Below, one piece after another: positions 1 to 64,000 of a DNA stretch of 64,000 nt; positions within the stretch are counted from its first letter, which is position 1; the number at the start of each line of letters is the position of its first letter. The translations under genes and the position numbers were made by a program. The DNA comes from an uncultured Candidatus Saccharibacteria bacterium (GTDB taxonomy: Bacteria; Patescibacteriota; Minisyncoccia; Phycocordibacterales; PALSA-1337). Under the pieces are notes generated by a model. The model was not told where the DNA came from and did no database searches. It saw only the letters and a program-made list of their open reading frames with translations. The DNA lies in assembly GCA_964367745.1 (NCBI GenBank), contig CAYIYK010000001.1, positions 28,142 through 92,141 of the forward strand, in the 5' to 3' direction.

Positions 1-188
1 TATATAATGGTAAAAAGATATATTATTCTTTGGGGAATTTTGCATTTGATCAGTATTTTTCAGAAGCAACTATGAATGGTATTGCGGTTTTAATAAATAT
101 TGACAGAAAAGACGATGAGATTTCTTTTTCATTTGAAGATGTTCCAGTGAGAGTGGATAGAGAAGGCGTTAAAGTAATAAATAAATAG
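1..188 (+). CDS. 3' fragment of a CapA/PgsA-family metallophosphoesterase-like protein (partial; the ORF enters from the left edge)
   Basis: The frame is open from nt 3 to a TAG at 186-188. The translation ...YYSLGNFAFDQYFSEATMNGIAVLINIDRKDDEISFSFEDVPVRVDREGVKVINK resembles the conserved C-terminus of CapA-family proteins (YSLGNF). Confidence 0.4.
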   Translation, partial: YNGKKIYYSLGNFAFDQYFSEATMNGIAVLINIDRKDDEISFSFEDVPVRVDREGVKVINK

Positions 189-271
189 TTATCCACAGAG
201 TTATGAAATTTTGATAAAATTTTTGTGTTTCTATCTATTGCTCAAAATTTTTTAAACTATAAAATGTAATC

Positions 272-625
272 ATGAATAAAGATGATTATGTTACAAAAGA
301 ATATCTCGATTCAAAACTAAAAGATTTTGTTACTAAAGACTATCTTGATAAGAAGTTTGAACTAATGTCTATAGAATTCGAGCGACATGCTACTGATTTA
401 GCATCTGGCATTAATGGAAAAATAAAGGGTGTTTGTGATCAATTATCTGCAATAGATGAGAAGCTTACTTGCTTGGATCAGAAGGTGACTGTTATAGATC
501 AAAAAGTGACATCTTTAAGTCTCGATGTTTTTAATATTAAGGAAAATATGAAGGAAAAGGTTGATAAAAGTGAAGTTTTAGATCTAAAAAAGAGAGTAGT
601 AAAACTTGAAATTAAACTTGCTTAA
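272..625 (+). CDS. hypothetical coiled-coil protein (117 aa)
   Basis: ORF track. The protein is rich in K, E, D and L with heptad-like periodicity. No recognisable catalytic motif. Confidence 0.4.
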   Translation: MNKDDYVTKEYLDSKLKDFVTKDYLDKKFELMSIEFERHATDLASGINGKIKGVCDQLSAIDEKLTCLDQKVTVIDQKVTSLSLDVFNIKENMKEKVDKSEVLDLKKRVVKLEIKLA

Positions 626-699
626 AAACCTATTTTTGATAGTATTTTATTGGAAACAGGAGCGGAGTTTTCTCCAAGCCTGTAGCAAGGGCTCCCTCC

Positions 700-740
700 C
701 CGGCATCCAATGTTCCTCTGGATGCCGGTTTTTGTTTTTA
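700..740 (+). terminator. rho-independent terminator hairpin
   Basis: ccggcatcc-N11-ggatgccgg followed by tttttgttttt. Confidence 0.55.
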
Positions 741-757
741 TAGGATATAATATATGA

Positions 758-1726
758 ATGCATAAAATAAGAGTTGGAGTTATACGCGGTGGTCCGAGTA
801 ACGAATATGATGTTTCTCTAAAAACTGGAGCAACAGTTTTGAACAATTTACCTAAAGAGAAATATGTAGCTCGTGATATTTTTATCGACAAAGATGGACA
901 TTGGTTTGTCCATGGTCTTCCTACAACTCCACATGAAGCTCTTACTCATATCGACGTTGCTTTTAATGCTTTACATGGGCACTTCGGTGAAGATGGAAAA
1001 ATTCAACATATATTTGAAGTTCATGGTATTCCTTTTACTGGTTCTGGATCATTTGCTTCTGCAATTGGAATGAATAAACAGATGACTAAGGAAGTTTATA
1101 AAAAAGAAAAATTAAAGACACCTCAATCACGTTTGATAGAATCTCTTGAGGAAGTTAGTAAACAAGCACATGAGATTTTTAGAGCTTTCCCTCTGCCAGT
1201 TGTTGTTAAACCTCTTGCAGGCGGATCATCAGTTGGAGTTACAATAGCAAAAGATTTTTCAAGTTTTGAAAAAGCAGTTAGAGATGCTTTTGAACACAGT
1301 AATTCTGTTATGGTTGAAGAATTTATAAAAGGGAAAGAAGCGACTTGCGGGGTGATCGACAATTATCGTGAACAAGAATTCTATGCATTACCACCAATCG
1401 AAATACGACCTCACAACGGCAATTTCTTCGATTATTCTGCAAAATATGAAGGGAAGTCAGATGAAATAGTACCAGGGAATTTTACAGAATCAGAAAAAAG
1501 AGAAATAGAAAATATGGCAATACAAGCGCACAAAGCTCTTGGTTTAAGTCACTATTCACGTTCAGACTTTATCATCCATCCGAAGAGGGGAATATTTATC
1601 TTGGAGAGTAATACACTGCCAGGATTGACTGAAGAGTCACTTTTGCCAAAAGCCTTGAAAGCTGTAGGAGCTTCAGTTTCCCACTTTTTGGATCATGTAA
1701 TAGAACTTGCAATAACTAGAAAATGA
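758..1726 (+). CDS. ddl: D-alanine--D-alanine ligase (ATP-grasp)
   Basis: N-terminal RVGVIRGGPSNEYDVSLKTG, GGSSVGVTIA and EEFIKGKEATCGVID motifs are typical of Ddl. Length 322 aa. TGA stop. Confidence 0.85.
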   Translation: MHKIRVGVIRGGPSNEYDVSLKTGATVLNNLPKEKYVARDIFIDKDGHWFVHGLPTTPHEALTHIDVAFNALHGHFGEDGKIQHIFEVHGIPFTGSGSFASAIGMNKQMTKEVYKKEKLKTPQSRLIESLEEVSKQAHEIFRAFPLPVVVKPLAGGSSVGVTIAKDFSSFEKAVRDAFEHSNSVMVEEFIKGKEATCGVIDNYREQEFYALPPIEIRPHNGNFFDYSAKYEGKSDEIVPGNFTESEKREIENMAIQAHKALGLSHYSRSDFIIHPKRGIFILESNTLPGLTEESLLPKALKAVGASVSHFLDHVIELAITRK

Positions 1727-1757
1727 AGTAATATATAAATTCGATGGTGTGTTTTAT

Positions 1758-1780
1758 GGGCTCGTAGCTGTCTTGGTAGG
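1758..1780 (+). repeat. degenerate partial copy of the tRNA-Ala 5' end (gggctcgtagct...ttggtag)
   Basis: It has 12 identical nt plus a further 7 identical nt compared with the tRNA 5' acceptor/D-arm at 1813-1834. It lies 55 bp upstream of the intact tRNA. Confidence 0.5.
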
Positions 1781-1812
1781 TATACAACGAAAGCAAGTTA
1801 AAAATAAAATAA

Positions 1813-1885
1813 GGGCTCGTAGCTCAGTTGGTAGAGCAATCGCTTTGCAAGCGAAAGGTCAGGAGTTCGAATCTCCTCGAGTCCA
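1813..1885 (+). tRNA. tRNA-Ala (anticodon TGC)
   Basis: Hand-folded cloverleaf: acceptor GGGCTCG/CGAGTCC with the G3:U70 Ala identity pair, D-arm GCTC-AGTTGGT-AGAGC, anticodon loop TTTGCAA, T-arm AGGAG-TTCGAAT-CTCCT, discriminator A. CCA is not encoded. Confidence 0.9.
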
Positions 1886-1887
1886 CA

Positions 1888-2286
1888 ATGAAATTAGATC
1901 CTCGACTTCATCACTATTGTCAAAATATAACTAGAGGCTATTTGAACGATGTTGTAGAGATGTATTCCTTACTAGGTTTAAAGGTGGTTTATATTCCTGA
2001 AAACAAAGACTGGATTATGGTTGCTCAAGAACCACTACAATTTGCTATTCAAATTACTCAAGTTGAGGACACTCTAATTTCTGATGTAGAGCTTAAAAAA
2101 CGAGCACATATTGCTTTTCTTTCCGATAATCCGCAAGCAGTTATAGATAAAGTCGAAGCGTGGGCAAAAGGTAAAAGTATAAAGTTCAGACAAGGCGGGT
2201 GGTCAGATATTGAAAGATACTTTGATTTACCAGATATATTTACTAATTTTGTAGTTGAAGTAATGCATACGTCTATTGAAAAATAA
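1888..2286 (+). CDS. VOC-family (glyoxalase/bleomycin-resistance fold) protein
   Basis: Starts 3 nt after the tRNA. HIAFLSDNPQAVIDKVEAWAKGKSIKF...YFDLPDIFTNFVVEVMH matches the VOC pattern HxAFxVxD...G...YFxDPDGxxxE. Confidence 0.5.
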   Translation: MKLDPRLHHYCQNITRGYLNDVVEMYSLLGLKVVYIPENKDWIMVAQEPLQFAIQITQVEDTLISDVELKKRAHIAFLSDNPQAVIDKVEAWAKGKSIKFRQGGWSDIERYFDLPDIFTNFVVEVMHTSIEK

Positions 2287-2292
2287 AATTAA

Positions 2293-3255
2293 ATGATACA
2301 TTTCAAAAATCAGCCAAAGTTATCTGGATTTGAAGTAGATAAGAAATTTGATGAGCGTCGTGTGGTACTTGCTTCACAGATTGAGACTCTTCTTGCCGAA
2401 GATGAGTTATTCAAAGACAAAGACGTGAGTGTTGAGTTCTCTCATAAAGGGGTTTCTTCTCTGGTCAGCTTTGTTGAAGCTGATAGTAAAAAATATGTCC
2501 TCAAAATCCCACTAAGTTCTAATTCTGAAGAAGGTGAAGCTCAATTTTTGGAAGCATGGGAAGCGGTTGGTGTATCTGTACCTCATATATATAAAGAAGG
2601 GAGAGTGGGAGAGCATCCATATATTCTTATGGATTTTGTTGATGCTCCAATCCTAATGGATGAAATTAAACAAAGTACAGCAAAGAAAGATATTTATATT
2701 GAATTAGGAAGAACTCTCGCTATAATGCACACTCCAAAAGCAGAAGGTTATGGACGCATTATAAAAGGGAAACCACAATATAGAGAATTCAAAGAGTGGC
2801 TTGCAAGCGAAGATATTATAAATAGAGTCAAAGCTACTCAAGAAAATAATCTTTTAACAGATGAACATGGTTCACTTACACGTGTCTTTGATGTTTTGAA
2901 CGCATATTCTGAAAAACATCCAATAAGTACTTACTGTCATTTTGATTATGATGCTACAAACATTTTGGCAACTGAACCAATTACTATTATTGACCCAAAC
3001 CCAACATTGAATCTTGGAATCATTGATATTGCTCGAAGTATTGTGATTTCAATTTCAAGAAGCGGTTCGGTCGATTCTGGAAAACAATTGAAAGAAGGGT
3101 ATTTCTCAGGTAATGCACCATACAATGCTAATGCACTACAAGCAGCAATTATCCTAAATGCCTACATGAAATTTCCTTACTGGTATAAGAAAGAGAAAAA
3201 AGAAGCCATAGAAAATATACGACAATACCTGGCTCAAACTGCACATCTTCAATGA
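2293..3255 (+). CDS. phosphotransferase-family protein (APH/choline-kinase-like small-molecule kinase)
   Basis: Brenner-type catalytic motif HFDYDATNIL and IIDPN, plus ILMDFVDA. The length and layout are like aminoglycoside phosphotransferases. Confidence 0.6.
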   Translation: MIHFKNQPKLSGFEVDKKFDERRVVLASQIETLLAEDELFKDKDVSVEFSHKGVSSLVSFVEADSKKYVLKIPLSSNSEEGEAQFLEAWEAVGVSVPHIYKEGRVGEHPYILMDFVDAPILMDEIKQSTAKKDIYIELGRTLAIMHTPKAEGYGRIIKGKPQYREFKEWLASEDIINRVKATQENNLLTDEHGSLTRVFDVLNAYSEKHPISTYCHFDYDATNILATEPITIIDPNPTLNLGIIDIARSIVISISRSGSVDSGKQLKEGYFSGNAPYNANALQAAIILNAYMKFPYWYKKEKKEAIENIRQYLAQTAHLQ

Positions 3256-3345
3256 CATGTGGTCTTTGTTTACAAAATTGCCTTTAAATACTTCATTTCC
3301 CTCACTAGATGGTTTAGAAAAATAAAACTAAAACCTACAATAAAA

Positions 3346-3377
3346 AATAGAGTAGCTTAGGCTACTCTATTTTTTTA
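3346..3377 (+). terminator. rho-independent terminator
   Basis: atagagtagc-ttag-gctactctat followed by ttttttt. Confidence 0.6.
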
Positions 3378-3467
3378 TCTAGGATTACCACTAGATTCGA
3401 AAGACGGAGGACACGAAGGTGTCCGAGTCGGGGTCGCGGGCGAGGCTAGTAAGCCGAGACCTGTGAC

Positions 3468-3487
3468 CGAATCTCCTCGAGTCCACA
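3468..3487 (+). repeat. direct copy of the tRNA-Ala 3' end (att-like junction)
   Basis: cgaatctcctcgagtccaca matches 1868-1887 at 20/20. It is preceded by a GC-rich structured stretch and followed by the hairpin ctggcgtttgccag plus a T-run. Confidence 0.7.
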
Positions 3488-3620
3488 ACGAAAGAAAAGA
3501 CTGGCGTTTGCCAGTTTTTTCTTTTGTCTGGAACTTGAACAAGATGAGAAAGGCGGAGGTATGAAAATTATTATATTTGACTTTAGAATTTTATCGGAGC
3601 ACAATAATCTCGGATACATT

Positions 3621-4340
3621 ATGAACAAAACAACTGAAAAAGTCAGATCTATCACTGGTAGAGGTACGGCACCCTTCCGTAAACTCGATAAAAATACCGC
3701 AGGCCGTAGTTCTGTGTATGAAGGTCCTCTACAGGCAGAGTTATCTGTTGTCGTGGTTGAACCAGATGAAAAAGTTCAAGCATGCCTCATGCGGTTTTTT
3801 AAAGATATTAAAATCGCTTGTCGCAGAATCGTTATTGCTCAAGACAAAGTCACGGCAATAGCTTATATCAACGAAGGTTTATATGGTGCGACGATTACAA
3901 ATGTCTTAATGTATGACGGTGCAGGTCAACAACCTGAACCTACACTCAGCCAGTCGCGCGTCTTCAGTAGATATGTCGAAAGGCATAAACCTAGGTGCAC
4001 ACGACTTCACTATATACTTGGTGATCTTGATAATTGTTTGAGAAGATATGCAGGGGACCTATGTCCAGCTAGTACAGATACTGTGCTTTTTACAACGAAT
4101 GGACATATGATATCTCCATATGTCGATGGTGTCGGTATTCCAACTTACGAAGGATGTTTGGTACTATTTAGAAGTCTCTTTATGATGCACGAGCTCAAAC
4201 AGGGGAATCTTACACAAGAGTCGACCCCACCATTAATTGGTTTTAGATTTGGAGACAAGGGACATAATTCACGTTTTCTCTTAAAGAAAAGACCTGACTC
4301 ATCAATCAAGCGTATCTTTAGAAAATACAACGTTTTGTAG
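3621..4340 (+). CDS. hypothetical protein, GC-rich ORFan (about 240 aa)
   Basis: ORF track, using the internal Met. No recognisable motif. Composition is atypical for the window. Confidence 0.35.
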   Translation: MNKTTEKVRSITGRGTAPFRKLDKNTAGRSSVYEGPLQAELSVVVVEPDEKVQACLMRFFKDIKIACRRIVIAQDKVTAIAYINEGLYGATITNVLMYDGAGQQPEPTLSQSRVFSRYVERHKPRCTRLHYILGDLDNCLRRYAGDLCPASTDTVLFTTNGHMISPYVDGVGIPTYEGCLVLFRSLFMMHELKQGNLTQESTPPLIGFRFGDKGHNSRFLLKKRPDSSIKRIFRKYNVL

Positions 4341-4375
4341 ACAATCATGTCAACTGACACATTACACTGTTAGCA

Positions 4376-4420
4376 ACCCACTCAGTAGGAACCCTTGCTG
4401 GCTGTGGGTTTTTTGTTTGT
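4376..4420 (+). terminator. terminator-like hairpin
   Basis: acccac-N24-gtgggt followed by tttttgtttg. Confidence 0.4.
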
Positions 4421-4442
4421 TCAAATAAATTTTTACATTGAC

Positions 4443-4462
4443 CGAATCTCCTCGAATCCACA
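4443..4462 (+). repeat. third copy (19/20) of the tRNA-Ala 3' end
   Basis: cgaatctcctcgaatccaca. It shares the extended left flank tgaccgaatc with copy 2. Confidence 0.65.
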
Positions 4463-4471
4463 ATAAAAAAA

Positions 4472-4496
4472 TACCCAAGCTTTCGCAAGGGTATTT
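4472..4496. terminator. bidirectional terminator hairpin
   Basis: taccc-aagctttcgcaa-gggta flanked by A-runs and T-runs. It lies between the island end and the convergent minus-strand gene. Confidence 0.45.
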
Positions 4497-4510
4497 TGAA
4501 ATTGATTTGA

Positions 4511-5185
4511 TCAAATTCTGAAATTTTTTCTTCGTATGAAGATATACGAGAACAAGACCAATCCAGTTGCGATTGTCGAAGCTGTTTCTGGTACCGCACC
4601 AGATGCAAGTGGTGTAACTGATATTTGATAATGACCACAGTTATTGATCACATCCTCGATACCAGATGCATTTCCGAAACCGAAATTGATTACCCTTGGG
4701 AGGGTATTCAGTTGTAATACATAGGAATATGAATGATCTGAACGATATTCAGGTATCCCACCTATGTTCATACCATCATATTCTCCAACAGTATTGTTCC
4801 AAACTATGTTGTATAGGCTTGTTGATTGCTCGTATGTGGTATTGTCACCAATAAAGTAATCATTCGGCACAAGAGACGTATTACCATCAAAAGCGATTCT
4901 GTGAGTTGATGATGATGTTTTGGGTACCCAACCGATTTGTGGATTGATGAATTCGTAAAATGCATCATACAGGTTGACGGTACTGTTTTTATCAAAACCA
5001 ATTCCACTGATCTTAACTCCGACTAGTCCACTGTACTTGGAAGTCGTAGTTGCTTCGATTGAATGATCGAACATTGCAATGAGGTTCTCAGACGGCCCAA
5101 TAGGGTGATAGTAATCCGTTATAACGTGCTGTGCCTTAAGGTTTAGTGACAGCATTAGCACAACGATAACCACGATATTTTTCAT
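4511..5185 (-). CDS. secreted cell-surface protein with a C-terminal sorting signal (sortase- or PEP-CTERM-like)
   Basis: N-terminal signal peptide MKNIVVIVVLMLSLNLKA. C-terminal VPETAS, then the hydrophobic segment TIATGLVLFSYIFI, then RRK. That is a motif + TM + basic-tail architecture. Confidence 0.5.
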   Translation of the reverse strand: MKNIVVIVVLMLSLNLKAQHVITDYYHPIGPSENLIAMFDHSIEATTTSKYSGLVGVKISGIGFDKNSTVNLYDAFYEFINPQIGWVPKTSSSTHRIAFDGNTSLVPNDYFIGDNTTYEQSTSLYNIVWNNTVGEYDGMNIGGIPEYRSDHSYSYVLQLNTLPRVINFGFGNASGIEDVINNCGHYQISVTPLASGAVPETASTIATGLVLFSYIFIRRKNFRI

Positions 5186-5276
5186 TGTTTATCCTCTATT
5201 TTTAGTTTCCAAATCGATAATAATACTTATAAAAAAATATATCAAGTTTAATATTGTTTTTTGGTTTATATAAATA

Positions 5277-5296
5277 AAAAACAAAACCCGCGCATT
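5277..5296 (+). repeat. 20-bp perfect direct repeat aaaaacaaaacccgcgcatt (copy 1 of 2)
   Basis: Identical to 5927-5946. The two copies bracket ORF 5419-5895. Confidence 0.7.
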
Positions 5297-5418
5297 TAGC
5301 GAGAGTTTCTGCCATCCAAACTAATCAAGAAACAAAAATTATATATATATTGACATAATCTGAAAAGTATAATATTCTTTTTTTAGAAGCAAGTTAACAA
5401 AAAAAGAAAATTTATAAA

Positions 5419-5895
5419 ATGAGCTTAACCATTACTATGAGCTTAACCATTACTAATAGTAAAAATGGCGATGGGTGTTTTTATGATGATTGTTATGAAT
5501 CTGGAGGTCTTCATCCAGTAAGTAATTCTCTCGCTAAGATACTTATCCTTGATACAAATGATAGTCTAATCCCATGTAATTACCAGCGCTGGTTTCACGC
5601 AGATGACTCTGGTGTTGGTGGCGGAAATAACTATGTTCCTACCGGTGAAGGACCGATACCTACTGATAGTATTGAGAAAGTTGATGAAAGGTGCTTTACG
5701 ACAAGCGAGGTCAGTAGTAATTTTTTGGACGACAATATTATCCATTTGATGGATCATCCACCAGAAGGTGTGCGATTTATTAAATATGACGGGTACCAAA
5801 AAGATGATCGATCAAAATATTGTACTTTTTTTGGCTTTAGAATCATCTACCGAAGGGAAGTTTCATTTCATCACCGTATACTACTTTTCAAGTAA
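5419..5895 (+). CDS. hypothetical protein; an 18-bp tandem duplication at the 5' end gives MSLTITMSLTIT
   Basis: ORF track. atgagcttaaccattact occurs twice in tandem. No recognisable domain. Confidence 0.35.
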   Translation: MSLTITMSLTITNSKNGDGCFYDDCYESGGLHPVSNSLAKILILDTNDSLIPCNYQRWFHADDSGVGGGNNYVPTGEGPIPTDSIEKVDERCFTTSEVSSNFLDDNIIHLMDHPPEGVRFIKYDGYQKDDRSKYCTFFGFRIIYRREVSFHHRILLFK

Positions 5896-5926
5896 AGTCA
5901 GTTCACGGTTCCAGAAACCAATTTTT

Positions 5927-5946
5927 AAAAACAAAACCCGCGCATT
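5927..5946 (+). repeat. 20-bp perfect direct repeat (copy 2 of 2), part of a bidirectional terminator hairpin
   Basis: aaaacccg-cgcattgtgtgct-cgggtttttt. Confidence 0.7.
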
Positions 5947-5962
5947 GTGTGCTCGGGTTTTT

Positions 5963-6496
5963 TCATTTTTTGATTTTCTTGCTACTCAATACAATAGCGT
6001 AGCAGAAACTAAGTAGTAGTTTTTTATAATGAACTACTTGATATGGAGAATACCTAATGTCGCCGTTCTCGGTATCATGCTTTACAAGATTGGTATGATC
6101 TCCTTGCTCATAGAAATGAACTATTTCGTCTAGATTAGTCCAGAGCTTGATTCGACCTTCATCCCTTTGAAAATAAAAGGCAGTGTATCGAATCGGCATA
6201 TCGCAAATTGATGGAAATTGAATCCATGGTTGCTTGCTTGAAAGCAAGTAGAGTTCTTCCTTACTCTCTTTACCAGTTACAGTGAAGTTTTTGTGACAAA
6301 GCCACTCAAAGACAACAACGATTTCTTTCTTCCTGGATCTGATATCGATTCTGAAATCCTTTATTTCACCCCTAAACATTTTGTAAGTTTTGAGGCCAGA
6401 AGAACCCTTATCTGTAGATTCGATTTGCAACTGACCACCTACATAGTCTGTAAGCTTTTCAACAAGCTTTACTCGACTCCAAAAATATCCATGCAC
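5963..6496 (-). CDS. hypothetical protein (177 aa), divergent from the lexA operon
   Basis: ORF track. No recognisable motif. Confidence 0.35.
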   Translation of the reverse strand: MHGYFWSRVKLVEKLTDYVGGQLQIESTDKGSSGLKTYKMFRGEIKDFRIDIRSRKKEIVVVFEWLCHKNFTVTGKESKEELYLLSSKQPWIQFPSICDMPIRYTAFYFQRDEGRIKLWTNLDEIVHFYEQGDHTNLVKHDTENGDIRYSPYQVVHYKKLLLSFCYAIVLSSKKIKK

Positions 6497-6560
6497 AGTA
6501 TGATCCTTTGTTAAAATTCAATTCTCGCGCCAGTATAGCACATTTATCCACAGATTTTAT

Positions 6561-6589
6561 TTGCAGGTGAACGAATGTTCACTTATACT
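6561..6589 (+). promoter_or_regulatory. sigma-70-type promoter (-35 TTGCAG, 17-nt spacer, -10 TATACT) with a LexA/Cheo-type SOS box GTGAACGAATGTTCAC filling the spacer
   Basis: The GAAC-N4-GTTC inverted repeat at 6567-6582 sits exactly between the -35 and -10 hexamers. It is 36 nt upstream of a small ORF and the lexA gene. Confidence 0.6.
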
Positions 6590-6624
6590 ATATTTATAAA
6601 AGAATAAGAATAATTATTAAAAAT

Positions 6625-6834
6625 ATGAGTAAAATAAAATTGGTACATAGTTTAAGAAGAGAGATTAAAAAGTTAAATAGTGAGATCGATTTGAAAATAA
6701 TAAAAGGTTTACCATATAAAGCAGAAGCTAGACGACATAAGTTCCTAGTATCACAGTTCTATGGATTCTATGAATCTTCAAAACAGAGCTGGCTTAAGAG
6801 GACTATGCTGACATTCGCTAGTTTTGTCCTATAA
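6625..6834 (+). CDS. small basic protein (69 aa), first gene of the SOS-box-controlled lexA operon
   Basis: ORF track. Lys/Arg-rich N-terminus. Lies 9 bp upstream of lexA. Confidence 0.4.
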   Translation: MSKIKLVHSLRREIKKLNSEIDLKIIKGLPYKAEARRHKFLVSQFYGFYESSKQSWLKRTMLTFASFVL

Positions 6835-6842
6835 TAAACTTA

Positions 6843-7406
6843 ATGCAAGATTATAAAAATAAAATCTTTTCATTCTATGAAAGGTATAAAAGAATGCCGA
6901 GCTATGCCGAAATCATGAATCTTTTGGGTTTTAAATCTAAGAATTCAGTTTATAAATTGATAAATAAACTCGTCGAAGCTGGAGTATTAGATAAAGATGA
7001 TACTGGGAAGCTTATACCAAACAGTCTATCTCAAGAAGTTAAACTTCTAGGACTTGTTGAAGCCGGTATTCCAACTGTAGCCGATGAAACTAGTCTCGAT
7101 AGTTTGAATCTTGACAATTTTCTTATTAAAAATCGTGACTCATCATATCTACTCGAGGTCAAAGGCGATTCAATGATTGAAGAAGGTATAAAGGAAGGTG
7201 ATCTTGTTATAGTGGAAAAAAGAAATGATGCAAAAGATGGTGATATCGTTATTGCCGAAGTAGACGGAGGATGGACAATGAAATTTTTCAGGAAAAAGGG
7301 GAATACCATATTCCTTGAACCAGCAAATAAAAACTATAAATCTATATATCCAGAAAATGATATGAAAATATCAGCAGTGGTTAAAGGTGTCATAAGAAAG
7401 TACTAA
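6843..7406 (+). CDS. lexA: LexA repressor (S24 autopeptidase)
   Basis: N-terminal wHTH. The Ser-Lys dyad context GDSM ... GDIVIAEVDGGWTMK ... VVKGVIRKY. Confidence 0.85.
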   Translation: MQDYKNKIFSFYERYKRMPSYAEIMNLLGFKSKNSVYKLINKLVEAGVLDKDDTGKLIPNSLSQEVKLLGLVEAGIPTVADETSLDSLNLDNFLIKNRDSSYLLEVKGDSMIEEGIKEGDLVIVEKRNDAKDGDIVIAEVDGGWTMKFFRKKGNTIFLEPANKNYKSIYPENDMKISAVVKGVIRKY

Positions 7407-7444
7407 CTATTGTAAAAATCGCAAATTAGAGTTAGAATCGTGTC

Positions 7445-7990
7445 ATGAATAATTCACATTTTCACTCAATCCCACAGGATAAAGCACCAGAAATTTTAAA
7501 TTTAATCGTAGAGATAAGACAAGGTGAGTCAAATAAATACGAATACAATAAAGACTATGGAATACTAGAACTTGATCGAGTTCTTTTTGGACCTATGTAT
7601 TATCCAGTAAACTACTGCGATGTCCCATCTACTTGGAATGAAGGCGACAATGATCCTCTAGATGCAGTTGTATTCAGCACTCACCCTATCGAGCCTGGAG
7701 CTTTGGTAAAAGGAAGAGTTATTGGTGTTATGGAAATGATTGATAACGGGGAGGAAGACTATAAGATCATAACTGTAAATCATAAAGACCCAAGATATGG
7801 TCATATAGAAAATGTAGATCAACTCGCTCCATATGAAAGAAAAGATCTTCAAACTTTCTTTGAGACATATAAGATTCCACAAACTGGCCCAGGTACAGTA
7901 AAAATTGGTAAATTCCTAGGACCAAAAGAAGCATATGAGCATATAAAGAAAGCTATGCTTGTTTACGAAAAGAAGTTTAAGAATAAATAA
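7445..7990 (+). CDS. ppa: inorganic pyrophosphatase
   Basis: Signature DNDPLDAVVF matching the family I motif DGDPLDVLV. 181 aa. Confidence 0.85.
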   Translation: MNNSHFHSIPQDKAPEILNLIVEIRQGESNKYEYNKDYGILELDRVLFGPMYYPVNYCDVPSTWNEGDNDPLDAVVFSTHPIEPGALVKGRVIGVMEMIDNGEEDYKIITVNHKDPRYGHIENVDQLAPYERKDLQTFFETYKIPQTGPGTVKIGKFLGPKEAYEHIKKAMLVYEKKFKNK

Positions 7991-8139
7991 TTTTAACGGA
8001 TATGTTAGAGGTATTACAGAAAATTTTCAGTTTTCTACTTTGGGTTCTAACTGGACTTATAATACTTCCTTGCGTCTTTATGGCTTCAGTATATTTTCCA
8101 AAATGGGAAAAGTGGGGTGAGGGTTTTTAAAAATTTAAA

Positions 8140-9525
8140 ATGACACCAACAATATTTGTAATACTTGGAATAACCGGAGACTTGGCTGGTAGAAAATTAC
8201 TGCCCTCACTTTTGAGTCTTTATGTTAAAAAAGAATTACCAAATAAATTTGCTATAGTTGGATTTTCACGAAGATCTTTTACAAGAGAAGAGTTCCGCTC
8301 TTTTATCCGTGAACATATGCATGTTAAGCCAGGTCAATACAGAGAGGAAGATGTAAAGCACTTCATCGATCATATGTATTATGAACAAGGGAATTTCGAC
8401 ACTCCTGAATCATATGCTCAACTTGCTCAAAGATTAAAGAATATCGATGACAATTTTGGTCAATGTTCAAACAAACTCTTCCATCTTTCAACCCCACCTT
8501 CTCTATATGAATCAATATTCGTCCACCTTCACAAATCTGGACTTACAGTTCCTTGTGGTAACGATGAGGGTTGGACAAGAATACTTGTTGAAAAGCCTTT
8601 CGGTAATGATATTGAGACCGCTCGAAAGCTCGACAAAAAGCTCGGAGAACTATTTAAAGAAAATCAGATTTTTAGAATTGATCACTATTTAGCAAAGGAG
8701 GCTTTGCAAAATATTCTTACTTTCCGTTTCGCGAATTCACTTTTCGAACCCTTGTGGAATAAGAACCATATAGATAAGGTTCATATAAAACTAATGGAGA
8801 AAATCGGAGTAGGTAGTAGAGGCGCTTTCTATGATGCTATTGGTGCATTGAAGGATGTAGGACAAAACCATCTTTTACAAATGCTTGCAGTTGTTGCTAT
8901 GGAACCACCTGAGAATTTTGATGCAAAAAATATAAGAAAAGAAAGAGCAAAAGTTCTTGAGAAAATTCAGATAATTCCTACAAAAAATATTTCAAGTAGA
9001 GTAGTTCGTGGACAATACGAAGGTTATAGATTTGAACCTGGAGTAAAAGAGCATACTCAGACTGAAACATATTTTAGAATTGAATCATATATTAACAATG
9101 CTCGTTGGAAGAATGTCCCTTTTTATCTAGAAAGTGGAAAAGAGATGTCAGAACAAAAAACTGAAATAAATATATATTTCAAGAATGATAAAAATGATAA
9201 GACATATGAAGATAGACAAAATGTTCTTACTTTTAGAATACAACCTGATGAACTTATAAAAATTGGTTTCTGGGTAAAGACTCCAGGATTTACTATGGAT
9301 GTTGAACCAAAGACTTTGAAGTTCAAATACAGTGATTTCCCATCACATTCTGTATTACCAGATGCTTATGAAAGAGTACTATATGACGCTATTATTGGAG
9401 ATCAAACCCTATTTACAAGCACAGAAGAAGTTCTTTTCGCTTGGAAATATATTACTTCAATAATGTCAGCTTGGAACAATGTACCTTTGACTGTATATAA
9501 AAAGGGATCACAAGATGTGATATGA
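8140..9525 (+). CDS. zwf: glucose-6-phosphate 1-dehydrogenase
   Basis: GITGDLAGRKLLP dinucleotide-binding motif, the RIDHYLAKE active-site motif and EKPFG. Confidence 0.85.
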   Translation: MTPTIFVILGITGDLAGRKLLPSLLSLYVKKELPNKFAIVGFSRRSFTREEFRSFIREHMHVKPGQYREEDVKHFIDHMYYEQGNFDTPESYAQLAQRLKNIDDNFGQCSNKLFHLSTPPSLYESIFVHLHKSGLTVPCGNDEGWTRILVEKPFGNDIETARKLDKKLGELFKENQIFRIDHYLAKEALQNILTFRFANSLFEPLWNKNHIDKVHIKLMEKIGVGSRGAFYDAIGALKDVGQNHLLQMLAVVAMEPPENFDAKNIRKERAKVLEKIQIIPTKNISSRVVRGQYEGYRFEPGVKEHTQTETYFRIESYINNARWKNVPFYLESGKEMSEQKTEINIYFKNDKNDKTYEDRQNVLTFRIQPDELIKIGFWVKTPGFTMDVEPKTLKFKYSDFPSHSVLPDAYERVLYDAIIGDQTLFTSTEEVLFAWKYITSIMSAWNNVPLTVYKKGSQDVI

Positions 9526-9549
9526 TAATTAAAAAATAATAATAAATTT

Positions 9550-9777
9550 ATGTTTCAAAATTTCCTGTTAAAACAAATGTTAAAGAAGCAGATGAAAGAT
9601 GTTCCGGCAGAACAGCAAGAGCAGATTTTTACTATGATAGAAAAGAATCCAGACTTTTTTATGAAAATCGCAAATGAAGTTCAAGAAAAAGTAAAAGGTG
9701 GAATGCCTCAGCAAGATGCGATGATGATGGTGATGAAGAGTCATCAAGATGAGTTAAAGAAGGTGATGGGGAAATAA
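9550..9777 (+). CDS. hypothetical small protein (75 aa)
   Basis: ORF track only. Confidence 0.3.
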   Translation: MFQNFLLKQMLKKQMKDVPAEQQEQIFTMIEKNPDFFMKIANEVQEKVKGGMPQQDAMMMVMKSHQDELKKVMGK

Positions 9778-11523
9778 ATGAATTATACATACAAAAGAAC
9801 TATAGCTTTTTTTGTTCAATTTCTAAAACCATATAAATGGATAGTGATTTTGTCTTTCCTGCTTTCATTTGTTGCATCAATATCAACTCTTTACAATGCA
9901 TTCGCTCTATCTCAGATTATTGATTTTGTATTTAAATATAGTAAAGGGGATTCACTGTCAGAAATATATTCTATAATTTATGTATGGTTATTGGTAATAA
10001 TTATCAGGTATGCAAGTATTTTTTACTCCCGTTCATCAGCAGTATTTATTGCAGAAAGGGCAGCAATAGATACTGAAATTTTTTCAGTAAATCATATTGC
10101 AAAAATTGATATTTCTTGGCATGAAAAAGAAAATAGTGGAAATAAAATAAAAAGAATTGAGCGTGCTTCAAGAAGTATTGTGGAAATGGTAAGACTCTGG
10201 AGAGGGACAGTTGTTGATATTATAGTAAATTTTTTAGGTATAGTTTTTATCATCTATCAATTTGATAGCATGCTAGTTTTGTTTATAGTAGTTTACCAAG
10301 TGATTTACTATTTCATAGCCAGTGCAACTAGAGAAAGAGGTATTAAGGCCATGCTTGAGGCAAATATAAAGGACGAAGTTATAACTGGTTTTTGGTACGA
10401 AATTGCTTCAAATATTAGAAGTATAAAAGTATTAGGGATGGCGGCAAAAATAATTGAGTATGCCAGAGACAAGTCCGAAGAATATTTAATTGATGTTAAA
10501 AGAAGAATTTTCTGGTTTCAATTGGGAGGAGTATCCGAAGGAACATTTGAAGCATTTACAAGAATCTTTTTTATAATTTATATTATTTGGGGAATAACTG
10601 AAGGGCGATACGAGCCGGGTTTTTTGGTTTTATTTTATTCGTATTTTAATACACTTAGCAATTCTGTCGGTCAATTATCAGATGTGGCTCAAGATACCGC
10701 AACTGCAAAGTCTAATATCGGTAGATTAACAGAGATTTTGGATGAACCAATTCTAATTGATGATGAAAAAAATAAAGTAGATTTTCCTAGTAATTGGAAC
10801 AGTGTTAAGATTAAAAATCTTTCTTTTGAATATGGTAAAAGCAAAGTACTTAATAATATAAATATTGAAATTAAGAAGGGTGAAAAGCTGGGTATTGTGG
10901 GTCTTTCTGGTGCTGGTAAATCAACGCTTTTCAAATTACTTTTGAAAGAATATGAAAACTATGAAGGTAATATAATGATCGGAGACACTTCACTAAAAGA
11001 TATTAATAAAAAAAGTTACGTTCAACATATTGCTGCGGTTTTACAGGAGACAGAGGTATTTAATATGAGTTTGCATAAAAATATTACTATTGCGAATAGT
11101 GATCAAATGGAAAATAAGAATCTGTTTGAAAGGTCATTAGATATTGCACATATTAAGGACTTTTTAAGCAAATTGCCTTCTGGTGAAGAAACATTGATTG
11201 GTGAAAAAGGTATTAAATTATCAGGTGGAGAGAGACAGAGATTGGGTATTGCCAGAGCAGTATTTAAGAACCCAGAAATTCTTTTCTTAGACGAAGCAAC
11301 TTCACATTTGGATGTCGAATCTGAGAGAAAAATTCAAGATACCTTAAAAATATTTTTTAAGGATGTCACCGCGGTTGTTATCGCTCATAGATTGTCAACT
11401 ATAAGGGAAATGGATAGGATTATTGTACTTGAAAATGGTCAAATAATTGAAGAGGGAACATTCGATGAACTACACTCTAAAGAAAGTAGATTTAAAGAGT
11501 TTTGGGATAAACAAAAAATATAA
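9778..11523 (+). CDS. ABC exporter, fused permease and ATPase
   Basis: N-terminal six-TM domain. Walker A GLSGAGKST, signature LSGGERQRLGIARA, Walker B ILFLDEATSHLD. Confidence 0.8.
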   Translation: MNYTYKRTIAFFVQFLKPYKWIVILSFLLSFVASISTLYNAFALSQIIDFVFKYSKGDSLSEIYSIIYVWLLVIIIRYASIFYSRSSAVFIAERAAIDTEIFSVNHIAKIDISWHEKENSGNKIKRIERASRSIVEMVRLWRGTVVDIIVNFLGIVFIIYQFDSMLVLFIVVYQVIYYFIASATRERGIKAMLEANIKDEVITGFWYEIASNIRSIKVLGMAAKIIEYARDKSEEYLIDVKRRIFWFQLGGVSEGTFEAFTRIFFIIYIIWGITEGRYEPGFLVLFYSYFNTLSNSVGQLSDVAQDTATAKSNIGRLTEILDEPILIDDEKNKVDFPSNWNSVKIKNLSFEYGKSKVLNNINIEIKKGEKLGIVGLSGAGKSTLFKLLLKEYENYEGNIMIGDTSLKDINKKSYVQHIAAVLQETEVFNMSLHKNITIANSDQMENKNLFERSLDIAHIKDFLSKLPSGEETLIGEKGIKLSGGERQRLGIARAVFKNPEILFLDEATSHLDVESERKIQDTLKIFFKDVTAVVIAHRLSTIREMDRIIVLENGQIIEEGTFDELHSKESRFKEFWDKQKI

Positions 11524-11550
11524 AAGAGGACCACTATGTCCTCTTTTTAT
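11524..11550 (+). terminator. rho-independent terminator
   Basis: agaggac-cactat-gtcctct followed by ttttatttg. Confidence 0.55.
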
Positions 11551-11738
11551 TTGTGATTGGTGTGTGTGAAAAGTACATGAATCGGTTTGAACAATACATA
11601 TGCTAGAAAGCATAGAATTGACACGATTGAAGAGATTACGATTTGAATCGTAATGCCAACTTTATTTAAAAATTTCATATCTTCACAAATTTTAACACAT
11701 ATATTTGTAAATTATCTATTTTCTGTTAATCTTCTACT

Positions 11739-12836
11739 ATGTCACTTTCAATTGGTATCGTAGGCTTACCCAACGTTGGTAAATCAACACTTTTCAACGC
11801 TCTTACAAAAAAGAGTGTTCTTGTTGCAAACTATCCTTTCGCAACGATTGATCCTTCAGTTGGCGTTGTTGCTGTTCCTGATGAAAGACTTTGGAAACTC
11901 TCAGAATTCTCAAAGACTCAAAAGACTGTTCCTGCAGTTGTTGAATTCGTAGATATCGCTGGATTGGTAAAGGGGGCTTCAGACGGTGAAGGATTGGGAA
12001 ATCAATTCCTTACAAATATTCGTGAGACTGATGCAATAGCAGAAGTTGTTCGTATTTTTGAAGATGACAATATCATCCACGTAGATGGGAAAATAAATCC
12101 AGTTAAAGATATAGAAGTAATAAATCTTGAATTGATACTTGCTGATCTTCAAACAGTTACAAAAAGACTTTCAAACCTTACAAGAGAAGTAAAAACAGGA
12201 AAAAAAGAAGCGATTCTAGAAAATAGTTTGGTAGAGAAAATAAAGATAGCACTTGATGCCGGCAAGCTAGCTTCAACAGTAGTTCCAGACGAATTCGAAA
12301 GACCATTCCTAAAGTCACTTCACCTTTTGACCTCAAAACCTTTTATGTATATTTTGAATAAAAAAGCGGGAGGTAAAAATCTAGATGAAATAAAAGATGC
12401 AAGATGGGATGCTTTGATAAAATTCCTAAATGAAAGTAATTCTAAATGGGTAATAGTTGATGCTGGTATAGAACATGAATTAAAGGATATAGATGATAAA
12501 GATAAAAAAGAATTGAGAGAGGGACTTGGAGCAAGTGACGATGGTATAGATGATCTTATAAAAAAAGGATATGAGCTTTTGAATCTAATAACATATTTTA
12601 CAACTGGAGAAAAAGAAACTCGAGCTTGGACTATAGGGCGAGGTTGGACAGCACCAAAGGCTGGAACTGCTATACATGGAGATTTCGAAGAGAAGTTTAT
12701 ACGAGCTGAAGTAATAGAGTGGGATAAATTGATAGAGTCAGGATCATTTGGAAATGCTAGAGAAAAGGGATTGTTAAGAACAGAAGGGAAAGAGTATATA
12801 GTAAAAGATGGGGATGTAATGGAGTTTAAGGTCTAA
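11739..12836 (+). CDS. ychF: ribosome-binding ATPase YchF (Obg-family GTPase)
   Basis: G1 motif GIVGLPNVGKSTLFNALT. C-terminal TGS-like region. Ends DGDVMEFKV*, where the canonical YchF ending is ...DGDVMHFRFNV. Confidence 0.9.
   Translation: MSLSIGIVGLPNVGKSTLFNALTKKSVLVANYPFATIDPSVGVVAVPDERLWKLSEFSKTQKTVPAVVEFVDIAGLVKGASDGEGLGNQFLTNIRETDAIAEVVRIFEDDNIIHVDGKINPVKDIEVINLELILADLQTVTKRLSNLTREVKTGKKEAILENSLVEKIKIALDAGKLASTVVPDEFERPFLKSLHLLTSKPFMYILNKKAGGKNLDEIKDARWDALIKFLNESNSKWVIVDAGIEHELKDIDDKDKKELREGLGASDDGIDDLIKKGYELLNLITYFTTGEKETRAWTIGRGWTAPKAGTAIHGDFEEKFIRAEVIEWDKLIESGSFGNAREKGLLRTEGKEYIVKDGDVMEFKV
12807..12836 (+). repeat. R0: native 3' end of ychF (gatggggatgtaatggagtttaaggtctaa), the prototype of the cassette-boundary repeat
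   Basis: Seen directly. Seven further degenerate direct copies lie downstream. Confidence 0.8.
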
Positions 12837-12890
12837 GTGAAAGTGCCGCCCGATTTTCATCGAACGGCACTTGATTAGACCCTTGACGGG

Positions 12891-13124
12891 TCACTGAGTG
12901 ATCATGAGTTTCAGCAGATTCTTCACTGCAACAGTTCGATTCCTTTTGCTTTTGCTTCCGTGCGCCCGTTTGACATTGCGCACGGCGGCAGCCAATTGGA
13001 AATCTTGCTTTTTGCAGAGCTGATCTTGAAGCTCTTCACATACTGACAGGATGTTAGACATAATGTGCTTTCTGTTGAAGTTAAAACTGAGGCAAAAGTA
13101 ACACATGTGCATGATACCTGTCAA
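12891..13124 (-). CDS. cassette A: hypothetical small protein in a GC-rich segment
   Basis: ORF track. The surrounding 12840-13130 contains several GC hairpins (gtgccg...cggcac and ccgtgcgc...gcgcacgg). Confidence 0.3.
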   Translation of the reverse strand: MTGIMHMCYFCLSFNFNRKHIMSNILSVCEELQDQLCKKQDFQLAAAVRNVKRAHGSKSKRNRTVAVKNLLKLMITQ

Positions 13125-13135
13125 GTATACAAAGA

Positions 13136-13162
13136 CAGCGGTGTTACAGAGTTTAAGATCTA
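13136..13162 (+). repeat. R1: agcggtgttacagagtttaagatctaa
   Basis: Degenerate copy of R0. Confidence 0.6.
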
Positions 13163-13202
13163 ACTATTTACATATAAATTATTTCGTTGTATAGTAGCCA
13201 TA

Positions 13203-13613
13203 GTGAGTAGCTGGTTGTATGGAGGGACACCGGTGTCTCAAACAATATACCAAAATAAAAATTGTATGTATGTATTAGTTTGTGTGCAGTTATCTTCAGG
13301 GAAGAGTGGATACAAAAGCAAAGGTGACGCCATCCCTTGTTTTTCTAGAAACCAGGATCCGCTTGAATCTGCAAAAATGGCAATAGTTCATTTGCTTAAA
13401 CCTGGACCAGATGAAAAAGTTGAACTTGAATATCTGGGTCAATTACAAAGTGATGGTAAAACGTATGCTCTTGTTGTGGACAATAATGATCCGGCTGACT
13501 GGGTGGTCTACGTTAAAGAAATCCTCCCAAATGATGAAGTCGTGGATCTTCGTCATCATTACTCAGGCACATGGACTCATTTCTATTTCAAGAGTATTTG
13601 CCGTAAGCTCTAG
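13203..13613 (+). CDS. cassette B: hypothetical protein
   Basis: ORF track. The true start may be the internal Met (MAIVHLLKPG...). Confidence 0.3.
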   Translation: MSSWLYGGTPVSQTIYQNKNCMYVLVCVQLSSGKSGYKSKGDAIPCFSRNQDPLESAKMAIVHLLKPGPDEKVELEYLGQLQSDGKTYALVVDNNDPADWVVYVKEILPNDEVVDLRHHYSGTWTHFYFKSICRKL

Positions 13614-13673
13614 ACCTACACTTCGACACAGGAACCCCTTTCGCAAGATGTGGGTTTTTCTTTTTATAAAATA

Positions 13674-13700
13674 GAGGATGTGATGGAGTTTAGGATTTAG
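13674..13700 (+). repeat. R2: gaggatgtgatggagtttaggatttag
   Basis: Near-exact copy of the ychF tail. Confidence 0.75.
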
Positions 13701-13708
13701 ACATCTCG

Positions 13709-14131
13709 TTGTATAATATATTTAATATGAAATCACAAAAAATATTAATTGCTGTTTTGTTAGTAATTATAATTGTGCTATCAGTAATATTATATAGATC
13801 AACTCCTAATATCTCAGAAAAAGATTTTGTAGAAGTAATCGCTAAAGGAATTGTTGTAGACAACAATCTAGAAAATCCTGAGATTGGATCATATATACAT
13901 TTAAAGCAACAGACTACAAATGATGACCTATTCGTTATTTACAAGCCATTTCTTAATGGTAAACAAGTGGATTGTTTAAATCCAATTGATGTAAGTAGTA
14001 TATCTGTAAAACCAAGTACTGTAGTAGAAGTTAAAGGAAAGTATCTAAGTAAGGTTAATGGACAACCTCCAACTAATCTCATGATTTCTGCTTGTGAGTC
14101 ACCAACTTCTTATATAAAGGTTATAAAATAA
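13709..14131 (+). CDS. cassette C: small membrane-anchored extracytoplasmic protein
   Basis: N-terminal TM anchor KILIAVLLVIIIVLSVILY followed by a soluble ~110-aa domain. A TATAAT-like hexamer at 13713-13718 suggests the real start is Met 13727. Confidence 0.4.
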   Translation: MYNIFNMKSQKILIAVLLVIIIVLSVILYRSTPNISEKDFVEVIAKGIVVDNNLENPEIGSYIHLKQQTTNDDLFVIYKPFLNGKQVDCLNPIDVSSISVKPSTVVEVKGKYLSKVNGQPPTNLMISACESPTSYIKVIK

Positions 14132-14146
14132 GTTTATTAAAAAAAT

Positions 14147-14173
14147 GATGCTGTCATGAAGTTTAAGATTTAG
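14147..14173 (+). repeat. R3: gatgctgtcatgaagtttaagatttag
   Basis: Degenerate copy. Ends 5 nt before the start of cassette D. Confidence 0.65.
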
Positions 14174-14178
14174 GAATT

Positions 14179-14571
14179 ATGATTAAAAGAATTCTAATTG
14201 TTACAGGAATAACCCTGGCCTTGATTGTCTTAGGGATAAGCTTGTTAATATATCTGTTCGGAAAATCTATGTGTGGTGATGATCAGTTTGTGAAATATCT
14301 GTCTCCTAACGAAAAACATGAGATTGTAAAGTATCGAAGTAATTGTGGAGCTATGACAACATATGTCTATAATGTGGAACTAGATGGAAAAACCATTCTT
14401 CGTTATACGTATGGAGAACCAGTTTTAGTTAAATGGATAGATGATAAAAAAGTTTCTATCGAAATGGCTTCAAGTTCACCATACATGAAGACATATAAAA
14501 TCCTAGAAAACTATAAAAATGTTCAAATAAATTTTGATCAGGATATCAAAAATAGTTACAGAGTAAACTAA
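14179..14571 (+). CDS. cassette D: small membrane-anchored extracytoplasmic protein
   Basis: N-terminal TM anchor ILIVTGITLALIVLGISLLIYLF. Cys-containing soluble domain. Confidence 0.45.
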   Translation: MIKRILIVTGITLALIVLGISLLIYLFGKSMCGDDQFVKYLSPNEKHEIVKYRSNCGAMTTYVYNVELDGKTILRYTYGEPVLVKWIDDKKVSIEMASSSPYMKTYKILENYKNVQINFDQDIKNSYRVN

Positions 14572-14580
14572 TTAGAAAAT

Positions 14581-14608
14581 AGCGGTGTTATAAAGTTTAG
14601 AGTGCTAA
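14581..14608 (+). repeat. R4: agcggtgttataaagtttagagtgctaa
   Basis: Degenerate copy. It shares its 5' part agcggtgtta with R1. Confidence 0.55.
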
Positions 14609-14685
14609 TTCACTATTTAGAAGTTGACATGTTATATATTAACTTATATAGTTTAAAATAGTAAACTTAGACGAATGATCTTGTT

Positions 14686-14913
14686 ATGCAAAATTTGAAA
14701 AAAGGGGATGTAATTAAGTGTAGTTTTAACGGTTACGAATTTCAAGTATCCGAAGTGGTGCGCCATCCAAAATACGACAATGACGGAGTCCCAAGCAGTG
14801 TTCGTGGTCATTACGTGGGTGGTGGTGCTAGTGGCTCGGATCTTCTTTATTTCGGTGGCAAGCATCCTCCATATAATTGGCGAGATTGGAGTGTCATTAA
14901 ACAAACTGCGTAG
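14686..14913 (+). CDS. cassette E: hypothetical small protein (75 aa)
   Basis: ORF track. Confidence 0.3.
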   Translation: MQNLKKGDVIKCSFNGYEFQVSEVVRHPKYDNDGVPSSVRGHYVGGGASGSDLLYFGGKHPPYNWRDWSVIKQTA

Positions 14914-14953
14914 TTTACATCTAAATAGGATTTCAAAAAAGAAAGGAACACAG

Positions 14954-15151
14954 ATGAATACATTACTTAAGGAATTCTACAATGCAAGTACTAATGAACA
15001 GGATCAGGCAAAGAAAATTCTTTTTACAGTATTTTTTGATCTGATTGCACGTGTTGGTTTTGTAGAATTCTGGAACTCGTGTGATGAAAACAGTAAAAAT
15101 GAAATTCTCCAGAAAAATTTGGAGAAAATTCGCGCACTGGCACAATCTTAA
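14954..15151 (+). CDS. cassette E: hypothetical small protein (about 65 aa)
   Basis: Internal Met of ORF 14780-15151. Followed by a strong terminator. Confidence 0.3.
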   Translation: MNTLLKEFYNASTNEQDQAKKILFTVFFDLIARVGFVEFWNSCDENSKNEILQKNLEKIRALAQS

Positions 15152-15200
15152 CCCATCATCTCAACACGGAAAATTCACGTCGCGAGATGGTGGGTTTTCT
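15151..15200 (+). terminator. rho-independent terminator
   Basis: acccatcatctc-N17-gagatggtgggt followed by tttct. Confidence 0.6.
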
Positions 15201-15208
15201 GTTGGGAA

Positions 15209-15238
15209 GATGGTGGTGCGGTGGAGTTTAGGATTTAG
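15209..15238 (+). repeat. R5: gatggtggtgcggtggagtttaggatttag
   Basis: Degenerate copy. Translates DGGAVEFRI*. Confidence 0.7.
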
Positions 15239-15240
15239 GT

Positions 15241-15456
15241 AAAAAATAGCCCCGTCTGGACGTGTTCTGGCTAGGCCAGGGTACCAAACGGGGGTTGCAA
15301 CCATGACACACGCTTGACTACTGAGTCAGCTTTCGGCGAACCGAGAAGAACTACATGTGTCTACGTTTTATTTGCAACGAGGCCTGCATCGTGAGGCGTC
15401 TCCCGAATAAAATATAGCACTCCAGAACATGGTTGTCTAATTAGGTAATCTAAAGA
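15241..15456 (+). other. cassette F: GC-rich non-coding segment with multiple short hairpins; possibly a structured RNA or a decayed cassette
   Basis: No ORF of 60 aa or more. Hairpins include ccccgt...acgggg, ctggc-tag-gccag and tgact-actg-agtca. Confidence 0.3.
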
Positions 15457-15486
15457 GATGCGGGTTACAGAGTTTTGTCTCAATAA
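15457..15486 (+). repeat. R6: gatgcgggttacagagttttgtctcaataa (most degenerate copy)
   Basis: Retains gttacagagttt and the spacing to a stop codon. Confidence 0.4.
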
Positions 15487-15562
15487 ATTAATAAATATGA
15501 ATTTATGACGGTGGCAAAAAAGCTTTATATGTAGGCTATTTTCGTGGTATATTATTTATAAT

Positions 15563-16531
15563 ATGGAGCTGACTCGCAGATTTACCCAATTAAATAGACA
15601 TAATTCAGACATTGCTGGAGGTAAGGGTGCTTCGCTTGGTGAAATGACACAGGCGGGTATTTCAGTTCCTCCTGGTTTTGTGGTCCTTGCAGAATCCTTT
15701 GAGCAATTTATTAAGAAGACCGATCTTGTTCAGGAAATAGATGCTATCTTACATAAGGTTAAACATAACGAAATCCATACTGTTGAAGCGGCGTCAGAGA
15801 AAATTCGTGAACTTATTTTGAATGCAGAAATGCCTACGCATATTGCTGAGGATATTTTAAGACAATTTAAAGAATTAAATAATAAGTATGTCGCCGTTAG
15901 GTCTTCCGCCACCGCCGAAGACGGCATGGATCATGCATGGGCCGGACAACTTGAGTCATATTTAAACACTACAGAAGAAGATGTTCTCACAAAGGTAAAA
16001 CTTTGTTGGTCATCTTTATTTACTCCCCGTGCAATTTTCTATCGTTTTGAAAAGAGTCTTCATTCAACAAAAATATCAGTGGCCGTTGTGGTACAAAAAA
16101 TGGTTGAATCAGAGGTCTCGGGTATTGCATTTTCAGTGCATCCAGTCACAGAAGATTACAACCAGCTTATTATTGAGGCAGGATTCGGTCTTGGTGAGGC
16201 TATTGTTTCAGGATCAGTCACTCCTGATTCGTATGTAGTCGAAAAAGATCCGAGAAATATCTTGGATATTAATATTTCGACACAAGATCGAGCTTTGTAC
16301 CGATCAGAAAAAGCTTCTATAGAGCATGGAAATAACGAATGGAAAACTATTCCTGAGCCAAAAGCATCATCTCAAGTGCTTACGGAAAAGCAAATCTTGG
16401 AACTTTCAGAAATTATTCTTAAAATTGAAGATCATTATGTTTTTCCATGTGACATTGAATGGGCTTTCGAAGAAGGAAAGTTCTACATCGTTCAATCAAG
16501 ACCAATTACAACACTTTCAAAAAACAGATAA
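15563..16531 (+). CDS. PEP-utilising-enzyme N-terminal nucleotide-binding (PPDK_N, ATP-grasp-like) domain protein; the N-terminal half of an RPH/PEP-synthase-like phosphotransferase
   Basis: GGKGASLGEM, FVVLAESFEQF and AVRSSATAEDG, and it ends IVQSRPITTL. This is the classic PpsA/PPDK/rifampin-phosphotransferase ATP-binding domain, and it stops at the domain boundary. Confidence 0.7.
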   Translation: MELTRRFTQLNRHNSDIAGGKGASLGEMTQAGISVPPGFVVLAESFEQFIKKTDLVQEIDAILHKVKHNEIHTVEAASEKIRELILNAEMPTHIAEDILRQFKELNNKYVAVRSSATAEDGMDHAWAGQLESYLNTTEEDVLTKVKLCWSSLFTPRAIFYRFEKSLHSTKISVAVVVQKMVESEVSGIAFSVHPVTEDYNQLIIEAGFGLGEAIVSGSVTPDSYVVEKDPRNILDINISTQDRALYRSEKASIEHGNNEWKTIPEPKASSQVLTEKQILELSEIILKIEDHYVFPCDIEWAFEEGKFYIVQSRPITTLSKNR

Positions 16532-16570
16532 TAAAGGAATAATCAAGATTCTTAAATAAAAAAAAAGAAC

Positions 16571-16600
16571 CCAGAGCAGCAAGTGCACTGGGTTCGTCGA
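16571..16600. terminator. bidirectional terminator between convergent genes
   Basis: aaaaaaaaagaaccca-N15-tgggttcg. It reads as a T-run on the minus strand. Confidence 0.45.
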
Positions 16601-16602
16601 TA

Positions 16603-17202
16603 TTACTTGGGAGGGAGCAAAGTGTCCACACCAAGCAACTGGTTATTTCCGTCGAAACGGAACCGGTAGATTCCCGCTTTTGGAAGCGTCTGCTTCCGAG
16701 GCGGAAACGATGTGTCTAGCAATCCTCGCAGAATACCGAGAAGGGGTTGATGACTCACAAACAGAGCTGACTGACCGAGCTGAATCTTATTCAGAATCTC
16801 GGTAGCCGTCTTTTGAATGTGGGCACCTTCCCGTTCGCAGAAATCTGGAATGAAAGCTTCAACTTGGTCCAAGTCTTGAGGATGACGCTCTGGTTCGAGT
16901 GCCTGATAGACGTCGTCGAGCTCTTTTTCAAGGAGCGGAGCTAGTCCGGTGAGCACTTCCCATGATCCATTCGGAACCGCAATTTCTGCAGTCTCCCGCG
17001 CCCGCACAAATGGCGAGTGGGCGAGATATGCAAATTCGGTATCTGTCAGATGGGTAGCACGGACTATCTCAATCTCCTCTCGGCCTTGCGGATAGAGGGG
17101 AGACCGGGATTGCCACATTCCATGAACTCGGATGTCTTCCTCGAGCTGGTTGTTGCCGTGGCGCATTGCCCACAGCCACTTTTCATCAGTTGGCGTTTTC
17201 AA
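16603..17202 (-). CDS. histidine-phosphatase superfamily protein (PGAM/SixA-like), in a GC-rich gene (about 50% GC by eye)
   Basis: RHG catalytic motif LWAMRHGNN. The second motif is SPFVRARETA. The composition contrasts sharply with its neighbours. Confidence 0.7.
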   Translation of the reverse strand: MKTPTDEKWLWAMRHGNNQLEEDIRVHGMWQSRSPLYPQGREEIEIVRATHLTDTEFAYLAHSPFVRARETAEIAVPNGSWEVLTGLAPLLEKELDDVYQALEPERHPQDLDQVEAFIPDFCEREGAHIQKTATEILNKIQLGQSALFVSHQPLLGILRGLLDTSFPPRKQTLPKAGIYRFRFDGNNQLLGVDTLLPPK

Positions 17203-17296
17203 TCCACACCTCCATATTTATTAGTTTTATGATATACTGCTGTCAAAGAGACCTTGAGCAATTATATCACATTAGACGGCTTACGTCAATAATTTT

Positions 17297-18832
17297 ATGA
17301 CACCAAAAACCCAATCAAAATTACCTAGAATAATGTATGATCAAACACAGTTCACATCGTTGTGGATGATTGATAAGAATGGTTTGTGGCTCTGTGATAA
17401 GGCGTATCACGATATGAGGAAAATTTCAGGGTATACTCCTTCTGAATGGATTATTTATACTCAAAACAAACCTGTCTCGTTTTGGTTTGGTGCATATGAC
17501 GAAGAAGCAATCAATGAAGAAGCAAGGGTAGGATTTGATAATTTTACAGATAAGGAATTTCTAGATAAATTTGAGTCCGCAATAAATAAATCTTACGAAG
17601 AAACGAAGGCGCTCAAAGATATATTTTTCAGTAAGTTTTACAAGAAAGAAAAAGAGGCGCTTGAAAAAGAACCTATTGAGGTTGCTAATTTTATACAAAG
17701 AATCCATGACATGTCAGCATTTACAATGTCATATTATTTTCTCACACAGCCTCAAAGATTTTATAAATTTGAAGAAGAAATAAAGCAATATCTCCCTAAC
17801 AAAGAACTTGAGCATGTATCAACTAATGGTCGCTATCTTACATATATTTCTCAAATTCAAAAGTTTATTACTGATCTGGCTTCTTCAATTAAAGAAAAGA
17901 ATAAAACCTTCAATAATTTTATTACTGAAAACCCAGAATGGTCTACAAAGATTGATGACATTGTTAAGAACATCGGATTTTTGAATTGGGGTTTGTTGGG
18001 AGGTGAGTTGGCTGATAGAACCTATATCGAAAAAGCCGTAGAGGAATTGCTTAATGATGACGCTAAACTTGTTGAAGAAAAAAGAAAAACTTTTGAACTG
18101 ATTACTCATACAGATGAAAGAAATAGAATAGTGGCTAATGATAAAAGTAGAGCGGTGCAAGTTGCAGATATAATGGGTCATTCATCAGTAATGAGATTTG
18201 ATCTCCAAACATTCATGCTTTGTACTATTAACTATGCAAATATCTTTATCAAAGCAGCCCAGGAAAAATATAAGCTAACTAATGATCAACTCGCGTCGTA
18301 TTTTTATGATGAAGTCGTTTCTTTGGTGAAAGAAGGTAAGCTAGTGGATTCAGAAATATTAGATCAAAGACAGAAAGGTTTCTTAAAGATTCACAAAGGC
18401 ACAACTGTTGACAGCTATATCGCAGAAAAAGCTCACAACGAAATAAAGGATTTGCTCGAGTTTAGACTCAGTGAGATTAATTCCACAAAGGAAGTTAGGG
18501 GTACCGTCGCTTCATGGCCAGACAAAGGGACTGAAAAAATATCTGCAAGAGCCTTTGTTCTTACAACAGCTTTTGATATTGAAGAAGAACTGAGGAAATT
18601 TAAGCCAGGGGATATCTTAGTTGCTACTCAGACTCATCCTAATCTTGTACCTCAAATGAAAAGCGCTGTTGCTGTTGTAACTGACGAAGGTGGGATTACC
18701 TGTCACGCAGCAATTGTTTCTCGTGAGCTTCGAAAACCTTGTATTATAGGCACAAAACTTTCTACAAAAATATTTAAGACAGGTGATATGTTAGATCTTG
18801 ATTTAAAATTAGGTACTGTAAAAAAAGTTTAG
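17297..18832 (+). CDS. PEP-utilising-enzyme mobile (phosphohistidine swivel) domain protein with a ~400-aa unknown N-terminal region; the C-terminal half of an RPH-like phosphotransferase
   Basis: C-terminal GGITCHAAIVSRELRKPCIIG matches the catalytic-His motif GGxTSHAAIxAREL. The domain order ATP-grasp | middle | His is that of rifampin phosphotransferase rather than PpsA. Confidence 0.65.
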   Translation: MTPKTQSKLPRIMYDQTQFTSLWMIDKNGLWLCDKAYHDMRKISGYTPSEWIIYTQNKPVSFWFGAYDEEAINEEARVGFDNFTDKEFLDKFESAINKSYEETKALKDIFFSKFYKKEKEALEKEPIEVANFIQRIHDMSAFTMSYYFLTQPQRFYKFEEEIKQYLPNKELEHVSTNGRYLTYISQIQKFITDLASSIKEKNKTFNNFITENPEWSTKIDDIVKNIGFLNWGLLGGELADRTYIEKAVEELLNDDAKLVEEKRKTFELITHTDERNRIVANDKSRAVQVADIMGHSSVMRFDLQTFMLCTINYANIFIKAAQEKYKLTNDQLASYFYDEVVSLVKEGKLVDSEILDQRQKGFLKIHKGTTVDSYIAEKAHNEIKDLLEFRLSEINSTKEVRGTVASWPDKGTEKISARAFVLTTAFDIEEELRKFKPGDILVATQTHPNLVPQMKSAVAVVTDEGGITCHAAIVSRELRKPCIIGTKLSTKIFKTGDMLDLDLKLGTVKKV

Positions 18833-18870
18833 AATATTAAAACTTGTCTTGAGATGATGGTTTTTAATTA

Positions 18871-18900
18871 GATGGGGATGTGATGGAGTTTAGGATTTAA
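18871..18900 (+). repeat. R7: gatggggatgtgatggagtttaggatttaa (27/30 identical to the native ychF end)
   Basis: Translates DGDVMEFRI*. It is the distal boundary of the array. Confidence 0.8.
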
Positions 18901-18957
18901 ACAAAAGAAAACTCGCCATCCGAAGATAGAGAGTAGTCTGTTTAGTTGGTGAGTAGT

Positions 18958-19110
18958 TACTTCTTGCGGGGCTCCTTGGGCCACACGATCTCAATAGCAC
19001 CGAGGAAGATAAGTGCGAATAGACAGTATGGGTTTTTGGTCAAATAAACCGCATACCCGACTGCTGCACTGACACCCAACGCAATACATGATGCAGGTAC
19101 ATATTTCATG
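18958..19110 (-). CDS. small hydrophobic protein (about 50 aa) in a GC-rich block
   Basis: Hand translation of the minus strand gives MKYVPASCIALGVSAAVGYAVYLTKNPYCLFALIFLGAIEIVWPKEPRKK. It is below the 60-aa cutoff of the ORF track. Confidence 0.3.
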
Positions 19111-19293
19111 ACTAAGTACTTTCGTTTGTTGTGAAAACTTACCTAAAAATTATCATAGCATAATTAAATTATTATGTCGAATCTGAGATAATGTTCGCAT
19201 TGCCTCAAGTCATTGACACTATCACATATATGTGCTAGTGTTTTTGTGGATTAGTCGAACAAATTGACAACTCCATACGAAAGGAAAACTTAA

Positions 19294-20247
19294 ATGACCG
19301 CTTCAAACATTACCGAAATGGGCATCGTACAGATGCTCGCCACAGTTCTTGGTGGTGAAATCTCCGAAGATTCTGGTCCGTCCGAACGGATCAAGAGCAA
19401 GGAGAAGCAGAGGGGTGTCATCACCTCACCTGCTTCACGTAGGCTCTACACCGCAAACTCGATTATGTCCGAACATATCGGAGACCTCGTAAACGAGCAC
19501 AACCGCCTCCACGAGAATGAAGAGAAGCCTGAGAATCACGACTGCGAGGCATTCAGGGCGAAAATTTCGCGCCTGGGTGCTCGGAGGGATTTGCTCCACA
19601 GTCTTCTCTGGCAAGCAATCACCGAGGAACACCCTCAGGTTGTCGCAAACAATGCGAGTATCCGAAAAGGATGGCTCCTAGTGGATAATGATGGGGAGTG
19701 GAACGAAATCATTACCGTATCTGACAAGGCAAGTATCGCTAACAATTTCATCAGCCGTGTAACCGCAATCGTCTGCGGAAAGCGTCTGGCGGTGATGGAA
19801 GAAGAACTTGATCTCGTTGGAATTGGTGAGGAAGTAATTGGCTCGCTCAACGACGAACGTATCCAGACCCTTAGATCGCTTACTTCAGAAGTTCACAAGG
19901 AGCTGTCAAAACAGCTTTCTGCGGACGTCATGGACGCCGGTAGTAATGTTATCGGGAATATGACTGTAAATGAGGTGAGCCGTCTGATCGCACAGGCGAT
20001 ACATCTCAAGAAACTGTCTGACCTTACATCCTCCTTGTTCTGGTGCGGTGTTCGTGATGCTGTTCCAGCAGCAGCGGATCTTCCGAATATTGGTATTCGG
20101 CGGGCGTGGGATGTCGTCAAATGTGTTCATGATGAGGACGAAGACGGCATCAAGATGGTGATGACCCCGACGGGTCCCATAATTGAGATGAAAGTCCCTA
20201 TCCCAAGAGGTTTGCTCATGTCCTTATTGGGACGTGGTGGACGCTAA
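19294..20247 (+). CDS. hypothetical protein, GC-rich ORFan (317 aa)
   Basis: ORF track. No recognisable motif. Composition is about 50% GC. Confidence 0.4.
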   Translation: MTASNITEMGIVQMLATVLGGEISEDSGPSERIKSKEKQRGVITSPASRRLYTANSIMSEHIGDLVNEHNRLHENEEKPENHDCEAFRAKISRLGARRDLLHSLLWQAITEEHPQVVANNASIRKGWLLVDNDGEWNEIITVSDKASIANNFISRVTAIVCGKRLAVMEEELDLVGIGEEVIGSLNDERIQTLRSLTSEVHKELSKQLSADVMDAGSNVIGNMTVNEVSRLIAQAIHLKKLSDLTSSLFWCGVRDAVPAAADLPNIGIRRAWDVVKCVHDEDEDGIKMVMTPTGPIIEMKVPIPRGLLMSLLGRGGR

Positions 20248-20283
20248 TCCAATCGACGCCTGACCGCCCCCACAACCTCACAA

Positions 20284-20320
20284 GCCGGTAACTCTCACAC
20301 AGAGTTGCCGGTTTTCTTTT
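20284..20320 (+). terminator. rho-independent terminator
   Basis: gccggtaactct-cacac-agagttgccgg followed by ttttctttt. Confidence 0.55.
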
Positions 20321-20585
20321 ATCTTCCAAAAACACCTGATTTATGGTAATATGATAGGGAATGAAAAGAAGCTCCTTTCACTACGAGACGAGTCATGGTG
20401 GACACAATGATTCAGGTAATGCTTGGAAAAACATTGGCAAAATAACCGTAGTACTTTTGGTTATTTGGGCTATTCAAATTTTCTTTGTTAACTTCCCCCC
20501 ATGGTTCAATCAACAATGAACCTCCTCCTCTACGAAAACCCCGGTACTTCACAGTATCGGGATTTTGTTATATCATACAAGGACT

Positions 20586-22886
20586 ATGAGCTCTTACGAC
20601 CATACAAAAATTGAAAAGAAGTGGCAGAAAATATGGGAATCAAAAAAACCAAATAAAGTAAAAGAAGATTTAAAAAAGAAAAAGTTTTTTGCATTGATAG
20701 AATTCCCATATCCATCAGGAGCAGGGATGCACGTTGGTCATATAAGAAGTAATACAGCAATGGATATAATCTCTCGAAAGAGAAGAAGAGAGGGTTATAA
20801 CGTTCTATATCCAATAGGTTGGGATGCTTTCGGTCTTCCTGCAGAAAACTATGCAATTAAAACTGGTATACATCCGTCTATAATAACAAAACAGAATACA
20901 GATACGTTTAGAAGACAATTAAAAGCTTTAGGTTTTTCTTTTGATTGGTCAAGAGAAATAGATACAACAGATCCAAAATACTATAAATGGACTCAATGGA
21001 TTTTTTTACAATTCCTTAAAAAAGGTTTGGCATATAAAAACAGGATGACGATAAATTGGTGCCCAAAGGATCTTATAGGTCTTGCGAATGAAGAAGTGAT
21101 AGACGGATGTTGTGAACGTTGTGGTACAAAAGTAGAAAAAAGAGAAAAAGAACAGTGGATGTTGGCTATAACAAAGTATGCAGAAAGATTAGACAAAGAT
21201 CTAGATGAAACAGATTTTCAAGAGAGAATAAAGATTCAACAAAGGAATTGGATTGGGAAAAGTGAAGGTGCTGAAATTGATTTTAAAATAAATAATTCAG
21301 ATAAAAATATAAAGGTATTTACAACAAGACCAGATACGCTTTTTGGTGTAACTTATCTAGTGCTTGCGCCAGAACATAGTTTGGTAAAAGAATTGATTTC
21401 TGATGTTTCAAATAAAGATGAAATAAATGCATATATAAAACAAGTAAAAGAAAAAACAGATATAGAAAGAACAGATGCGAAATCAGAGAAAACTGGCGTA
21501 CAGTTAAAAGGAATTAGTGTTGTAAACCCTGCAAACAATGAGGAAGTACCCCTATGGATCGCTGATTATGTATTAGCAGATTATGGAACAGGGGCTGTTA
21601 TGGCAGTGCCAGCACATGATGAGAGAGATAGACAATTCTCAGAAAAATACAATCTTCCGATAAAAGAAACAATTCTACATGATAAAAAAGAAATAATTGA
21701 AAAATACGGTAAATCAATAACCAAATTCAAACTTCGCGACTGGGTATTCTCTCGACAAAGATATTGGGGAGAGCCAATACCAGTTATACATTGTGAAAAA
21801 TGTGGAATGGTTCCTGTACCAGAAAAAGACTTACCAGTAAAACTTCCAAAAGTTGAAAACTATAAACCAACAGAGACCGGTGAATCTCCACTCGCTTCAA
21901 TTGATAAATGGGTAAATACAAAATGTCCAAACTGCAAAGGTAAAGCAAAAAGGGAAACAGATACAATGCCAAACTGGGCGGGAAGTAGTTGGTACTATTT
22001 AAGATATACAGATCCAAAAAATAAAAAGGCTTTCGCTAGTGAAAAGAATTTAAAATATTGGACTCCAGTAGATTGGTATAACGGTGGAATGGAACATACC
22101 ACTTTACACTTATTGTATTCAAGATTCTGGCATAAATTCCTTTTTGATCTAGGCTTGGTCCCAACTACTGAGCCATACAAAAAGAGAACATCACACGGTT
22201 TGATACTAGCAGAAGGTGGAGCGAAGATGTCAAAGTCAGTCGGAAATGTAGTAAATCCTGATGATATAGTAAAAGTTGTAGGAGCAGATACACTAAGAGT
22301 TCACGAAATGTTCATGGGTCCATTTGATCAAGCGATAGCGTGGGACACAAACTCAATAGCAGGATCAAGAAGATTCATAGAAAGAGTTTGGAAACTAAAT
22401 GAAAAGATTGGATTACAATCAAGTGGAGAAATAGAGGTAAGTGTTCACAAAACGATAAAGAAAGTTAGCGAAGATATCGAAGAGATGAGGTTCAATACAG
22501 CGATAAGTTCAATAATGATTCTATTGAATGATTTTGAAAAAGAAGGAAGTATATTGAAAGAACATTACAATATCTTGATACAACTTTTGGCACCATTTGC
22601 ACCGCATGTCACAGAAGAACTATGGGTTATGATGAAGAATAAAGGCTCTGTACATGCCTCAGAATGGCCCAAATTTGACCCAAGTAAGCTAATAGAAAGT
22701 AATGTCACGATAACTATACAAGTTAATGGAAAAGTGCGAGGTACGATGAAAGCAAAGATTGATACTCCAGATATAGAAATAGAAAAAACGGCTCTAAATA
22801 TGGATGAAATAAAGAAATGGACACTTGGAAATGTTCCAAAAAAGGTGATAGTAATCAAAAATAGGCTTATCAACATAGTGGTGTAA
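20586..22886 (+). CDS. leuS: leucyl-tRNA synthetase (short form)
   Basis: HVGH (HIGH-class) motif, KMSKS and the editing-domain region. The internal Met MSSYDHTKIEKKWQKIW is the likely start. Confidence 0.9.
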   Translation: MSSYDHTKIEKKWQKIWESKKPNKVKEDLKKKKFFALIEFPYPSGAGMHVGHIRSNTAMDIISRKRRREGYNVLYPIGWDAFGLPAENYAIKTGIHPSIITKQNTDTFRRQLKALGFSFDWSREIDTTDPKYYKWTQWIFLQFLKKGLAYKNRMTINWCPKDLIGLANEEVIDGCCERCGTKVEKREKEQWMLAITKYAERLDKDLDETDFQERIKIQQRNWIGKSEGAEIDFKINNSDKNIKVFTTRPDTLFGVTYLVLAPEHSLVKELISDVSNKDEINAYIKQVKEKTDIERTDAKSEKTGVQLKGISVVNPANNEEVPLWIADYVLADYGTGAVMAVPAHDERDRQFSEKYNLPIKETILHDKKEIIEKYGKSITKFKLRDWVFSRQRYWGEPIPVIHCEKCGMVPVPEKDLPVKLPKVENYKPTETGESPLASIDKWVNTKCPNCKGKAKRETDTMPNWAGSSWYYLRYTDPKNKKAFASEKNLKYWTPVDWYNGGMEHTTLHLLYSRFWHKFLFDLGLVPTTEPYKKRTSHGLILAEGGAKMSKSVGNVVNPDDIVKVVGADTLRVHEMFMGPFDQAIAWDTNSIAGSRRFIERVWKLNEKIGLQSSGEIEVSVHKTIKKVSEDIEEMRFNTAISSIMILLNDFEKEGSILKEHYNILIQLLAPFAPHVTEELWVMMKNKGSVHASEWPKFDPSKLIESNVTITIQVNGKVRGTMKAKIDTPDIEIEKTALNMDEIKKWTLGNVPKKVIVIKNRLINIVV

Positions 22887-22953
22887 TAAAGCCAAATTTG
22901 ACAGATTATAAAGGATAATGTAGTATCAAACTTATAAATTAACAACAAATTGC

Positions 22954-24000
22954 ATGCCTAACATACAATTCAAACCAAAACAAACAACAAAAAAGCTTTT
23001 AGCGGTTCTACCAGATCGTGCTCGTGAAGTCCTTATCAAAAGATACGGCCTTGGAAAGAGTACAGAAAAAATGACTCTAGATTCTATTGGTAAATTGTAT
23101 GGCATTACTCGAGAAAGAGTTCGACAAATCGAAAACTATGCTCTAGCTAATATAAGAAAGTCTGATGCATATAAAGAAGAGAAAAACGCTTTTGCTGAAA
23201 TAGAAGAATTGATCCATGCTTTGGGTGGGATTGTTGTTGAAGAAGATTTCCTAGGACATGCTTCAAAAGATAAAGAATTACAAAACCATATTCATTTCCT
23301 TTTGGTTATTGGTGATACATTCAAGAAGAGAAAGGAGGATAATGATTTCAAGCATCGATGGCATGTAAATGAAGAGCTTGCAAAGCAAGTAGAATCTTCT
23401 CTAAGTAAGCTTTATAGTAATCTATCAAACGATGATCTACTTCTTGAATCTGAAATCGTAAACAAATTCCTAGGACATCTAGAATCTGTTTCTGAAAAAT
23501 ATAAGAATCAAGAAATCGTTAAAAGATGGTTATCTCTTTCAAAGACACTTGGCAAAAATGCTATGGGTGAATGGGGTGTTGCTAGTTCATCAAATATCAA
23601 GACAAAGGGTATGAGAGACTATGCTTTCCTTGTTATACGAAAACACGGTTCCCCAATACACTTCAAAGAAGTGGCAAAACAAATCACTGCAGTTTTCAAA
23701 AAGAAAGCTCATATCGCTACAACTCACAACGAACTTATAAAAGATAAGAGATTTGTTCTAGTAGGAAGAGGACTTTATGCTCTAAGAGAATGGGGATATA
23801 TGTCAGGAGTTGTTAAGGATGTTATAAAAAATATTCTAGAAAAGAACGGACCTCTAACTAAAGAAGAGATTATCGATAAGGTAATGAAGGAGAGATACGT
23901 AAAGGAAAATACTATTATGGTTAATCTACAAAACCAAAAGCATTTCAAGAAAACAAAGGATGGTAAATACGACCTTATAGAAGTAAAAGTAGTTGCTTAG
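22954..24000 (+). CDS. sigma-70 region-4 HTH plus C-terminal HARE-HTH domain protein (putative transcription factor or RNAP-associated protein)
   Basis: N-terminal REVLIKRYGL...TLDSIGKLYGITRERVRQIENYAL matches sigma-70 region 4.2. C-terminal IRKHGSPIHFKEVAKQI...KRFVLVGRGLYALREWG matches the HARE-HTH pattern. Confidence 0.5.
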   Translation: MPNIQFKPKQTTKKLLAVLPDRAREVLIKRYGLGKSTEKMTLDSIGKLYGITRERVRQIENYALANIRKSDAYKEEKNAFAEIEELIHALGGIVVEEDFLGHASKDKELQNHIHFLLVIGDTFKKRKEDNDFKHRWHVNEELAKQVESSLSKLYSNLSNDDLLLESEIVNKFLGHLESVSEKYKNQEIVKRWLSLSKTLGKNAMGEWGVASSSNIKTKGMRDYAFLVIRKHGSPIHFKEVAKQITAVFKKKAHIATTHNELIKDKRFVLVGRGLYALREWGYMSGVVKDVIKNILEKNGPLTKEEIIDKVMKERYVKENTIMVNLQNQKHFKKTKDGKYDLIEVKVVA

Positions 24001-24043
24001 TTTTCCATAGTCTATACAAAAGAAAACTGATATAATATTTGGT

Positions 24044-25297
24044 ATGATTTTTAGTTTGCTTCAAGATGAAGTTGTATCAGCTGTTACTCAAATCCTATTT
24101 CCGATTTTTCCAATAATCCTTGCTTGGATATTGTTTATATTATTCAAACCTCTTTGGATAAATTATGTTCAGTCATATTTTATCCTTAATCTTAAATATT
24201 CTCTAATAGAAGTTAAACTGCCAAAAGAAATGATTAAGTCTCCTTTATCAATGGAGCTTTTTCTCAATTCACTTCACAATACTTCAGATGGTAGTAACTA
24301 TGCCAAGTTCTGGAATGGAGAAAAGAGACCAAGTTATTCTCTAGAATTAATATCGGTTGAAGGTACTGTAAAGTTCCTGATCAGAACAGAAGATAGAAGA
24401 AAGAATGGAGTTATATCTGCACTGTATTCACAATTCCCTGGTATTGAAGTTCATGAGGCACCTGATTATACGCACGGCATACACTACAATCCAAAGGAAA
24501 CAAAGCTTTGGGGTGGAGAATTCGTTTTTACAAAACCTGATCCATATCCAATAAAAACATATATAGATTACGGTCTAGATAAAGATCCAAAAGAAGAATA
24601 TAAGATAGATCCTATGACACCGTTTTTGGAATTTTTGGGTAATCTAGGTTCAAATCAGCAAGTCTGGGTGCAGTATGTTATACGTGCTCATACACCAGAG
24701 CAAAAGAAATCAGGATATCTATGGAAAAAGACAGATGCATACAAAGACGAAGCTGCAAAAGTTATAAATGAAATAATGGTCCGAGATCCGAAGACTCGTG
24801 TTGTTGGTAAAAAGGATAAAGAAACTGGAAGAGTTATACCACCCACACTTTCTGATGGTGAAAAAGAAGTTATAAAAGCAATTGAAAGAAATATGGGAAA
24901 GATCTCTTTTGATGTTGGTGTTCGTGTTATTTATATTGCAAAGAAAGAAGTTTTTGATAAACCAAATGGAATCGGAGGTATTATGTCTGGATTCAAACAT
25001 TTCTCAACAGAGAACTTCAATGGTTTCAAACCAAATAATAAAATATGGTCTCCTAAATTCAGTAACGTTCCTTGGGAAGATTATAAAAAGATGAGAGAGA
25101 ATAAATCGAATACCTTGGTATTGGAAGCATATAAACGTAGATCATTTTTCTATCAACCTTTTGTTAGTAAAACTATTGTCTTAAGTACAGAAGAACTTGC
25201 TACAATATATCACTTCCCTGGAAGTGTTGCTGCGACTCCAGGACTTGTACGTATTCCATCAAAGAAATCAGAAGCTCCATCAAATCTACCTATATAG
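24044..25297 (+). CDS. hypothetical membrane-anchored protein (417 aa)
   Basis: Two N-terminal TM helices. No recognisable catalytic motif. Confidence 0.4.
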   Translation: MIFSLLQDEVVSAVTQILFPIFPIILAWILFILFKPLWINYVQSYFILNLKYSLIEVKLPKEMIKSPLSMELFLNSLHNTSDGSNYAKFWNGEKRPSYSLELISVEGTVKFLIRTEDRRKNGVISALYSQFPGIEVHEAPDYTHGIHYNPKETKLWGGEFVFTKPDPYPIKTYIDYGLDKDPKEEYKIDPMTPFLEFLGNLGSNQQVWVQYVIRAHTPEQKKSGYLWKKTDAYKDEAAKVINEIMVRDPKTRVVGKKDKETGRVIPPTLSDGEKEVIKAIERNMGKISFDVGVRVIYIAKKEVFDKPNGIGGIMSGFKHFSTENFNGFKPNNKIWSPKFSNVPWEDYKKMRENKSNTLVLEAYKRRSFFYQPFVSKTIVLSTEELATIYHFPGSVAATPGLVRIPSKKSEAPSNLPI

Positions 25298-25299
25298 TT

Positions 25300-26235
25300 A
25301 TGAAGAAAAATATTATTCTAGTTTTGATTTCAATATCTATACTTTCAGTAGTAGTTTTCTCGCAAGCTCCAAGTAGTTTCCCTACAAAGCCTTTTTCCTT
25401 TCCAATTTATAAAGGTAATTCTTTGAATAAAATAACTGATGATTTGTATTCAAAAAATATCATAAAGTCGAAAATACTTTTTAAAGCATCAAGTACTTTA
25501 TTTTCTTTCGGTAGTGGTCTAAAAGCTGGTTATTACAAATTTACTGTAAAAGAAAATGTTTTTGTTATTGCGTATAGAATGGCAAAAGGGCAGATACGAC
25601 AACAGAAAATAAGAATTACAATTCCAGAAGGCACCAATGTTTCTGATATGGCATTTATTTTATTAAAAAATCTTCCAGATTTTAATGCTCCACGTTTTGT
25701 ATCTTTGGCAAAAAAAGATGAAGGATATCTATATCCAGATACTTATGATTTTTATGAAGGTACTTCACCCGAGGATATTATTTCTACGATGAAAGATAAC
25801 TTCGATTCTAAAATAAAAGGTCTTGATTCAGAAATAAATAATTCAAAAAGAAGTTTGGAAGATATCATCATAATGGCTTCGCTTATCGAAGAAGAGGTAA
25901 ATAATGATATCGATAGAAAAATAGTTTCTGGTATTTTGTGGAAGAGACTTGATGAAAATATGCTTTTGCAAGTAGACGCACCTTTTTACTATATTACTGA
26001 TAAAAAGGGAGGAGTCACTTATGATGATCTTAAAATTGATTCACCCTACAATACTTATAAATATAAAGGATTAACCAAAGGTCCTATATCAAATCCTGGT
26101 ATAAAGTCGATTGAAGCAGCACTCAGACCTACAAAAACTAACTATTATTACTACCTTTCTGGCAAAGACGGAGTTACTAGATACGCTACTACATACGATG
26201 GACATTTGAGAAACAAGAATATATATTTGAAATAG
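25300..26235 (+). CDS. mltG: endolytic murein transglycosylase MltG (YceG family)
   Basis: N-terminal TM, YLYPDTYDF, SGILWKRL...LQVDAPFYY and YNTYKYKGLTKGPISNPG. Confidence 0.8.
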   Translation: MKKNIILVLISISILSVVVFSQAPSSFPTKPFSFPIYKGNSLNKITDDLYSKNIIKSKILFKASSTLFSFGSGLKAGYYKFTVKENVFVIAYRMAKGQIRQQKIRITIPEGTNVSDMAFILLKNLPDFNAPRFVSLAKKDEGYLYPDTYDFYEGTSPEDIISTMKDNFDSKIKGLDSEINNSKRSLEDIIIMASLIEEEVNNDIDRKIVSGILWKRLDENMLLQVDAPFYYITDKKGGVTYDDLKIDSPYNTYKYKGLTKGPISNPGIKSIEAALRPTKTNYYYYLSGKDGVTRYATTYDGHLRNKNIYLK

Positions 26236-26237
26236 AA

Positions 26238-26262
26238 AATGACCCGTTTAAGGGTCATTGAA
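26238..26262. terminator. bidirectional terminator
   Basis: atgacccgtttaagggtcat between convergent genes. Confidence 0.5.
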
Positions 26263-26275
26263 CTGGCAGTAGAGG

Positions 26276-26773
26276 TTACTTCATATGCCTGAATGGGAAA
26301 TAATCTCGAATTTCTTTTTTACCAGATTGATCAGTATTAACTTCTACAAATCCTGTATAAATCTGGTTCGTATCATTTCTTGAAGTCAATGGACTATCAA
26401 GCGATACGAGGATAGGGAGAGGGGTGACTGGGGTGGTGGCAAGCACCTTATGTATAGGATCAAGACTAGTTACTTTTTCTTGATGTAGAATGACCAGATT
26501 CATTCCACCTGGTCCATCGTAGCTATTTATAATTCTGTATAGACCATTAGTTATGCTACTAAGCGTTGGAATGGTGGTAGAGGTGAAACTTGATTTAAGT
26601 TTTTTGAGTTCCATCAGTGTTGAGACATATAAACTCGCCAATATCACTAATACAGTGCTACATATAAACAACACTTGCTTGAGTCCGTAAGTTGTTTTAA
26701 CAAAAAATGTAATTAAAATCCAAAACACACCAAAGGTTATGGCGATGATTAATGATTCAATAAATGATTCCAT
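26276..26773 (-). CDS. hypothetical membrane protein
   Basis: Two N-terminal TM helices. ORF track. Confidence 0.4.
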   Translation of the reverse strand: MESFIESLIIAITFGVFWILITFFVKTTYGLKQVLFICSTVLVILASLYVSTLMELKKLKSSFTSTTIPTLSSITNGLYRIINSYDGPGGMNLVILHQEKVTSLDPIHKVLATTPVTPLPILVSLDSPLTSRNDTNQIYTGFVEVNTDQSGKKEIRDYFPFRHMK

Positions 26774-26849
26774 ATGAGTATCTTTTTAATGAGCGTTATT
26801 GCTCAAATCTAGAATTAGTTATATATTAGATTATACTAATAGTCAAGAT

Positions 26850-28052
26850 ATGAAAAAAGAAATAAAGCCAAAGGTATATATAGGTATGTCAGGCGGAGTC
26901 GACAGCTCTGTTTCAGCTGCTTTATTAAAAAAGCAGGGTTTTGACGTTACCGGAGTCTTTATAAAAGTATGGCAACCTAGTTGGATAAACTGCACATGGA
27001 AAGAAGATAGACTAGATGCTATGAGAGTTGCTGCGAAACTTGAAATTCCTTTTGTTACCCTTGATCTTGAAAAAGAATACAAAGAAGAGGTAGTGGACTA
27101 TATGATAAATGAATATAAAAAGGGAAGAACTCCAAACCCTGACGTTATGTGTAATCGATATGTTAAGTTTGGCGGATTTTTTGATTGGGCTATGAAAAAA
27201 GGTGCAGACTATGTTGCTACAGGACATTATGCGCAGATATATAGTGGCATAAAGAAGGTAGTATTAGATTCCTCAGACTCTGAGAAAAAGATGGAAACAG
27301 ACTCTTCAGGACACGCACTATCGCGTACTCGCGATGTGCTAGTTCTCGACGCCTTCGCGTCTCCGAAATGTCCTTCAGAATCTGTTCCATCTTTTTCTCT
27401 AGTTGCTGGAAATGACAAAAACAAAGATCAGACATATTTCCTTTGGACCCTCACTCAAGAGCAACTTTCAAAAACCCTTTTCCCAGTTGGTAATATTGAA
27501 AAGCCAGAAGTAAGGAAACTTGCAAAGAAATTTGATTTGCCAAATGCAGACAAGAAGGATAGCCAAGGACTCTGCTTTATAGGAAAGATAGATATAAAAG
27601 AATTCCTTTTACATTATATAGATGCGAAGAAGGGAGATGTTTTGAGTAAAAATGGTGAAGTTATAGGAGAACATGATGGCGCTTTCTTTTTTACAATTGG
27701 GGAAAGACATGGATTTAATATTTTTAAAAAGACTCCAAATGATGAACCGTATTATGTAATATCAAAGGATATCGATAAAAATACAATTACTGTTGCAAAT
27801 AAAGACATGGAAGGGAATTTACCAAACAATACAAATAAAATTCAATTGAAAGATGTAAATTGGAATCAAGGAAGTATAGAATATGGTAAAAAACTTAAAG
27901 CTCGTGCAAGGTACAGAGAAGTGCTACAGGATATTGTAATAAACAAGAATAATGAAGTTTTGTTTGATAAACCACAATCAACAATATCTGGTGGACAATC
28001 ACTAGTGGTTTATGACGGAGAGCAATGTTTAGGTGGAGGGATAATAGTTTGA
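26850..28052 (+). CDS. mnmA: tRNA 2-thiouridine(34) synthase MnmA, with an in-frame GC-rich insertion of about 44 aa
   Basis: PP-loop IGMSGGVDSS, NKDQTYFLW, C-terminal GQSLVVYDGEQCLGGG. About 60 residues lie between GHY and NKDQ, against about 18 in E. coli MnmA. Confidence 0.85.
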   Translation: MKKEIKPKVYIGMSGGVDSSVSAALLKKQGFDVTGVFIKVWQPSWINCTWKEDRLDAMRVAAKLEIPFVTLDLEKEYKEEVVDYMINEYKKGRTPNPDVMCNRYVKFGGFFDWAMKKGADYVATGHYAQIYSGIKKVVLDSSDSEKKMETDSSGHALSRTRDVLVLDAFASPKCPSESVPSFSLVAGNDKNKDQTYFLWTLTQEQLSKTLFPVGNIEKPEVRKLAKKFDLPNADKKDSQGLCFIGKIDIKEFLLHYIDAKKGDVLSKNGEVIGEHDGAFFFTIGERHGFNIFKKTPNDEPYYVISKDIDKNTITVANKDMEGNLPNNTNKIQLKDVNWNQGSIEYGKKLKARARYREVLQDIVINKNNEVLFDKPQSTISGGQSLVVYDGEQCLGGGIIV

Positions 28053-28094
28053 CTTTATCTATAAAGTAGTGTAGGATATTTTTGGATAAAAAAC

Positions 28095-28433
28095 ATGGAG
28101 GAGAAAATTATGTATTATTTGTTTGCTATTTTAACGGTAGCGCTTATCTGGTTCATATACACCTGTGGTAAGCGTGAGAGAGCGATGAACGAAGCGACCG
28201 AGGTAATACTCGAAACGCTCAGAAATAATTCAAGCGTAATGAGTGCCTCTGACATTCATTTTGCAATTACTCAAGCCGAAATCGATGTTAGTGTTAATGA
28301 TGTCTATCACCAACTTATTCTGTTGTGCGAATCAAGGCACATTAGGTGCTATAAGCAACCTGAATTTAACGGAAACATGATCGTGTCTCATGGCACTTAC
28401 GCCATCGACACGATTTCCGATTACAGTCGATGA
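28095..28433 (+). CDS. hypothetical small membrane-anchored protein
   Basis: N-terminal TM YYLFAILTVALIWFIY. ORF track. Confidence 0.35.
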   Translation: MEEKIMYYLFAILTVALIWFIYTCGKRERAMNEATEVILETLRNNSSVMSASDIHFAITQAEIDVSVNDVYHQLILLCESRHIRCYKQPEFNGNMIVSHGTYAIDTISDYSR

Positions 28434-28452
28434 GAAGACACCACACAAGAGC

Positions 28453-28480
28453 ACGTCACTATATGTGACGGCTTTTTTTT
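28453..28480 (+). terminator. rho-independent terminator
   Basis: gtcac-tatat-gtgac ggc followed by tttttttt. Confidence 0.55.
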
Positions 28481-28499
28481 ATTATGATATTATTTATTT

Positions 28500-29342
28500 A
28501 TGAATCACCTTATAACAATCACCAAAGCGGATGGAAAGAAAGAATTATTTGAAGAACAAAAATTAATCGATTCATTGAGAAATGCTGGTGGTAGTGAAGA
28601 AATAATAGATGATATTCTAGGTCATATAGGTAAAGAAATATATGACGGAATGCCAACTAGTGAGATTTATTCTAGAGCATTCAAACTTCTACGAAGTCAC
28701 TCTATGCCTATGGCTATCAAGTATTCTTTGCGAAGAGCACTTTCTGATCTTGGTCCAGACGGTTTTCCTTTTGAAAAATATGTAGCAAAAATATTTCAAG
28801 CTTGGGGATATGAAACTCTTACAGACCAGACTGTTCTAGGTGTATGTGTGGCACACGAAGTAGATGTTATTGCTTGGAATAAAGACAGGTTGATGATGGT
28901 TGAAGCAAAATTCCACAATGAACTAGATCTAAAGTCTGATTTAAAAGTGATTTTGTATATCAAAGCAAGATTTGATGATCTCAGAGGTAATATGTTCAAG
29001 TATGGAGGAATCGTCCGAAAGCTAGATGAGGGATGGCTAATAACGAATACTAAGTTTACCGATCAAGCTATAAGATATGGAGAATGTAATGGTGTAAAGA
29101 TGCTCGGTTGGAACTATCCAGCAAAGGGCAATCTTCAAGATATCATCGAAGAATTGAGACTTCATCCTTTTACTTGTCTTGCAAATATTTCAAATGTAAA
29201 TAAAAAAGCATTATTGAAAAAAGGTGTAGTTCTGTGTACTGATATTTATAATAACCCAAAAGTTTTGGAGGAAATAGGTATGAAAGAACCAAATATTGAG
29301 GAAGTAATGAATGAAATAAAAGTTGTTTGCGGAATAAACTAG
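28500..29342 (+). CDS. ATP-cone domain fused to a PD-(D/E)xK (Mrr-like restriction-endonuclease fold) nuclease domain
   Basis: The N-terminal ITKADGKKELFEEQKLIDSLRNAG is an ATP-cone. FEKYVAKIFQAWGYE...VDVIAW...VEAKFH gives the D...ExK nuclease core. Confidence 0.55.
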   Translation: MNHLITITKADGKKELFEEQKLIDSLRNAGGSEEIIDDILGHIGKEIYDGMPTSEIYSRAFKLLRSHSMPMAIKYSLRRALSDLGPDGFPFEKYVAKIFQAWGYETLTDQTVLGVCVAHEVDVIAWNKDRLMMVEAKFHNELDLKSDLKVILYIKARFDDLRGNMFKYGGIVRKLDEGWLITNTKFTDQAIRYGECNGVKMLGWNYPAKGNLQDIIEELRLHPFTCLANISNVNKKALLKKGVVLCTDIYNNPKVLEEIGMKEPNIEEVMNEIKVVCGIN

Positions 29343-29361
29343 TTTGTTCTATATTGTTCAC

Positions 29362-31167
29362 ATGACTGCAAAATCCTTTTTAGACTATTTAAATATTAAG
29401 TATCATAAACTCCATACAAGTTTTGAAAAATCATTCTGGGATTTTCGTATGGGTATAAATACTGATGGAAGTAAGATGAATAAAACCGAGCAAGCTCGAG
29501 ATAGTTTCCGTTCTAATAAAAAACTTAAAGAACAAACTGAATTATACATTCCAAAAGCAAAGGGTGAGATTAAAAAGAGATTAAAGATCTGGAATGATTT
29601 CTTTAGTCTATATCAAATTCCTGATCATGCTGTCCCTTTAAGAAAAAAGGTAGCTCTCATAGAAGAAAAAATACTTAATATACAGGGTAGTAGAAAAGAA
29701 GGATATATAGACCCAGTATCTGGTAAATTCGTTGAATCATCTATGAATAAGATGAGGCTTATGATGAGGTCAAATCCCGATGAAAATATCCGTAAGGCCT
29801 GTTTTGAGGCCATTGAAGCTATACCTCTAGGTACTCTGGATGACTATATTGAGGTTATAAAATATAGGAATGAATACGCCAGAGCTTTGGGTTATGAAGA
29901 TTTTTATGATTATAAGATCCATCTTGATGAGGGAATGACAAAAGATGAATTATTTAAAATATTCGAAAAGATTTATGATAAAACAAAATTTGCTTTTGAT
30001 AACGTTCGTAAACTAGAAATAGAGAAACCTGGTTTGAGAAAACCATGGAATTTTGGATATATGATATCTGGGAATTTAGTAAAAGAAGAAGATCAATATT
30101 TCCAATTTGAAGATGTATTGTTATATTGGGGTAAAACTTTTTCTGCTATGGGAATAGATTATGCTGGAGGAGAATTGAAACTAGATTTATTGGATAGAAA
30201 AGGGAAGTGGAATAATGGTTTTTGTCATTATCCAAAACTTGTTTGCTATTCAGACAAAGGCAAAATCTTGCCTGCTTCATCAAGCTTCACCTCGAATGCA
30301 ATCCCATCGGAGCTAGGCTCTGGAATCAATGGAATAAATACAGTATTCCATGAAGCAGGCCATGCTGCGCATGGGCTGAACTCCGTTCAGCAAGATGTTT
30401 GCCTAAACCATGAATACCCACCGAACTCAGTTTCTTGGTCTGAAACTCATAGTATGTTTCTAGATTTTATATCTTCATCAATAGAATGGAGAGTTAGATA
30501 TGCAAAGAATAAAAATGGTGATAGTTATCCATTTGAATTGTTTGAAAAAAGATTAAAAGCGGTAATAGATATTATTCCACTTGAAATGATGGGAATTATT
30601 TCAGTTATGGATTTCGAAAGAAGAATATATGAATGTAAGGATCTTACAAGAGATTTTGTATTAAATACTGCAAAGGAAATCAACAAAAAATATTTTGACT
30701 ATTCTGAATCATCACTGTCTTCATTGAATGTACCTCATATATATTCATGGGAAAGTTCTGCGTATTATCACGGCTATGGATTGGCAGAGATAGCCGTGTC
30801 ACAATGGAGAGAATATTTCTTTAAGAAATACGGATATATAATCGATAATCCAAAAGTCGGCAAAGAAATGAAAAAAGTTTGGAAATATGGTTCTCTATAT
30901 AAATCAAATAAATTAATAAAAATTGCTACAGGTAAAAGTCTTGATCCAGATTCATATATAAAAGATATTACAAGAACATATGAAAAAAGGGTAATTGATG
31001 CAAAGAATAGAATATCAAAGCTGGAAAAAATACCTTTGAATAATAATGATATAGAGTTAAATGCAAAAATATCAATTGTTCATGGTAAAGAAAAGATAGC
31101 TGACAATAAAAAGAGTTTTGAAGATATGGACGAGAAGTTTAAGGATTGGATTAAGAGTCTAAAATAA
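29362..31167 (+). CDS. M3-family oligoendopeptidase (PepF-like)
   Basis: Zinc-binding motif TVFHEAGHAAH (HExxH) with a downstream Glu. The length of about 600 aa is typical. Confidence 0.75.
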   Translation: MTAKSFLDYLNIKYHKLHTSFEKSFWDFRMGINTDGSKMNKTEQARDSFRSNKKLKEQTELYIPKAKGEIKKRLKIWNDFFSLYQIPDHAVPLRKKVALIEEKILNIQGSRKEGYIDPVSGKFVESSMNKMRLMMRSNPDENIRKACFEAIEAIPLGTLDDYIEVIKYRNEYARALGYEDFYDYKIHLDEGMTKDELFKIFEKIYDKTKFAFDNVRKLEIEKPGLRKPWNFGYMISGNLVKEEDQYFQFEDVLLYWGKTFSAMGIDYAGGELKLDLLDRKGKWNNGFCHYPKLVCYSDKGKILPASSSFTSNAIPSELGSGINGINTVFHEAGHAAHGLNSVQQDVCLNHEYPPNSVSWSETHSMFLDFISSSIEWRVRYAKNKNGDSYPFELFEKRLKAVIDIIPLEMMGIISVMDFERRIYECKDLTRDFVLNTAKEINKKYFDYSESSLSSLNVPHIYSWESSAYYHGYGLAEIAVSQWREYFFKKYGYIIDNPKVGKEMKKVWKYGSLYKSNKLIKIATGKSLDPDSYIKDITRTYEKRVIDAKNRISKLEKIPLNNNDIELNAKISIVHGKEKIADNKKSFEDMDEKFKDWIKSLK

Positions 31168-31173
31168 AAGAAA

Positions 31174-31200
31174 GCACCGGTTTGTAAGCGGTGCTTTTTG
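31174..31200. terminator. bidirectional terminator
   Basis: gcaccg-gtttgtaag-cggtgc followed by tttttg. Confidence 0.55.
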
Positions 31201-31217
31201 TTGGTACTCATTTCGAT

Positions 31218-31760
31218 TCATCTTGTTGTATCTGATTCTATGTAATTAGGAAATCTATCGACGGGTACATTCGACAGATCAATATCGTTTTCTCTAGGTA
31301 GCCCCAGTTCTTCACTACCACCAAGTCTCTCGGTGTGTTTACCAAAGATGTCACAAGTATGACCAGTGTAGTAGTACATATTTGCTCGGTTCTTGTTAAA
31401 GACGAGGATAATGAATGCTCCTGAATTTTTTGGAGCAATCCACTTGAGACTTCCGACGCAATAACCCACACTAGGATCGTATTTGAAGCAATTCCAGACA
31501 AGCAGGTTTGTATCACTGGCGTCCTGATGTAGTAATGTAGAACTCGGACTTAGAACCCTAAAAATCCTCGATGCCGTTATTGTAGAAGCCTCAACTTCAC
31601 AACGCTGCGCTTGACCCTTGAGTTTGTGTTGCAGTGTTGCAATAAAATCCGCATTTTCATCTGTGATCATTGCCTTCGTCACGCAATCGACGAAATGTAA
31701 TAATCCATCGACATGGCTTAATCCCGGCGACTTTCCATTGAATATTGATTTACCTTTCAT
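31218..31760 (-). CDS. hypothetical protein, GC-rich ORFan (180 aa)
   Basis: ORF track. About 48% GC by eye. No motif. Confidence 0.4.
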   Translation of the reverse strand: MKGKSIFNGKSPGLSHVDGLLHFVDCVTKAMITDENADFIATLQHKLKGQAQRCEVEASTITASRIFRVLSPSSTLLHQDASDTNLLVWNCFKYDPSVGYCVGSLKWIAPKNSGAFIILVFNKNRANMYYYTGHTCDIFGKHTERLGGSEELGLPRENDIDLSNVPVDRFPNYIESDTTR

Positions 31761-31894
31761 TATACCTCACTTTTTCAGTTTGAATTTTCGTTAACAATGT
31801 GTCTATTCGTACAGACATCTATTTAAAATACTAACAAATAGTGCGTAATAGGCAATAGTTCAAAATAAATGAGTTTCGTGATAAACTCTGTTTT

Positions 31895-33670
31895 ATGAAA
31901 TCAAGTGAAATCAGGTCAAAATTTCTTAATTTTTTTAAAGAAAAGGAACACGCCATTATCCCCTCAGCTTCACTTGTAACTAGTGATGATAAAGGGGTTA
32001 CAAACAGTACTCTTTTTAATACTGCAGGAATGCAACCTCTAGTTCCATATCTACTCGGCAAAGCTCATCCAGAAGGCAAAAGACTAGTAAATGTACAAAA
32101 GGTTTTGAGAACTGTAGATATCGATGATATTGGTGACAAAACTCATGCAACATTTTTTGAAATGCTTGGTAACTGGTCTTTGGGAGACTATTTTAAAGAG
32201 GAAGCAATAAATTGGAGTTACAATTTTCTTACAGACAGAGAGCAAGGTTTGGGTCTAGATCCGAGAAGACTTTATGTAACAGTTTTTGAAGGAGACGATA
32301 TTGCTCCAAGAGATGAGGAAGCTGCTTCAATTTGGAAAAAGATATTTGATGAAAATGGAATAGAGGGAAATAGAATATTCTATCTTCCAGCAAAGAACAA
32401 TTGGTGGGAAGCTGGAGACAATGGTCCTTGTGGTCCAGATACAGAAATGTTCTATGATGTGTCAAATACCTTTAACGGCAAAGGACTGACTCACGAAGAA
32501 TATATAAAAGCTGATGATGAAAGATATGTTATCGAAGTTTGGAATGATGTATTCATGCAGTATGAAAAGAAAGATGGAAAGATTGTTGGCAAACTCCCAA
32601 AACCATCAGTTGATACGGGTGCAGGACTTGAGAGACTAACAATGACGCTACAAAGCGTTGATAATATTTATGATACAGATCTGTTGAAACCTTTGATGGA
32701 TTATATAAAGAATTCATCAAAAGACTGGAATCTAAAATCAGCTAGAATAATTTCAGACCATATACGATCATCAATATTACTAATCGGTGATGGAGTAATA
32801 CCTTCAAATACAGATAGAGGCTATATTCTAAGAAGACTTTTAAGAAGAGCTATTGTAAATGCAAATAAAATAAGGTTGCAAGAATTTAGTCTAAAAAATC
32901 TAGTAGATATTGTCGTAAATAATTATAAGGATGTATATCCAATACTTGCAGAAAAGTCTGATTATATAAAGAATGAAATAAATGCTGAAGAAGAAAAATT
33001 CAGAAAGACACTAGAGAAAGGATTAAAAGAATTTGAAAAGGGAACTGACGCTTTTGTACTATTTTCAAGTTATGGTTTCCCTCTTGAACTGACTTTAGAA
33101 TTGGCAAAAGAAAAAGGACTTTCTGTTGATATAGAGAAGTTCAATGAGGAATTCAAAAAACACCAAGACCTATCTCGCTCAGGAGCAGAACAGAAGTTCA
33201 AAGGAGGTTTGGCGGATACAAGTGAAATGTCTATAAAATACCATACAGCAACACATCTTTTGCATCAGGCTCTGCACGACGTTTTGGGAGATGGAGTTGG
33301 ACAAAAAGGCTCAAATATAACTCCAGAGAGATTGAGATTCGATTTTTCTTATGATAAGAAAATGACGGATGAAGAAAAGAAAAAAGTAGAAGATATAATA
33401 AATGAAAAAATAAAACTAGGTCTACCGGTACAGAATGTAGTTATGCCAAAAGCAGAAGCAGAAAAGACCGGAGCAAGGCACTTCTTTGGTGAAAAATATG
33501 CTGATGAAGTATCGATATATTTTATTGGTAAGGATTTACAAACTGCATATTCAAAAGAATTCTGTGGAGGTCCTCATGTGAAGAATACAAATGAGCTTGG
33601 AACATTCAAAATTCAGAAAGAAGAAGCTAGCTCTCAAGGTGTAAGAAGAATAAAAGCTATTTTGACTTAG
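31895..33670 (+). CDS. alaS: alanyl-tRNA synthetase, short form with catalytic and editing domains and no C-Ala domain
   Basis: N-terminal FLNFFKEKEHAIIPSASLV...NTAGMQP. Editing-domain motifs HTATHLLHQALHDVLG and CGGPHV. 591 aa. Confidence 0.85.
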   Translation: MKSSEIRSKFLNFFKEKEHAIIPSASLVTSDDKGVTNSTLFNTAGMQPLVPYLLGKAHPEGKRLVNVQKVLRTVDIDDIGDKTHATFFEMLGNWSLGDYFKEEAINWSYNFLTDREQGLGLDPRRLYVTVFEGDDIAPRDEEAASIWKKIFDENGIEGNRIFYLPAKNNWWEAGDNGPCGPDTEMFYDVSNTFNGKGLTHEEYIKADDERYVIEVWNDVFMQYEKKDGKIVGKLPKPSVDTGAGLERLTMTLQSVDNIYDTDLLKPLMDYIKNSSKDWNLKSARIISDHIRSSILLIGDGVIPSNTDRGYILRRLLRRAIVNANKIRLQEFSLKNLVDIVVNNYKDVYPILAEKSDYIKNEINAEEEKFRKTLEKGLKEFEKGTDAFVLFSSYGFPLELTLELAKEKGLSVDIEKFNEEFKKHQDLSRSGAEQKFKGGLADTSEMSIKYHTATHLLHQALHDVLGDGVGQKGSNITPERLRFDFSYDKKMTDEEKKKVEDIINEKIKLGLPVQNVVMPKAEAEKTGARHFFGEKYADEVSIYFIGKDLQTAYSKEFCGGPHVKNTNELGTFKIQKEEASSQGVRRIKAILT

Positions 33671-34032
33671 TGCCCAAATTGCGATATATTCTTGTCGGAT
33701 CAAAAAAGGAGGAATTCGTGGAAAAAAATAGAAATACTTATAGCAGACTCGACAATCTTGTATTGGGAGGGTTTCTGACATTACTTGCGGTTTTAATGGC
33801 ATTATTTGCCGGTGCCATGGGTGTTATGGCTGTAACACCAATTGTTGGGATATACAGTGGTGCACTGTGTAAGAAAATTTTCATCGGTGCTATAATTTTC
33901 TCACTACTCACTGCAACGACGTACATTCTCAAGATCTATTTTGGGTTTGAGATTTGGCAAATTGCTTTGATTCTTTGTCTGTTCATCGCATCTTTCGTGT
34001 TTGCAAAGAGGATAACTAAAACTCAATGCTAA
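33670..34032 (+). CDS. hypothetical membrane protein
   Basis: Three predicted TM helices. ORF track. Confidence 0.35.
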   Translation: MPKLRYILVGSKKEEFVEKNRNTYSRLDNLVLGGFLTLLAVLMALFAGAMGVMAVTPIVGIYSGALCKKIFIGAIIFSLLTATTYILKIYFGFEIWQIALILCLFIASFVFAKRITKTQC

Positions 34033-34049
34033 CTCTGGTTTAGCCAGAA

Positions 34050-34083
34050 TCATTTTTAAAGGCTTGCTTTGCAAGCCTTTTCT
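34050..34083 (+). terminator. rho-independent terminator
   Basis: aaaggcttgc-tt-tgcaagcctttt followed by cttttg. Confidence 0.55.
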
Positions 34084-34117
34084 TTTGCATATTTCTCCAT
34101 GCTATAATATAGCAATC

Positions 34118-35248
34118 ATGTTTTCGCTTTTTTCCGATAAAAAAAAGGAAGTAAGAAGTATCATAATCGATATTCAAAGTGGTCTGGTTAGAGGCGCACT
34201 TGTTCTAGATAGACCAAATGAACCTTCTACTATTACTTGTGTCGTTACCAAGTCTATTTCCGGCAAATCTCAAATACAAAACTCTGAACACTTGGTAAAG
34301 AAAATGCTAAAACTTATAGGTGAAGTTGTGGAGCATTTGGCTAGAGACAATGGTAGAAATACTATTTCTCATATTAGTTATACACTCTCAGATCCTTGGA
34401 TCAATTCAAAATTAAAGACCGTAAAGATCAATTATGAAAAAGAAACCGAGATTACTACTGATATTTTAGAAAATATTATAAAAGAAGAATTAAAAAGTAG
34501 TTCCTCAACAACAGATATACGCCCGGTAGAGCAAAAGATTTTTGAAGTAAGGCTAAATGGCTACCCAGCTGTCATGTTTCAAGGCAAAAGGGCACACAGT
34601 CTGGAAGTTTCGCTATCTACATCATTTGGATCGAGTCAATTTTTAGATAAAGTATACGATACGATAAATAAGCATGTTCATGTAAAAAAGCACAATATAC
34701 ATTCGGCGTTGTTGATGCAATATATAGCAATGCAAGAGGTTTTGAAGAATAAAAATGAGTATCTTTATATACACGTACATAGTGAACTAACCGACCTTAT
34801 TGCTGTAAAAGACGGTCTTTGTAAGCATATTATCTCTTTTCCATTCGGTATTAAGACAGTTTTGAGAAAAGTAGCAAATGGATCAAATGAAAGTGTCGAA
34901 ACAAGTGATTCACTAATATCGCTTTTCCAGGGGGATAAACTAAGTGAACAAGAAAAAGAGAATATGCAAAGAATTATTACTCCTCTGGTCCATGAATGGA
35001 GTGATTTGTGTATAAAATCTTTCGAAGGTGTACTAGATATAAACAGTATTCCAAGAACAGTTTATCTATCTGCTCACAGTCATTTCGATCTATTCAAGGA
35101 GGCTCTTATTTTTCAAAATCAATTAAATTTTGATGTTATAGCATACGATTCTATTGCAATTGGTAATCAAATAAAGTTTGGCAAAGGTGTCGAAGTTAGT
35201 AATATGATGAGAATATACACATTTGCTTTAAGAAATGACAGAGTGTGA
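34118..35248 (+). CDS. hypothetical protein with an actin-like-ATPase-like pattern (FtsA/PilM/ParM-like) and degenerate phosphate-binding motifs
   Basis: IIIDIQSGLVRGALVL resembles the phosphate-1 motif hhDxGSxxh(K/R). LYIHVHSELTDLIAV resembles the phosphate-2 motif hhhDIGGGTTDIAV but lacks the glycines. The call is weak. Confidence 0.3.
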   Translation: MFSLFSDKKKEVRSIIIDIQSGLVRGALVLDRPNEPSTITCVVTKSISGKSQIQNSEHLVKKMLKLIGEVVEHLARDNGRNTISHISYTLSDPWINSKLKTVKINYEKETEITTDILENIIKEELKSSSSTTDIRPVEQKIFEVRLNGYPAVMFQGKRAHSLEVSLSTSFGSSQFLDKVYDTINKHVHVKKHNIHSALLMQYIAMQEVLKNKNEYLYIHVHSELTDLIAVKDGLCKHIISFPFGIKTVLRKVANGSNESVETSDSLISLFQGDKLSEQEKENMQRIITPLVHEWSDLCIKSFEGVLDINSIPRTVYLSAHSHFDLFKEALIFQNQLNFDVIAYDSIAIGNQIKFGKGVEVSNMMRIYTFALRNDRV

Positions 35249-35268
35249 TATAATATTTGTAAATTTGT

Positions 35269-36648
35269 ATGGCAACAAAAACTGGAAAAAAAATAGTTCA
35301 AGATATTGTACCTGGAGATAGACGCTCTATCCGTAAGATCAATATAACAAAAGAGAAAAGACGTCCTGTGGTCGAAGAAGATGAGGATGAAGAGATTGAA
35401 GAAGAACAAGAGGAAAGTATCGAGGAAGAGGAGGAAGAAAAAGATGAAGAGATTGAAGAGATAATCTCTCGAAGGAAGACAAAAATAAAGAAAATAAGTT
35501 CTGGAGGAGGTTCATACAAATACTTACTAACTTTTGTTATTGTACTAGTATCTCTGGTTGTAATAGGAGTTGCTCTATCTTTATCATATTCAAAAGCGGT
35601 AGTTACTATTACACCGAAAGTTACGAATTTTGATATTAGCGGTACTTTCACTGCAAAGAAATCACTGACAAGTACGACAGAAGATTTTGGTTATGAAGTG
35701 ATCTCTGTTACAGATATGATGAGTCAAACTATTCCAGCAACAAAAGGTGCTTTGGTACAAACAAAAGCAAAAGGAACTGCAATCATATATAACAACTATT
35801 CTGCAACTGCCCAGACTATAGTCGCAGGTACAAGACTTTCAAATACTCAGGGGAATATATATAGAACAGCGACAACTGTAGTTGTTCCAGGTAAGAAGAC
35901 ATCACCAGGCAGTGTCTCTGTGGTTATTGTCGCAGATCAAGCTGGGGATAAGTACAATCTAAAGATTGCTGATTTGAAGGGTGATTTCAAACTTCCTGGT
36001 TATCAAGGTACTCCAAAGTATGCAGGATTTTATGCTAGATTAAAAACAGATGTAGCTGGTGGATATTTGGGTAATAAAATGACTATAAACGAGGAATCAA
36101 AAAAGACAGCAATCAAGGATATGCAGGATAGTCTAAAGGAACAGTTAATAACAAAACTAAAAGAAAATGTAACTCCAGATCATATACTTTATGAAGGCGC
36201 TTACAATGTAGAGTTCGAAGTGCCAGAACCTGTAATGAAAGGCAATGCAGATGCTGATCTTGTAGTAAGAGGAACTGCTTATGGAGCTATATTTAGCAGT
36301 GATACATTGATAAAATACATAGCAGGCAAAGAGATAAAGAAGTTCCCATCTGATACTTACAATATAACTGGTGATAAAGAATTAACATTTAATATTTCAA
36401 ATATAAAAGATTTCTCAGCAAAGAAAGCAACTCCACTTATCTTTACATTGAAAGGACCAATTGCCATCACCGGAACATTCTCTGAAGAGAAACTAAAAGA
36501 TGAATTAAAGGGTATAAATCTAAAGGATAGTAATGCAATTTTTGCAAAGTATTCTGCTATAGCAAATGCTTATGCTTTAATCACTCCTTTCTGGCTAAGG
36601 TCCTTCCCAAATTCTGTAGAAAAGATTACAATAGAGTATAAGCATTGA
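35269..36648 (+). CDS. hypothetical protein with an acidic low-complexity N-terminus, a single TM and a large extracytoplasmic domain
   Basis: EEDEDEEIEEEQEESIEEEEEEKDEEIEE, then the TM LLTFVIVLVSLVVIGVALSL, then about 350 aa. Confidence 0.35.
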   Translation: MATKTGKKIVQDIVPGDRRSIRKINITKEKRRPVVEEDEDEEIEEEQEESIEEEEEEKDEEIEEIISRRKTKIKKISSGGGSYKYLLTFVIVLVSLVVIGVALSLSYSKAVVTITPKVTNFDISGTFTAKKSLTSTTEDFGYEVISVTDMMSQTIPATKGALVQTKAKGTAIIYNNYSATAQTIVAGTRLSNTQGNIYRTATTVVVPGKKTSPGSVSVVIVADQAGDKYNLKIADLKGDFKLPGYQGTPKYAGFYARLKTDVAGGYLGNKMTINEESKKTAIKDMQDSLKEQLITKLKENVTPDHILYEGAYNVEFEVPEPVMKGNADADLVVRGTAYGAIFSSDTLIKYIAGKEIKKFPSDTYNITGDKELTFNISNIKDFSAKKATPLIFTLKGPIAITGTFSEEKLKDELKGINLKDSNAIFAKYSAIANAYALITPFWLRSFPNSVEKITIEYKH

Positions 36649-36691
36649 CTTATTGAGGGTAGTTATAGTAGTATGTATAAACCGAAAATTA

Positions 36692-36943
36692 ATGGTTTCT
36701 GAAATCAATCCAAAGATAAATAGTAGTCAAAAACAAAAGAGTACGACTACAGCATTTGGTGTTGTAACCGAAGCTTTACCAGATACCTTGTTTAAGGTAA
36801 AAATTGACGGAAAAGAGGAAACACAGCTTGCTTATTTAGCTGGGAAGATGCGAATGCATCGCATCAGAGTACTTATTGGCGATAAAGTCGAGCTTGAATT
36901 GGATCCTTATGGAGGTAGAGCACGTATTACAAAAAGATTTTAA
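36692..36943 (+). CDS. infA: translation initiation factor IF-1
   Basis: GVVTEALPDTLFKVKIDGKEETQLAYLAGKMRMHRIRVLIGDKVELELDPY is a near-canonical S1-like IF-1. Confidence 0.85.
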   Translation: MVSEINPKINSSQKQKSTTTAFGVVTEALPDTLFKVKIDGKEETQLAYLAGKMRMHRIRVLIGDKVELELDPYGGRARITKRF

Positions 36944-36973
36944 TCGCTAAAAGATTTCAATAATTAAAAGAAA

Positions 36974-37090
36974 ATGAAGGTTAAAGCATCTGTAAAGAAA
37001 ATTTGTCCAAAATGTAAAGTAGTTCGAAGAAAGGGCTACGTTTATGTTATATGCAAAGCTAATCCTAGACATAAGCAAAGACAAGGATAA
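36974..37090 (+). CDS. rpmJ: 50S ribosomal protein L36
   Basis: Hand translation gives [38 protein letters not shown], with the zinc-ribbon CxxC...C...H. It is absent from the ORF track because it is under 60 aa. Confidence 0.85.
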
Positions 37091-37104
37091 TTAATTATAA
37101 TTTT

Positions 37105-37485
37105 ATGAGAATACTTGGTATAACAATTCCAGATACAAAAAGATTAGACATTGCACTTACAGTTTTATATGGTGTTGGTAGATCACGTGCAGTATTTATT
37201 TTAGAAAAAGCTAAAATCCCTAAGGATATAAAAGCAAAGGATCTAACTGTAGATCAAGAAAATGAAATAAGAAAGGTTATCGAAACATTTAAAATAGAAG
37301 GAGACCTAAAGCGAGAAGTAGCTTCAAACATAAAGAGACATAAGGACATAAAGACTTACAGAGGCTCAAGACACATAAGAAGACTACCAGCTAGAGGACA
37401 GAGAACAAAGACAAATTCAAGAACAATAAGAGGAAACATAAGAAAGACCATGGGATCAGGACGAAAGAAGGAAGAAAAGAAATAA
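37105..37485 (+). CDS. rpsM: 30S ribosomal protein S13
   Basis: MRILGITIPDTKRLDIALTVLYGVGRSRA. Confidence 0.9.
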   Translation: MRILGITIPDTKRLDIALTVLYGVGRSRAVFILEKAKIPKDIKAKDLTVDQENEIRKVIETFKIEGDLKREVASNIKRHKDIKTYRGSRHIRRLPARGQRTKTNSRTIRGNIRKTMGSGRKKEEKK

Positions 37486-37507
37486 TATCTAAATACTAAC
37501 GAATAAA

Positions 37508-37936
37508 ATGGTAAAGAAAAAAATTGAGACAACTGAAGCAGGAGCAAAAGAGAAAGCTGTAAAACAGCCGGCTACTTCTAGTAAGAAAAGACTAGACTCT
37601 GGTATTCTATATGTTCAATCAACTTACAATAACACTAAGGTTCTTCTAACAGATGAAGGAGGAAATGCTGTTATGTGGTCATCTTGTGGTACTCTAGGAT
37701 TTAAGGGTGCAAAGAAGGGTACACCATTTGCAGCTGCAAAAGTAGGAGAAACTCTAGCTCTAAAGGCAGAAGCTCTAGGACTTAAGGATATTAAGGTTGT
37801 TGTTAAGGGTGTTGGTTCTGGAAGAGAGTCAGCAATCCGAGGCTTTATCTCAAGAGGGGTAAATATTTCATCAATAAAGGACGAGACTCCAGTGCCTCAT
37901 AACGGACCACAGGCAAAGAAGCCACGAAGAGTATAA
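37508..37936 (+). CDS. rpsK: 30S ribosomal protein S11
   Basis: GILYVQSTYNNTKVLLTDEGGNAVMWSSCGTLGFKGAKKGTPFAA. Confidence 0.9.
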   Translation: MVKKKIETTEAGAKEKAVKQPATSSKKRLDSGILYVQSTYNNTKVLLTDEGGNAVMWSSCGTLGFKGAKKGTPFAAAKVGETLALKAEALGLKDIKVVVKGVGSGRESAIRGFISRGVNISSIKDETPVPHNGPQAKKPRRV

Positions 37937-37958
37937 TAAATATAATATATAATTTTTT

Positions 37959-38570
37959 ATGAAAATTGGACCAAGATATAAAATTGCAAGAAGACTAGGA
38001 GTGCCTGTATTCGAAAAGACACAGACACAGAAATTTGCTATTCGTACAGAACAAAAGAGAGCAAATAGTAAATCTTCAAAACCTAGAACAAAAAGTGATT
38101 ACGGACTTGGTCTATTGGAAAAGCAAAAAGCTAGATACAGTTACGGTGTAACTAGTAAGCAATTTGGTAACTATGTTGCAAAGGCTACTGAAGCAAAGGG
38201 TAATTCTAGTGAAATATTGGTAAGTCTACTTGAGAGTCGATTTGATAATATCGCATTCAGATCAGGATTTGCTACTACTCGACAAGCTGCAAGACAAATG
38301 ACTTCTCATGGTCATCTTACAATAAACGGCAAGATCGTAACTATTCCTTCGTATCAAGTTAAAGTTGGAGATATTATTGCTATCCGAGAAGGAAGTAAGA
38401 AGAAAGCTATTTTTTCAACACTAGGCGACAGACTAAAGACTGTTAAAGTTCCATCATGGTTAAAACTCAATGTAGAGAAGTATGAGATAAAGGTTGAGGG
38501 TATACCGAAAGTTCCGTCTACGGAGTTGTTATTCAATGTAGGATCAGTTTTGGAATTTTATAGTCGTTAG
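37959..38570 (+). CDS. rpsD: 30S ribosomal protein S4
   Basis: RYKIARRLGVPVF...LESRFDNIAFRSGFATTRQAARQMTSHGHLTINGKIVTIPSYQVKVGD. Confidence 0.9.
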   Translation: MKIGPRYKIARRLGVPVFEKTQTQKFAIRTEQKRANSKSSKPRTKSDYGLGLLEKQKARYSYGVTSKQFGNYVAKATEAKGNSSEILVSLLESRFDNIAFRSGFATTRQAARQMTSHGHLTINGKIVTIPSYQVKVGDIIAIREGSKKKAIFSTLGDRLKTVKVPSWLKLNVEKYEIKVEGIPKVPSTELLFNVGSVLEFYSR

Positions 38571-38611
38571 TATTAATAAGTGAATGCAAATTAATTTTTA
38601 ATAAAAAATAT

Positions 38612-39577
38612 ATGTCAAATCATTCAATAATTGTTCCATCAAAGCCAAAAATAATCCGAGAGGAGGGTTTTAGTGGTGTATATGAAATTGATGGTCTATA
38701 CCCAGGATACGGACATACACTAGGAAATTCTCTTAGAAGAATTATCCTATCATCTCTACCAGGATCAGCAGTTACTCGAGTAAAGATCAAGGGAGTTGAA
38801 CACGAATTTTCAACAATAGAGGGTGTAAAGGAAGATGTTATAACTCTACTTTTGAGTCTAAAGAAATTGAGAATCAGACTTATAACTGATGAACCACAAA
38901 CAATCACTCTAAAAGCAAAGGGTGTTAAGACTCTTACAGCAAAGGATATAGAAGTTCCTGGACAAGTAGAAATCCTAAACCCAGATCTACATATCGTTAC
39001 TCTTACAGATAAGAGTTCAGATTTCGAAGCAGAAATAACTGTAGAAAAGGGTCTTGGTTATGTTTCAAAAGATGTATTAACAAAAGACAGAGTTGATATA
39101 GGTGTTATATCACTTGATGCTACTTTTACTCCTATCAAGAAAGTAAACTATGAAGTAGAAAATATGCGAGTTGGAGATCGAACAGATTTCAACAGACTAA
39201 GAATCTCTATAGAAACAGATGGAACTCTAACAGCAAAGGAAGCTTTGGAGAATTCAATTTCACTTATGATTATGCAACTTAAGTCTATTGTAGGATTTAA
39301 GGAAGAGGAGGTTGTTGTTCCTGAAAAAGAAGAATCTTCAGATTCAAAGGAATCAGGAGCAAAGGAGGAGATGGATGTTGAATTCCTAAAGACAAGAATT
39401 GACGCTATCGGACTTTCTCCAAGAACAACTAAAGCTCTTACAAGTGCAAACATAAGAACAGTAGGAGGACTTGCAAGAAAGAAGGAAATTGATATCTTGG
39501 ATATTGAAGGACTAGGAAGTAAGGGTATTCAAGAGATCAAGAAAGTGCTTTCACAATACGGTATAACATTAAAGTAA
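38612..39577 (+). CDS. rpoA: DNA-directed RNA polymerase alpha subunit
   Basis: LYPGYGHTLGNSLRRIILSSLPGSAVTRVKI. C-terminal alphaCTD helix-hairpin-helix. Confidence 0.9.
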   Translation: MSNHSIIVPSKPKIIREEGFSGVYEIDGLYPGYGHTLGNSLRRIILSSLPGSAVTRVKIKGVEHEFSTIEGVKEDVITLLLSLKKLRIRLITDEPQTITLKAKGVKTLTAKDIEVPGQVEILNPDLHIVTLTDKSSDFEAEITVEKGLGYVSKDVLTKDRVDIGVISLDATFTPIKKVNYEVENMRVGDRTDFNRLRISIETDGTLTAKEALENSISLMIMQLKSIVGFKEEEVVVPEKEESSDSKESGAKEEMDVEFLKTRIDAIGLSPRTTKALTSANIRTVGGLARKKEIDILDIEGLGSKGIQEIKKVLSQYGITLK

Positions 39578-39600
39578 AAGAATAATTAAAGAATAAATTT

Positions 39601-39951
39601 ATGAGACACCATTCAGTAAAACGAAAATTCGGACTAGAGAAAGATCAAAGAAACGCTTTGATGCGTTCTCTTGCGCGAAATCTTATAAATGAAAATAAAA
39701 TCGAGACTACTCTTGCAAAAGCAAAGGAGCTACGACCTTATGTTGAAAAGCTAGTTACAAAGGCAAAGACTGGTACTATCGCTTCAAGAAGAGTTGTTAT
39801 TTCTAAGCTAGGTGGAGAATCAGAAACAAAAGTTCTTTTTGATACAATAGCAAAGAAGTATATGGACCGAAACGGGGGATATATAAGAATTATTAAGATG
39901 GCACCAAGAAAGCTTGACGCAGCCCCTATGGCCATGATTGAATTTGTATAA
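39601..39951 (+). CDS. rplQ: 50S ribosomal protein L17
   Basis: MRHHSVKRKFGLEKDQRNALMRSLARNLI. Confidence 0.9.
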   Translation: MRHHSVKRKFGLEKDQRNALMRSLARNLINENKIETTLAKAKELRPYVEKLVTKAKTGTIASRRVVISKLGGESETKVLFDTIAKKYMDRNGGYIRIIKMAPRKLDAAPMAMIEFV

Positions 39952-39955
39952 TACT

Positions 39956-40309
39956 ATGAATAATATGAATCACACTATAGACGCACAAGGAAAGAAGCTA
40001 GGACGAGTTGCAAGTGAAGCAGCGAGTTTACTTAATGGAAAGAGAACTGTTTCTTATACTAGAAACAAAGTATCAGGAGTTAAGGTAAGTATCATAAATA
40101 CAAGTAAAGCTGATTTTGATATCAAGAAGCTAAAAGAAAAAGAATATATAACATTCACAGGATTTAGAGGTGGTCTATATACAGAATCTCTAGAACATTT
40201 GATTGCTCGAAAGGGTACAAAGGAAGTTTTTGAAAGAGCAGTATACAGAATGCTTCCTTCAAATACTTTGAGAAAGCAAATAATGAAGAATTTAACTATT
40301 ACAGAATAA
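39956..40309 (+). CDS. rplM: 50S ribosomal protein L13
   Basis: DAQGKKLGRVASEAASLLNGKRTVSYTRNKVSGVKVSIINTSKA. The internal Met is used as the start because the ORF-track start overlaps rplQ. Confidence 0.85.
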   Translation: MNNMNHTIDAQGKKLGRVASEAASLLNGKRTVSYTRNKVSGVKVSIINTSKADFDIKKLKEKEYITFTGFRGGLYTESLEHLIARKGTKEVFERAVYRMLPSNTLRKQIMKNLTITE

Positions 40310-40310
40310 T

Positions 40311-40733
40311 ATGGAAAAAAATACAACTACAAAGTCATCAGAGAGATATATTGAAGCAATCGGAAGACGAAAGACTGCTTCTGCTCGAGTACGAATCACT
40401 CCATCAGCAAAGATGTCATATGACATAAATGGTAAGACTGTAGAAGAATATTTTCCTACAACAGAGCTAAGATCAACAGCTGTTGAATCTATAAAGGAAT
40501 CAAAACTTTCAGAAACAAAGTTTAAGATCACAGTGGTAGCAAAGGGTGGAGGTATAAGTGGACAAGCAGATGCTATGAGACTAGGTATCGCTAGAGCACT
40601 TATCGTTTATGATAAGGAACTAAGAGGAAAGCTAAAGAAAGCAGGACTTCTAAAGAGAGATCCAAGAGCAAAAGAAAGACGTAAGTTCGGTCTAAAGAAA
40701 GCTCGAAAGTCACCTCAGTGGAGTAAGAGATAA
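40311..40733 (+). CDS. rpsI: 30S ribosomal protein S9
   Basis: YIEAIGRRKTASARVRI...GGGISGQADAMRLGIARAL...KRDPRAKERRKFGLKKARKSPQWSKR. Confidence 0.9.
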   Translation: MEKNTTTKSSERYIEAIGRRKTASARVRITPSAKMSYDINGKTVEEYFPTTELRSTAVESIKESKLSETKFKITVVAKGGGISGQADAMRLGIARALIVYDKELRGKLKKAGLLKRDPRAKERRKFGLKKARKSPQWSKR

Positions 40734-40744
40734 TAAAGTAAAAA

Positions 40745-40771
40745 GCGCATTGGGAAACCAATGCGCTTTTG
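40745..40771. terminator. bidirectional terminator
   Basis: gcgcattgg-gaaa-ccaatgcgc followed by ttttg. Confidence 0.6.
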
Positions 40772-40788
40772 CGAGAAGATGATTCAGG

Positions 40789-41163
40789 TCAATTCAATGG
40801 GCCAACAACAACACGGTAAGACTCAAGGTTGGTGCTATTTTGATTTGCTTCAGCAATTCGGGCTTCAATGAAAAACTTCGTCTTGTCTGTAATTATCTTC
40901 TTTAGTCGACAACCTGATATGTTTGTATCAAGGTATGCTTGATCCTTCCATTTTCTCCTATCGAAACTTGAAGGAGGGTTCACGAAAGTTATTGTTAATA
41001 CAAGCTGCCAACTTCCATGACCATCATCGACACCCATGACCCCAATATGCTCAATGAGTGTACCACTCACTTCAAGAATATCTAGAGCTTGTAATATCTC
41101 GTTGAACATCGCGGAGTATTGATCATTTTTGATCCTACAATCCTCCTCTATCGTGATCTTCAT
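40789..41163 (-). CDS. hypothetical protein (124 aa)
   Basis: ORF track. Confidence 0.35.
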   Translation of the reverse strand: MKITIEEDCRIKNDQYSAMFNEILQALDILEVSGTLIEHIGVMGVDDGHGSWQLVLTITFVNPPSSFDRRKWKDQAYLDTNISGCRLKKIITDKTKFFIEARIAEANQNSTNLESYRVVVGPLN

Positions 41164-41274
41164 AACTATCTCTGCTTTCTAGTGCTAAGCACTTTTAATT
41201 GCTGCATTTCAAGGTTGCAGTTACCGTTTAAAATATATCATAAAAATTTGATTTGTAAAGACATGGCAAAAATT

Positions 41275-41309
41275 ACAAACTTTTCTTTTATCTAGATTTT
41301 ATATATACT
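41275..41309 (+). promoter_or_regulatory. copy 1 of a 35-bp perfect direct repeat acaaacttttcttttatctagattttatatatact; a putative promoter/operator containing the 8-bp palindrome ATCTAGAT
   Basis: Identical to 41819-41853. It ends 9 nt before the Nudix start codon and contains a -10-like TATATA. Confidence 0.55.
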
Positions 41310-41318
41310 TGAAATTAA

Positions 41319-41813
41319 ATGGAAATTAAATCTACAATAGACTGGAAAGATAAAAACTTTGACATTATATATCGAGACATAGATAACGAAAGTGAATTGG
41401 AAGGTAGAAAAGTTTCATCAGTTCATGCATGGTGTTTCTGTGGAGATAAGATGGTTATTGTTTATGCAAAGAAAAAAGATATTTGGACACCACCTGGAGG
41501 AAGGGTGGAAGAAGGAGAAAATTGTGTTGATGCTATGATACGAGAAGTAAAGGAAGAATCAAATATGAAGGTTCTGAAATGGAAGTTTATTGGTTATCAG
41601 GATATCCATGAATCTAAAGGTGTATCGACTCAAGTTAGATTTGTATGTATCGTGGAGCCATATGGTGATTTTATTAAAGATCCTGACGAGGGAGATATTA
41701 CTGAAATAAAGCTTATAGATCCAAAGGATTTTAATAAGCAATATTTCAACTGGAAAGAAATAGGTGATCATATTACAAAGCGAGCATTGGAGTTGAAAGA
41801 AAAATTTGAATAA
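41319..41813 (+). CDS. Nudix hydrolase
   Basis: Nudix box GGRVEEGENCVDAMIREVKEESN, matching GX5EX7REUXEEXGU. Confidence 0.8.
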   Translation: MEIKSTIDWKDKNFDIIYRDIDNESELEGRKVSSVHAWCFCGDKMVIVYAKKKDIWTPPGGRVEEGENCVDAMIREVKEESNMKVLKWKFIGYQDIHESKGVSTQVRFVCIVEPYGDFIKDPDEGDITEIKLIDPKDFNKQYFNWKEIGDHITKRALELKEKFE

Positions 41814-41818
41814 AAAAT

Positions 41819-41853
41819 ACAAACTTTTCTTTTATCTAGATTTTATATATACT
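41819..41853 (+). promoter_or_regulatory. copy 2 of the 35-bp perfect direct repeat, 8 nt upstream of grpE
   Basis: Seen directly. 35/35 identity with 41275-41309. Confidence 0.55.
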
Positions 41854-41861
41854 AAAACTAT

Positions 41862-42404
41862 ATGAAAGATGAAAATGATATCACAATTGAAAAAGATGAA
41901 AACCTAGACGATTCTGTTGTTGTTGAAGACAATGCGACTGAAACAGTTAAGGTTCTAAAAGAAAAACTAAGGAAGGCTATTGATGAGAAACAAGAGTATC
42001 TAAATTCTTGGCAAAGAGACAAAGCTGACTTCATGAATGCAAGAAGAAGAGATCAAGAAGCTCAAAAGGACTTTGCTCGTTTTTCTAATGAAAGTCTAAT
42101 ATCTGAACTTATACCTGTTCTTGATAGTTTTAATATAGCAATGGGGAATAGAGAAGTATGGGAAAAGGCAGATAAAAACTGGAGAGTAGGTGTTGAATAT
42201 ATTGCAAATCAACTTAAGAAGGTTTTAGAAGAATTTGGTCTAAAAGAAATAGATCCTCTAGGTAAGACTTTTGACCCTATGCGAGATGAAGCTATTGAGG
42301 ATGGTAAGGCCAGTGATATCGTCACGACAGTCATCCAGAAGGGCTACGAGCTCCATGGTAAGGTTTTGAAGGCTCCAAAGGTGAAGATAGGGGAGAGTAA
42401 ATAA
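41862..42404 (+). CDS. grpE: nucleotide exchange factor GrpE
   Basis: Coiled-coil N-terminus, then FDPMRDEAI...GYELHGKVLKAPKVKIGE. Confidence 0.85.
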   Translation: MKDENDITIEKDENLDDSVVVEDNATETVKVLKEKLRKAIDEKQEYLNSWQRDKADFMNARRRDQEAQKDFARFSNESLISELIPVLDSFNIAMGNREVWEKADKNWRVGVEYIANQLKKVLEEFGLKEIDPLGKTFDPMRDEAIEDGKASDIVTTVIQKGYELHGKVLKAPKVKIGESK

Positions 42405-42409
42405 AAACA

Positions 42410-42435
42410 CCCCTTTTGATAAGGGGCGTTTTTGC
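42410..42435. terminator. bidirectional terminator
   Basis: cacccctttt-gat-aaggggcg followed by tttttg. Confidence 0.55.
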
Positions 42436-42779
42436 TATATTTTGACTTCTTTCTTAATATCCTTCCAATGCGACTTTAGTACCTTAATCGTTCTATCCAA
42501 TTCCTCTGGGTCGATATTCTTTATCGTCTCATATTTCTTTGCTACGGTATCGATGACTTTATGATATTCAACTTCTGTTAATTCTTTCATATTCTCTAGT
42601 TGCTCCATAACATCACCTTTCATCTTTATTGACCAAGATTTAATAGCTTTTCTTCGTGCCGGTCCCTTCGTTGAACCATAAAGGAAATATGCTCCAGCAA
42701 CAGTAGCAGCCAATGCTCCAACTCCCAAACCTATAGCGACACTATGGTTACTAGTTTTCTTTTGAATTATTTTTTTCAT
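42435..42779 (-). CDS. YtxH-like small membrane-associated protein
   Basis: N-terminal VAIGLGVGALAATVAGAYFLYGSTKGPARRK fits the YtxH pattern Gly-zipper + SGKETR. Confidence 0.45.
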   Translation of the reverse strand: MKKIIQKKTSNHSVAIGLGVGALAATVAGAYFLYGSTKGPARRKAIKSWSIKMKGDVMEQLENMKELTEVEYHKVIDTVAKKYETIKNIDPEELDRTIKVLKSHWKDIKKEVKI

Positions 42780-43078
42780 TATTTATTATTGTTAGACCTA
42801 TTAGTAGATTTTCGGAAACGGAATAGGTTTCGAATAACCTTGATTAGAGAAAGAATAATTGATGAACCATTCATTAGTTCATAATTAACTTCTTTACGAA
42901 TAAGCTTTATGTCTTCGGCTATATCTGCACTTCCACTGCGAGCGATTCGAGATATTTCCCGAATGTCGGCAAGTATTTTTGCAATATAGAAAAGGATAAT
43001 GGCAGATATGATTCCAAGTATTATTACAATGATGGTTGTAATGAAGAAGAAGATATCTGCATGAATTAAGCTTTCCAT
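42779..43078 (-). CDS. DUF948-like membrane protein
   Basis: N-terminal TM IFFFITTIIVIILGIISAIILFYIAKIL followed by a coiled region. It neighbours the YtxH-like gene as in the Firmicutes ytxG-ytxH pair. Confidence 0.4.
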   Translation of the reverse strand: MESLIHADIFFFITTIIVIILGIISAIILFYIAKILADIREISRIARSGSADIAEDIKLIRKEVNYELMNGSSIILSLIKVIRNLFRFRKSTNRSNNNK

Positions 43079-43150
43079 AGTTGAAGCATACCATATATAA
43101 AAAGAAAAGGCGGTCCTATGAGGGAACCGCGATTTGTGAGACTGGCACAG

Positions 43151-43471
43151 TTAGTTGTTGATTTCGTAAAGATCTCTAATGAGGATATGACGCTCGGGTG
43201 TCATTACCTTTCTGAGATAACTTTGTTGGATTTTTCTGACCCTCTGTTCGGTAATATTAAAAAGGTCAGCAATATCTTCTTCAGAGAAAATTACACCGGG
43301 ATAATACCCAAAAAGTAGCTTGAAAACTCTTTTCTCTTTCATATTGAGAACACTTACTATCTCAGTAATTTTGCTCGTCCTGTGTTCTCTAATGATTGCT
43401 GGATCACTAATACCCCGCTTGGAGTATGGAGTGGCTGTATCGATTATGATCTCATTAAATAGTGCATTCAT
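43151..43471 (-). CDS. stand-alone sigma-70 region-4 HTH domain protein (106 aa)
   Basis: KEKRVFKLLFGYYPGVIFSEEDIADLFNITEQRVRKIQQSYLRKV matches sigma region 4.2. Confidence 0.5.
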   Translation of the reverse strand: MNALFNEIIIDTATPYSKRGISDPAIIREHRTSKITEIVSVLNMKEKRVFKLLFGYYPGVIFSEEDIADLFNITEQRVRKIQQSYLRKVMTPERHILIRDLYEINN

Positions 43472-43552
43472 ATGTTATTTCCTGTCAAATAATAATACTA
43501 ATATAATACATTGTCAATACTTGCCAAATACTAAATTTGTTATAATACGGGC

Positions 43553-43849
43553 ATGTTAGCTATTCCAACTAAACAACTGAATAGCATATTCGAGAGAATA
43601 ATACGAGACAAAAATGGTATTTTAGTTCGTATTCGTTTTACTGTAGTTGAAATAAACGGGAAGTTTCAACCTGTTATTATTTCTGCTGAAGCTTTAGTAA
43701 AAAATAAAGAAGAAGTAGTTTTTCTTCCTAAAGAAATATCAAAGAAAGATATTGCTCTAGATACTACTCCTAGTTTTATTTCCATTTTATCTCCATATAT
43801 AAATTTAGATTTTTTCATGAGTCAACCAACTAGAGCGCCGTCTATGTAA
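43553..43849 (+). CDS. hypothetical protein (98 aa)
   Basis: ORF track. Confidence 0.3.
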   Translation: MLAIPTKQLNSIFERIIRDKNGILVRIRFTVVEINGKFQPVIISAEALVKNKEEVVFLPKEISKKDIALDTTPSFISILSPYINLDFFMSQPTRAPSM

Positions 43850-43916
43850 AAGAAAAGGCATCCATTGTGGATGCCAACTAGGATTCCATTCAACCCCAAA
43901 AGTGATTTATGATCAG

Positions 43917-44090
43917 AACCAACGATACCTTGAATTAAAGCTCCCAATAATTCCCACGATAAGGGTTAAGACAAAGCAAGTAATAAAGGTAACAAGGAGG
44001 CTGCCAGTTATTGCGCAGGTTATCATTCCAAGAATACCAAACATGATTGTTGAGGTGATCCCACTAGTAGAAGATTTACTTTTCATCTGG
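43917..44090 (-). CDS. possible small membrane protein (about 57 aa)
   Basis: Hand translation of the minus strand gives MKSKSSTSGITSTIMFGILGMITCAITGSLLVTFITCFVLTLIVGIIGSFNSRYRWF. Confidence 0.25.
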
Positions 44091-44157
44091 CAACAAAATA
44101 TACCATTATATAAGATTTGTCAAGTGTCAATTATAAATTAATTAAAATAAAAACAAT

Positions 44158-46068
44158 ATGTCCAAAATAATCGGAATCGATCTAGGTACTACCAACTCAG
44201 CCGTCGCAGTGATGGAAGCTGGTACTCCTAAAATATTAGAAAATGCAGAAGGTGCTAGAACTACTCCTTCTATAGTTGCAATGTCAAAAGCTGGCGACAG
44301 AATGGTGGGTCTATTAGCAAAGAGACAAGGAGTTACAAATCCTAAAAATACAATTTATCAAATAAAAAGATTTATCGGTCACAACTTCGATGATCCTGCA
44401 GTTCAGAAAGACAGATCATCTGTACCCTTTGAGATTCAAAAGAGTGCAACTGGAGGAATTGAAGTAAAGATGGGAGATAAATGGTATAGACCAGAAGAGA
44501 TATCAGCTATGATTCTGGGAAAGATGAAAGCTGATGCAGAATCAAGACTTGGAGAACCAGTTACTGAAGCAGTTATCACAGTGCCAGCATACTTTAACGA
44601 TGCACAAAGACAAGCAACAAAGGACGCAGGTAAGATCGCAGGTCTTGATGTAAAGAGAATTATAAACGAGCCAACAGCAGCAGCTCTTGCTTATGGTTTC
44701 GACAAAAAGAAGAATGAAAAGATCGTAGTATTCGACTTCGGTGGAGGTACATTTGATATCTCAGTTCTTGAGGTTGGAGACGATGTAGTAGAAGTAAAAT
44801 CAACAGATGGAGATGCACATCTTGGAGGTAAGGATATCGATCAAAAGATAATCGATTGGCTTGCTGAAGAGTTCAAAAAACAAGAAGGAATAGATGTAAG
44901 AAAAGATGCATTGGCTCTACAGAGACTTGATGAAGCTGCAGAAAAAGCAAAGATTGAGCTTTCAACAGCAATGCAAACAGAAGTAAATATTCCTTTCTTA
45001 ACTTCAGGTGCAGATGGACCAAAGCACCTTCTAGTTACAATGACTCGAGCGAAGCTTGAAGAACTTACACGAGAGTTTATCGATAGAGCTATAACTATCA
45101 CAAAGCGTGCTATGGATGCTTCACCATTTAAGATCCCTGATATTAATGAAGTGATCTTGGTTGGAGGACAGACACGTATGCCTGCTATGCAAAAAGCAGT
45201 GAAAGATTTCTTCGGTAAAGATTTGCATCTAGGTGTAAATCCAGACGAAGTGGTTGCGGTGGGAGCGGCTATCCAAGGAGGTATTCTTGGTGGTGATGTA
45301 AAAGGGGTTTTGCTTTTGGATGTTACTCCACTTTCTCTAGCTATTGAAACTATGGGGGGAGTAGCAACAAAACTAATCGACAAGAACACTACAATCCCTA
45401 CTCAGAAGTCACAAGTATTCTCTACAGCAGCAGACAATCAGACATCTGTAGAAATTCACATAACACAAGGTGAAAGATCAATGTCAGCTGACAACAAGTC
45501 ACTAGGACGATTTATTCTAGACGGTATTGCACCAGCACCTAGAGGAATGCCACAAGTCGAAGTTACTTTTGACCTTGATGCAAACGGTATTCTTTCAGTT
45601 ACGGCAAAAGACAAAGCTACAGGAAAAGTAAATAGTATAAAAATCACAGCAAGTTCAGGTCTTTCAAAAGAAGAAGTAGAAAAAATGAAAAAGGAAGCAG
45701 AAATGCATGCTTCTGAAGATGCAAAGAAAAAGGAAATGGTTGAAGCAAAGAATATGGCAGAACAACTAATCCATACTTCAGAAAAATCATTGAAAGACGC
45801 AGGAGACAAAGTCCCAGCAGATCTAAGAAAGAGTATTGAGGATAAGATTGCAGATGTAAAAAGTGCAAAAGAGGGAACAGATAGTGCAAGATTAAAGACA
45901 ACAACAGAAACATTGTCTACAGAACTTTCAAAGATAGGCGAGATATTGTCAAAAGCTCAACAAGGTCAAACACCTCCAGGTGATGCAGGGGCAAATGGTG
46001 GAGCAAGTGGAGGTCCACAAGGTGCAGAAGGAGATGTGAAGGATGCGGAGTTTAAGGAGAAGAAGTAA
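44158..46068 (+). CDS. dnaK: chaperone DnaK (Hsp70)
   Basis: [24 protein letters not shown], and the substrate-binding and lid domains. Confidence 0.95.
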
Positions 46069-46087
46069 AAGTTAAATAAAATAAATA

Positions 46088-46125
46088 AAAAGAAGCCGAC
46101 TATCCGTGAGGAGGTCGGCTTCTGC
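46088..46125 (+). terminator. rho-independent terminator
   Basis: gaagccgac-tatccgtgagga-ggtcggcttc tgcgttt. Confidence 0.55.
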
Positions 46126-46145
46126 GTTTAACTTCAATTCTGATC

Positions 46146-46670
46146 TCAAATTATCTCATGTGCTAAACCTAATTTGATGATTTCCTCGGGGTATAGATAC
46201 ACCTCTGCCTTCATTAATTTCAGAACCTTTGAAGCTTTAAATTTACCAGAGGTTCTTTCTTCAAGATACTCCGCATACCATTTCTGCGACACTTCCAAAT
46301 TATCTGACTTCCTATGAAGCTCAGTGATTGAGAGGCGCTCGTCCCTATCTGGACTGAAACCAAGGTCGTGCAGAAATATGTCAGTGTGTTTCGTTACAAA
46401 CCTCTTAATTCCTGATGCAAAAATTGGCACAGCCATGGAACCGACACCACCTGAAGCAATTGTGGTCAAATTGATGTTGTAAAATTTGATCATATCGATG
46501 AACATGAAGGACGGATCACACATACCTCCACCAGAACATACAATAAGCTTGATTTCCTTATCACGATCCTTTTTCCAGTGACCAAGCATCAATTCCATTG
46601 TCTTTGTCATTGTCTCGTGATTGATTTTCCCAAAGAGGGGCACAATTCTATCAGAATCTTGTTCGCTCAT
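46146..46670 (-). CDS. ClpP-family (S14) serine peptidase-like protein
   Basis: IKLIVCSGGGMCDPSFMFIDMIKFY...IASGGVGSMAVPIFASG...IFLHD match the ClpP core pattern I.L.I.SPGG...G.AASMG...IHQP. Confidence 0.55.
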   Translation of the reverse strand: MSEQDSDRIVPLFGKINHETMTKTMELMLGHWKKDRDKEIKLIVCSGGGMCDPSFMFIDMIKFYNINLTTIASGGVGSMAVPIFASGIKRFVTKHTDIFLHDLGFSPDRDERLSITELHRKSDNLEVSQKWYAEYLEERTSGKFKASKVLKLMKAEVYLYPEEIIKLGLAHEII

Positions 46671-46802
46671 TCATTTATGTGGTTTTCTTGTGCAGGTAAC
46701 CTGGCCCTTTCTAAGCCAACCTGTTTTATTGTTGAAGAACTCTGGACATCAGTCCTGAATTTGTTTATTTATATATAACACGAGTATAATGTAAAGTCAA
46801 TA

Positions 46803-47009
46803 TTGTTTGTGTCTGTAACAGAACTACAATTGTGTCATATGAATACACTAACGTTGCAAAGAGAAACAAATAAATTAGAGAAATCGATTAAAAAGGCAAA
46901 TAGACTTTTATTTGAGTTTAAACTTGCTCAATCTGATTGGGAAATAAAAAATGGAAAAATTAAGAAATATTCCTCTGCAAAATCTTTGATGAAGGAAATG
47001 CGTATCTAA
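46803..47009 (+). CDS. hypothetical small protein
   Basis: ORF track. It is preceded by the motif gtcaatattgtttgt, which is also found upstream of the antitoxin gene. Confidence 0.3.
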   Translation: MFVSVTELQLCHMNTLTLQRETNKLEKSIKKANRLLFEFKLAQSDWEIKNGKIKKYSSAKSLMKEMRI

Positions 47010-47074
47010 AATATATAGGCTCACATGATGAGGTCTATTAGGTAACATGTAAAATATGCATAATCGAAAAAAAG

Positions 47075-47105
47075 ACGCCTGAAGATTAAATAATTCAGGC
47101 GCCTT
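47075..47105. terminator. bidirectional terminator
   Basis: cgcctgaa-gattaaataa-ttcaggcg. Confidence 0.5.
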
Positions 47106-47121
47106 TACTGTTCCTCAGTTA

Positions 47122-47409
47122 TCACATGGATTGATACCAAATGATCCCAATAAGAAATATGAGCATACCAATCATGCCAACCAACATGTCAGCTCCAGAT
47201 GATGTTGCGTTGTGTCGGCGGCTTAAAAACAGTCTATATCCACAATGTGTTGCAATAAGCAATCCTATTGAACCAATTGTGAAAGACACTGCTTTGTAGG
47301 GTTGAACTTCGGAGGGAATCGTGGCAACAGCCATGAATACGATAATTCCCAATATCCCCATTAACAGTGCTTTAAACATATCACCATTCGTCGTGAGTTT
47401 TTGTTTCAT
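47122..47409 (-). CDS. hypothetical membrane protein (three TM)
   Basis: ORF track. Hydrophobic throughout. Confidence 0.35.
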   Translation of the reverse strand: MKQKLTTNGDMFKALLMGILGIIVFMAVATIPSEVQPYKAVSFTIGSIGLLIATHCGYRLFLSRRHNATSSGADMLVGMIGMLIFLIGIIWYQSM

Positions 47410-47522
47410 ATTTTATTGTTGTGAAGAGCCCTTACTTATACTAGTTTATTAATTTATATATCATGATCCAAATACCGTGTCAATATTGTTTGTCTCTTTC
47501 CATTTTGTACAATATGTACAAT

Positions 47523-47774
47523 ATGAAAATAATCACAACAACTAACGCGCGCAAGACAATTGGGGATATGATAAATAAAGTGAAATATTCTGGTGAAGTA
47601 TTTGGTATTGGACGCAGGAATTCTATTGATGCTTTATTAATACAATTTCCAACAGCATATAATAAAGATATGAACGAAATCACAAATATAAATGCAAATT
47701 CTAAGAGCTTTGATTTTTTATCAAAGGAAAAAGAAATTTATTCACTATCTGATTTAAAGAAGAAATATGCCTAA
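47523..47774 (+). CDS. Phd/YefM-family antitoxin
   Basis: MKIITTTNARKTIGDMINKVKYSGEVFGIGRRNSIDALLIQ fits the YefM pattern. It overlaps the toxin gene by 8 nt. A tandem tacaatatg x2 at the start makes the initiation codon ambiguous (47514 or 47523). Confidence 0.55.
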   Translation: MKIITTTNARKTIGDMINKVKYSGEVFGIGRRNSIDALLIQFPTAYNKDMNEITNINANSKSFDFLSKEKEIYSLSDLKKKYA

Positions 47775-48093
47775 GGGGACAATTGTACTAATACCTTTTC
47801 CATTCACAGATCTATCTGGACACAAAGTACGTCCAGCGCTTGTTTTGTATAACCAAAATGGTGGGGAAGATTGCATTGTCGCTTTCATTTCATCTATTAA
47901 ACAAAAGAAAATCGGAAAGTATGATGTGTCACTTAAACCATCGAAATTAAATGGTATAAAAGTTGATTCTACGATTAAAGTATCGAAAATTGCTACATTA
48001 CAGAAGAAAATAGTAATCGGAGAAATTGGAGATTTAGAACCAAACAAACTTAATGAAGTTAATATGGTTTTAAGGAGTTTGTTAAGTATATAA
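47767..48093 (+). CDS. MazF/PemK-family toxin (mRNA interferase)
   Basis: GTIVLIPFPFTDLSGHKVRPALVL is the family signature. Confidence 0.7.
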   Translation: MPKGTIVLIPFPFTDLSGHKVRPALVLYNQNGGEDCIVAFISSIKQKKIGKYDVSLKPSKLNGIKVDSTIKVSKIATLQKKIVIGEIGDLEPNKLNEVNMVLRSLLSI

Positions 48094-48147
48094 ATAAAGC
48101 TAATTGACGCGTGTACCTAAACTGATTAGTGTAAAAAATATAACCCA

Positions 48148-49056
48148 CTAATTGACTAAGGTTTCCACTTCGGTAATAAAGTCTACCTCTCCTTTCAGTA
48201 CTTGTTGGAATTCACGTGAGATTCTTGTTGGCACAATTGCATAAATCGATCCTCCCGTCACTCTTAAGCCAATATTTTTAGCTGCAACTGCTCCATTTTT
48301 GTATGCTAGTTTAATGAGAAAATCATAATCTGGATTGTTAATTTCGAGATCACTTTTAAGTGATAGATACAAATCATTAATTAACTTAGAGGAAATTAAA
48401 ATATTATTTTTCATAATATTATCCCAAAGCAAAGGTAATATTGAATTTACATTTTCTTTATAACGTTTAAAACCCACATTACCTTTAATACTCTTTTGTT
48501 GGATGATCAATCCTATTTTTCTATAGTCGGTTGGATGAGACCCGATAACAAAAAATACATAGTCACTAAAAATATCTTTATTTAAATTTTGAATTATTTT
48601 TGATGGGGTTACTGAATGATCTTGAAATTGCATACCTTTCCTTGAAACTGCATAAGTATCTGTCTTTCCAACTAATACATTTAATATTTTATGTTCTGCA
48701 TAATACGCAATATTTTCGAGTTCGTCACTTGAACAATTAATTTGATTATATTTATTATATGCAATAGCAATTGCAAACATTAGTGCAGCAGATGAGGCTA
48801 GACCATACCCAGAAGGAATAGTTGTAGAAATTATTAATTCAGGAGTTGATACATGATATCCGAATTTTTTAAAAGAGTCATTAATAGCGTCTATTTCTCT
48901 TGCGAAAGAAGAGTTCTTTTTACAAGAAGAACCAATCTTGATATTTACCGAAAGATTTTTGATATGGATTGTTATTGCCTTGCCAGAATAAAGACCTAAC
49001 CCTTCGCCACCCAAACAAATTCTAGAACCTACATTTATGCTATCCATAAATTTCAC
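48148..49056 (-). CDS. GHMP-family kinase (probably a sugar kinase)
   Basis: PSGYGLASSAALMFAIA matches the GHMP ATP-binding motif PxGSGLGSSAA. Confidence 0.65.
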   Translation of the reverse strand: MKFMDSINVGSRICLGGEGLGLYSGKAITIHIKNLSVNIKIGSSCKKNSSFAREIDAINDSFKKFGYHVSTPELIISTTIPSGYGLASSAALMFAIAIAYNKYNQINCSSDELENIAYYAEHKILNVLVGKTDTYAVSRKGMQFQDHSVTPSKIIQNLNKDIFSDYVFFVIGSHPTDYRKIGLIIQQKSIKGNVGFKRYKENVNSILPLLWDNIMKNNILISSKLINDLYLSLKSDLEINNPDYDFLIKLAYKNGAVAAKNIGLRVTGGSIYAIVPTRISREFQQVLKGEVDFITEVETLVN

Positions 49057-50095
49057 TAATAATTTTTTTTGACAAATTTTTCAGTGAATGATTGTTAGCA
49101 ATTTTAATCATATGTCTTTTGTACGTATCCCAATTTTCGTTAGGTTGATTAATCATGTATACAAGACGATCTGATAATTCAGAGTGATGACCAAAGTTAA
49201 AGAAAAAATCACTACCTGCTTCACTTTTGTAATCACTACTCGACGAAATAACTATACAACCACTAGCTGCCGCTTCAAAAATAGTCTTATCATACATCCC
49301 TGATTTCGAACAGTTTATAAAAATATCATGAGTAGAATATAAACTAGGTGTTTCACTGAAAGAAACTCCGTCAGTAAATGTAAAACGAGAGGTAAGATTC
49401 AAATCCTCTATCTCTTTTTTACATTTAAGTAAATACAACTTATCATCTAATGAAATAGTCGGTCCAGTTACTCTGATGTGCCATTTCATATCTACCAACG
49501 GTTGTAGAGAGAGTGCTCTTATTAGATCCTCCAAACGCTTGCTTTTTGCTATTCTAGCGAGAAAAAGTATTTTTATTAGTTTTCTATCTGTGTCTCTGGT
49601 AGATGTCTTAAAAATATCAGTATTTACACCAACCGGCATTTGTACAGATTGAGAAAAACGTGAAGTGTACGCACTTTTAGAAGTAAAAAAAATTTTATTG
49701 CAAAAAAGGGCAGATATATTAGTAAGAAAATTTCCTGAATAGTGGTTATACCACAGGTAAACTTTTTTTCCTGTCAATTTCCATATTATACCAGATATCA
49801 GAATATATTCTTGATTCATGTGGACAAATACATCATCGTAATCATCTCTTGTCTTCCATATATACTTAATAAGCTTAAAAATATAAAAAAATCTTCGAAA
49901 GGGTGAACCATAGTGATTCTCTTTACCTAATGAAAAGTACTGCACATTTGCAGGTAGTTGAACTACGCCGACTTTTAGTGCAATTACAGTAATCTTATCA
50001 AATAAGGGGTGAAAATATTTAATCCACTCATGAAAAAAACTCATTGCTGGATCAGTTGTATCTAAGACTTGGCAACAAAAAAGAATTTTTCTCAT
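49040..50095 (-). CDS. family-4 glycosyltransferase (GT-B fold)
   Basis: C-terminal FEAAASGCIVISS matches the GT4 EX7E region. Confidence 0.65.
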   Translation of the reverse strand: MRKILFCCQVLDTTDPAMSFFHEWIKYFHPLFDKITVIALKVGVVQLPANVQYFSLGKENHYGSPFRRFFYIFKLIKYIWKTRDDYDDVFVHMNQEYILISGIIWKLTGKKVYLWYNHYSGNFLTNISALFCNKIFFTSKSAYTSRFSQSVQMPVGVNTDIFKTSTRDTDRKLIKILFLARIAKSKRLEDLIRALSLQPLVDMKWHIRVTGPTISLDDKLYLLKCKKEIEDLNLTSRFTFTDGVSFSETPSLYSTHDIFINCSKSGMYDKTIFEAAASGCIVISSSSDYKSEAGSDFFFNFGHHSELSDRLVYMINQPNENWDTYKRHMIKIANNHSLKNLSKKIISEIYG

Positions 50096-50712
50096 AGTTT
50101 TATTATATTTTTTATTCTATTTACACCATCAATTTCTCCTATAATTTTGATTACAGATGTGGCTAGAAACTGCTTCCAATCTCGATTACTAGTTTTCATT
50201 GCTTCTCGTATATCTGAGGCATGTATTTTGATAGGAGACTTTAATATAATAATTTCTCTATTTAAATTTTTTTGAAAAGCTTCTTGTCTCGACCTATCAC
50301 TTTGTGGGTCGTTTTGATTTAATTCAATATCAACAAAATCTATTTCACTAGGCGGGTATTTTTTATTAAAATCTAGTTGATACGCTACCCTAGTCATCGG
50401 AATAACTTCAACGCGATCTGTCAAATTATATTCCGCGAGTAATGCATTCCACATATTTAGTATTTCTTGTGGCGTAAATGGGTTATTTGGCGGGTTACTA
50501 AGAACAGATTCTGCAGATTCAATGTATGGTTTCCATTTTTCGGGGATGTCAGCAGGAGGTCTTGTGTAGTGTACTATACCAACAGTACATTTTTTATATT
50601 TTGATAAAATTACGAAAAGTGAAACAAGGTGTCCTATAGTCGGTGGTTGAAATCTACCGACCCAAATTGCATCTTTTGGATTTGATAGGTTTAGGTTTTT
50701 ATCCTCACTCAT
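50092..50712 (-). CDS. cytidylyltransferase-superfamily nucleotidyltransferase with the (H/T)xGH motif
   Basis: IWVGRFQPPTIGHL resembles the GRFQPxHxGH motif of NadM-like and HldE-domain-II-like adenylyl/cytidylyltransferases. Confidence 0.5.
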   Translation of the reverse strand: MSEDKNLNLSNPKDAIWVGRFQPPTIGHLVSLFVILSKYKKCTVGIVHYTRPPADIPEKWKPYIESAESVLSNPPNNPFTPQEILNMWNALLAEYNLTDRVEVIPMTRVAYQLDFNKKYPPSEIDFVDIELNQNDPQSDRSRQEAFQKNLNREIIILKSPIKIHASDIREAMKTSNRDWKQFLATSVIKIIGEIDGVNRIKNIIKL

Positions 50713-50921
50713 AAGAATATTGTACAGGTTTATGTACGAGTTGCCAAATTAATGAATGTAAATAATGTGTCAGAATAACAAGAAAAATAGCTATTTCTTT
50801 TTATGTACACCTGATATAATTTAAAAGCTAATCTAGTTACCACGCTAGACCAACTCAATCAATCCAGTAATCTTTCCGGGAATTCTAGAATCGTTTTTAT
50901 TATTAACTAATACAATTTAAT

Positions 50922-51944
50922 ATGACAAATACAAATATCATTAAGAATGAGGATGGTAAACTTGTAATATATACAAGTGCAAGTGGAGCGGTGGAGTTAA
51001 GGGCAGATACGGATAGTGAAACTATCTGGGCTACGCAAGCCCAGATTGCGGAATTGTTTGAAACTACCGTACAAAATATAATTTTACATTTAAAAAATAT
51101 ATATAATGAAAAAGAGCTAGAGAAAAAAGCAACTTGTAAGGAATTCTTACAAGTTCAAATTGAAGGAAGTCGCTCTGTTAAGCGCTCAATTGAATTTTAC
51201 AATTTAGATGCAATAATTGCAGTGGGCTATAGAGTCAACTCTAAAAAAGCTACACAATTCCGTATCTGGGCTACAACTACTCTCCGCGAATACCTAATCA
51301 AAGGTATCGTTGTTAATAATGAAAGAGTGTCAAAGCTTCCAGACAAAATATTAAAAGATCTTGAAGAAAAGATTTCTCTAATTCAAAGAACGGTAAGAGA
51401 AAGACAATTAGATCAAGGAGAAACTAATAGTCTATTGTCAGTTATCCATGACTATGCGAACTCTTGGAAATTTCTTAAGGAATACGATGAAGGAGAATTG
51501 AAGCTTAAGAAAAGTAAAGAAATTGAAAAGAGAAAGTTTGATTATGAATTTATTCGAGGATCTATTGATGTTTTAAAAGAAATGTTAATAGATAAAAGGG
51601 AAGCAACAGATTTGTTTGGTTCAGAAAGAGATGGAAGCTTCCAAGGTATATTGAAAACTATATATCAAACATTTGATAGTAAAGAACTGTACTCTAGTCT
51701 TGATGAAAAGGCATCACATTTACTTTATTTTATTATAAAGGACCATCCATTTTCTGACGGGAATAAGCGTATTGGATCATTCGTTTTTATTTATTTCTTA
51801 AGATTAAATAAAATTGATATTAGATCAAATGGTGAAAAGAAAATAAATGACAATACTCTCGTTGCCATCGCTCTACTTATAGCTGAAAGTGATCCGAAGG
51901 ATAAAGATTTAATGGTTGCTTTGGTTACTAACCTGTTGTCATAA
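50922..51944 (+). CDS. RhuM-family protein with a C-terminal Doc/Fic-like domain
   Basis: The N-terminal AELFETTVQNI...FYNLDAIIAVGYRVNSKKATQFRIWAT is RhuM-like. The C-terminal HPFSDGNKRIGSF matches the Doc motif HxFx(D/N)GNKR. Confidence 0.6.
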   Translation: MTNTNIIKNEDGKLVIYTSASGAVELRADTDSETIWATQAQIAELFETTVQNIILHLKNIYNEKELEKKATCKEFLQVQIEGSRSVKRSIEFYNLDAIIAVGYRVNSKKATQFRIWATTTLREYLIKGIVVNNERVSKLPDKILKDLEEKISLIQRTVRERQLDQGETNSLLSVIHDYANSWKFLKEYDEGELKLKKSKEIEKRKFDYEFIRGSIDVLKEMLIDKREATDLFGSERDGSFQGILKTIYQTFDSKELYSSLDEKASHLLYFIIKDHPFSDGNKRIGSFVFIYFLRLNKIDIRSNGEKKINDNTLVAIALLIAESDPKDKDLMVALVTNLLS

Positions 51945-51949
51945 AAAAA

Positions 51950-51990
51950 GAAAACCGACTTGTCCTTACGGAGGTCGGTTTCGTGTGGTG
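51950..51990 (+). terminator. terminator hairpin; its 3' half (ggaggtcggtttcgtgtggtg, 51970-51990) is duplicated at 52221-52241
   Basis: aaaaccgac-ttgtccttacggag-gtcggttt. Confidence 0.5.
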
Positions 51991-52019
51991 TGAATTGTTG
52001 AGGCTTCTAAACGTGCAAA

Positions 52020-52190
52020 TTAGTAGCGGCGATTAAAGTATGTCGGCGCACAAGTGAGACAATAATAGTCTGTCTCTTTGCTCATATCATGTCCACGGAT
52101 TTTCAAATATGATGTCGAGATCAGGTTTTGACACTCTTTACACAATTTTTTCAATGTTTTTGGTTTAGAGTGAGTTATATTTTTTGGCAT
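52020..52190 (-). CDS. small zinc-ribbon protein (56 aa)
   Basis: Hand translation gives MPKNITHSKPKTLKKLCKECQNLISTSYLKIRGHDMSKETDYYCLTCAPTYFNRRY, with CxxC...CxxC. It is bracketed by the 21-bp repeats. Confidence 0.3.
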   Translation of the reverse strand: MPKNITHSKPKTLKKLCKECQNLISTSYLKIRGHDMSKETDYYCLTCAPTYFNRRY

Positions 52191-52220
52191 AGCTTGTCCT
52201 ATTTATCGATTGTACATAAA

Positions 52221-52241
52221 GGAGGTCGGTTTTGTGTGGTG
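52221..52241 (+). repeat. second copy (20/21) of ggaggtcggttt(c/t)gtgtggtg
   Basis: Seen directly. It lacks the 5' arm of the hairpin. Confidence 0.6.
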
Positions 52242-52251
52242 AGAAGTATGA

Positions 52252-52545
52252 TTACTTGAGGTCTGAGCCGAATCCCAAATTCACCATTTTTAGGAAATCT
52301 TCCCTTGTATAATTCAAAGAACTAAAGCTGATAGTGAGAATGTTGATTCTGGGTATCATTGTTACCTTCAAATTCAATCCATCTTTTTCTGTTGAATTAT
52401 CCTCAAAGAGGTAAATGCAATCAGGTGTTTCGTGGACAAAGATACCAGTTCGAACAACATTGTCACGTAATAAAACCTTCACGGTTTTGTTGCTGAATAT
52501 GGATGTATTATTTCCTGTGATCATATATTTGTTAGTCTTGTGCAA
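52252..52545 (-). CDS. hypothetical protein (97 aa)
   Basis: ORF track. It overlaps its upstream partner by 14 nt. Confidence 0.3.
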   Translation of the reverse strand: MHKTNKYMITGNNTSIFSNKTVKVLLRDNVVRTGIFVHETPDCIYLFEDNSTEKDGLNLKVTMIPRINILTISFSSLNYTREDFLKMVNLGFGSDLK

Positions 52546-52798
52546 GATCGAAATAATCTAAGCTCCACCAGAACACACGACCTCGAATCTGAACGCTACT
52601 AGGATGCTTTCCTCGTTCATTATACAGAAGATAGGCGAGGGCAGTTTGACCTTTCACCATGCCTCCATCATCAAGAGATACAGCCCAAACCAATTTAATC
52701 GGAGGTTCGATCTTGAACAATCCTTTTTCAGGTTTTTGTTCAGGATGAGGTTTGAGACTGGTCGCATTCGCGATAATTTCCTTTGCAGTAATTGGCAC
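52532..52798 (-). CDS. hypothetical protein (88 aa)
   Basis: ORF track. Confidence 0.3.
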   Translation of the reverse strand: MPITAKEIIANATSLKPHPEQKPEKGLFKIEPPIKLVWAVSLDDGGMVKGQTALAYLLYNERGKHPSSVQIRGRVFWWSLDYFDLAQD

Positions 52799-52900
52799 AA
52801 TGTCCCTTTTTGTTGGTTTTTTGTTTACTTGATCTGACTAATACATATCACAAAATACAGTCTAGGTCAAGACCTACTCAACCCCAATTTCTGCTATTAT

Positions 52901-53776
52901 TTGTCTCTATATATGAAAGATCACTACAAGACTTTAGGTGTCGAAAAGAACGCCTCAAAAGAGGATATAAAAAAAGCTTTCCGTAAGCTGGCTCATGAAT
53001 ATCACCCAGACAAAAACAATGGCGATGATAAAAAGTTCAAGGAGATAAATGAAGCTTATACAACCCTATCTGATGATCAAAAGCGTCAAAACTACGATAG
53101 ATTCGGTTCTGATGGCCCGTCAGGTTTCAATCCAAATCAAGGAGGATTCAATGCTGATGGATTTGATTTCTCAGGCTTTGCTCGACAATATCAAAGTCAA
53201 AACGGCCAAGCATTCGAATTCGATCTGGGTGATATATTCGGAGAATTCTTCGGTGGAGGTGGTGGACGACGTTCAAGAAAGGGTGCGAATATCACAGTAG
53301 ATATTCAGATATCATTTAAAGAATCTATTTTTGGAGTTGAAAAGGATGTAAATATAAATAAAGAAAAAATATCTATTAAGATTCCTTCTGGAATTGAGAA
53401 TGGACAAGGACTTCGAGTTTCTGGAAAAGGTGAAGAAGGTGCTGGAGGAAAAGGTGATCTAATAGTTCGTATTTGGGTGACTGATCATGATGTCTTTAGA
53501 AAAGAAGGAATGAATCTAATAATGGAACTTGATCTAAAACTTACAACCGCGCTACTTGGTGCAACAATTGACCTCGATACTTTGGATGGAAAAATAGAAT
53601 TAAAGATTCCTGCAGGTACAACTCATAATGAAATACTTCGAGTAAGACAAAAGGGAGTTCCGGATGAAAAGGGAAGAAGAGGGGATTTGCTTATCGTTAC
53701 TAGAGTAGATATGCCAAAGAAACTATCAAAAAGTGCTCAAAAACTTGTTGAAGAGTTAAAAAAGGAGGGTCTCTAG
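52901..53776 (+). CDS. DnaJ-like co-chaperone lacking the zinc finger (type II, CbpA-like)
   Basis: J-domain DHYKTLGVEKNASKEDIKKAFRKLAHEYHPDKN, a G/F-rich linker, the C-terminal substrate-binding domains, and no CxxCxGxG repeats. Confidence 0.75.
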   Translation: MSLYMKDHYKTLGVEKNASKEDIKKAFRKLAHEYHPDKNNGDDKKFKEINEAYTTLSDDQKRQNYDRFGSDGPSGFNPNQGGFNADGFDFSGFARQYQSQNGQAFEFDLGDIFGEFFGGGGGRRSRKGANITVDIQISFKESIFGVEKDVNINKEKISIKIPSGIENGQGLRVSGKGEEGAGGKGDLIVRIWVTDHDVFRKEGMNLIMELDLKLTTALLGATIDLDTLDGKIELKIPAGTTHNEILRVRQKGVPDEKGRRGDLLIVTRVDMPKKLSKSAQKLVEELKKEGL

Positions 53777-53809
53777 TCTTTATTAGATTTTTGTGTTATA
53801 TTTTAATTT

Positions 53810-55300
53810 ATGAAAATATTTAGCTATATACGTAGTCATGCAGTTCTTTCGTCTGGTATTGCTATTGTAGCGGTCATTTCTATGATTGTTGCAGGTAGAA
53901 TGGCGAATAGAAACAAGGTGGTAGATAACAGTCAATTGAATGTAAAAAAGGTATCACTTGTAAGTGTATCTGATTTTCGAAATAATCAATCAAAAGTTTC
54001 AGCGGATGGTATCGTAGAATCGGTATCGCAAGTTGATCTAAAAAGTCAGATCTCAGCTCCAATATCTGTTGTAAATGTTTCTGTTGGAGACAGTGTTTCC
54101 GCTGGACAAACAATAGCGGTATTGCAAAACGCTGACATAAAGGCTCAACTTGATCAAGCAAGAGCAGGACTCCGACTTGCTCAAGGCCAATATACAAGTA
54201 CAGGTGTTTCTTTAGAATCATCTAAAAAGAATGCAATTGAAACACTAAGAACTAGTTATATTGCTGCGGATGAAATAATTAATATTAAAATAACTCAATC
54301 ACTTTATGAAAGTACTGGCAATAATCCTAAAATATCAACATTTATTTCAGATAGAAAATTAAGTGAATCTATAAGAGATAAGTATTTAAATTCAAAAGGG
54401 ATGTTTTTAGATTGGAAAAGGGTAATAGATTCACTAACTTTTGAGTCAAAAGATTCTGAAATCGAATCAGCTATAGTTCTGTCTAGAAAAAATTTTAATA
54501 CAATAAATTCACTACTAGATGATATGGCATTAGCAATAAATGATGCTACTAAGGGTACAAATGACGCTGGAACTTTTGCTATATTTTTAACTTGGCAAGA
54601 TATGATCAAAGATACTAGAGCATTAGCAAATAGTACAATGAGAAATCTTACAGGTACCGAATCGAGCATCTCTAGCTCAGTTGCACAGACCTCATCTGCT
54701 CAAGCTATAGTTAGAAACCTTGAAGCTCAATTTGCAAAAACTGTTATCACATCACCAATATCAGGCAAAATCGCCTCATTACCACTTCGAACTGGAGAAT
54801 TGGCACAACCAGGACAACTTATCGCTACTGTAGTTGGAGGTGGAGGATTACAAATAAAAGCATATGCAAGTGGTGAGGATTTCTCTAGAATTAAAAACGG
54901 AGCAAAGGTTCTAATACAAGGCAAAATAACTGGAACAGTGGTGAATGTTGCACCAAGTGTAAATGTAATAAATAAAAAAGTAGAAATAAAAATTTCAGTT
55001 GATGATTCAAATACAAATGAATTGGTAGTTGGTCAGAATGTGACTTTGTCTATCTCTACAGATGAACAAGTGAACAATAAAAATAACAATTACAGTCTCC
55101 CAATACAAAATGTGAAGATTATTCCAGGTGATGCTTTCGTCTATACTCTCGACTCAGAATCGAAGATCGTTAAGAATCCAGTAGTGCTTGGAAAAGTGCA
55201 AGGGGATTTCGTAGAAATAATAAGTGGAATAAATCCAGACATGATGATAGTAACTCCAGTATATGAAATAGAAGAAGGTGAAAAGGTAGTTGTTCAATAA
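53810..55300 (+). CDS. efflux RND-type periplasmic adaptor (membrane-fusion protein, HlyD-like)
   Basis: N-terminal TM, a coiled-coil hairpin and lipoyl/beta-barrel-like segments. It immediately precedes and overlaps the RND permease. Confidence 0.6.
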   Translation: MKIFSYIRSHAVLSSGIAIVAVISMIVAGRMANRNKVVDNSQLNVKKVSLVSVSDFRNNQSKVSADGIVESVSQVDLKSQISAPISVVNVSVGDSVSAGQTIAVLQNADIKAQLDQARAGLRLAQGQYTSTGVSLESSKKNAIETLRTSYIAADEIINIKITQSLYESTGNNPKISTFISDRKLSESIRDKYLNSKGMFLDWKRVIDSLTFESKDSEIESAIVLSRKNFNTINSLLDDMALAINDATKGTNDAGTFAIFLTWQDMIKDTRALANSTMRNLTGTESSISSSVAQTSSAQAIVRNLEAQFAKTVITSPISGKIASLPLRTGELAQPGQLIATVVGGGGLQIKAYASGEDFSRIKNGAKVLIQGKITGTVVNVAPSVNVINKKVEIKISVDDSNTNELVVGQNVTLSISTDEQVNNKNNNYSLPIQNVKIIPGDAFVYTLDSESKIVKNPVVLGKVQGDFVEIISGINPDMMIVTPVYEIEEGEKVVVQ

Positions 55301-58300
55301 AAATATGGATAATAAAAATAATGAAAAATCTTCAGACAGTCGATATCTTGAACGTCTAGAGTTTCGACCTGAACTAAGGAATACTTGGCTAAATTTCTTT
55401 GTGACCAACTTCAGAGTGGTTGTCCTTTTGATTATGATGATAACTGCTTGGGGATTGTTTTCATTTTTTAGTTTACCTAGAGAATCAAATCCAGAAATAA
55501 AGATTCCAATTGCTATAGTTTCTACTTTTTATCCTGGAGCATCACCTTCAGATGTTGAAGAATTTGTTACAAAAAAGATTGAAGCAAAACTTTCAGGATT
55601 AAAGGGGCTCAACAAACTTACTTCAAACTCTTACAATTCACTTTCAACTATTCAAGTAGAATTTAATGCAAATGAGAATCTTGAGGATGCTATAAGAAAT
55701 CTCCGTGACAAAGTCTCAACAGTTAAAAAAGATATATCAACCGATGCTGAAGAGCCAGTAGTAAGTGAAATATCACTAGACGATTCACCGATTTGGTCTA
55801 TTTCTCTAACTGGCCCTTATGATGGTTTTACATTAAGAAACTATATAGAAAAGATAAAGGATGAACTAGAGAAAAATCCTGGTGTAAGAGAAATCCAAAT
55901 TTATGGAGGAGATGAACTTGATTATGAAATTGCATACCAAAGTGATCGTCTACTTTATTATGGAATAACAACTGATGATGCAAATAGATCAGTGCTTTCT
56001 TCAAACATCGCTATACCCTCTGGAAACTTTGAGAATAAAGGTTTGATTTTCCCAATTAGGGTTGATGGAAGAATGACCGAAGTTAGCGATATTGCAAGAA
56101 TTCCTGTAATGCATACAAATGACGGTAGTACAGTCCAATTAAAAGATATTGCAAAAGTAACAGAAAAGGCAATTAAGAAAACTTCATATTCGCGATTGTC
56201 ACAAAACGGTAGTGAAGCCAAGAATTCTATTTCACTTTCTCTTATAAAAAGACAAGGCGCTTCAGTGCTAGATACAGTAGATCAAGCAAAAGCAAAGGTT
56301 GATGAAATGTTAAAGACTTTTGCTCCTGGAATTACCTACAGTGTAAGCATGGATATGGCAAAGGAGGTGAGAGTAAGTTTTGACCAACTGAGTCATGACT
56401 TCCTCATAACCGTACTTCTTGTATCTATTATTCTTTTCCTAATTGTGGGATTGAAAGAAGCTTTCGTTGCGGGTCTGGCTATACCACTTGTATTCTTTGT
56501 CAGTTTTGGAGTTTTGCATGCTATCGGAATGACTCTAAACTTCCTCTCACTATTTTCACTTATCCTTTCTCTCGGACTTCTTGTCGATGATGCTATTGTG
56601 GTAGTTTCTGCTACAAAACAATATCTAAATACTGGTAAATTTACACCGGAACAAGCAGTTCTTTTGGTTCTAAATGACTTTAAATGGGTACTTACAACTA
56701 CAACTCTTGCTACTGTTTGGGCTTTCCTACCTTTGCTTTTTGCAACAGGAATTGTTGGTCAATATCTAAAATCAATTCCAATAACGATTTCTATAACCCT
56801 TACTGCTTCACTTATCATTGCTTTAATGATAAATCACCCTCTCGCCGCTGTTCTTGAAAGAATTCGTTTAACAAAGAAATTCTTCTTTATTATAGAAGGA
56901 TTGCTAATCGTTTTTGCTGGAGCAATGTTTTATAACGGAGGGATAATACAAATTATTCTTGGAATTATCGCTCTTATTATAGAAGGATGGCTTATCTGGT
57001 GGTATGAAAAGGGAGGAATAGAAAAAATGAAAGAGAATAATAGATTGATGAATCTAGAATGGAAAGATGAATCACTAATAAAAAAGAAATTGGCTTCACA
57101 AGGTGATAGATCACATGAAGATTTTACCAATCGTCTAATACACGGAATCATAGATTTCCACAAATTCATCCCGATTTACGAAAAAACTTTGAGATACTAT
57201 ATCTTCGATAAAAAAAGAAGAAAGTTGGTTCTTGGTTTTGTCGGTTTACTTTTCATTGGTTCTATAATTCTTATTCCAACTGGAGTTATAAGAAATGAAT
57301 TCTTCCCAATATCAGATCAAGATTATGTTTATGTAGATATAAATACTCCAGTAGGATCAAGTCTAGATATAACTGATGCAAAGACAAAGCTTGTGGAAAA
57401 AGAATTGTCTATTTATCCTGATGTAACAAGTTATTCTACAATCATCGGACGCGCTAGTGCGAATTCAGGACAATTCGGTGGAGCGGGGACTGGTTCATTT
57501 AATATGTCATCTATCAGTCTTACTTTGAAAGATAAAAAGGAAAGATCAATGAAGTCATATGAATTGGCAAATAAAATCAGAGACGATTTGGAAAGTAAGA
57601 ATATTCCAGGAATAAAAATAAAGGTTTCAACACCTGCAGGAGGTCCGCCAGCTGGGGCAGCCTTTGAGGCACATATAGGTGGTGATGATTTGGCAATACT
57701 GACAAAGATCATGAATGATCTTCGTGCACCACTTTCTTCAATTCCTGGAGTTATAAATATCGATACTTCTATTAAGGATTCAGTTCCAGAATATACATTT
57801 ACTCTAGATCAACAAGCTTTGGAGAGGAATTATCTGAGTTCTGCTTATGTAGGAACGGTTCTAAGAACTGCAATATCAGATATTGAAATTGCAAAAGTGA
57901 TAAAGGGTGAAAAAGAAATAAAGCTTATAACTACTTTTGATAAAGGTAGCTTGCCAGATTTGGAATCAATTCAAAATCTCCAAATACTCAATACTCTTAA
58001 GCAACCTGTTTTCCTTAAAGACGTAGCAAAAATAGAATTGAAACCTGCTGTGAATGTGATTACACGTATTGATCAAAAGAGAACCGTGGTACTTTCAGCT
58101 GGTGCTGATTCAAGTACAAATGGACCAACAATACTTGCACAATTCCAAGAGAAAATAAAAGATTATGTAGCTCCTGCAGGTTATACAATAAGTTATGGAG
58201 GAGAGAATGAACAGAATGCTGAATCATTTTTATCTATAATAAAAGCGATGGTAATAGCAATACTTCTAATCGTTGCTACTCTAGTTATACAGTTCAATTC

Positions 58301-58712
58301 ATTTAGAAAATCACTTATCGTACTTGTACCTATACCTCTCGCTTTGATCGGAGTATTCCTTGGAATGGCAGTGTTTGATGTATCTATCGGACTTCCTGCA
58401 CTTATTGGTATATTGGCACTATTTGGTATTGTGGTTAAGAACTCTATTATTCTTGTTGATAAAATAAATCTAAATCTAAAGAGTGGAATTGATTTCGAAG
58501 ATGCAATAATCGATGCTGGTAAATCAAGACTTGAAGCGATATTTATCACATCAATTTGTACAATATTCGGTATATTGCCGGTTACACTTTCAGATGAATT
58601 CTGGCAAGCACTTGGAAGTTCTGTAATATTTGGATTGACACTTTCATCATTCCTAACATTGTTCCTAGTTCCTGCATTCTATTTGATTCTAATGAAAGAG
58701 AAGACGGATTAG
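55290..58712 (+). CDS. RND-superfamily efflux permease (AcrB-like, 1140 aa)
   Basis: Twelve TM segments with two large loops. It carries the conserved LLVDDAIVVVS motif. Confidence 0.85.
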   Translation: MFNKNMDNKNNEKSSDSRYLERLEFRPELRNTWLNFFVTNFRVVVLLIMMITAWGLFSFFSLPRESNPEIKIPIAIVSTFYPGASPSDVEEFVTKKIEAKLSGLKGLNKLTSNSYNSLSTIQVEFNANENLEDAIRNLRDKVSTVKKDISTDAEEPVVSEISLDDSPIWSISLTGPYDGFTLRNYIEKIKDELEKNPGVREIQIYGGDELDYEIAYQSDRLLYYGITTDDANRSVLSSNIAIPSGNFENKGLIFPIRVDGRMTEVSDIARIPVMHTNDGSTVQLKDIAKVTEKAIKKTSYSRLSQNGSEAKNSISLSLIKRQGASVLDTVDQAKAKVDEMLKTFAPGITYSVSMDMAKEVRVSFDQLSHDFLITVLLVSIILFLIVGLKEAFVAGLAIPLVFFVSFGVLHAIGMTLNFLSLFSLILSLGLLVDDAIVVVSATKQYLNTGKFTPEQAVLLVLNDFKWVLTTTTLATVWAFLPLLFATGIVGQYLKSIPITISITLTASLIIALMINHPLAAVLERIRLTKKFFFIIEGLLIVFAGAMFYNGGIIQIILGIIALIIEGWLIWWYEKGGIEKMKENNRLMNLEWKDESLIKKKLASQGDRSHEDFTNRLIHGIIDFHKFIPIYEKTLRYYIFDKKRRKLVLGFVGLLFIGSIILIPTGVIRNEFFPISDQDYVYVDINTPVGSSLDITDAKTKLVEKELSIYPDVTSYSTIIGRASANSGQFGGAGTGSFNMSSISLTLKDKKERSMKSYELANKIRDDLESKNIPGIKIKVSTPAGGPPAGAAFEAHIGGDDLAILTKIMNDLRAPLSSIPGVINIDTSIKDSVPEYTFTLDQQALERNYLSSAYVGTVLRTAISDIEIAKVIKGEKEIKLITTFDKGSLPDLESIQNLQILNTLKQPVFLKDVAKIELKPAVNVITRIDQKRTVVLSAGADSSTNGPTILAQFQEKIKDYVAPAGYTISYGGENEQNAESFLSIIKAMVIAILLIVATLVIQFNSFRKSLIVLVPIPLALIGVFLGMAVFDVSIGLPALIGILALFGIVVKNSIILVDKINLNLKSGIDFEDAIIDAGKSRLEAIFITSICTIFGILPVTLSDEFWQALGSSVIFGLTLSSFLTLFLVPAFYLILMKEKTD

Positions 58713-58735
58713 TAAAGTTTTGCTATTATATAGAT

Positions 58736-59680
58736 ATGTCAAAAAAGATATTACTTTCTGGAGTAAAGCCAACAGGTAGACCTCATATTGGTAATTATTT
58801 CGGAGCAATGAAACAATTCACTGATTTACAATCACAATATGATTGTCGTTTTATGATTGCCAATTATCATGCTTTGAACTTTATTCAGAATGGTGATGAG
58901 ATGAGAAAGAATACTTTGGACTTAGCTCTAGATTATCTTGCTATAGGTTTGGATCCAGAGAAATCTCTAATATTCAAGCAATCTGATGTAAATGCGCATA
59001 CAGAACTTACTTGGATTTTCGATACTATTACAACAATGCCGTATCTAATGAGAGCACATGCTTTCAAGGATGCAGAAGCAAAAGATAAAGAGATTTCAGT
59101 TGGTACATTCAACTATCCAATTCTAATGGCTTCAGATATTTTGCTTTATGATGCAGATATTGTTCCAGTTGGTCAGGATCAAAAACAACATATTGAGTAC
59201 ACTAGAGATATAGCACAGAAGTTCAACAATACTTTTGGTGAAGTATTTAAGCTTCCAGATCCATACATTATGCAAAGTGTAGCTATTATTCCTGGAACAG
59301 ATGGACAAAAGATGTCTAAGAGTTATGGCAATACTATTCCACTTTTCTCCACTCGCGAAGAGATAACTAAAGCTGTAATGGGAATAGTAACAGATTCAAG
59401 CGGGGAAATTCCTATGAATGTTTATAATATTCACAAACTATTTAGAACAGAAGCAGATTTGAAAAAGATTTATGATGAAAATAAAGGTAAGTATAAGATT
59501 TTAAAAGAAGCATTGATAGAAGACCTCGACGCTTTCATTAAACCACTTAGAGAGAGAAGAGAAATGTTAGCAAAAGATATTGATAAAGTTGAAGAAATAC
59601 TAGAAGATGGAGCAATTAAAGCGAGAGAGATAGCAGATGAGAAGCTTTTTGCAGTAAAGACAGCAATTGGTGTAATATAA
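58736..59680 (+). CDS. trpS: tryptophanyl-tRNA synthetase
   Basis: SGVKPTGRPHIGNYFGA (HIGH-class) and KMSKS. 314 aa. Confidence 0.9.
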   Translation: MSKKILLSGVKPTGRPHIGNYFGAMKQFTDLQSQYDCRFMIANYHALNFIQNGDEMRKNTLDLALDYLAIGLDPEKSLIFKQSDVNAHTELTWIFDTITTMPYLMRAHAFKDAEAKDKEISVGTFNYPILMASDILLYDADIVPVGQDQKQHIEYTRDIAQKFNNTFGEVFKLPDPYIMQSVAIIPGTDGQKMSKSYGNTIPLFSTREEITKAVMGIVTDSSGEIPMNVYNIHKLFRTEADLKKIYDENKGKYKILKEALIEDLDAFIKPLRERREMLAKDIDKVEEILEDGAIKAREIADEKLFAVKTAIGVI

Positions 59681-59685
59681 AAACT

Positions 59686-60978
59686 ATGAAAAGAACATAT
59701 ATAAAAGATTTGAAGGAGTATGTAGGGAAGGAGGTTAGTATATCTGGATTTGTACACACTATAAGAGTACAGAGTAAAATTATCTTTATAATTTTAAGAG
59801 ATATAACTGGCCTTGTTCAGCTTGTTGTAATGAAAGACAATGCAAACTTTGATTTAGCAAAGGATCTATCAAGTGAATCAGTAATAAAGATTTCTGGCAC
59901 AGTTAAAGAGGAAAAGAATGCAATCGGCGGTGTAGAAATACATCCTGATACATTGGTAGTATTGTCGAAATCAAACCCAGAACTTCCTATTCCGGTAGTT
60001 ACAAAAAAAGGTAATGAAGAAACTGAAGCGCCTATTCGTTTTGACTATAGATGGTTGGATTTACGAAAGCCAGAAAAGGCTAAAATCTTTAAGGTTTGGA
60101 CAATGCTCGAAAAAGGTTTTAGAGATTATTATTTGAATAATAACTTTATTCAAGTTTATTCTCCTTCATTCATGAGTACTCCATCAGAGACGGGTGCTGA
60201 GGTTTTTGAAGTAAAATATTTTGATAGATTAGCTTATCTAGCTCAATCACCACAATTTTATAAACAAATGGCAATCGCTAGTGGATTCGAGAAGGTATTT
60301 ATGATGGGTCCGATATTTCGAGCTGAAGAGTCATTTACTACTCGCCATATGACAGAATTCACTGGATGGGACTTTGAGATTGGCTATATAGATTCTCACC
60401 ATGACATAATGGATAATGAAGAGGGAATGATTGTAAGTGGTATGGAAGCTATCAAACAAGCCATGCCAGATCTAGATATTACTATTCCACAAAGACCTTT
60501 TCCAAGGATTCCAATAGTAGAAGCAAAGAAGATTCTAAAGGACAGAGGATTTAGTTCTGGAGAAGAACATGACCTATCACCTGAAGAAGAAAAAGGTATT
60601 TGGGAATATGTAAAAGAAACAAAAAATCATGACTTTGTTTTCATCACTGATTATCACAAATCAAAGAGTGCTTTTTATCACATGAGACATGAAAATGATA
60701 ATGATAGATCAAAACGAGCTGACCTTATATACAGAGGTATTGAGATTACGACTCTAGCTCAGCGTGAACATAGACCAGAGATATTGGAGAAGCAAGCTAT
60801 CGAAAAGGGAATGAGTTTGGAATCATTAAAAGACTATTTGAATTTCTTTAGATATGGGTGTCCGCCACACGGTGGAGCTGGTATAGGTCCAGGAAGATTT
60901 ATAATGAAAATTCTTGATTTACCAAACGTAAGAGAAGCGACATATCTACCAAGAGATGTGAAGAGACTAAATCCTTAA
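59686..60978 (+). CDS. aspS: aspartyl-tRNA synthetase, short archaeal/non-discriminating type (an AsnRS cannot be excluded)
   Basis: N-terminal OB fold. Class II motif 2 FRAEESFTTRHMTEFTGWDFE and motif 3 GGAGIGPGRFIMKIL. 430 aa. Confidence 0.75.
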   Translation: MKRTYIKDLKEYVGKEVSISGFVHTIRVQSKIIFIILRDITGLVQLVVMKDNANFDLAKDLSSESVIKISGTVKEEKNAIGGVEIHPDTLVVLSKSNPELPIPVVTKKGNEETEAPIRFDYRWLDLRKPEKAKIFKVWTMLEKGFRDYYLNNNFIQVYSPSFMSTPSETGAEVFEVKYFDRLAYLAQSPQFYKQMAIASGFEKVFMMGPIFRAEESFTTRHMTEFTGWDFEIGYIDSHHDIMDNEEGMIVSGMEAIKQAMPDLDITIPQRPFPRIPIVEAKKILKDRGFSSGEEHDLSPEEEKGIWEYVKETKNHDFVFITDYHKSKSAFYHMRHENDNDRSKRADLIYRGIEITTLAQREHRPEILEKQAIEKGMSLESLKDYLNFFRYGCPPHGGAGIGPGRFIMKILDLPNVREATYLPRDVKRLNP

Positions 60979-60994
60979 ATCATAAAAGTTAAAC

Positions 60995-61028
60995 ATAGCC
61001 CCTTAGTAAAAGGGGTTTTGTTTTGTTT
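60995..61028 (+). terminator. rho-independent terminator
   Basis: gcccctt-agtaa-aaggggttttgttttgttt. Confidence 0.55.
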
Positions 61029-61115
61029 AAAATCCAAATCTAACTATATTGACCCAGTAAACTATATCTGATACTTTTATCAAAAAAGGCTCTTTAACTG
61101 CAAACCAAACTACAA

Positions 61116-61634
61116 ATGAATGCTAATAGTATCAAGGATAGGTTACGACTCTCCATACCTAAAGGTGCTCAAATTCATTTTTTAGATATAACTTACAACC
61201 CCGGTTGTGAATGGGTTGAAGCTTTGAGTGGTACTGATGTAAATAAACAGAATTATCCTGAAGTTCTCAAAATTGGAAGTCAGTTTCCACCAGTAAAAGG
61301 AAGTGGTAGTATTAGTGGAACAATCGCTATGATCAGCTATTTCAGTACTAGTGGTATGGACAGAGCATGCACCTGGGCGAAATCTCATGGTTTGCAAGAA
61401 ACAACACCACGAGAAGTCTTTGTTATCGGCAAGTCATATCCAAAGATTTACGCTGATTTAGGACAGGAACTTACATGCGTAGTGGCAACTAAGAAATGCA
61501 AATTTCTAGGTTATAGCGGAGCATGTTATTGTTGGCGTACATGCGATGAACTTAGAATGGGTGTTGGGTTTTTAACAGATTTTGATACTGAAGAACACTG
61601 GTACTCATTCAGTATACCTACGAGTATGCTGTAA
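61116..61634 (+). CDS. hypothetical Cys-rich protein (172 aa), moderately GC-rich
   Basis: ORF track. It is flanked by 15-bp direct repeats ggggttttgttttgt at 61012 and 61661. Confidence 0.35.
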   Translation: MNANSIKDRLRLSIPKGAQIHFLDITYNPGCEWVEALSGTDVNKQNYPEVLKIGSQFPPVKGSGSISGTIAMISYFSTSGMDRACTWAKSHGLQETTPREVFVIGKSYPKIYADLGQELTCVVATKKCKFLGYSGACYCWRTCDELRMGVGFLTDFDTEEHWYSFSIPTSML

Positions 61635-61702
61635 ACACTCAAAAGCCTCATAAAAAATATGGGGTTTTGTTTTGTCTATTTTATTTCTGCTATAATATCT
61701 CC

Positions 61703-62434
61703 ATGTCCCAATCCTTTATTATCAAATCCGAAGTATTCGAAGGTCCTCTAGACCTCCTTCTTTCTTTAGTTGAAAAAAGAAAACTTTTTATAAATGATAT
61801 CGCTCTTGCAAAAGTCACGGATGATTTCATAAATCACATACAAAATTTTGATAAACTACCAATGGAAGACTCAGCTTCTTTTATTCTAATTGCTTCTACT
61901 CTACTTTTAATAAAATCGAAATCACTTTTACCAGCTCTAACTTTAACTGAAGAAGAGGAAGTTGAGATTCATGATTTGGAAACAAGACTAAAAATCTATC
62001 AAAGAATAAAGGATGCAAGTGTACATATAAAAGATATTTTTGGAAAAGAGATAATATTTCAAAGATCTCAAACACCAAAGATCGATCCCATCTTTTCTCC
62101 ACATGAATCAATGAATCTTTTATCACTTGCACAATCTATAAAAGATATGATTCACGCTCTTCCGAAAAAAGAAAATATTCCAAAAGCAGTAGTAAGAAAA
62201 GTTATAAGTCTAGAAGAAACAATAGACAATCTGACAAAAAGAATAACTACAGGACTAAGAATGAAATTCAGTGATTTTGCTAGTGTTCATAAAGAAGAAA
62301 AAGTAAATATTATCGTAAGTTTCCTCGCTATGCTTGAGCTTGTAAAACAAGGAGTTATACATGTAACTCAAGAAAACCATTTTGGGGATATCAACATGGA
62401 AACAAAAGAAGTTGGAGTTCCGAGGTATAATTAA
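61703..62434 (+). CDS. scpA: segregation and condensation protein A
   Basis: FEGPLDLLLSLVEKRKLFINDIALAKVTDDF. Confidence 0.8.
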   Translation: MSQSFIIKSEVFEGPLDLLLSLVEKRKLFINDIALAKVTDDFINHIQNFDKLPMEDSASFILIASTLLLIKSKSLLPALTLTEEEEVEIHDLETRLKIYQRIKDASVHIKDIFGKEIIFQRSQTPKIDPIFSPHESMNLLSLAQSIKDMIHALPKKENIPKAVVRKVISLEETIDNLTKRITTGLRMKFSDFASVHKEEKVNIIVSFLAMLELVKQGVIHVTQENHFGDINMETKEVGVPRYN

Positions 62435-62437
62435 TTT

Positions 62438-63013
62438 ATGTCATTACCACTTGAATCACAAATTGAAGCATTATTGTTCTGGAAAGCAGAAACTCTTTCT
62501 ATTAAAAAAATAGCAAATATTTTAAATAAAGATGTAGAGGAAATTAAAACTGCAATACAAACTCTAAGAGAATCTCTAAATGGTAGAGGTGTTACTTTGA
62601 TTGAATGGGAAGAGGATATTACTCTTGGAACTGCAAAAGAAGCCTCTGAACTTATAGAAACATTAAATAAAGAAGAATTGTCAAAAGATTTGGGTAAAGC
62701 TGGACTTGAAACATTATCAATTATTCTCTATCAAGGACCAATATCTCGTGTGGATATAGACTATATAAGAGGAGTAAATTCGCAGTTTATAGTAAGAAAT
62801 CTACTTATAAGAGGTCTCGTCGAAAAAGTCGACAATCCGATGGATCAAAGAAGTTTCTTATATAAACCAAGTCTCGAGTTACTAGCATATTTAGGTATTT
62901 CAAAAGTGACAGACTTGCCTGATTTTGAATCTGTCAGAAAAGATATAGAATCATTCAAAAAGGCTGAAGGAAGTTCTTCAAACGATAAAGAGCAAATAAA
63001 GAGTAATGAATAA
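62438..63013 (+). CDS. scpB: segregation and condensation protein B
   Basis: IEALLFWKAETLSIKKIANIL...GVTLIEWEEDITL and tandem wHTH repeats. Confidence 0.8.
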   Translation: MSLPLESQIEALLFWKAETLSIKKIANILNKDVEEIKTAIQTLRESLNGRGVTLIEWEEDITLGTAKEASELIETLNKEELSKDLGKAGLETLSIILYQGPISRVDIDYIRGVNSQFIVRNLLIRGLVEKVDNPMDQRSFLYKPSLELLAYLGISKVTDLPDFESVRKDIESFKKAEGSSSNDKEQIKSNE

Positions 63014-64000
63014 ACTTAAGATCGACAAGATATATCTGACATCAGTTATTCTACTTACCGTAGTTGGCTTTTTTATTTTTAGTTCAGCATCGCTAGGTCT
63101 ACTCGCTCGTAACGGTGCGAGTTTCCAATCTGTAGCTATGAGTCAAAGCGCCGGACTTATTTTAGGTATTATTTCTTTTTATATAATGTCTAAAATAAAT
63201 TATAAAGTATTAAGAAAAAATGCTTTTTATATTTTAATAGGTGCTATATGCATTAACTTACTTTTATTTGTTCCAGGCTTATCCTTTGATCATGGAGGAG
63301 CTTCAAGATGGATAAATCTAGGTTTTACTACATTTCAGCCGTCAGAATTCCTCAAAATTGCTTTTATTATTTATTTTGCAGCTTGGCTTTCTGGATTAAA
63401 AGAAAAGATTGGAGAATTTAAATTTGGGATTATACCTTATATGGTTATAGTCAGTATACTTGGAATCTTGCTTATGATTCAATCTGATACAGATACATTC
63501 GTCGTTATTGCTACTACCGGTCTTATTATGCTTTTTATAGCAGGAGGAAAGATAAAACACATTCTTATACTATGTGGACTAGGTGCTATTATGCTTTTCA
63601 CGCTTGTCTTGGTCAGACCTTATATAATGCAAAGAGTCATGACATTCTTTAATCACGGTGTTGATACACAAGGTGCAGGTTATCAGATACAACAATCTCT
63701 AATCGCTATTGGTTCAGGGAGAATAGTCGGAAGAGGTTTTGGTCAAAGTGTGCAGAAATTCAACTATTTGCCAGAACCAATTGGAGATTCAATATTTGCA
63801 GTCGGTGCAGAAGAATTCGGTTTCATCGGAAGTATCGTGCTTATTGGATTATTTTTATTTTTTTTTACAAAATCTATGAAGATATCCGTAAGGTCACCAG
63901 ATTATTTTGGTGGACTAACTGCAATCGGAATTGCTATACTTATCCTCATAGAGTCGTTTATGAATATTTCTTCGATGCTTGGACTTATACCGCTATCGGG
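63006..64000 (+). CDS. SEDS-family peptidoglycan glycosyltransferase (FtsW/RodA), 5' portion; it runs off the right edge
   Basis: Hand translation from the ATG at 63006 gives MNKLKIDKIYLTSVILLTVVGFFIFSSAS...LIAIGSGRIVGRGFGQSVQKFNYLPEPIGDSIFAVGAEEFGFIGS, which are canonical SEDS motifs. It is not in the ORF track because it has no stop in the window. Confidence 0.75.
   Translation, partial: MNKLKIDKIYLTSVILLTVVGFFIFSSASLGLLARNGASFQSVAMSQSAGLILGIISFYIMSKINYKVLRKNAFYILIGAICINLLLFVPGLSFDHGGASRWINLGFTTFQPSEFLKIAFIIYFAAWLSGLKEKIGEFKFGIIPYMVIVSILGILLMIQSDTDTFVVIATTGLIMLFIAGGKIKHILILCGLGAIMLFTLVLVRPYIMQRVMTFFNHGVDTQGAGYQIQQSLIAIGSGRIVGRGFGQSVQKFNYLPEPIGDSIFAVGAEEFGFIGSIVLIGLFLFFFTKSMKISVRSPDYFGGLTAIGIAILILIESFMNISSMLGLIPLS

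Follow-up and report, generated by a model that had tools for sequence, protein, structure and literature searches.

A candidate row of integrase-less cassettes behind the tRNA-Ala(UGC) gene of a Paceibacteria-type (CPR) lineage

The genomes of CPR/Patescibacteria are very small, and how these bacteria acquire and shed genes is poorly understood. In the window (the whole stretch of DNA analyzed, 64,000 nucleotides), a tRNA-Ala gene is followed by short gene-bearing intervals edged by copies of the tRNA's own 3' end, which raises the question of how these intervals came to stand there. Our best reading is that integrase-less cassettes accreted at tRNA-Ala. The whole explanation, in which a hypervariable integrase-less cassette row runs from tRNA-Ala(UGC) to lexA in a Paceibacteria-type (CPR) lineage, seems to us probable by a narrow measure. 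If it is true, a tRNA hotspot with a structured element and no local integrase would offer a concrete route for accessory-gene turnover, and current catalogues would gain a structured DNA or RNA element that they lack. The region is laid out as follows.

1758-1812, + strand: pseudo-tRNA-Ala 5' fragment and spacer, agreeing with the tRNA 5' end at 19 of 23 positions.
1813-1885, + strand: functional tRNA-Ala(UGC), with G3:U70; CCA not encoded.
1868-1888, + strand: repeat copy 1 (O), CGAATCTCCTCGAGTCCACAA, comprising tRNA nt 56-73 and 3 nt of trailer; left junction of interval 1.
1888-3488: interval 1, with the VOC gene, the kinase gene, the GC-rich module and repeat copy 2.
1888-2286, + strand: 132-aa VOC-fold protein, its ATG overlapping the last repeat base.
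2293-3255, + strand: 320-aa APH/ELK-fold small-molecule kinase (PF01636, 41 bits).
3347-3376, + strand: hairpin with a T-run downstream of the kinase gene, resembling a terminator, read from the sequence (a simple terminator scan gave no call).
3396-3468, + strand: conserved GC-rich module; 5' motif TTCGAAAGACGGAG, hairpin 1 at 3409-3424, hairpin 2 at 3432-3468.
3468-3488, + strand: repeat copy 2, 21 nt and exact; it forms the right junction of interval 1.
3489-3545, + strand: the trailer usual for this tRNA ("A"), with a strong terminator acting in both directions (3491-3527) and a spacer.
3546-3600, + strand: decayed resident module, TGAGAAAGGCGGAG, then a degenerate hairpin 2 and the repeat remnant TTTGACTTTAGAATTTTATCGGAGC.
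3621-4340, + strand: ORF239, 239 aa (259 aa from an alternative ATG at 3561), a near-ORFan, putative cassette gene.
4443-4463, + strand: repeat copy 3, with one mismatch, TGACC before it and no module, after the ORF239 terminator.
4464-5925: further variable segment with ORF224 (4511-5185, - strand) and ORF158 (5419-5895), absent from the related loci L003 and L139.

ARAGORN and Rfam both call a single tRNA-Ala(UGC) here (1813-1885/6; full length, 71.2 bits with the Rfam tRNA model), as the sequence-only reading that preceded this work had proposed, and the order ddl to tRNA-Ala is kept in L003-L007 and L137. That reading was also right that the tRNA 3' segment CGAATCTCCTCGAGTCCACA (1868-1887) recurs exactly at 3468-3487 and with one mismatch at 4443-4462. 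By 100 shuffles, no chance copies of the last 20 tRNA nucleotides are expected, and the match between copies 1 and 2 extends one base beyond them (CCACAA, 21 nt). Copies 2 and 3 do share a left flank, TGACC, that is absent at the tRNA. The copy 3 region gives a weak match to model R1 (4405-4461, 18 bits), and truncated copies stand at the equivalent place in L003 and L139. The repeat follows the own tRNA of each genome (CTCCTCGAGTCCAC, CCTGTAGGGTCCAC, CCTGTCTGGTCCAC, CTCCTTAGGTCCAC, CTCTTAGGGTCCAC); across lineages with differing tRNAs, its identity always begins at C56, beside a constant left flank, YGTGAC. These repeats have the look of recombination junctions.

Interval 1 is truly present in some genomes and absent from others. 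Open reading frames were found at 1888-2286, 2293-3255 and 3621-4340, the first starting 3 nt past the tRNA, as previously stated. Empty sites occur in L003, L006 and L139/L140, which join the tRNA directly to sequence matching the window from 3489 onwards (97% identity in L003, 89% in L006, near-identical in L139/L140); the ddl product of L003 is 98% identical to that of the window. Furthermore, in L146/L147 the order is tRNA, terminator, W-type module (84% identical to 3381-3493), repeat and VOC gene, and the repeat-VOC junction of L146, GTCCACA followed directly by ATG, is the tRNA-VOC junction of the window. The contiguous module-repeat-VOC arrangement of L146 is a circularly permuted form of interval 1, and a similar permutation, with a different cassette, is found in L051 and L052. 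Cassette ends are uniform (terminator, spacer, module, repeat) in the window, L003, L141 and L142, and variation among strains of the same species (L142-L145) falls right at these junctions. Contigs end at 1889 (L002), at 3458 (L001) and 7 nt ahead of the repeat (L056/58). Of the two tandem insertions first proposed, interval 1, with its precise empty sites, holds; interval 2 did not arrive as a recent insertion of its own.

The first ~100 nt of interval 2 are in fact the usual tRNA trailer, 97% identical to the sequence immediately after the tRNA in L003 (5185-5260). Since this trailer opens the interval and L139/L140 carry a homologue of ORF239 without interval 1, interval 2 is an older resident part of the variable array and not a second discrete islet; unlike interval 1, it has no clean empty site. 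The GC-rich, hairpin-dense leader once placed at its start actually lies at 3396-3468, left of copy 2, where it closes interval 1. Behind copy 2 stands just one strong terminator (3491-3527), a perfect 18-bp hairpin with a terminator-scan match at 3500-3515. Next to the trailer, the decayed module at 3546-3600 aligns with an intact module at the same position in L003 and has the same decayed form in L139. Interval 2 is GC-richer, as had been said, but only mildly (39.6%, with ORF239 at 40.7%, versus 35% for the window; window ORFs average 35.4%, sd 4.3). Its ORF239 is very nearly the ORFan it was taken for, with 3 clusters among 5.8 billion and no Pfam, NCBIfam, PADLOC or PHROGs match. In L003 the same slot holds an unrelated 236-aa ORF, and L141 carries the two types in tandem. 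Farther out, ORF158 is flanked by 20-nt direct repeats, AAAAACAAAACCCGCGCATT, at 5277 and 5927; the tRNA repeat is not the sole route, as such other short direct repeats flank cassettes too.

The module at the end of interval 1 has a GC content of 63%, versus 35% for the genome, and its RNA fold has an energy of -45.3 kcal/mol (z -3.75). In hairpin 2, GGTCGCGGG (3432-3440) pairs with CCTGTGACC (3460-3468), and the final C of this hairpin is the first base of repeat copy 2. Homologous modules are present in L003, L027, L045, L046/47/54, L048, L051, L052, L057, L142 and L146, and in at least seven Patescibacteria lineages the module runs straight into a copy of the 3' end of the local tRNA-Ala. 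The hairpins covary: hairpin 2 is paired at 90-92%, versus 24-52% in slid controls, with compensatory changes at three pairs, and the foot GGTCR..YGTGACC is conserved. The pattern CTNGTGACCGAATCN7GTCCAC had 12 matches in metagenomes, nine of them modules on low-GC contigs (eight of which also carry a tRNA-Ala gene) and three in high-GC coding sequence. No Rfam family matches the module, and neither covariance models nor ARAGORN detected the module or the copy as a tmRNA or a catalogued tRNA-like RNA. The module, which in every case adjoins the repeat, would most likely be a cassette-side recombination or recognition structure.

In the mechanism that we favor, the exchanges that add cassettes would fall in the final ~20-30 bp of the tRNA gene, starting at T-loop C56 and reaching into the trailer. 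Interval 1 would go back to a circular or donor form, module-repeat-VOC-kinase, that recombined with the tRNA's own repeat copy in a Campbell-type event; as a result, the VOC gene would now be joined directly to the tRNA end, and the module and the second repeat would stand at the far end, ahead of the old tRNA trailer. Older cassettes would lie farther out and decay, namely, the cargo-less terminator-plus-module unit, ORF239 and its copy 3, and the segment of ORF224 and ORF158. Repeat and module are intact in the cassette next to the tRNA, and the distal cassettes are mutated or truncated. These loci display directly the repeats, the precise indel, the permuted arrangement and the module's conservation and covariation; circular intermediates, an exchange that is site-specific rather than homologous, and any part played by the module are our inference. 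The recombinase would act in trans and be encoded outside the window. The initial statement that no integrase is present agrees with the searches of the island ORFs (Pfam and NCBIfam) and of 10 unassigned window ORFs (Pfam), which found no integrase or recombinase, and none was seen by eye among the remaining window ORFs or the neighbors of other modules. In IMG/VR, PLSDB and a phage collection, neither an integrase-bearing relative nor the module or islet on any phage, plasmid or IMG/VR contig was found, and this absence weighs against the cassette explanation.

The lack of a recombinase in the islets, the 10 window ORFs and the module neighbors likewise weighs against the cassette explanation and fits a locus without any dedicated system. 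The repeats would then be relics of tandem tRNA-Ala duplication, the region a mosaic made by uptake of relatives' DNA and homologous or homology-facilitated exchange anchored on the tRNA, trailer and lexA flanks, and the module a passenger in a dead tRNA. We consider this unlikely, and still the alternative to be taken most seriously. L045 has two tRNA-Ala genes in a row, and the window, L137, L143, L012 and L051 have pseudo-tRNA 5' fragments ahead of their tRNA. In the window, the degenerate copy of the tRNA 5' end reported earlier is present at 1758-1780, its first 12 positions identical to the tRNA. It belongs to a 55-nt insertion (1770-1824) edged by the 12-mer direct repeats GGGCTCGTAGCT (1758-1769 and 1813-1824), which the conspecific strain L142 lacks; the fragment recurs in L137, and twice in tandem in L143. 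Moreover, cassettes are bounded by other short repeats too, the GC content of interval 1 is host-like (34%), and in the close relatives L004, L005, L007 and L137 the variable region that follows tRNA-Ala is free of repeats; all three points also speak against the cassette explanation. Finding the same genes there without repeats had been named as an outcome that would count against insertion, and it is partly seen: in L137 the kinase gene lies directly behind tRNA-Ala, with neither repeat nor VOC gene. RecA-type exchange via natural transformation would produce the same indels, which likewise speaks against the cassette explanation. What a history of duplication and homologous exchange leaves unaccounted for is the start of identity exactly at C56 beside the constant flank in lineages with differing tRNAs, and the direct joining of the VOC start codon to the end of the repeat in two separate contexts. 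In addition, both hairpins are kept by compensatory change, unlike a decaying passenger, and the left flanks of the downstream modules show no detectable tRNA origin (p 0.18-0.97).

One observation is not predicted by the simple cassette model. In L012 and L051, the module sits inside the equivalent pseudo-tRNA 5' fragment upstream of the tRNA, joined to tRNA nt 27-38 instead of 56-76. A bolder version, which we hold to be rather unlikely, would be an undescribed, integron-like system of cassette capture in Patescibacteria of this clade, with the tRNA-Ala(UGC) T-loop and 3' end as the docking site, the module-tRNA-end as the cassette site, the recombinase elsewhere and the module also recombining with the tRNA 5' half. 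The latter would explain the upstream pseudo-tRNA units.

It is improbable, in our judgment, that the module and the tRNA 3' copy form a small structured RNA that mimics the tRNA-Ala 3' end, arises by readthrough from the tRNA or by processing together with it, and is kept for an RNA-level function, with cassettes merely gathering around it. Such an RNA would suit the high GC content of the module, folding well beyond that of shuffles (z -3.75 and -4.6), the invariant G-U at helix position 5 that gives the fold the strand of the tRNA, a terminator after the copy in 6 of 9 lineages, and the cargo-less terminator-module-copy unit as the commonest form. It sits poorly with the lack of an Rfam match and of a convincing promoter (promoter-like sites occur at chance level) and with modules that decay readily (window 3546-3600, L006, L139, L141). 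The copy is truncated in L003, and its acceptor and T-stem strands have no conserved partner, with registers, read by eye, that vary by lineage. Nor would an RNA function explain the copy-bounded indels.

The cargo of interval 1 had been read as resistance-like, and its two folds were recognized correctly. The 132-aa protein has no direct Pfam or NCBIfam match, and 4 of 34 relatives match PF13669. Its AF2 model (pLDDT 95.6) shows the paired beta-alpha-beta-beta-beta VOC fold, with many VOC structures matched by Foldseek; the top PDB matches were glyoxalase, FosA/B/X and the integron cassette protein HFX_CASS4 (probability 1.0, TM ~0.6). It shares with the VOC superfamily (glyoxalase I, FosA/B/X) the fold and the conserved VOC-like His/His/Glu ligands; H8, H9, Q55, H74 and E124 are invariant, and we take Q55 to stand in for the second-site Glu of glyoxalase I (GloA ligands). 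No sequence model places it in the FosA/B/X or BLMA subfamilies, and its identity to solved structures is 9-20%. The 320-aa kinase (PF03881 below cut-off) shares with the APH/fructosamine-3-kinase (ELK) superfamily the fold and the catalytic motifs, H-x-D-x4-N and the Mg-binding D being invariant (H216, D218, N223, D234). Its nearest solved relative by profile is ribulosamine/fructosamine-3-kinase (ribulosamine-3-kinase, E 5.5e-4; hygromycin kinase, E 0.036), and Foldseek ranked fructosamine-3-kinase ahead of APH(4), APH(9), ethanolamine and homoserine kinases (TM 0.5-0.65), with APH(3') also among the matches. The kinase is as near to fructosamine-3-kinases as to aminoglycoside kinases, and neither window protein belongs to a characterized subfamily of these superfamilies.

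A resistance role of this cargo is unsupported, and an antibiotic-inactivation islet in a host living among antibiotic producers is very improbable: the FosA/B/X, glyoxalase and APH matches and the mobility of the VOC-kinase pair as a unit in this species are compatible with it, but the resemblance does not go beyond the fold (9-20% identity, TM 0.4-0.65), neither the kinase nor any relative scores above the cut-off of an NCBIfam resistance equivalog (APH_3p, 13 bits vs 205), the best profile match of the kinase is to a ribulosamine-3-kinase, both families are widespread in Patescibacteria on large chromosomal contigs (40-90% identity), the two genes are usually not neighbors elsewhere, and the VOC gene is internally deleted in one strain. 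VOC-fold and APH-fold proteins beside mobile-looking repeats are not evidence of antibiotic resistance.

Among known systems, group I introns occur in Patescibacteria at the tmRNA-gene T-loop, and tRNA introns are frequent there (PMC13011429). Here, too, a structured insert interrupts tRNA-Ala-like sequence, most clearly in the upstream pseudo-tRNAs of L012 and L051. However, the module is ~70-170 nt long without a group I Rfam match, its ends break splice-site rules and the interrupted copies are truncated pseudogenes.

Another parallel is the T-loop class of tRNA/tmRNA integration sites used by tyrosine integrases, reportedly described by Williams in 2002 (Nucleic Acids Res). As in that class, identity runs from the T-loop to the tRNA 3' end plus a few bases, and the tRNA is restored. 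Differently, no integrase gene lies next to either junction, and instead of a T-stem-like inverted repeat the element side has a long hairpin that ends, with its last base pair, right beside the crossover. Of the marks of a tRNA-integrated island, the distal tRNA 3' repeat was found, and an empty site for interval 1 only; no integrase was found in the ORFs searched.

Integron cassettes, their attC sites and integrase-less attC clusters (CALINs) are said to have been surveyed by Cury et al. in 2016 (IntegronFinder). Like them, the row behind tRNA-Ala is an array of one- to three-gene cassettes with a hairpin site at the cassette 3' end whose stems covary as sequence drifts; ORFs start at the cassette boundary (the VOC ATG is fused to the repeat), and cassette order is permuted among relatives. 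A cassette protein, HFX_CASS4, is even among the VOC structural matches. In contrast to integrons, no intI was found here (Pfam/NCBIfam, island ORFs and 10 window ORFs), and the junctions read have no R''/L''-L'/R' architecture and no GTTRRRY core. The segment in common is 19-29 bp of a tRNA gene versus ~3 bp, most cassettes have their own terminators and some have promoters, and modules are absent at some boundaries.

The anatomy of the row also recalls cis-mobilizable elements (CIMEs) and tandem island accretion at tRNA 3' ends, as defined in PMC5704250. The units seen here differ in being tiny (0.15-1.6 kb, 0-3 genes, many cargo-less) and in ending with a conserved hairpin module, which is not a CIME feature. 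For these organisms, we know of no ICE, IME or prophage that could be the parent and has the matching integrase. In common with CIMEs, attL/attR-like direct repeats of the tRNA 3' end are present without integration or transfer genes, and the units are stacked in tandem behind an intact tRNA, with the newest next to it and the older ones decaying.

The Patescibacteria/CPR genome behind the window has a GC content of 35%, and the tRNA-Ala(UGC) gene at 1813-1885, recovered by both ARAGORN and Rfam, is the sole tRNA gene in the window. The 20-mer CGAATCTCCTCGAGTCCACA spans the T-loop residue C56 of this tRNA to its discriminator base and two trailer bases. It occurs exactly at 1868 (copy 1) and 3468 (copy 2) and with one mismatch at 4443 (copy 3), where chance predicts none. 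The sequence-only reading had taken these copies as the traces of two tandem insertions, decayed and integrase-less, carrying a resistance-like cargo. Its observations are confirmed, including the ORFs it listed, the additional left-flank identity of copies 2 and 3 (TGACC is common to both) and the copy of the tRNA 5' end at 1758-1780 (19/23 positions match), and its interpretation is partly right.

The first interval (1888-3488), which holds a VOC gene (1888-2286) and a kinase gene (2293-3255), is a true insertion/deletion polymorphism. Comparison with relatives revealed empty sites. In L003, a relative with 98% amino acid identity in ddl (about 91% at the nucleotide level), the window sequence following copy 2 adjoins the tRNA end directly (window 3468-3563 versus L003 5165-5260, 97% match). 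The same join is found in L006, at 89%, and in L139/L140, which also contain a 74% homologue of ORF239, the gene of the second interval (3621-4340). Therefore, the 1.6-kb segment is bounded exactly by a 21-bp repeat. VOC and kinase directly follow the tRNA in five samples of the window's species (L001 and L142 to L145), and a different gene, ORF159, comes after the kinase in four of them, so within-species variation sits right at the junctions. Behind ORF159, L142 has a chimeric module that carries a repeat of its own; the remaining three contigs stop inside ORF159 or ahead of it. Independent assemblies also break at or beside repeat junctions (L002 ends at window 1889, L001 at window 3458, and the L056/L058 contigs begin 7 nt ahead of a repeat), a hint of strain heterogeneity at exactly those points. 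In L143 (390/391), the VOC gene has a 250-nt internal deletion (window 1959-2208 is missing) and is therefore dispensable in that strain.

A GC-rich, hairpin-dense leader had been placed at the start of interval 2. This stretch (3396-3468, 63% GC) stands to the left of copy 2 and therefore ends interval 1. It is a conserved element, here called the module, which abuts the repeat and is organized as follows.

Module part 1: 5' motif (TTCG/TGAG)AAAGNCGGAG
Module part 2: hairpin 1, variable
Module part 3: hairpin 2, with the foot GGTCRNRRR/YYYNGTGACC, ending on the first base of the repeat copy

Scanning metagenomes with the pattern CTNGTGACCGAATCN7GTCCAC gave 12 matches. Nine are low-GC contigs, each with a structured segment whose end is a copy of the 3' end of the genome's own tRNA-Ala; a tRNA-Ala gene is on the same contig in eight of the nine, in most cases a short distance upstream of the module and with a terminator behind it. 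The remaining three are high-GC coding DNA. The module is also present in L003, L027, L057, L142 and L146. Across lineages, the repeat copy varies exactly as the tRNAs vary; what stays fixed is the left flank, YGTGAC, and the position at which identity begins, C56. Of 10 modules, 8 form hairpin 2. Its pairing is 90-92% versus 24-52% in slid controls (the alignment, A5, having been fitted to the model), and three of its pairs show compensatory, two-sided changes, albeit in a small sample. Because one G-T pair is invariant, only the tRNA-sense strand can adopt the fold. The promoter scan returned promoter-like sites at chance level, and an Rfam search with the module matched no family.

Several identities were considered for the module. 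Local alignment of the left sides of downstream modules against the tRNA 5' part, in search of the D-arm remnants of a pseudo-tRNA, did no better than shuffles, and this reading was dropped; a tRNA origin is clear only for the upstream units (L012, L051) and for the decayed units of the window, L137 and L143. Pairing of AAGNCGGAG, as the 5' strand of a T-stem, with the repeat copy fits the window, takes another register in the contig L045 and fails in L046, and was rejected because covariation is not consistent. A tmRNA or permuted tmRNA, made of the module and the tRNA-like 3' end, gave nothing in ARAGORN or Rfam, and the 5' strand of its T-stem is missing. Hammerhead and other small ribozymes and a group I intron can be dismissed, with no match in Rfam and unfitting core motifs. 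The module is a new structured element, absent from the catalogues.

The search model of the module, R1, also found it upstream of the tRNA gene in two contigs, L012 (two tandem 157-nt units) and L051, a placement at odds with simple exchange at the repeat.

L012, 7740-8040, minus strand: pseudo-tRNA units upstream of the functional tRNA-Ala
L051, 1474-1760, minus strand: pseudo-tRNA unit upstream of the functional tRNA-Ala

Each of these units is made up of tRNA nt 1-24, copied exactly, then the module, a copy of nt 27-38 and a spacer; that of L051 has an extra 41-nt GC-rich insert in the D-loop. The 5' fragment of the window (1758-1812) is their decayed equivalent. It is an insertion of 55 nt between repeats of the 12-mer GGGCTCGTAGCT (window 1758-1824), missing in strain L142 and present in L137; L143 has two fragments in tandem. 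Inside it, directly ahead of tRNA-Ala, lies a promoter-like site, TATACA-18-TAAAAT (1781-1810). We conjecture that exchange within the tRNA 5' block might put such units upstream. Right behind the tRNA terminator of L012 (7560-7625, plus strand), part of the tRNA 3' end recurs in inverted orientation, split by a 25-nt GC-rich hairpin (GTTCGAGTCCTG / atgcgagcaatccccattgctcgct / TAGGGTCCAC).

Of the two proposed insertions, only the first has precise empty sites; interval 2 starts as a tRNA trailer and is not a second discrete islet.

3489-3545: usual tRNA trailer, with a perfect 18-bp terminator and a spacer
3546-3600: decayed module copy (intact module at the same place in L003)
5277-5298 and 5925-5946: 20-nt direct repeat AAAAACAAAACCCGCGCATT flanking the ORF158 segment, equal to the first half of a terminator

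The slot of ORF239 is filled in L003 by the unrelated ORF236 (comparison of the two shows no homology), and L141 has genes of both types in tandem. Copy 3 is located after the ORF239 terminator, with truncated copies at the equivalent point in L003 and L139. The window contains an additional segment (4464-5925), of which one part is bounded by AAAAACAAAACCCGCGCATT, a repeat that is single copy in L003 and L139, where ORF158 is absent. The order ddl, tRNA-Ala is kept in L003 to L007 and L137, the MAG names on ddl relatives including Saccharibacteria, Taylorbacteria and Nomurabacteria among others. From tRNA-Ala to lexA, the entire interval is a hotspot, with different content in each of the relatives compared (L003, L004, L005, L007, L056, L137, L139 and L146). 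A defence island was rejected, PADLOC and PHROGs having no match in the variable region. Elsewhere in the window, two ORFs of 52% and 50.5% GC (16603-17202, minus strand, and 19294-20247, plus strand) look foreign; one is a histidine phosphatase (PF00300) and the other has no Pfam match. Two further ORFs lie among housekeeping genes (50922-51944 and 28500-29342): one codes for a RhuM/Fic-domain protein, the other for an ATP-cone protein with a fused restriction endonuclease domain of the Mrr type.

The fold assignments of the cargo hold. The 132-aa protein has no direct match in Pfam, and its AF2 model (pLDDT 95.6) matches the VOC fold of glyoxalases, FosA/B/X and an integron cassette protein (probability 1.0, TM about 0.6), with invariant His, His and Glu ligand positions. 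The 320-aa protein matches the APH family (PF01636), with intact catalytic motifs; its nearest solved relative by profile is ribulosamine-3-kinase, and its fold ranking places a putative fructosamine-3-kinase just ahead of APH(4)/APH(9), ethanolamine and homoserine kinases. The resistance-like character of the cargo was not supported: neither protein reaches a resistance equivalog, and both families are widespread in Patescibacteria, usually not as neighbours. The cargo may act in resistance, but the results lend this no support. In other Patescibacteria, a VOC homologue belongs to an accessory cluster of variable content that follows tRNA-Asn (L059 3652-3727, L060 2854-2928), together with GrpB, GNAT, NYN, glyoxalase and AAA_18 kinase genes or a type ISP restriction system; a search for tRNA-Asn 3'-end repeats around these homologues found none.

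How cassettes accrete can be inferred from a permutation. In the contigs L146/L147, the order is tRNA, terminator, window-like (W-type) module, repeat and VOC, and the GTCCACA-ATG junction is identical to the tRNA-VOC junction of the window. Whereas module, repeat and VOC are contiguous there, in the window they stand apart at opposite ends of interval 1, which matches the prediction for a circle integrating through the repeat. Such a circle, carrying module, repeat and VOC, would integrate in a Campbell-type manner. A cassette for a small membrane protein is permuted in the same way in L051 and L052. The regular ending of a cassette is terminator, spacer, module and repeat, and the most intact unit is the one nearest to the tRNA. 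The trailer after the repeat often gives the next cassette a near-consensus promoter (TTGAC-17-TATAAT at L051 2124-2152 and L052 1311-1339; TTGACA-17-TATAAT at L142 3730-3770). Occurrence of the same genes behind tRNA-Ala without repeats, which would speak against such insertions, is seen in L137 for the kinase (75% aa), VOC being absent there.

As had been remarked, no integrase turned up: neither the islets nor ten unassigned ORFs of the window yielded a recombinase, the other ORFs being housekeeping-like, as judged by eye. This does not fit well with integration through the repeat. A phage or plasmid origin was rejected, since two IMG/VR pattern scans matched only high-GC coding DNA, at chance. 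The islet had no BLAST match in PLSDB or a phage collection, and neither module nor islet was on the viral contigs or plasmid or phage records searched (IMG/VR, PLSDB, phage collection). The elements are best classed as cassettes without an integrase that have accreted at a tRNA gene, with CIMEs as the comparison class (PMC5704250), in an array that has an integron-like flavour.

Follow-up and report, generated by a model that had tools for sequence, protein, structure and literature searches.

The question raised by positions 5277–5946 of the DNA analysed here, a 64-kb stretch from an uncultured Patescibacteria/CPR bacterium of the Paceibacteria type that we call the window, is how a single gene came to stand between two perfect copies of a sequence that makes up half of a terminator hairpin. 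The 20-mer AAAAACAAAACCCGCGCATT is present exactly twice, on the plus strand at 5277–5296 (copy 1) and at 5927–5946 (copy 2); there is no further match with up to three mismatches elsewhere in the 64 kb, and none in dinucleotide shuffles (0/100), so that the perfect 20-bp bracket noted in the preliminary description of this DNA is confirmed. An enumeration over the window ranks the pair as its fourth longest exact direct repeat. At spacings of 100–1500 bp, two exact direct repeats of at least 20 nt were observed versus 0.00 in 100 shuffles, and six of at least 15 nt versus an expected 0.30 ± 0.48, which is the enrichment of flanking repeats that the same description had proposed to look for. 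The arrangement did not arise through misjoining at the repeat during assembly, because two independent Logan contigs, L072 (window 4033–5741) and L001 (5743–8269), match the window at 100% identity across both junctions.

The right edge of the repeat falls within a hairpin loop and its left edge at the end of an A-tract, where homology to all other strains breaks as well. The two copies are identical at 20/20 positions, compared with 78–95% identity of the homologous flanks between strains, and this points to a recent event. A metagenome scan with the 20-mer gave nine matches, among which only L075, and perhaps L078, are true relatives, the others being chance matches in unrelated DNA; the scan of viral contigs found none.

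The two repeat copies lie in two different hairpins

Copy 2 contributes the 5′ arm of a complete bidirectional terminator hairpin, AAAACCCGCGCATTGTGTGCTCGGGTTTT, at 5933–5961, as had been described, and RNA folds bear this out, with −15.3 kcal/mol for the plus and −15.6 kcal/mol for the minus strand. The hairpin arm sequence is TAGCGAGAGTTTC. A-runs and T-runs lie on either side; the plus strand has a T-run and the minus strand TTTTGTTTTT, giving the G+C-rich stem-loop followed by a U-tract, 3′ of a gene, that defines an intrinsic (Rho-independent) terminator. It is common to two convergent genes: it lies 37 nt past the end of 5419..5895(+), while the stop codon of 5963..6496(−) falls within reach of its T-tract and overlaps it. 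The element is a dyad-symmetric, imperfect 12-5-12 palindrome whose 29 nt recur with at most two substitutions in L001, L002, L006, L007, L008, L011, L083, L084 and L085, while in L009 the variant is more divergent and its loop is shortened by a 2-nt deletion. The DNA to the left of this conserved hairpin differs between all arrangements compared.

Copy 1 had been described as lacking a 3′ arm. This part of the description does not hold, since on the minus strand copy 1 pairs with a different complementary arm, GAAACUCUCGC, partly via G-U pairs, and is then followed by UUUUGUUUUU. The result is a hybrid hairpin at 5280..5313(−), recovered both by a terminator scan (match at 5303..5287, minus strand) and by RNA folding, in which the retained arm pairs with one contributed by the insert at its left end. 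It folds at −13.6 kcal/mol (z −2.1) on the minus strand versus a weak −5.7 kcal/mol on the plus strand; a stem-loop with a U-tract 3′ of a gene is present on the minus strand only, and on that strand alone the hairpin looks like a terminator. Rfam searches at the hairpins, and at a GC-rich element beside the tRNA remnants described below, gave no match.

The site is empty in related strains

Two related metagenome contigs, L084 and L085, carry the genes for a 259-aa and a 224-aa protein, one intact hairpin and the gene for a 177-aa protein in the same order as the window, without the bracketed gene. Positions 3–1252 of L084 (reverse complement) align to window 4017–5296 and positions 1233–1338 to window 5927–6033, and the two alignments overlap by exactly the 20-mer. 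On the evidence of these alignments, the 650-bp segment, that is a 630-bp cassette plus one repeat copy, is an indel bounded exactly by the repeat, with its break in the hairpin loop. The comparison of relatives suggested by the preliminary description thus yields the same flanks with one repeat copy and no insert, in contigs whose left cassette shares only 78% identity with that of the window and which are therefore not near-isogenic with it. The empty-site sequence contains AAATAAAAAACAAAACCCGCGCATTGTGTGCTCGGG. As the same site is unoccupied in related strains, a real gene gain or loss has taken place.

Other relatives reach the same hairpin from different genes: the 259-aa gene in L075; 224-aa, 231-aa and 140-aa genes in L083, where two other genes replace the cassette; 335-aa and 239-aa genes in L008; and a 236-aa gene in L011. 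The cassette is seen only in the window's own population (L072 and L001). With the cassette so confined and the other strains arranged differently, a single gain is the parsimonious account, even though the empty site is equally compatible with a precise deletion between the repeats. No second copy of the 20-mer was found in the other ~10 related arrays, so that an insertion at the hairpin flanked by direct repeats has been observed once. Most hairpin-adjacent cassettes in relatives meet the hairpin at the foot of its A-tract and show no duplication, and these joins fit homologous replacement driven by the flanks, not a dedicated system for site-specific integration.

The insertion lies at the distal edge of a tRNA-Ala-linked island

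The preliminary description was incomplete in one respect: the main context of the bracket is the distal boundary of a hypervariable cassette island linked to a tRNA-Ala gene. The proximal anchor is tRNA-Ala(TGC) at 1813..1886(+), identified by ARAGORN and by Rfam (tRNA, 71 bits), and the order Ddl, tRNA-Ala, variable region, 69-aa gene and LexA-like gene is kept in related Paceibacteria genomes. When window positions 1–10000 were compared with related loci by blastn, only 1–1893 and the region from ~6513 onward aligned, which delimits an island of 4.6 kb (1887..6510) built of one- and two-gene cassettes. Among relatives the island measures 1.6–3.8 kb, and by tblastn its cassette content differs in every related strain. 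The insertion locus occupies the far edge, between tRNA-Ala and the LexA-like operon, and the 5933–5961 hairpin is the constant distal boundary of the island.

Some cassettes in the island are flanked by 21–25-nt copies of the tRNA 3′ end, a classical signature of site-specific integration. One such att-like remnant lies at 3464..3488(+), within which 3468–3488 is a 21-nt exact repeat of 1868–1888; 1868–1888 and 3464–3488 bracket a 1.6-kb cassette in which a small ORF precedes an APH-type kinase gene, and 3468–3563 matches the native flank 3′ of the tRNA in L011 and L083 at 96–97%. A second remnant at 4439..4463(+), identical at 24/25 nt to 3464–3488, closes the cassette of the 259-aa gene. 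Repeats of the tRNA-Ala 3′ end occur in L011 and L083 as well. The region thus combines adjacency to a tRNA gene with internal direct repeats of the tRNA 3′ end, as expected of a tRNA-linked island, but no integrase gene or fragment was found among its ORFs of at least ~110 aa.

The left neighbour of the insertion is the 224-aa gene (4511..5185, minus strand), whose product has a hydrophobic, signal-like N-terminal segment and no match in Pfam, PHROG or PADLOC; homologues at the same position are 95% (L083) and 86% (L084, L085) identical. The right neighbour, the uncharacterised 177-aa gene (5963..6496, minus strand), exists as hyper-divergent alleles with 49–54% amino acid identity among strains, against 92–100% nucleotide identity for the LexA-side flank of the same contigs. 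Searches of Pfam, PHROG and PADLOC with the product of the bracketed gene and with all neighbouring and alternative cassette proteins suggested no function and returned only APH, NUDIX, GrpE, bPH_2, a sigma factor and a hydrolase.

The cassette carries one atypical gene

The inserted cassette (5297..5926, plus strand) consists of a promoter-like site, one gene and a short 3′ spacer. The candidate sigma-70-like promoter, TTGACA-17-TATTCT at 5350..5378(+), comes from a consensus scan (10/12 positions) and is a consensus match only. The gene at 5419..5895(+) encodes 158 aa. Its first six codons had been reported as tandemly duplicated, and the 18-nt duplication ATGAGCTTAACCATTACT ×2 at 5419..5454(+), which spans the start codon and encodes MSLTIT twice, is real, being present also in the independent contig L072. 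All homologues of the protein align from query residue 7 or later, and several start with M(S/G)L(T/S)(I/V)T; judged from these alignments, the duplication is lineage-specific and the native start is probably at 5437, giving a protein of 152 aa.

The gene had been taken for an ORFan, a label that can be dropped: an exhaustive phmmer search of 1.84 billion representatives found 16 remote homologues at E ≤ 1e-3, which share the motifs PCNYQ, YVP and FIKY.G and form with it a rare family of uncharacterised proteins. Protein searches by exact sequence or by words gave no match, and no exact or close relative was present in the protein collections searched. Pfam, PHROG and PADLOC assigned no family, the structural model (pLDDT 92) had no convincing match among solved structures, and the scan of viral contigs did not find the protein. 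Codon usage lies more than 2 SD below that of core genes, and the cargo is a real but atypical gene. The 630-bp unit is single-copy in the window and absent from all related loci compared and from viral contigs. The halves of a 7-nt inverted repeat, GTTTCTG / CAGAAAC, are found 8 nt inwards from the two cassette ends; chosen post hoc, it has P ~0.003 when the offsets must be equal and 0.05 when any offset is allowed. No subterminal inverted repeats were found in six other bracketed units.

Proposed mechanism

Given the 20-nt repeat and its two hairpins, together with the unoccupied site in relatives, the setting in the island and the tRNA-end repeats, we propose as the most likely mechanism that the cassette was inserted at the hairpin by recombination and that the 20-mer is the att-like crossover sequence, now duplicated; we give this reading a probability of about 0.5. 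The conserved bidirectional terminator at the far edge of the island was probably shared formerly by tRNA-Ala and the 177-aa gene. The 158-aa gene would have come as a self-contained 630-bp module with its own promoter-like site, and this module would have recombined into the loop of this hairpin. The crossover may have occurred within, or at the end of, a sequence shared by donor and target, namely the loop-proximal half of the hairpin and the A/T tract; such a shared sequence would leave the insert flanked by a perfect 20-nt direct repeat, like an att core after Campbell-type integration. On the minus strand, the 177-aa gene would keep a complete terminator made of its own 5′ arm and a copy of the 3′ arm and U-tail, and the second copy of the 3′ arm and tail would pair with a new 5′ arm from the insert. 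The same logic applies to elements that integrate into tRNA genes and carry a copy of the tRNA 3′ end, a pattern found three times in this island.

The preliminary description had offered two possibilities, that terminator hairpins are insertion targets or that genes move as units carrying part of a terminator. The core of this idea is supported here, since the gene behaves, together with one repeat copy, as a unit inserted at a terminator hairpin. The two possibilities cannot be told apart with the present data, and in the favoured model both are true.

Neither the cassette nor the island nor ten mid-sized ORFs of the window yielded an integrase, a transposase or any other recombinase, and no Phage_integrase or other recombinase domain was found in the island ORFs of L083, L011, L008, L012, L013, L016, L020 and L021, in scans that covered ORFs of ~110 aa or more and could have missed short fragments. 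Because no recombinase was found, we infer the enzyme; possible candidates are a tyrosine-type recombinase that recognises the dyad-symmetric 12-5-12 hairpin in trans and the short-homology recombination of the host. Under a site-specific model the circular or excision junction would read CCAATTTTT-20mer-TAGCGAGAG and contain ACCAATTTTTAAAAACAAAACCCGCGCATTTAGCGAGAGTTTC; no circular form, donor locus or attP-like junction of the cassette was found. We further infer that the direction was gain in this lineage rather than precise loss in others, and that the donor was circular or otherwise bore the repeat.

Alternative explanations

Break repair or template switching during replication, without any att site, is an unlikely alternative. 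Here the hairpin would stall replication, or it would be cleaved as a cruciform, one strand being cut in the loop and the opposite strand at the foot of the stem. Foreign DNA would then be copied or ligated in, and fill-in, or re-entry behind the point of departure, would duplicate one arm (20 nt). This accounts for a duplication whose ends coincide with structural features of the extended hairpin, one with its loop and one with the end of the A/T tract, and variable re-entry or stagger suits the variable repeat lengths at other brackets better than an enzyme with fixed cuts. The lack of a recombinase gene and the uniqueness of the event among ~10 related arrays also agree with it. What it leaves unexplained is why the DNA joined to copy 1 pairs with the retained arm (z −2.1), a pairing that is even stronger at 61661, where 0/200 shuffles fold as well.

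Less likely still is a pure exchange of minimal mobile elements, in which the whole segment with both repeats was imported by homologous recombination in the conserved flanks and the repeat is older and unrelated. The locus does agree with the definition of such elements, whole-gene cassettes that vary between conserved genes (PMC3082526); L083 and others carry different cassettes in the same slot without duplication, and alleles of the 177-aa gene have been swapped between otherwise near-identical flanks. Exchange of this kind would produce the polymorphism, but it leaves unexplained how a perfect 20-nt duplication arose with edges that exactly match the indel, and no other strain with two copies was found.

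Transposition of a non-autonomous element with a 20-bp target-site duplication is very improbable, the evidence weakly refuting it. A direct repeat that bounds the indel exactly would be expected of it, and the post hoc GTTTCTG / CAGAAAC pair near the cassette ends could be read in its favour. The actual ends, however, have no terminal inverted repeats, the other bracketed units have no subterminal ones, and there is no transposase. Target-site duplications usually measure 2–15 bp, and one of 20 bp would be far outside this range. The cassette, single-copy in the window and missing from related loci and viral contigs, has none of the features of a transposon, IS or MITE (terminal inverted repeats, multiple copies, a short fixed duplication, a transposase). 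Finally, coincidence, convergent terminator sequences or an assembly artefact can be regarded as refuted at this locus: the G-run and TTTTGTTTT common to terminators in this genome could partly explain 15-nt matches such as 61012/61661 and 45298/61006, but the 20-mer including CCCGCGCATT never appears in shuffles, the indel boundaries in relatives coincide with it, and independent contigs cross both junctions without a mismatch.

Other bracketed genes and significance

The preliminary description saw the same architecture at 51970/52221 and 61012/61661. This recurrence stands statistically (six repeats versus 0.3) and in anatomy, but an empty site is documented only at 5277/5927. At the other brackets, too, the two copies have a 3′ arm and U-tail in common, differ in their 5′ arms, and both fold; at 61012/61661 the energies are −15.4 and −12.1 kcal/mol, with 0/200 shuffles reaching either. 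Flanking repeats at the other bracketed genes measure 15, 21, ~42 and 21–25 nt, and further brackets lie at 41268/41812 and 46772/47455. Two other origins were rejected: tandem gene duplication finds no paralogues among the window ORFs, and duplication of a whole hairpin, with the non-shared arms as diverged copies of each other, has no significant support at the three brackets compared (P = 0.96, 0.10 and 0.74). In 835 kb of related loci, 51 local repeats were counted versus 3 expected; because most of these are coding repeats or, in L058, belong to a REP-like palindrome family between core genes, the survey gives no clean support for a clade-wide mechanism.

A broader and speculative reading, which we consider improbable, is that CPR/Paceibacteria possess a recombinase-less cassette system, in which single-gene modules carrying a copy of half a terminator or of a promoter recombine into the regulatory hairpins of resident genes and rebuild the resident terminators. 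Terminators and the tRNA 3′ end would then serve as attachment sites for a host recombinase acting in trans, a functional analogue of integron attC sites or pdif modules. If true, this would account for the ~20-fold excess of 15–42-nt direct repeats that bracket single genes in the window.

CPR/Patescibacteria have tiny genomes with few recognisable mobile elements, have so far been genetically intractable, and acquire strain-specific genes in ways that are poorly understood. The locus offers a gain or loss event resolved to the base pair, with occupied and empty alleles, in which an ordinary terminator hairpin appears to be the target and, judging by its predicted fold, would stay functional after the insertion. 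If one mechanism underlies the other brackets of the window, it would be a general route of gene acquisition that needs little machinery, and the duplicated half-terminator would be a simple signature of recent acquisitions in metagenome-assembled genomes. A one-off illegitimate event would still be a clean example, of limited reach.

Comparison with known systems

In the islands of Prochlorococcus, which carry this signature of tRNA-end repeats, each new integration displaces earlier ones inward, and degenerate remnants stay behind (bioRxiv 10.1101/2020.12.28.424599). As in those tycheposon islands, the island described here starts at a tRNA gene, has partial tRNA 3′ ends scattered along it and flanking its cargo, varies in content between close strains, and belongs to a streamlined genome with few classical mobile elements. 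Unlike them, the arrays examined here yielded neither an integrase nor a replication module, their units measure only 0.6–1.6 kb with one or two genes, and the duplicated site is a terminator hairpin instead of a tRNA end.

The minimal mobile elements of Neisseria (PMC3082526) resemble the locus in their two conserved flanks, strain-varying whole-gene cassettes and lack of mobility genes. In the present case Ddl with tRNA-Ala forms one conserved flank and the 69-aa gene with the LexA-like gene the opposite one, and the content between them is strain-specific. Minimal mobile elements are nevertheless defined by homologous recombination in the flanks, with no target duplication, whereas here a 20-nt duplication lies inside a hairpin.

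Phage morons, known from the idea of moron accretion, are not defined by flanking repeats. Like a moron, the cassette places one additional gene of atypical codon usage between two resident transcription units and brings a terminator and a promoter-like site with it; unlike one, it does not lie in a prophage and has neither a PHROG match nor a relative in viral contigs.

Integron cassettes are likewise small single-gene units arrayed with a hairpin-forming site at the unit boundary, recombine within that site, and carry no recombinase of their own. The attC core motifs R″ and R′ read RYYYAAC and GTTRRRY. On inspection the hairpin here has no RYYYAAC...GTTRRRY pair, no IntI or other integrase domain lies in or beside the island, and the cassettes carry promoter-like sites, face both orientations and use at least two unrelated kinds of boundary site (tRNA end and terminator). 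In these respects the island differs from an integron array, with its IntI/attI, attC cores and co-oriented, mostly promoterless cassettes.

The dif/pdif modules are recombinase-less one-gene modules with short dyad-symmetric sites, moved by the Xer recombinases of the host. They differ from the cassette, which has one full and one hybrid site in direct orientation and for which no similarity to a dif consensus was established. The cassette shares with them the single gene, the lack of a recombinase and a short dyad-symmetric boundary site, the hairpin here being an imperfect 12-5-12 palindrome similar in size to the core sites of tyrosine recombinases.

Results

The 20-mer AAAAACAAAACCCGCGCATT occurs exactly at 5277-5296 and 5927-5946, with no third site in the window at up to three mismatches and no match in dinucleotide-preserving shuffles (0/100), which establishes that the duplication bracketing the gene at 5419-5895, as claimed in the preliminary description, is real. 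In a separate enumeration it ranks fourth by length among the exact direct repeats of the 64 kb. The window is strongly enriched in direct repeats separated by 100-1500 bp: six exact pairs of at least 15 nt were observed versus 0.30 +/- 0.48 expected from 100 shuffles, and two of at least 20 nt versus none in 100 shuffles.

The hairpin AAAACCCGCGCATTGTGTGCTCGGGTTTT (5933-5961), of which copy 2 is the left half, folds on both strands (about -15 kcal/mol) between an A-run and a T-run; it is therefore a bidirectional terminator common to the convergent genes 5419..5895(+) and 5963..6496(-), in agreement with the earlier assignment. On the minus strand, the 20-mer comprises the loop end, the 3' arm and the U-tail (AAUGCGCGGGUUUUGUUUUU). 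The first copy had been described as lacking the 3' arm, but on the minus strand it possesses a complementary arm of its own: the 3' arm and tail pair, with the use of G-U pairs, with another 5' arm, GAAACUCUCGC (-13.6 kcal/mol, z -2.1), the plus-strand fold being weak (-5.7). The non-shared arms of the two hairpins display no significant similarity.

A presence/absence check in relatives, set beforehand, revealed an empty site in two contigs, L084 (ENA ERZ28575096) and L085 (Logan SRR8075931). Both carry a homologue of the left-neighbouring 224-aa gene (86% identity), preceded as in the window by a 259-aa gene homologue. Immediately after the 224-aa gene homologue, with no cassette gene in between, come a single intact hairpin and then the 177-aa gene's 3' end (…caagttacactcataaatgAAAAAACAAAACCCGCGCATTGTATGCTCGGGTTTTTTATTTTTTG…). 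By blastn, L084rc 3-1252 corresponds to window 4017-5296 and L084rc 1233-1338 to window 5927-6033. The two blocks overlap by 20 nt, which are the repeat; the window therefore has 650 extra bases, namely the 630-bp cassette and one repeat copy. The alignment places the boundaries of this 650-base indel exactly at the repeat, and the break falls within the loop of the hairpin, following CATT. Two contigs of the window's own population, L072 and L001, which are independent assemblies from ERR4405439, match the window at 100% identity over both junctions, MSLTIT duplication included, and thereby rule out a false join at the repeat during assembly.

Word-based and exact searches with the 158-aa cassette protein gave no match, and its gene had been called an ORFan; this term has to be abandoned, as 16 relatives (best E 1e-40, 52% identity) were retrieved when 1.84 billion representative proteins were searched exhaustively with phmmer. 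The tandem duplication noticed at the start of the ORF is genuine (18 nt, 5419-5454). Because all relatives align from residue 7 or later, several of them beginning with M(S/G)L(T/S)(I/V)T, position 5437 is probably the native start, and the six codons ahead of it arose by a recent in-frame duplication. The family conserves the motifs PCNYQ, YVP and FIKY.G and received no assignment from Pfam, PHROG or PADLOC. The AlphaFold model is confident (pLDDT 92), and no solved structure resembling it was found. Codon usage scores of this and the other island genes (0.06-0.14) lie well below those of core genes (0.31 +/- 0.10).

Contigs of other samples were found via neighbouring proteins and a metagenome scan with the 20-mer. 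Most contain the same hairpin with at most two substitutions in 29 nt, the exceptions being L009, with a more divergent variant, and L010, with a different terminator. The gene to its left differs in almost every contig: a 140-aa-type gene in L002, another gene with its own terminator in L006 and L007, 335-aa and 239-aa genes in L008, a 110-aa gene in L009, a 259-aa gene homologue in L075, an AcrVA2-like gene followed by 224-aa, 231-aa and 140-aa genes in L083, and in L011 a 236-aa gene between copies of the tRNA end, with the hairpin directly adjoining the second copy. In every case, homology to the window is lost at the first A of the 20-mer; the hairpin is the constant edge of the island. 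On its other side, the 177-aa gene (5963-6496, -) is bordered by the hairpin and the LexA-operon flank, both 92-100% identical between strains (at the nucleotide level on the LexA side), while its alleles share 49-54% amino acid identity, a pattern suggestive of either allelic replacement or diversifying selection of a strong kind. The L011 version, of 154 aa, is barely recognisable, and no family could be assigned to the 177-aa gene. At 6569-6580, 5' of the 69-aa and LexA-like operon, lies an SOS-box-like palindrome, GAACGAATGTTC (GAAC-N4-GTTC), which is conserved in relatives; the region is tandemly duplicated in contig L017 (60-nt units at 9657 and 9717).

The LexA-like protein, encoded 1 kb right of the hairpin locus, matches 61 loci in public genomes of uncultured Patescibacteria (Paceibacteria, "Taylorbacteria" and MAGs labelled "Saccharibacteria"), the closest being L011 (CAZVQB010000015.1; 99% identity). 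Gene order is conserved in these genomes: Ddl, tRNA-Ala(TGC), a variable segment, the 69-aa gene, the LexA-like gene, pyrophosphatase and G6PD. The variable segment spans 1.6-3.8 kb in relatives and 1887 to ~6510 in the window, and no sequence in it is common between genomes. The tRNA-Ala 3' end is copied at 3464-3488 and 4439-4463 (one pair exact over 21 nt, the other 24/25 nt), and the native downstream flank of the tRNA in L011 and L083 is the sequence found after 3468 in the window. The island can therefore be read as tRNA; small ORF and APH gene; tRNA-end copy; 259-aa gene; tRNA-end copy; 224-aa gene(-); 20-mer; 158-aa gene; complete hairpin; 177-aa gene(-).

The first cassette after the tRNA (1960-3255), between 21-nt tRNA-end repeats, encodes an aminoglycoside-phosphotransferase-family kinase (PF01636, E 2e-10), the only island ORF of the window with a family assignment, and a 108-aa ORF (1960..2286), a glyoxalase/VOC-like candidate by eye; it may represent antibiotic-modifying cargo in a CPR genome. 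Just 5' of the tRNA-end copies lies a conserved, GC-rich and strongly folded element of 60-95 nt (3371-3463 in the window; -48 kcal/mol, z -3.8, 0/200 shuffles), 96% identical between the window and L083, with a second variant common to L011 (5283-5330) and L083. It has no match in Rfam and could be an attachment-site arm or a small RNA tied to cassette boundaries. In the related strain L083, two tRNA-end copies enclose a cassette whose 390-aa product (9540-10712, -) is labelled PF26125 AcrVA2-like in a precomputed table; this label is uncertain because our Pfam scan (E<=0.01) gave no match.

The suggestion that the same anatomy recurs at two other loci is borne out, a 3' arm and tail being shared around a single gene at each. 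At 61012-61026 and 61661-61675, the common 15-mer GGGGTTTTGTTTTGT is a 3' arm plus tail, and both copies fold as terminators with differing 5' arms (-15.4 and -12.1 kcal/mol; 0/200 shuffles each). They enclose a 172-aa gene of atypical codon usage, between an aminoacyl-tRNA synthetase-like gene and scpA. This intergenic spot is also variable, since a related strain, L082 (SRR30451292; 1-640), has a PemK-family toxin gene inserted directly after the second of the two terminators. At 51970-51990 and 52221-52241, the repeat is 21 nt long with a single mismatch and corresponds to the 3' arm and tail of the terminator of the RhuM/Fic-domain gene 50922..51944; it encloses an opposite-strand ORF (52020..52190) for a 56-aa zinc ribbon of the CxxC…CxxC type.

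Two more brackets duplicate promoter regions. The 42-nt direct repeat AAAAATTACAAACTTTTCTTTTATCTAGATTTTATATATACT (41268-41309 and 41812-41853; 41/42 identical) is located 5' of both a NUDIX gene (41319..41813) and grpE (41862..42404), so that the NUDIX gene, of typical codon usage unlike the other bracketed genes, is bracketed by a duplicated promoter-like region. A 43-nt imperfect repeat (46772-46814 and 47455-47497; 72% identity, 15 nt exact) includes the promoter-like, minus-strand sequence TTGACT…TATACT and encloses a 95-aa hydrophobic ORF of atypical codon usage (47122..47409, -).

Other repeat families were observed. One of ~40 nt (…GATGTGATGGAGTTTAGGATTTA…; 12806-12843, 13661-13703, 14134-14176, 15199-15245 and 18861-18907) recurs ahead of a run of small genes (13203-15151) and once more at 18861, and is found in L083 at the equivalent position; it may be a common 5' leader or regulatory element. 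L058, a more distant, GC-richer relative, contains a REP-like family of 40-nt perfect palindromes, AATCATTCTCACATTCTTGAGAATGTGAGAATGATT (5469-5508, 6276-6315, 6613-6652 and 6946-6985), between consecutive small and core genes, one of which is a TruB-like candidate by eye only.

Discussion

The indel is bounded exactly by a recent perfect duplication that is half of a dyad-symmetric site, and duplicated tRNA 3' ends delimit other cassettes of the same island. This is most simply read as recombination of the insert into the hairpin, the 20-mer being the crossover sequence that became duplicated. The feature is real; we infer the mechanism of insertion from one hairpin locus. Along the minus strand, the 177-aa gene is followed by its own 5' arm, a 3' arm and tail, the insert, a new 5' arm, and again a 3' arm and tail. 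Such an order is expected if a hairpin brought in by the new DNA matched the target in its 3' arm and tail, the resident terminator being rebuilt as a result. The proposal that the gene moves as a unit with half a terminator is supported in part, by the 650-base indel ending exactly at the repeat; no recombinase that could serve as the enzyme was found in the cassette, the island, the relatives' islands or ten other ORFs of the window.

Among the arrays compared, the two-copy state is seen only in the window's arrangement, and most cassettes meet the hairpin at the base of the A-tract, without duplication. Both facts argue against a dedicated insertion system, and two rivals therefore stay live: in one, the hairpin stalled or was cleaved and the gene entered by break repair or template switching; in the other, an arrangement that already existed was imported through homology of the flanks. 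A transposon origin is unlikely, and this class is rejected for the insert: there are no inverted repeats at its termini, it occurs as a single copy, the flanking duplication measures 20 nt, and the only subterminal inverted repeat in the cassette (7 nt) was noticed post hoc and is absent from the other brackets.

An integron is likewise rejected for the island, since no IntI gene was found in or beside it and the hairpin shows no attC cores on inspection. Insertion at the hairpin would parallel tRNA-integrating elements, which rebuild the tRNA on insertion, as the terminator would be rebuilt here by the insert. The island is similar to tRNA-linked islands that grew by one integration after another and contain partial tRNAs and degenerate remnants (bioRxiv 10.1101/2020.12.28.424599), and it qualifies as a minimal mobile element in the sense of PMC3082526. 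Two features set it apart from both: its units are integrase-free and hold one or two genes, and a terminator hairpin is used as the duplicated insertion site.

Follow-up and report, generated by a model that had tools for sequence, protein, structure and literature searches.

A conserved small gene and a DnaA-box-like promoter element in a predicted autoregulated lexA operon of Patescibacteria

We identified, with strong support from comparative sequence data, a predicted autoregulated lexA operon in the chromosome of a Parcubacteria/Paceibacteria-type member of Patescibacteria. Its promoter (P1) heads a conserved small gene that is followed by lexA. Operator and lexA belong to known kinds and are ordinary in this respect. 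The predicted SOS-autoregulated unit carries, in addition, a conserved DnaA-box element and a small partner protein that is new and occurs clade-wide. The operon lies in a 64-kb stretch of DNA, hereafter the window, which has a G+C content of ~35%, and the flanking genes have housekeeping functions (ddl-like, ppa, zwf, ychF, leuS and alaS). The features of the locus are listed in Table 1; 8 nt separate the stop codon of the 69-aa ORF from the ATG of lexA.

Table 1. Features of the lexA operon and its promoter region, with positions in the window
Feature	Position	Strand	Remarks
DnaA-box-like 9-mer TTATCCACA	6544-6552	+	Perfect consensus match; DnaA binding predicted from the match
-35 hexamer of P1, TTGCAG	6561-6566	+	Read directly in the sequence
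Spacer of P1, 17 nt	6567-6583	.	First 16 nt form the perfect palindrome GTGAACGAATGTTCAC
Candidate LexA operator, palindrome GTGAAC-GAAT-GTTCAC	6567-6582	.	Fills the -35/-10 spacer
-10 hexamer of P1, TATACT	6584-6589	+	Read directly in the sequence
Predicted 5' leader, ~29 nt	6596-6624	+	A/U-rich, unstructured, without Shine-Dalgarno motif; start site placed by prediction
69-aa gene	6625-6834	+	Real gene of a lexA-linked family; basic product, predicted two-helix hairpin
Probable internal promoter P2 (CTGACA, 16 nt, TATAAT)	6808-6835	+	Ends 7 nt before the lexA ATG
lexA	6843-7406	+	187-aa self-cleaving repressor, winged-helix plus S24 domains

LexA, its operator and the promoters of the operon

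The product of the second gene is LexA, as judged from profile, structure and active-site comparisons. It scored 126.3 bits against the TIGR00498 equivalog (cut-off 110.95) and contained a Peptidase_S24 domain (E = 1.3e-26), and its best PDB matches were the LexA proteins of Thermotoga (T. maritima) and E. coli. The Ala74-Gly75 cleavage site, Ser110 and Lys147 aligned with the cleavage site and the Ser/Lys dyad of E. coli LexA, and all these residues were invariant in 13 relatives. The score against the Pfam LexA_DNA_bind domain was 19.9 bits (cut-off 23.7), and the alignments with TIGR00498 and the PDB proteins spanned residues 10-60.

All of the elements that the initial annotation had assigned to a textbook SOS-box promoter, namely a -35, a 17-nt spacer, a -10 and an operator in the spacer, are present at P1; the -35 hexamer agrees with TTGACA at only 3 of 6 positions, so the word textbook overstates the case. 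The full 16-mer palindrome occurred once in the window (0.00 copies in 100 shuffles), whereas the bare GAAC-N4-GTTC pattern was not enriched (2 found versus 0.88 expected). A search for a GAAC-N4-GTTC regulon, which had been recommended genome-wide and was run here on the 64-kb window, thus recovered the P1 site and a second copy that lies inside the alanyl-tRNA synthetase gene (alaS). No further operators with at most one mismatch were present in the window, and two operator-like sites with two mismatches were both located inside ORFs.

We then compared P1 with related promoters, a set of 58 distinct segments taken from species loci, metagenome loci and contig look-ups. The 16-mer palindrome was perfect in 54 of them and had one mismatch in the other four; its arms were near-invariant and its central N4 was variable. 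It was always found directly 3' of TTGCAG, TTGACG or TTGACA and was followed, 0-2 nt past its end, by a -10 hexamer that read TATACT in 37 promoters and TATAAT in 16. The GAAC-N4-GTTC operator proposed for the spacer is therefore borne out, and it is this class of operator that the lexA promoters of the relatives have kept. The site has the characteristics of Cheo-type (Gram-positive) operators, i.e., the GAAC-N4-GTTC pattern, conserved arms, a variable center and overlap with a promoter. Because of this footprint in 58 promoters and the LexA identity of the second gene, its assignment as a LexA operator that occludes the lexA-operon promoter is well supported, with LexA binding predicted from the site; autoregulation of lexA is likewise suggested by the conservation of the operator in the 58 lexA-operon promoters. 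We also observed that 16 over-called protein predictions of the small-protein family start with 'GE..FTYT', which is operator DNA translated.

The predicted leader of P1 was no more stable in folding than shuffled sequence (z = 0.10), and neither an Rfam match nor folding beyond that of shuffled sequence was found in the leader or at the gene junction. In several distant relatives the leader is absent: the ATG of the small gene is located 6-7 nt past the -10, which makes the small gene leaderless.

A DnaA box that is conserved upstream of the -35 had been missed in the initial annotation. In the window, this 9-mer ends 8 nt 5' of the -35 hexamer, with its center at approximately -48 relative to the predicted start site. 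Perfect copies were present in 41 of the 58 related promoters and copies with one mismatch in another 14 (55/58 with at most one mismatch), mostly 13-16 nt ahead of the palindrome and usually with 7-10 nt between the end of the 9-mer and the -35. In 28 of 33 relatives the gene preceding the operon points in the same direction as the operon, so the DnaA box belongs to the lexA-operon promoter. A divergent 177-aa ORF had been suggested to share the operator; given this orientation of the upstream neighbors, and with no conservation at that position among relatives, we ruled it out as a member of the unit.

Only two perfect copies of the 9-mer were found in the 64-kb window. Related loci totaling 271 kb contained 38 perfect copies, of which about 28 were located at the lexA-operon promoter. 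The 9-mer was degenerate in a distant subfamily, whose small proteins have 89 aa, and was absent from ~55 lexA promoters of other phyla, except for one copy at -155 in a single locus (L118). We considered and rejected the possibility that it is a general promoter element, given the two perfect copies in 64 kb and the occurrence of one-mismatch copies at chance level. A few other promoters in relatives also carry it. The position near -48, together with the weak -35, is compatible with activation of P1 by DnaA, although the putative effect may go in either direction. None of the papers searched tied a DnaA box to a lexA promoter.

Besides P1, lexA probably has its own leaderless promoter, P2, which had also been missed in the initial annotation and agrees with consensus at 11 of 12 positions. 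The TATAAT of P2 (6830-6835) is made up of the Leu69 codon of the small gene, its TAA stop codon and the next T. This stop-codon TATAAT was kept in 17 of 24 close relatives versus ~7% expected from codon usage, and it sits 6-9 nt before the lexA ATG in most relatives having it; other Leu codons of the small gene vary freely. The -35 of P2 was not conserved among close relatives. Leaderless geometry, likewise overlooked before, is common in the window: of 53 long ORFs, 21 are preceded by a -10-like hexamer at 4-9 nt from the ATG, and only 7 have a Shine-Dalgarno-like motif. A lexA start of this kind thus fits the rest of the genome. The small gene and lexA had been placed on a single transcript. 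P1 does head both genes but, given the probable P2, one transcript is only part of the picture.

The small gene and its linkage to lexA

The 69-aa ORF is, from its pattern of substitutions, a real gene under purifying selection as a protein. Among 24 gap-free orthologs, the mean pairwise differences at codon positions 1, 2 and 3 were 0.29, 0.21 and 0.54, respectively. The corresponding values in the core (codons 13-45) were 0.17, 0.09 and 0.54, i.e., third positions of the core vary six times more than second positions. A word-indexed search detected 85 homologs, and a profile search of 1.8 billion representatives detected 333 clusters at 50% identity (E ≤ 1e-3); among the matches listed, nearly all members were 44-147 aa long. 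The family was confined to records of Patescibacteria, and close homologs were found in records of Candidatus Taylorbacteria, Nomurabacteria, Paceibacteria, Parcubacteria, Minisyncoccia and 'Patescibacteria group'. In these sources its members were named 'hypothetical protein' or were evidently misannotated. The family had no match in Pfam (33 members scanned), in NCBIfam or in sequence-profile searches of the PDB, and PHROGs gave only weak matches to groups of unknown function, including phrog_36493, which was matched by 8 of 33 members (best E = 8e-4). None of the papers searched described the family or mentioned the small gene or the internal lexA promoter (P2).

The linkage of this gene to lexA is strict. 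In a species scan (one genome per species), relatives of the small protein were found to be encoded at 39 loci, and every one of these loci had lexA directly downstream. Further homolog look-ups, which took in members with 42-47% identity as well as the distant 89-aa subfamily, found a Peptidase_S24 gene next door in 9 of 9 cases. The next gene after the S24 gene in related loci was often one for a Y-family polymerase or a Cho-like nuclease, or a UmuD-like gene. In most closer relatives, 7-12 nt separate the stop codon of the small gene from the start codon of lexA; in five loci these codons share bases (TGATG or TAATG). Such tight spacing suggests coupled synthesis of the small protein and LexA.

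We also used a reverse approach, in which 80 metagenome loci were found via LexA and scanned with the small-protein family profile. The small gene was located upstream of lexA in 14 of these loci (LexA at least ~54% identical). Four other loci (L057, L059, L060 and L067) had the inverted order, with the small gene downstream of lexA and the same promoter heading a leaderless lexA. Three loci (L062, L064 and L066) kept the promoter, and no small gene was present in the flanking DNA covered. The small gene was never found in ~55 loci of other phyla with LexA identity of ~50% or less. Thus, within the clade the small ORF is strongly conserved and lexA-linked in relatives, the opposite of the lack of conservation that had been named as refuting the initial interpretation.

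Multiple alignments showed a conserved core, E-x3-LN-x2-ID-x-KII-x-G-x2-Y-x2-EARRHK-x-L, with E13, L17, N18, I21, D22, I25, G28, Y31, E34, R36, R37, H38 and L41 invariant or nearly so. This core is followed by a conserved hydrophobic motif at the C-terminus, S-W-F-x-[RK]-[TS]-x-x-h-h-[AS]-[ST]-F-[VLM]-[LF]-COOH; the last nine residues have a median hydropathy of 1.4 versus -0.7 for the rest of the protein. The initial description of the protein as basic was correct (pI 10.3, net charge ~+10), and the family is uniformly basic (median pI 10.5). AlphaFold2, run with 84 sequences, predicted a two-helix hairpin (pLDDT 87; helices 3-27 and 32-68), whose second helix extends ~12 residues past the first. 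Fold searches with the predicted hairpin returned only generic hairpins. No transmembrane segment was detected in any of 255 family members (19-residue window, Kyte-Doolittle ≥ 1.6), and the maximum for the 69-aa protein was 0.19.

Possible functions of the small protein

In the mechanism that we propose, LexA would bind GTGAAC-N4-GTTCAC in the P1 spacer and block RNA polymerase. Upon DNA damage, RecA-stimulated self-cleavage of LexA at Ala74-Gly75 would open P1, and the 69-aa protein would be made together with new LexA. P2 would serve as a second, leaderless and probably LexA-independent start for lexA, which would keep the repressor up while the small protein stays off, and the DnaA-box 9-mer would let the status of the replication initiator modulate P1, either up or down. 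The 69-aa protein would act as a non-enzymatic, SOS-induced binding effector. An invariant polar patch at the hairpin turn (N18, D22, Y31, E34, R36, R37 and H38) may dock on a conserved cellular target, and the protruding hydrophobic motif ([AS]-[ST]-F-[VLM]-[LF]-COOH) may lead to membrane association or rapid proteolysis. The cell would thereby be held at a transient damage checkpoint; its most plausible form is a halt to division or replication, which would end when LexA re-accumulates and closes P1.

The most likely reading, which we hold tentatively and by analogy, is thus that the small protein may be a checkpoint-type SOS effector that blocks division or replication. We favor it because the SOS division inhibitors of Gram-positive bacteria set a precedent, being small proteins of diverse sequence that are encoded beside lexA (PMC6851548). 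YneA, SosA, ChiZ and DivS are, like the 69-aa protein, encoded by small, fast-evolving genes that are co-localized with lexA and have a LexA operator, but these genes are divergent from lexA, whereas the 69-aa gene is in the same operon (PMC6851548). A further likeness is that the C-terminal region could matter for turnover. However, YneA, SosA, ChiZ and DivS are single-pass membrane proteins, some with LysM, and a transmembrane segment is present in all characterized Gram-positive SOS division inhibitors. The analogy with yneA made in the initial annotation therefore holds for the position beside lexA and fails for the protein itself, which has no transmembrane segment (0/255 in the family), no LysM and no homology to SOS division inhibitors. 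The generic hairpin fold and the absence of homology to known SOS effectors also speak against our proposal, as do the three loci that keep the promoter without a small gene and the lack of conservation of the P2 -35. In addition, the strict operon coupling and the tight stop-start spacing would fit a direct LexA partner equally well.

Other known systems offer partial parallels. A cytoplasmic SOS effector is co-transcribed with lexA from a LexA-repressed promoter in the lexA-sulA operon of Pseudomonas and relatives. SulA is a protein of ~160 aa with a RecA-like alpha/beta fold, and its gene is downstream of lexA, whereas the protein described here is a predicted hairpin of 69 aa whose gene is usually upstream. 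Pfam scans of 33 members showed no match to SulA up to E = 10, a range in which HMMER filters drop most matches above ~E = 0.1. Another example is YnzC, a small, SOS-regulated helical hairpin encoded next to lexA, in the yneA-yneB-ynzC operon of B. subtilis. The YnzC sequence used for comparison (UPF0291/DUF896) was confirmed as PDB 2HEP; hhalign gave a probability of 0.3%, and none of the 33 scanned members matched DUF896. Sda, a replication checkpoint protein of B. subtilis, is a helical hairpin of ~46 aa that is cleared via its C-terminal residues; stress from replication or DNA damage acts on its promoter, which contains DnaA boxes, and its targets are sporulation kinases. These kinases are absent here. 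Linkage to lexA is specific to the 69-aa family, and no match to the Sda family was found among the 33 scanned members.

The main rival reading, possible although on the whole unlikely, is that the small protein is instead a direct modulator of the SOS switch: by binding to LexA or RecA, it would adjust operator binding or self-cleavage. There are parallels in DinI and RecX, whose target is RecA, and in gp7 of phage GIL01, a small helical LexA-binding co-repressor that reportedly acts on LexA of the host. In every locus where the small gene was found it belongs to the lexA operon, in either order, with stop and start codons overlapping or 7-12 nt apart. The invariance of the polar residues points to a very conserved partner; the LexA of this clade is itself highly conserved. 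The small protein is also predicted to be all-helical, as is gp7, and would resemble it in being functionally tied to LexA; gp7 is phage-encoded. On the other hand, LexA can apparently work alone, since the small gene is missing from the vicinity of some lexA loci that have the same promoter, and a conserved internal promoter for lexA would break the link between the two proteins. The family also showed no sequence similarity to any solved structure, and nothing relevant emerged when all PDB chains were searched with its profile. We regard both Sda and GIL01 gp7 as functional analogies only.

A broader reading combines several of these elements: DnaA and LexA would converge on the promoter of the SOS repressor and of new, Patescibacteria-specific hairpin checkpoint proteins that in such minimal cells would replace inhibitors of the SulA or YneA type. 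The small protein would then directly bind LexA or RecA, the divisome or the replisome, and contact with the replisome would be made through the C-terminal [AS]-[ST]-F-h-[LF] peptide. Taken as a whole, this combination seems decidedly unlikely.

Its strong positive charge could also make the small protein a damage-induced nucleic-acid binder, either a DNA-coating or DNA-bridging protein or an RNA chaperone. We consider this improbable: there was no known DNA- or RNA-binding motif or family match, fold matches were non-specific, the conserved residues include the acidic D22 and E34, and the conserved hydrophobic C-terminal motif would be left unexplained. The pair might, in principle, form an immunity module of a mobile element, with a CI-like S24 repressor and a Cro-like or antirepressor-like protein in place of cellular LexA. 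In prophages an S24 repressor is commonly accompanied by a small partner gene, and the weak match to phrog_36493 points in the same direction. The TIGR00498 equivalog score above cut-off, the housekeeping neighbors (ppa, zwf, ychF, leuS and alaS) with no phage genes nearby, the single copy per locus in 39 species with varying chromosomal contexts, and the operator of the Gram-positive LexA type all make such a module highly improbable. Finally, the position directly upstream of lexA with tight spacing and the absence of a family annotation would suit a regulatory upstream frame (leader peptide) for lexA or a functionless annotation artifact, but this reading, to which we give very little credence, is close to refuted by the strong amino-acid-level constraint across hundreds of clusters, by the confident predicted fold and by the four loci with the small gene downstream of lexA, since a frame that served only as a leader peptide would hardly be conserved together with lexA in either order.

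Implications for the SOS response of Patescibacteria

Sanchez-Osuna, Barbe and Erill (2017, Environ Microbiol 19:3465) reportedly described the LexA regulon and the LexA-binding motif of Patescibacteria. The operon analyzed here agrees with that network in the phylum-level group, the regulator, the GAAC-N4-GTTC type of operator and the autoregulated lexA. Two later articles (PMC8565304 and PMC7739468) cite this study.

Patescibacteria, a group of tiny-celled bacteria also known as the candidate phyla radiation, have minimal genomes and account for a very large share of bacterial diversity, most of it uncultured. No known SOS division inhibitor was detected here. A small protein encoded in the lexA operon throughout the family analyzed, with 333 clusters at 50% identity, is an obvious candidate for the missing link between DNA damage and the cell cycle in these organisms, whether it acts as the checkpoint effector that we tentatively favor or may instead represent a new LexA/RecA modulator. 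All parts of the system are short and portable, so that surrogate hosts and in vitro assays would allow a test of the hypothesis without cultivation. To our knowledge, no replication initiator has previously been reported to be wired directly into the SOS master switch; the conserved DnaA box ahead of lexA would be the first such case.

SOS gene island and variant lexA promoters

In several more distant relatives (loci L128, L129, L130, L132 and L040), the cluster around lexA and the small gene that precedes it, which codes for a basic hairpin protein (69 aa in the window), was longer than in the window. In one form, the small gene and lexA were joined by a UmuD-like gene and a Y-family polymerase; the other included a Cho-like nuclease (RNase_T plus GIY-YIG). 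The extended cluster forms a compact island of SOS genes, with the small gene at its head.

Variant lexA promoters were observed in two related loci. L010 contained a ~64-nt tandem duplication spanning the operator, -10 and leader; the operator was degenerate in the second copy, and the intact operator was 106 nt away from the ATG. In L062, a DnaA-box/LexA-box promoter as in the window was followed by a GC-rich leader of ~185 nt in place of the small ORF. This leader may be what is left of a decayed gene or, alternatively, a structured RNA.

Other features of the window

The 177-aa ORF divergent from the lexA operon had no match in a family search, and only weak relatives were found, 1–2 kb upstream in loci L003, L006 and L007. 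The LexA operator overlapped with a promoter-like site on the minus strand, and the latter was not conserved.

The 224-aa ORF, which matched no family, begins with a sequence similar to a signal peptide and ends in VPETAST, a run of hydrophobic residues and RRKNFRI; this C terminus resembles a PEP-CTERM-type sorting signal. The adjacent 164-aa and 180-aa ORFs had near-identical upstream sequences and resemble a tandem pair of paralogues, with the promoter duplicated as well. One called ORF overlapped the tRNA gene, the sole Rfam match within the window, and its called start is therefore probably wrong.

Coordinates of features in the window and in related loci
Feature	Locus	Position	Strand	Detail
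TTATCCACA	window	189-197		intergenic
117-aa coiled-coil ORF	window	272-625		
tRNA gene	window	1813-1885		
ORF overlapping tRNA gene	window	1828-2286		
224-aa ORF	window	4511-5185	-	
177-aa ORF	window	5963-6496	-	
Promoter-like site	window	6581-6554	-	TGAACA, 16 nt, TAAAAT
ppa	window	start 7445		TAGAAT at 7433-7438
164-aa ORF	window	41319-41813		
180-aa ORF	window	41862-42404		
Tandem duplication	L010	3858-4000		
Promoter and GC-rich leader	L062	1300-1500		
TTATCCACA	L001	545		
TTATCCACA	L022	5753		
TTATCCACA	L023	5771		
TTATCCACA	L004	2966		

Leaderless starts and further DnaA-box copies

Across the whole window, a -10-like hexamer was present 4–9 nt ahead of the ATG in 21 of 53 long ORFs, and a Shine-Dalgarno-like motif in only 7. 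Judging from these motifs, many mRNAs of this organism appear to be leaderless; ppa exemplifies the geometry.

The DnaA-box-like 9-mer TTATCCACA, found upstream of the lexA operon promoter, had a second perfect copy in the window, ~75 nt before the coiled-coil ORF. Other perfect copies occurred in relatives, with promoter-like -35 hexamers ~7 nt downstream. The extra copies near promoter-like hexamers hint that a small set of genes may be under DnaA control.
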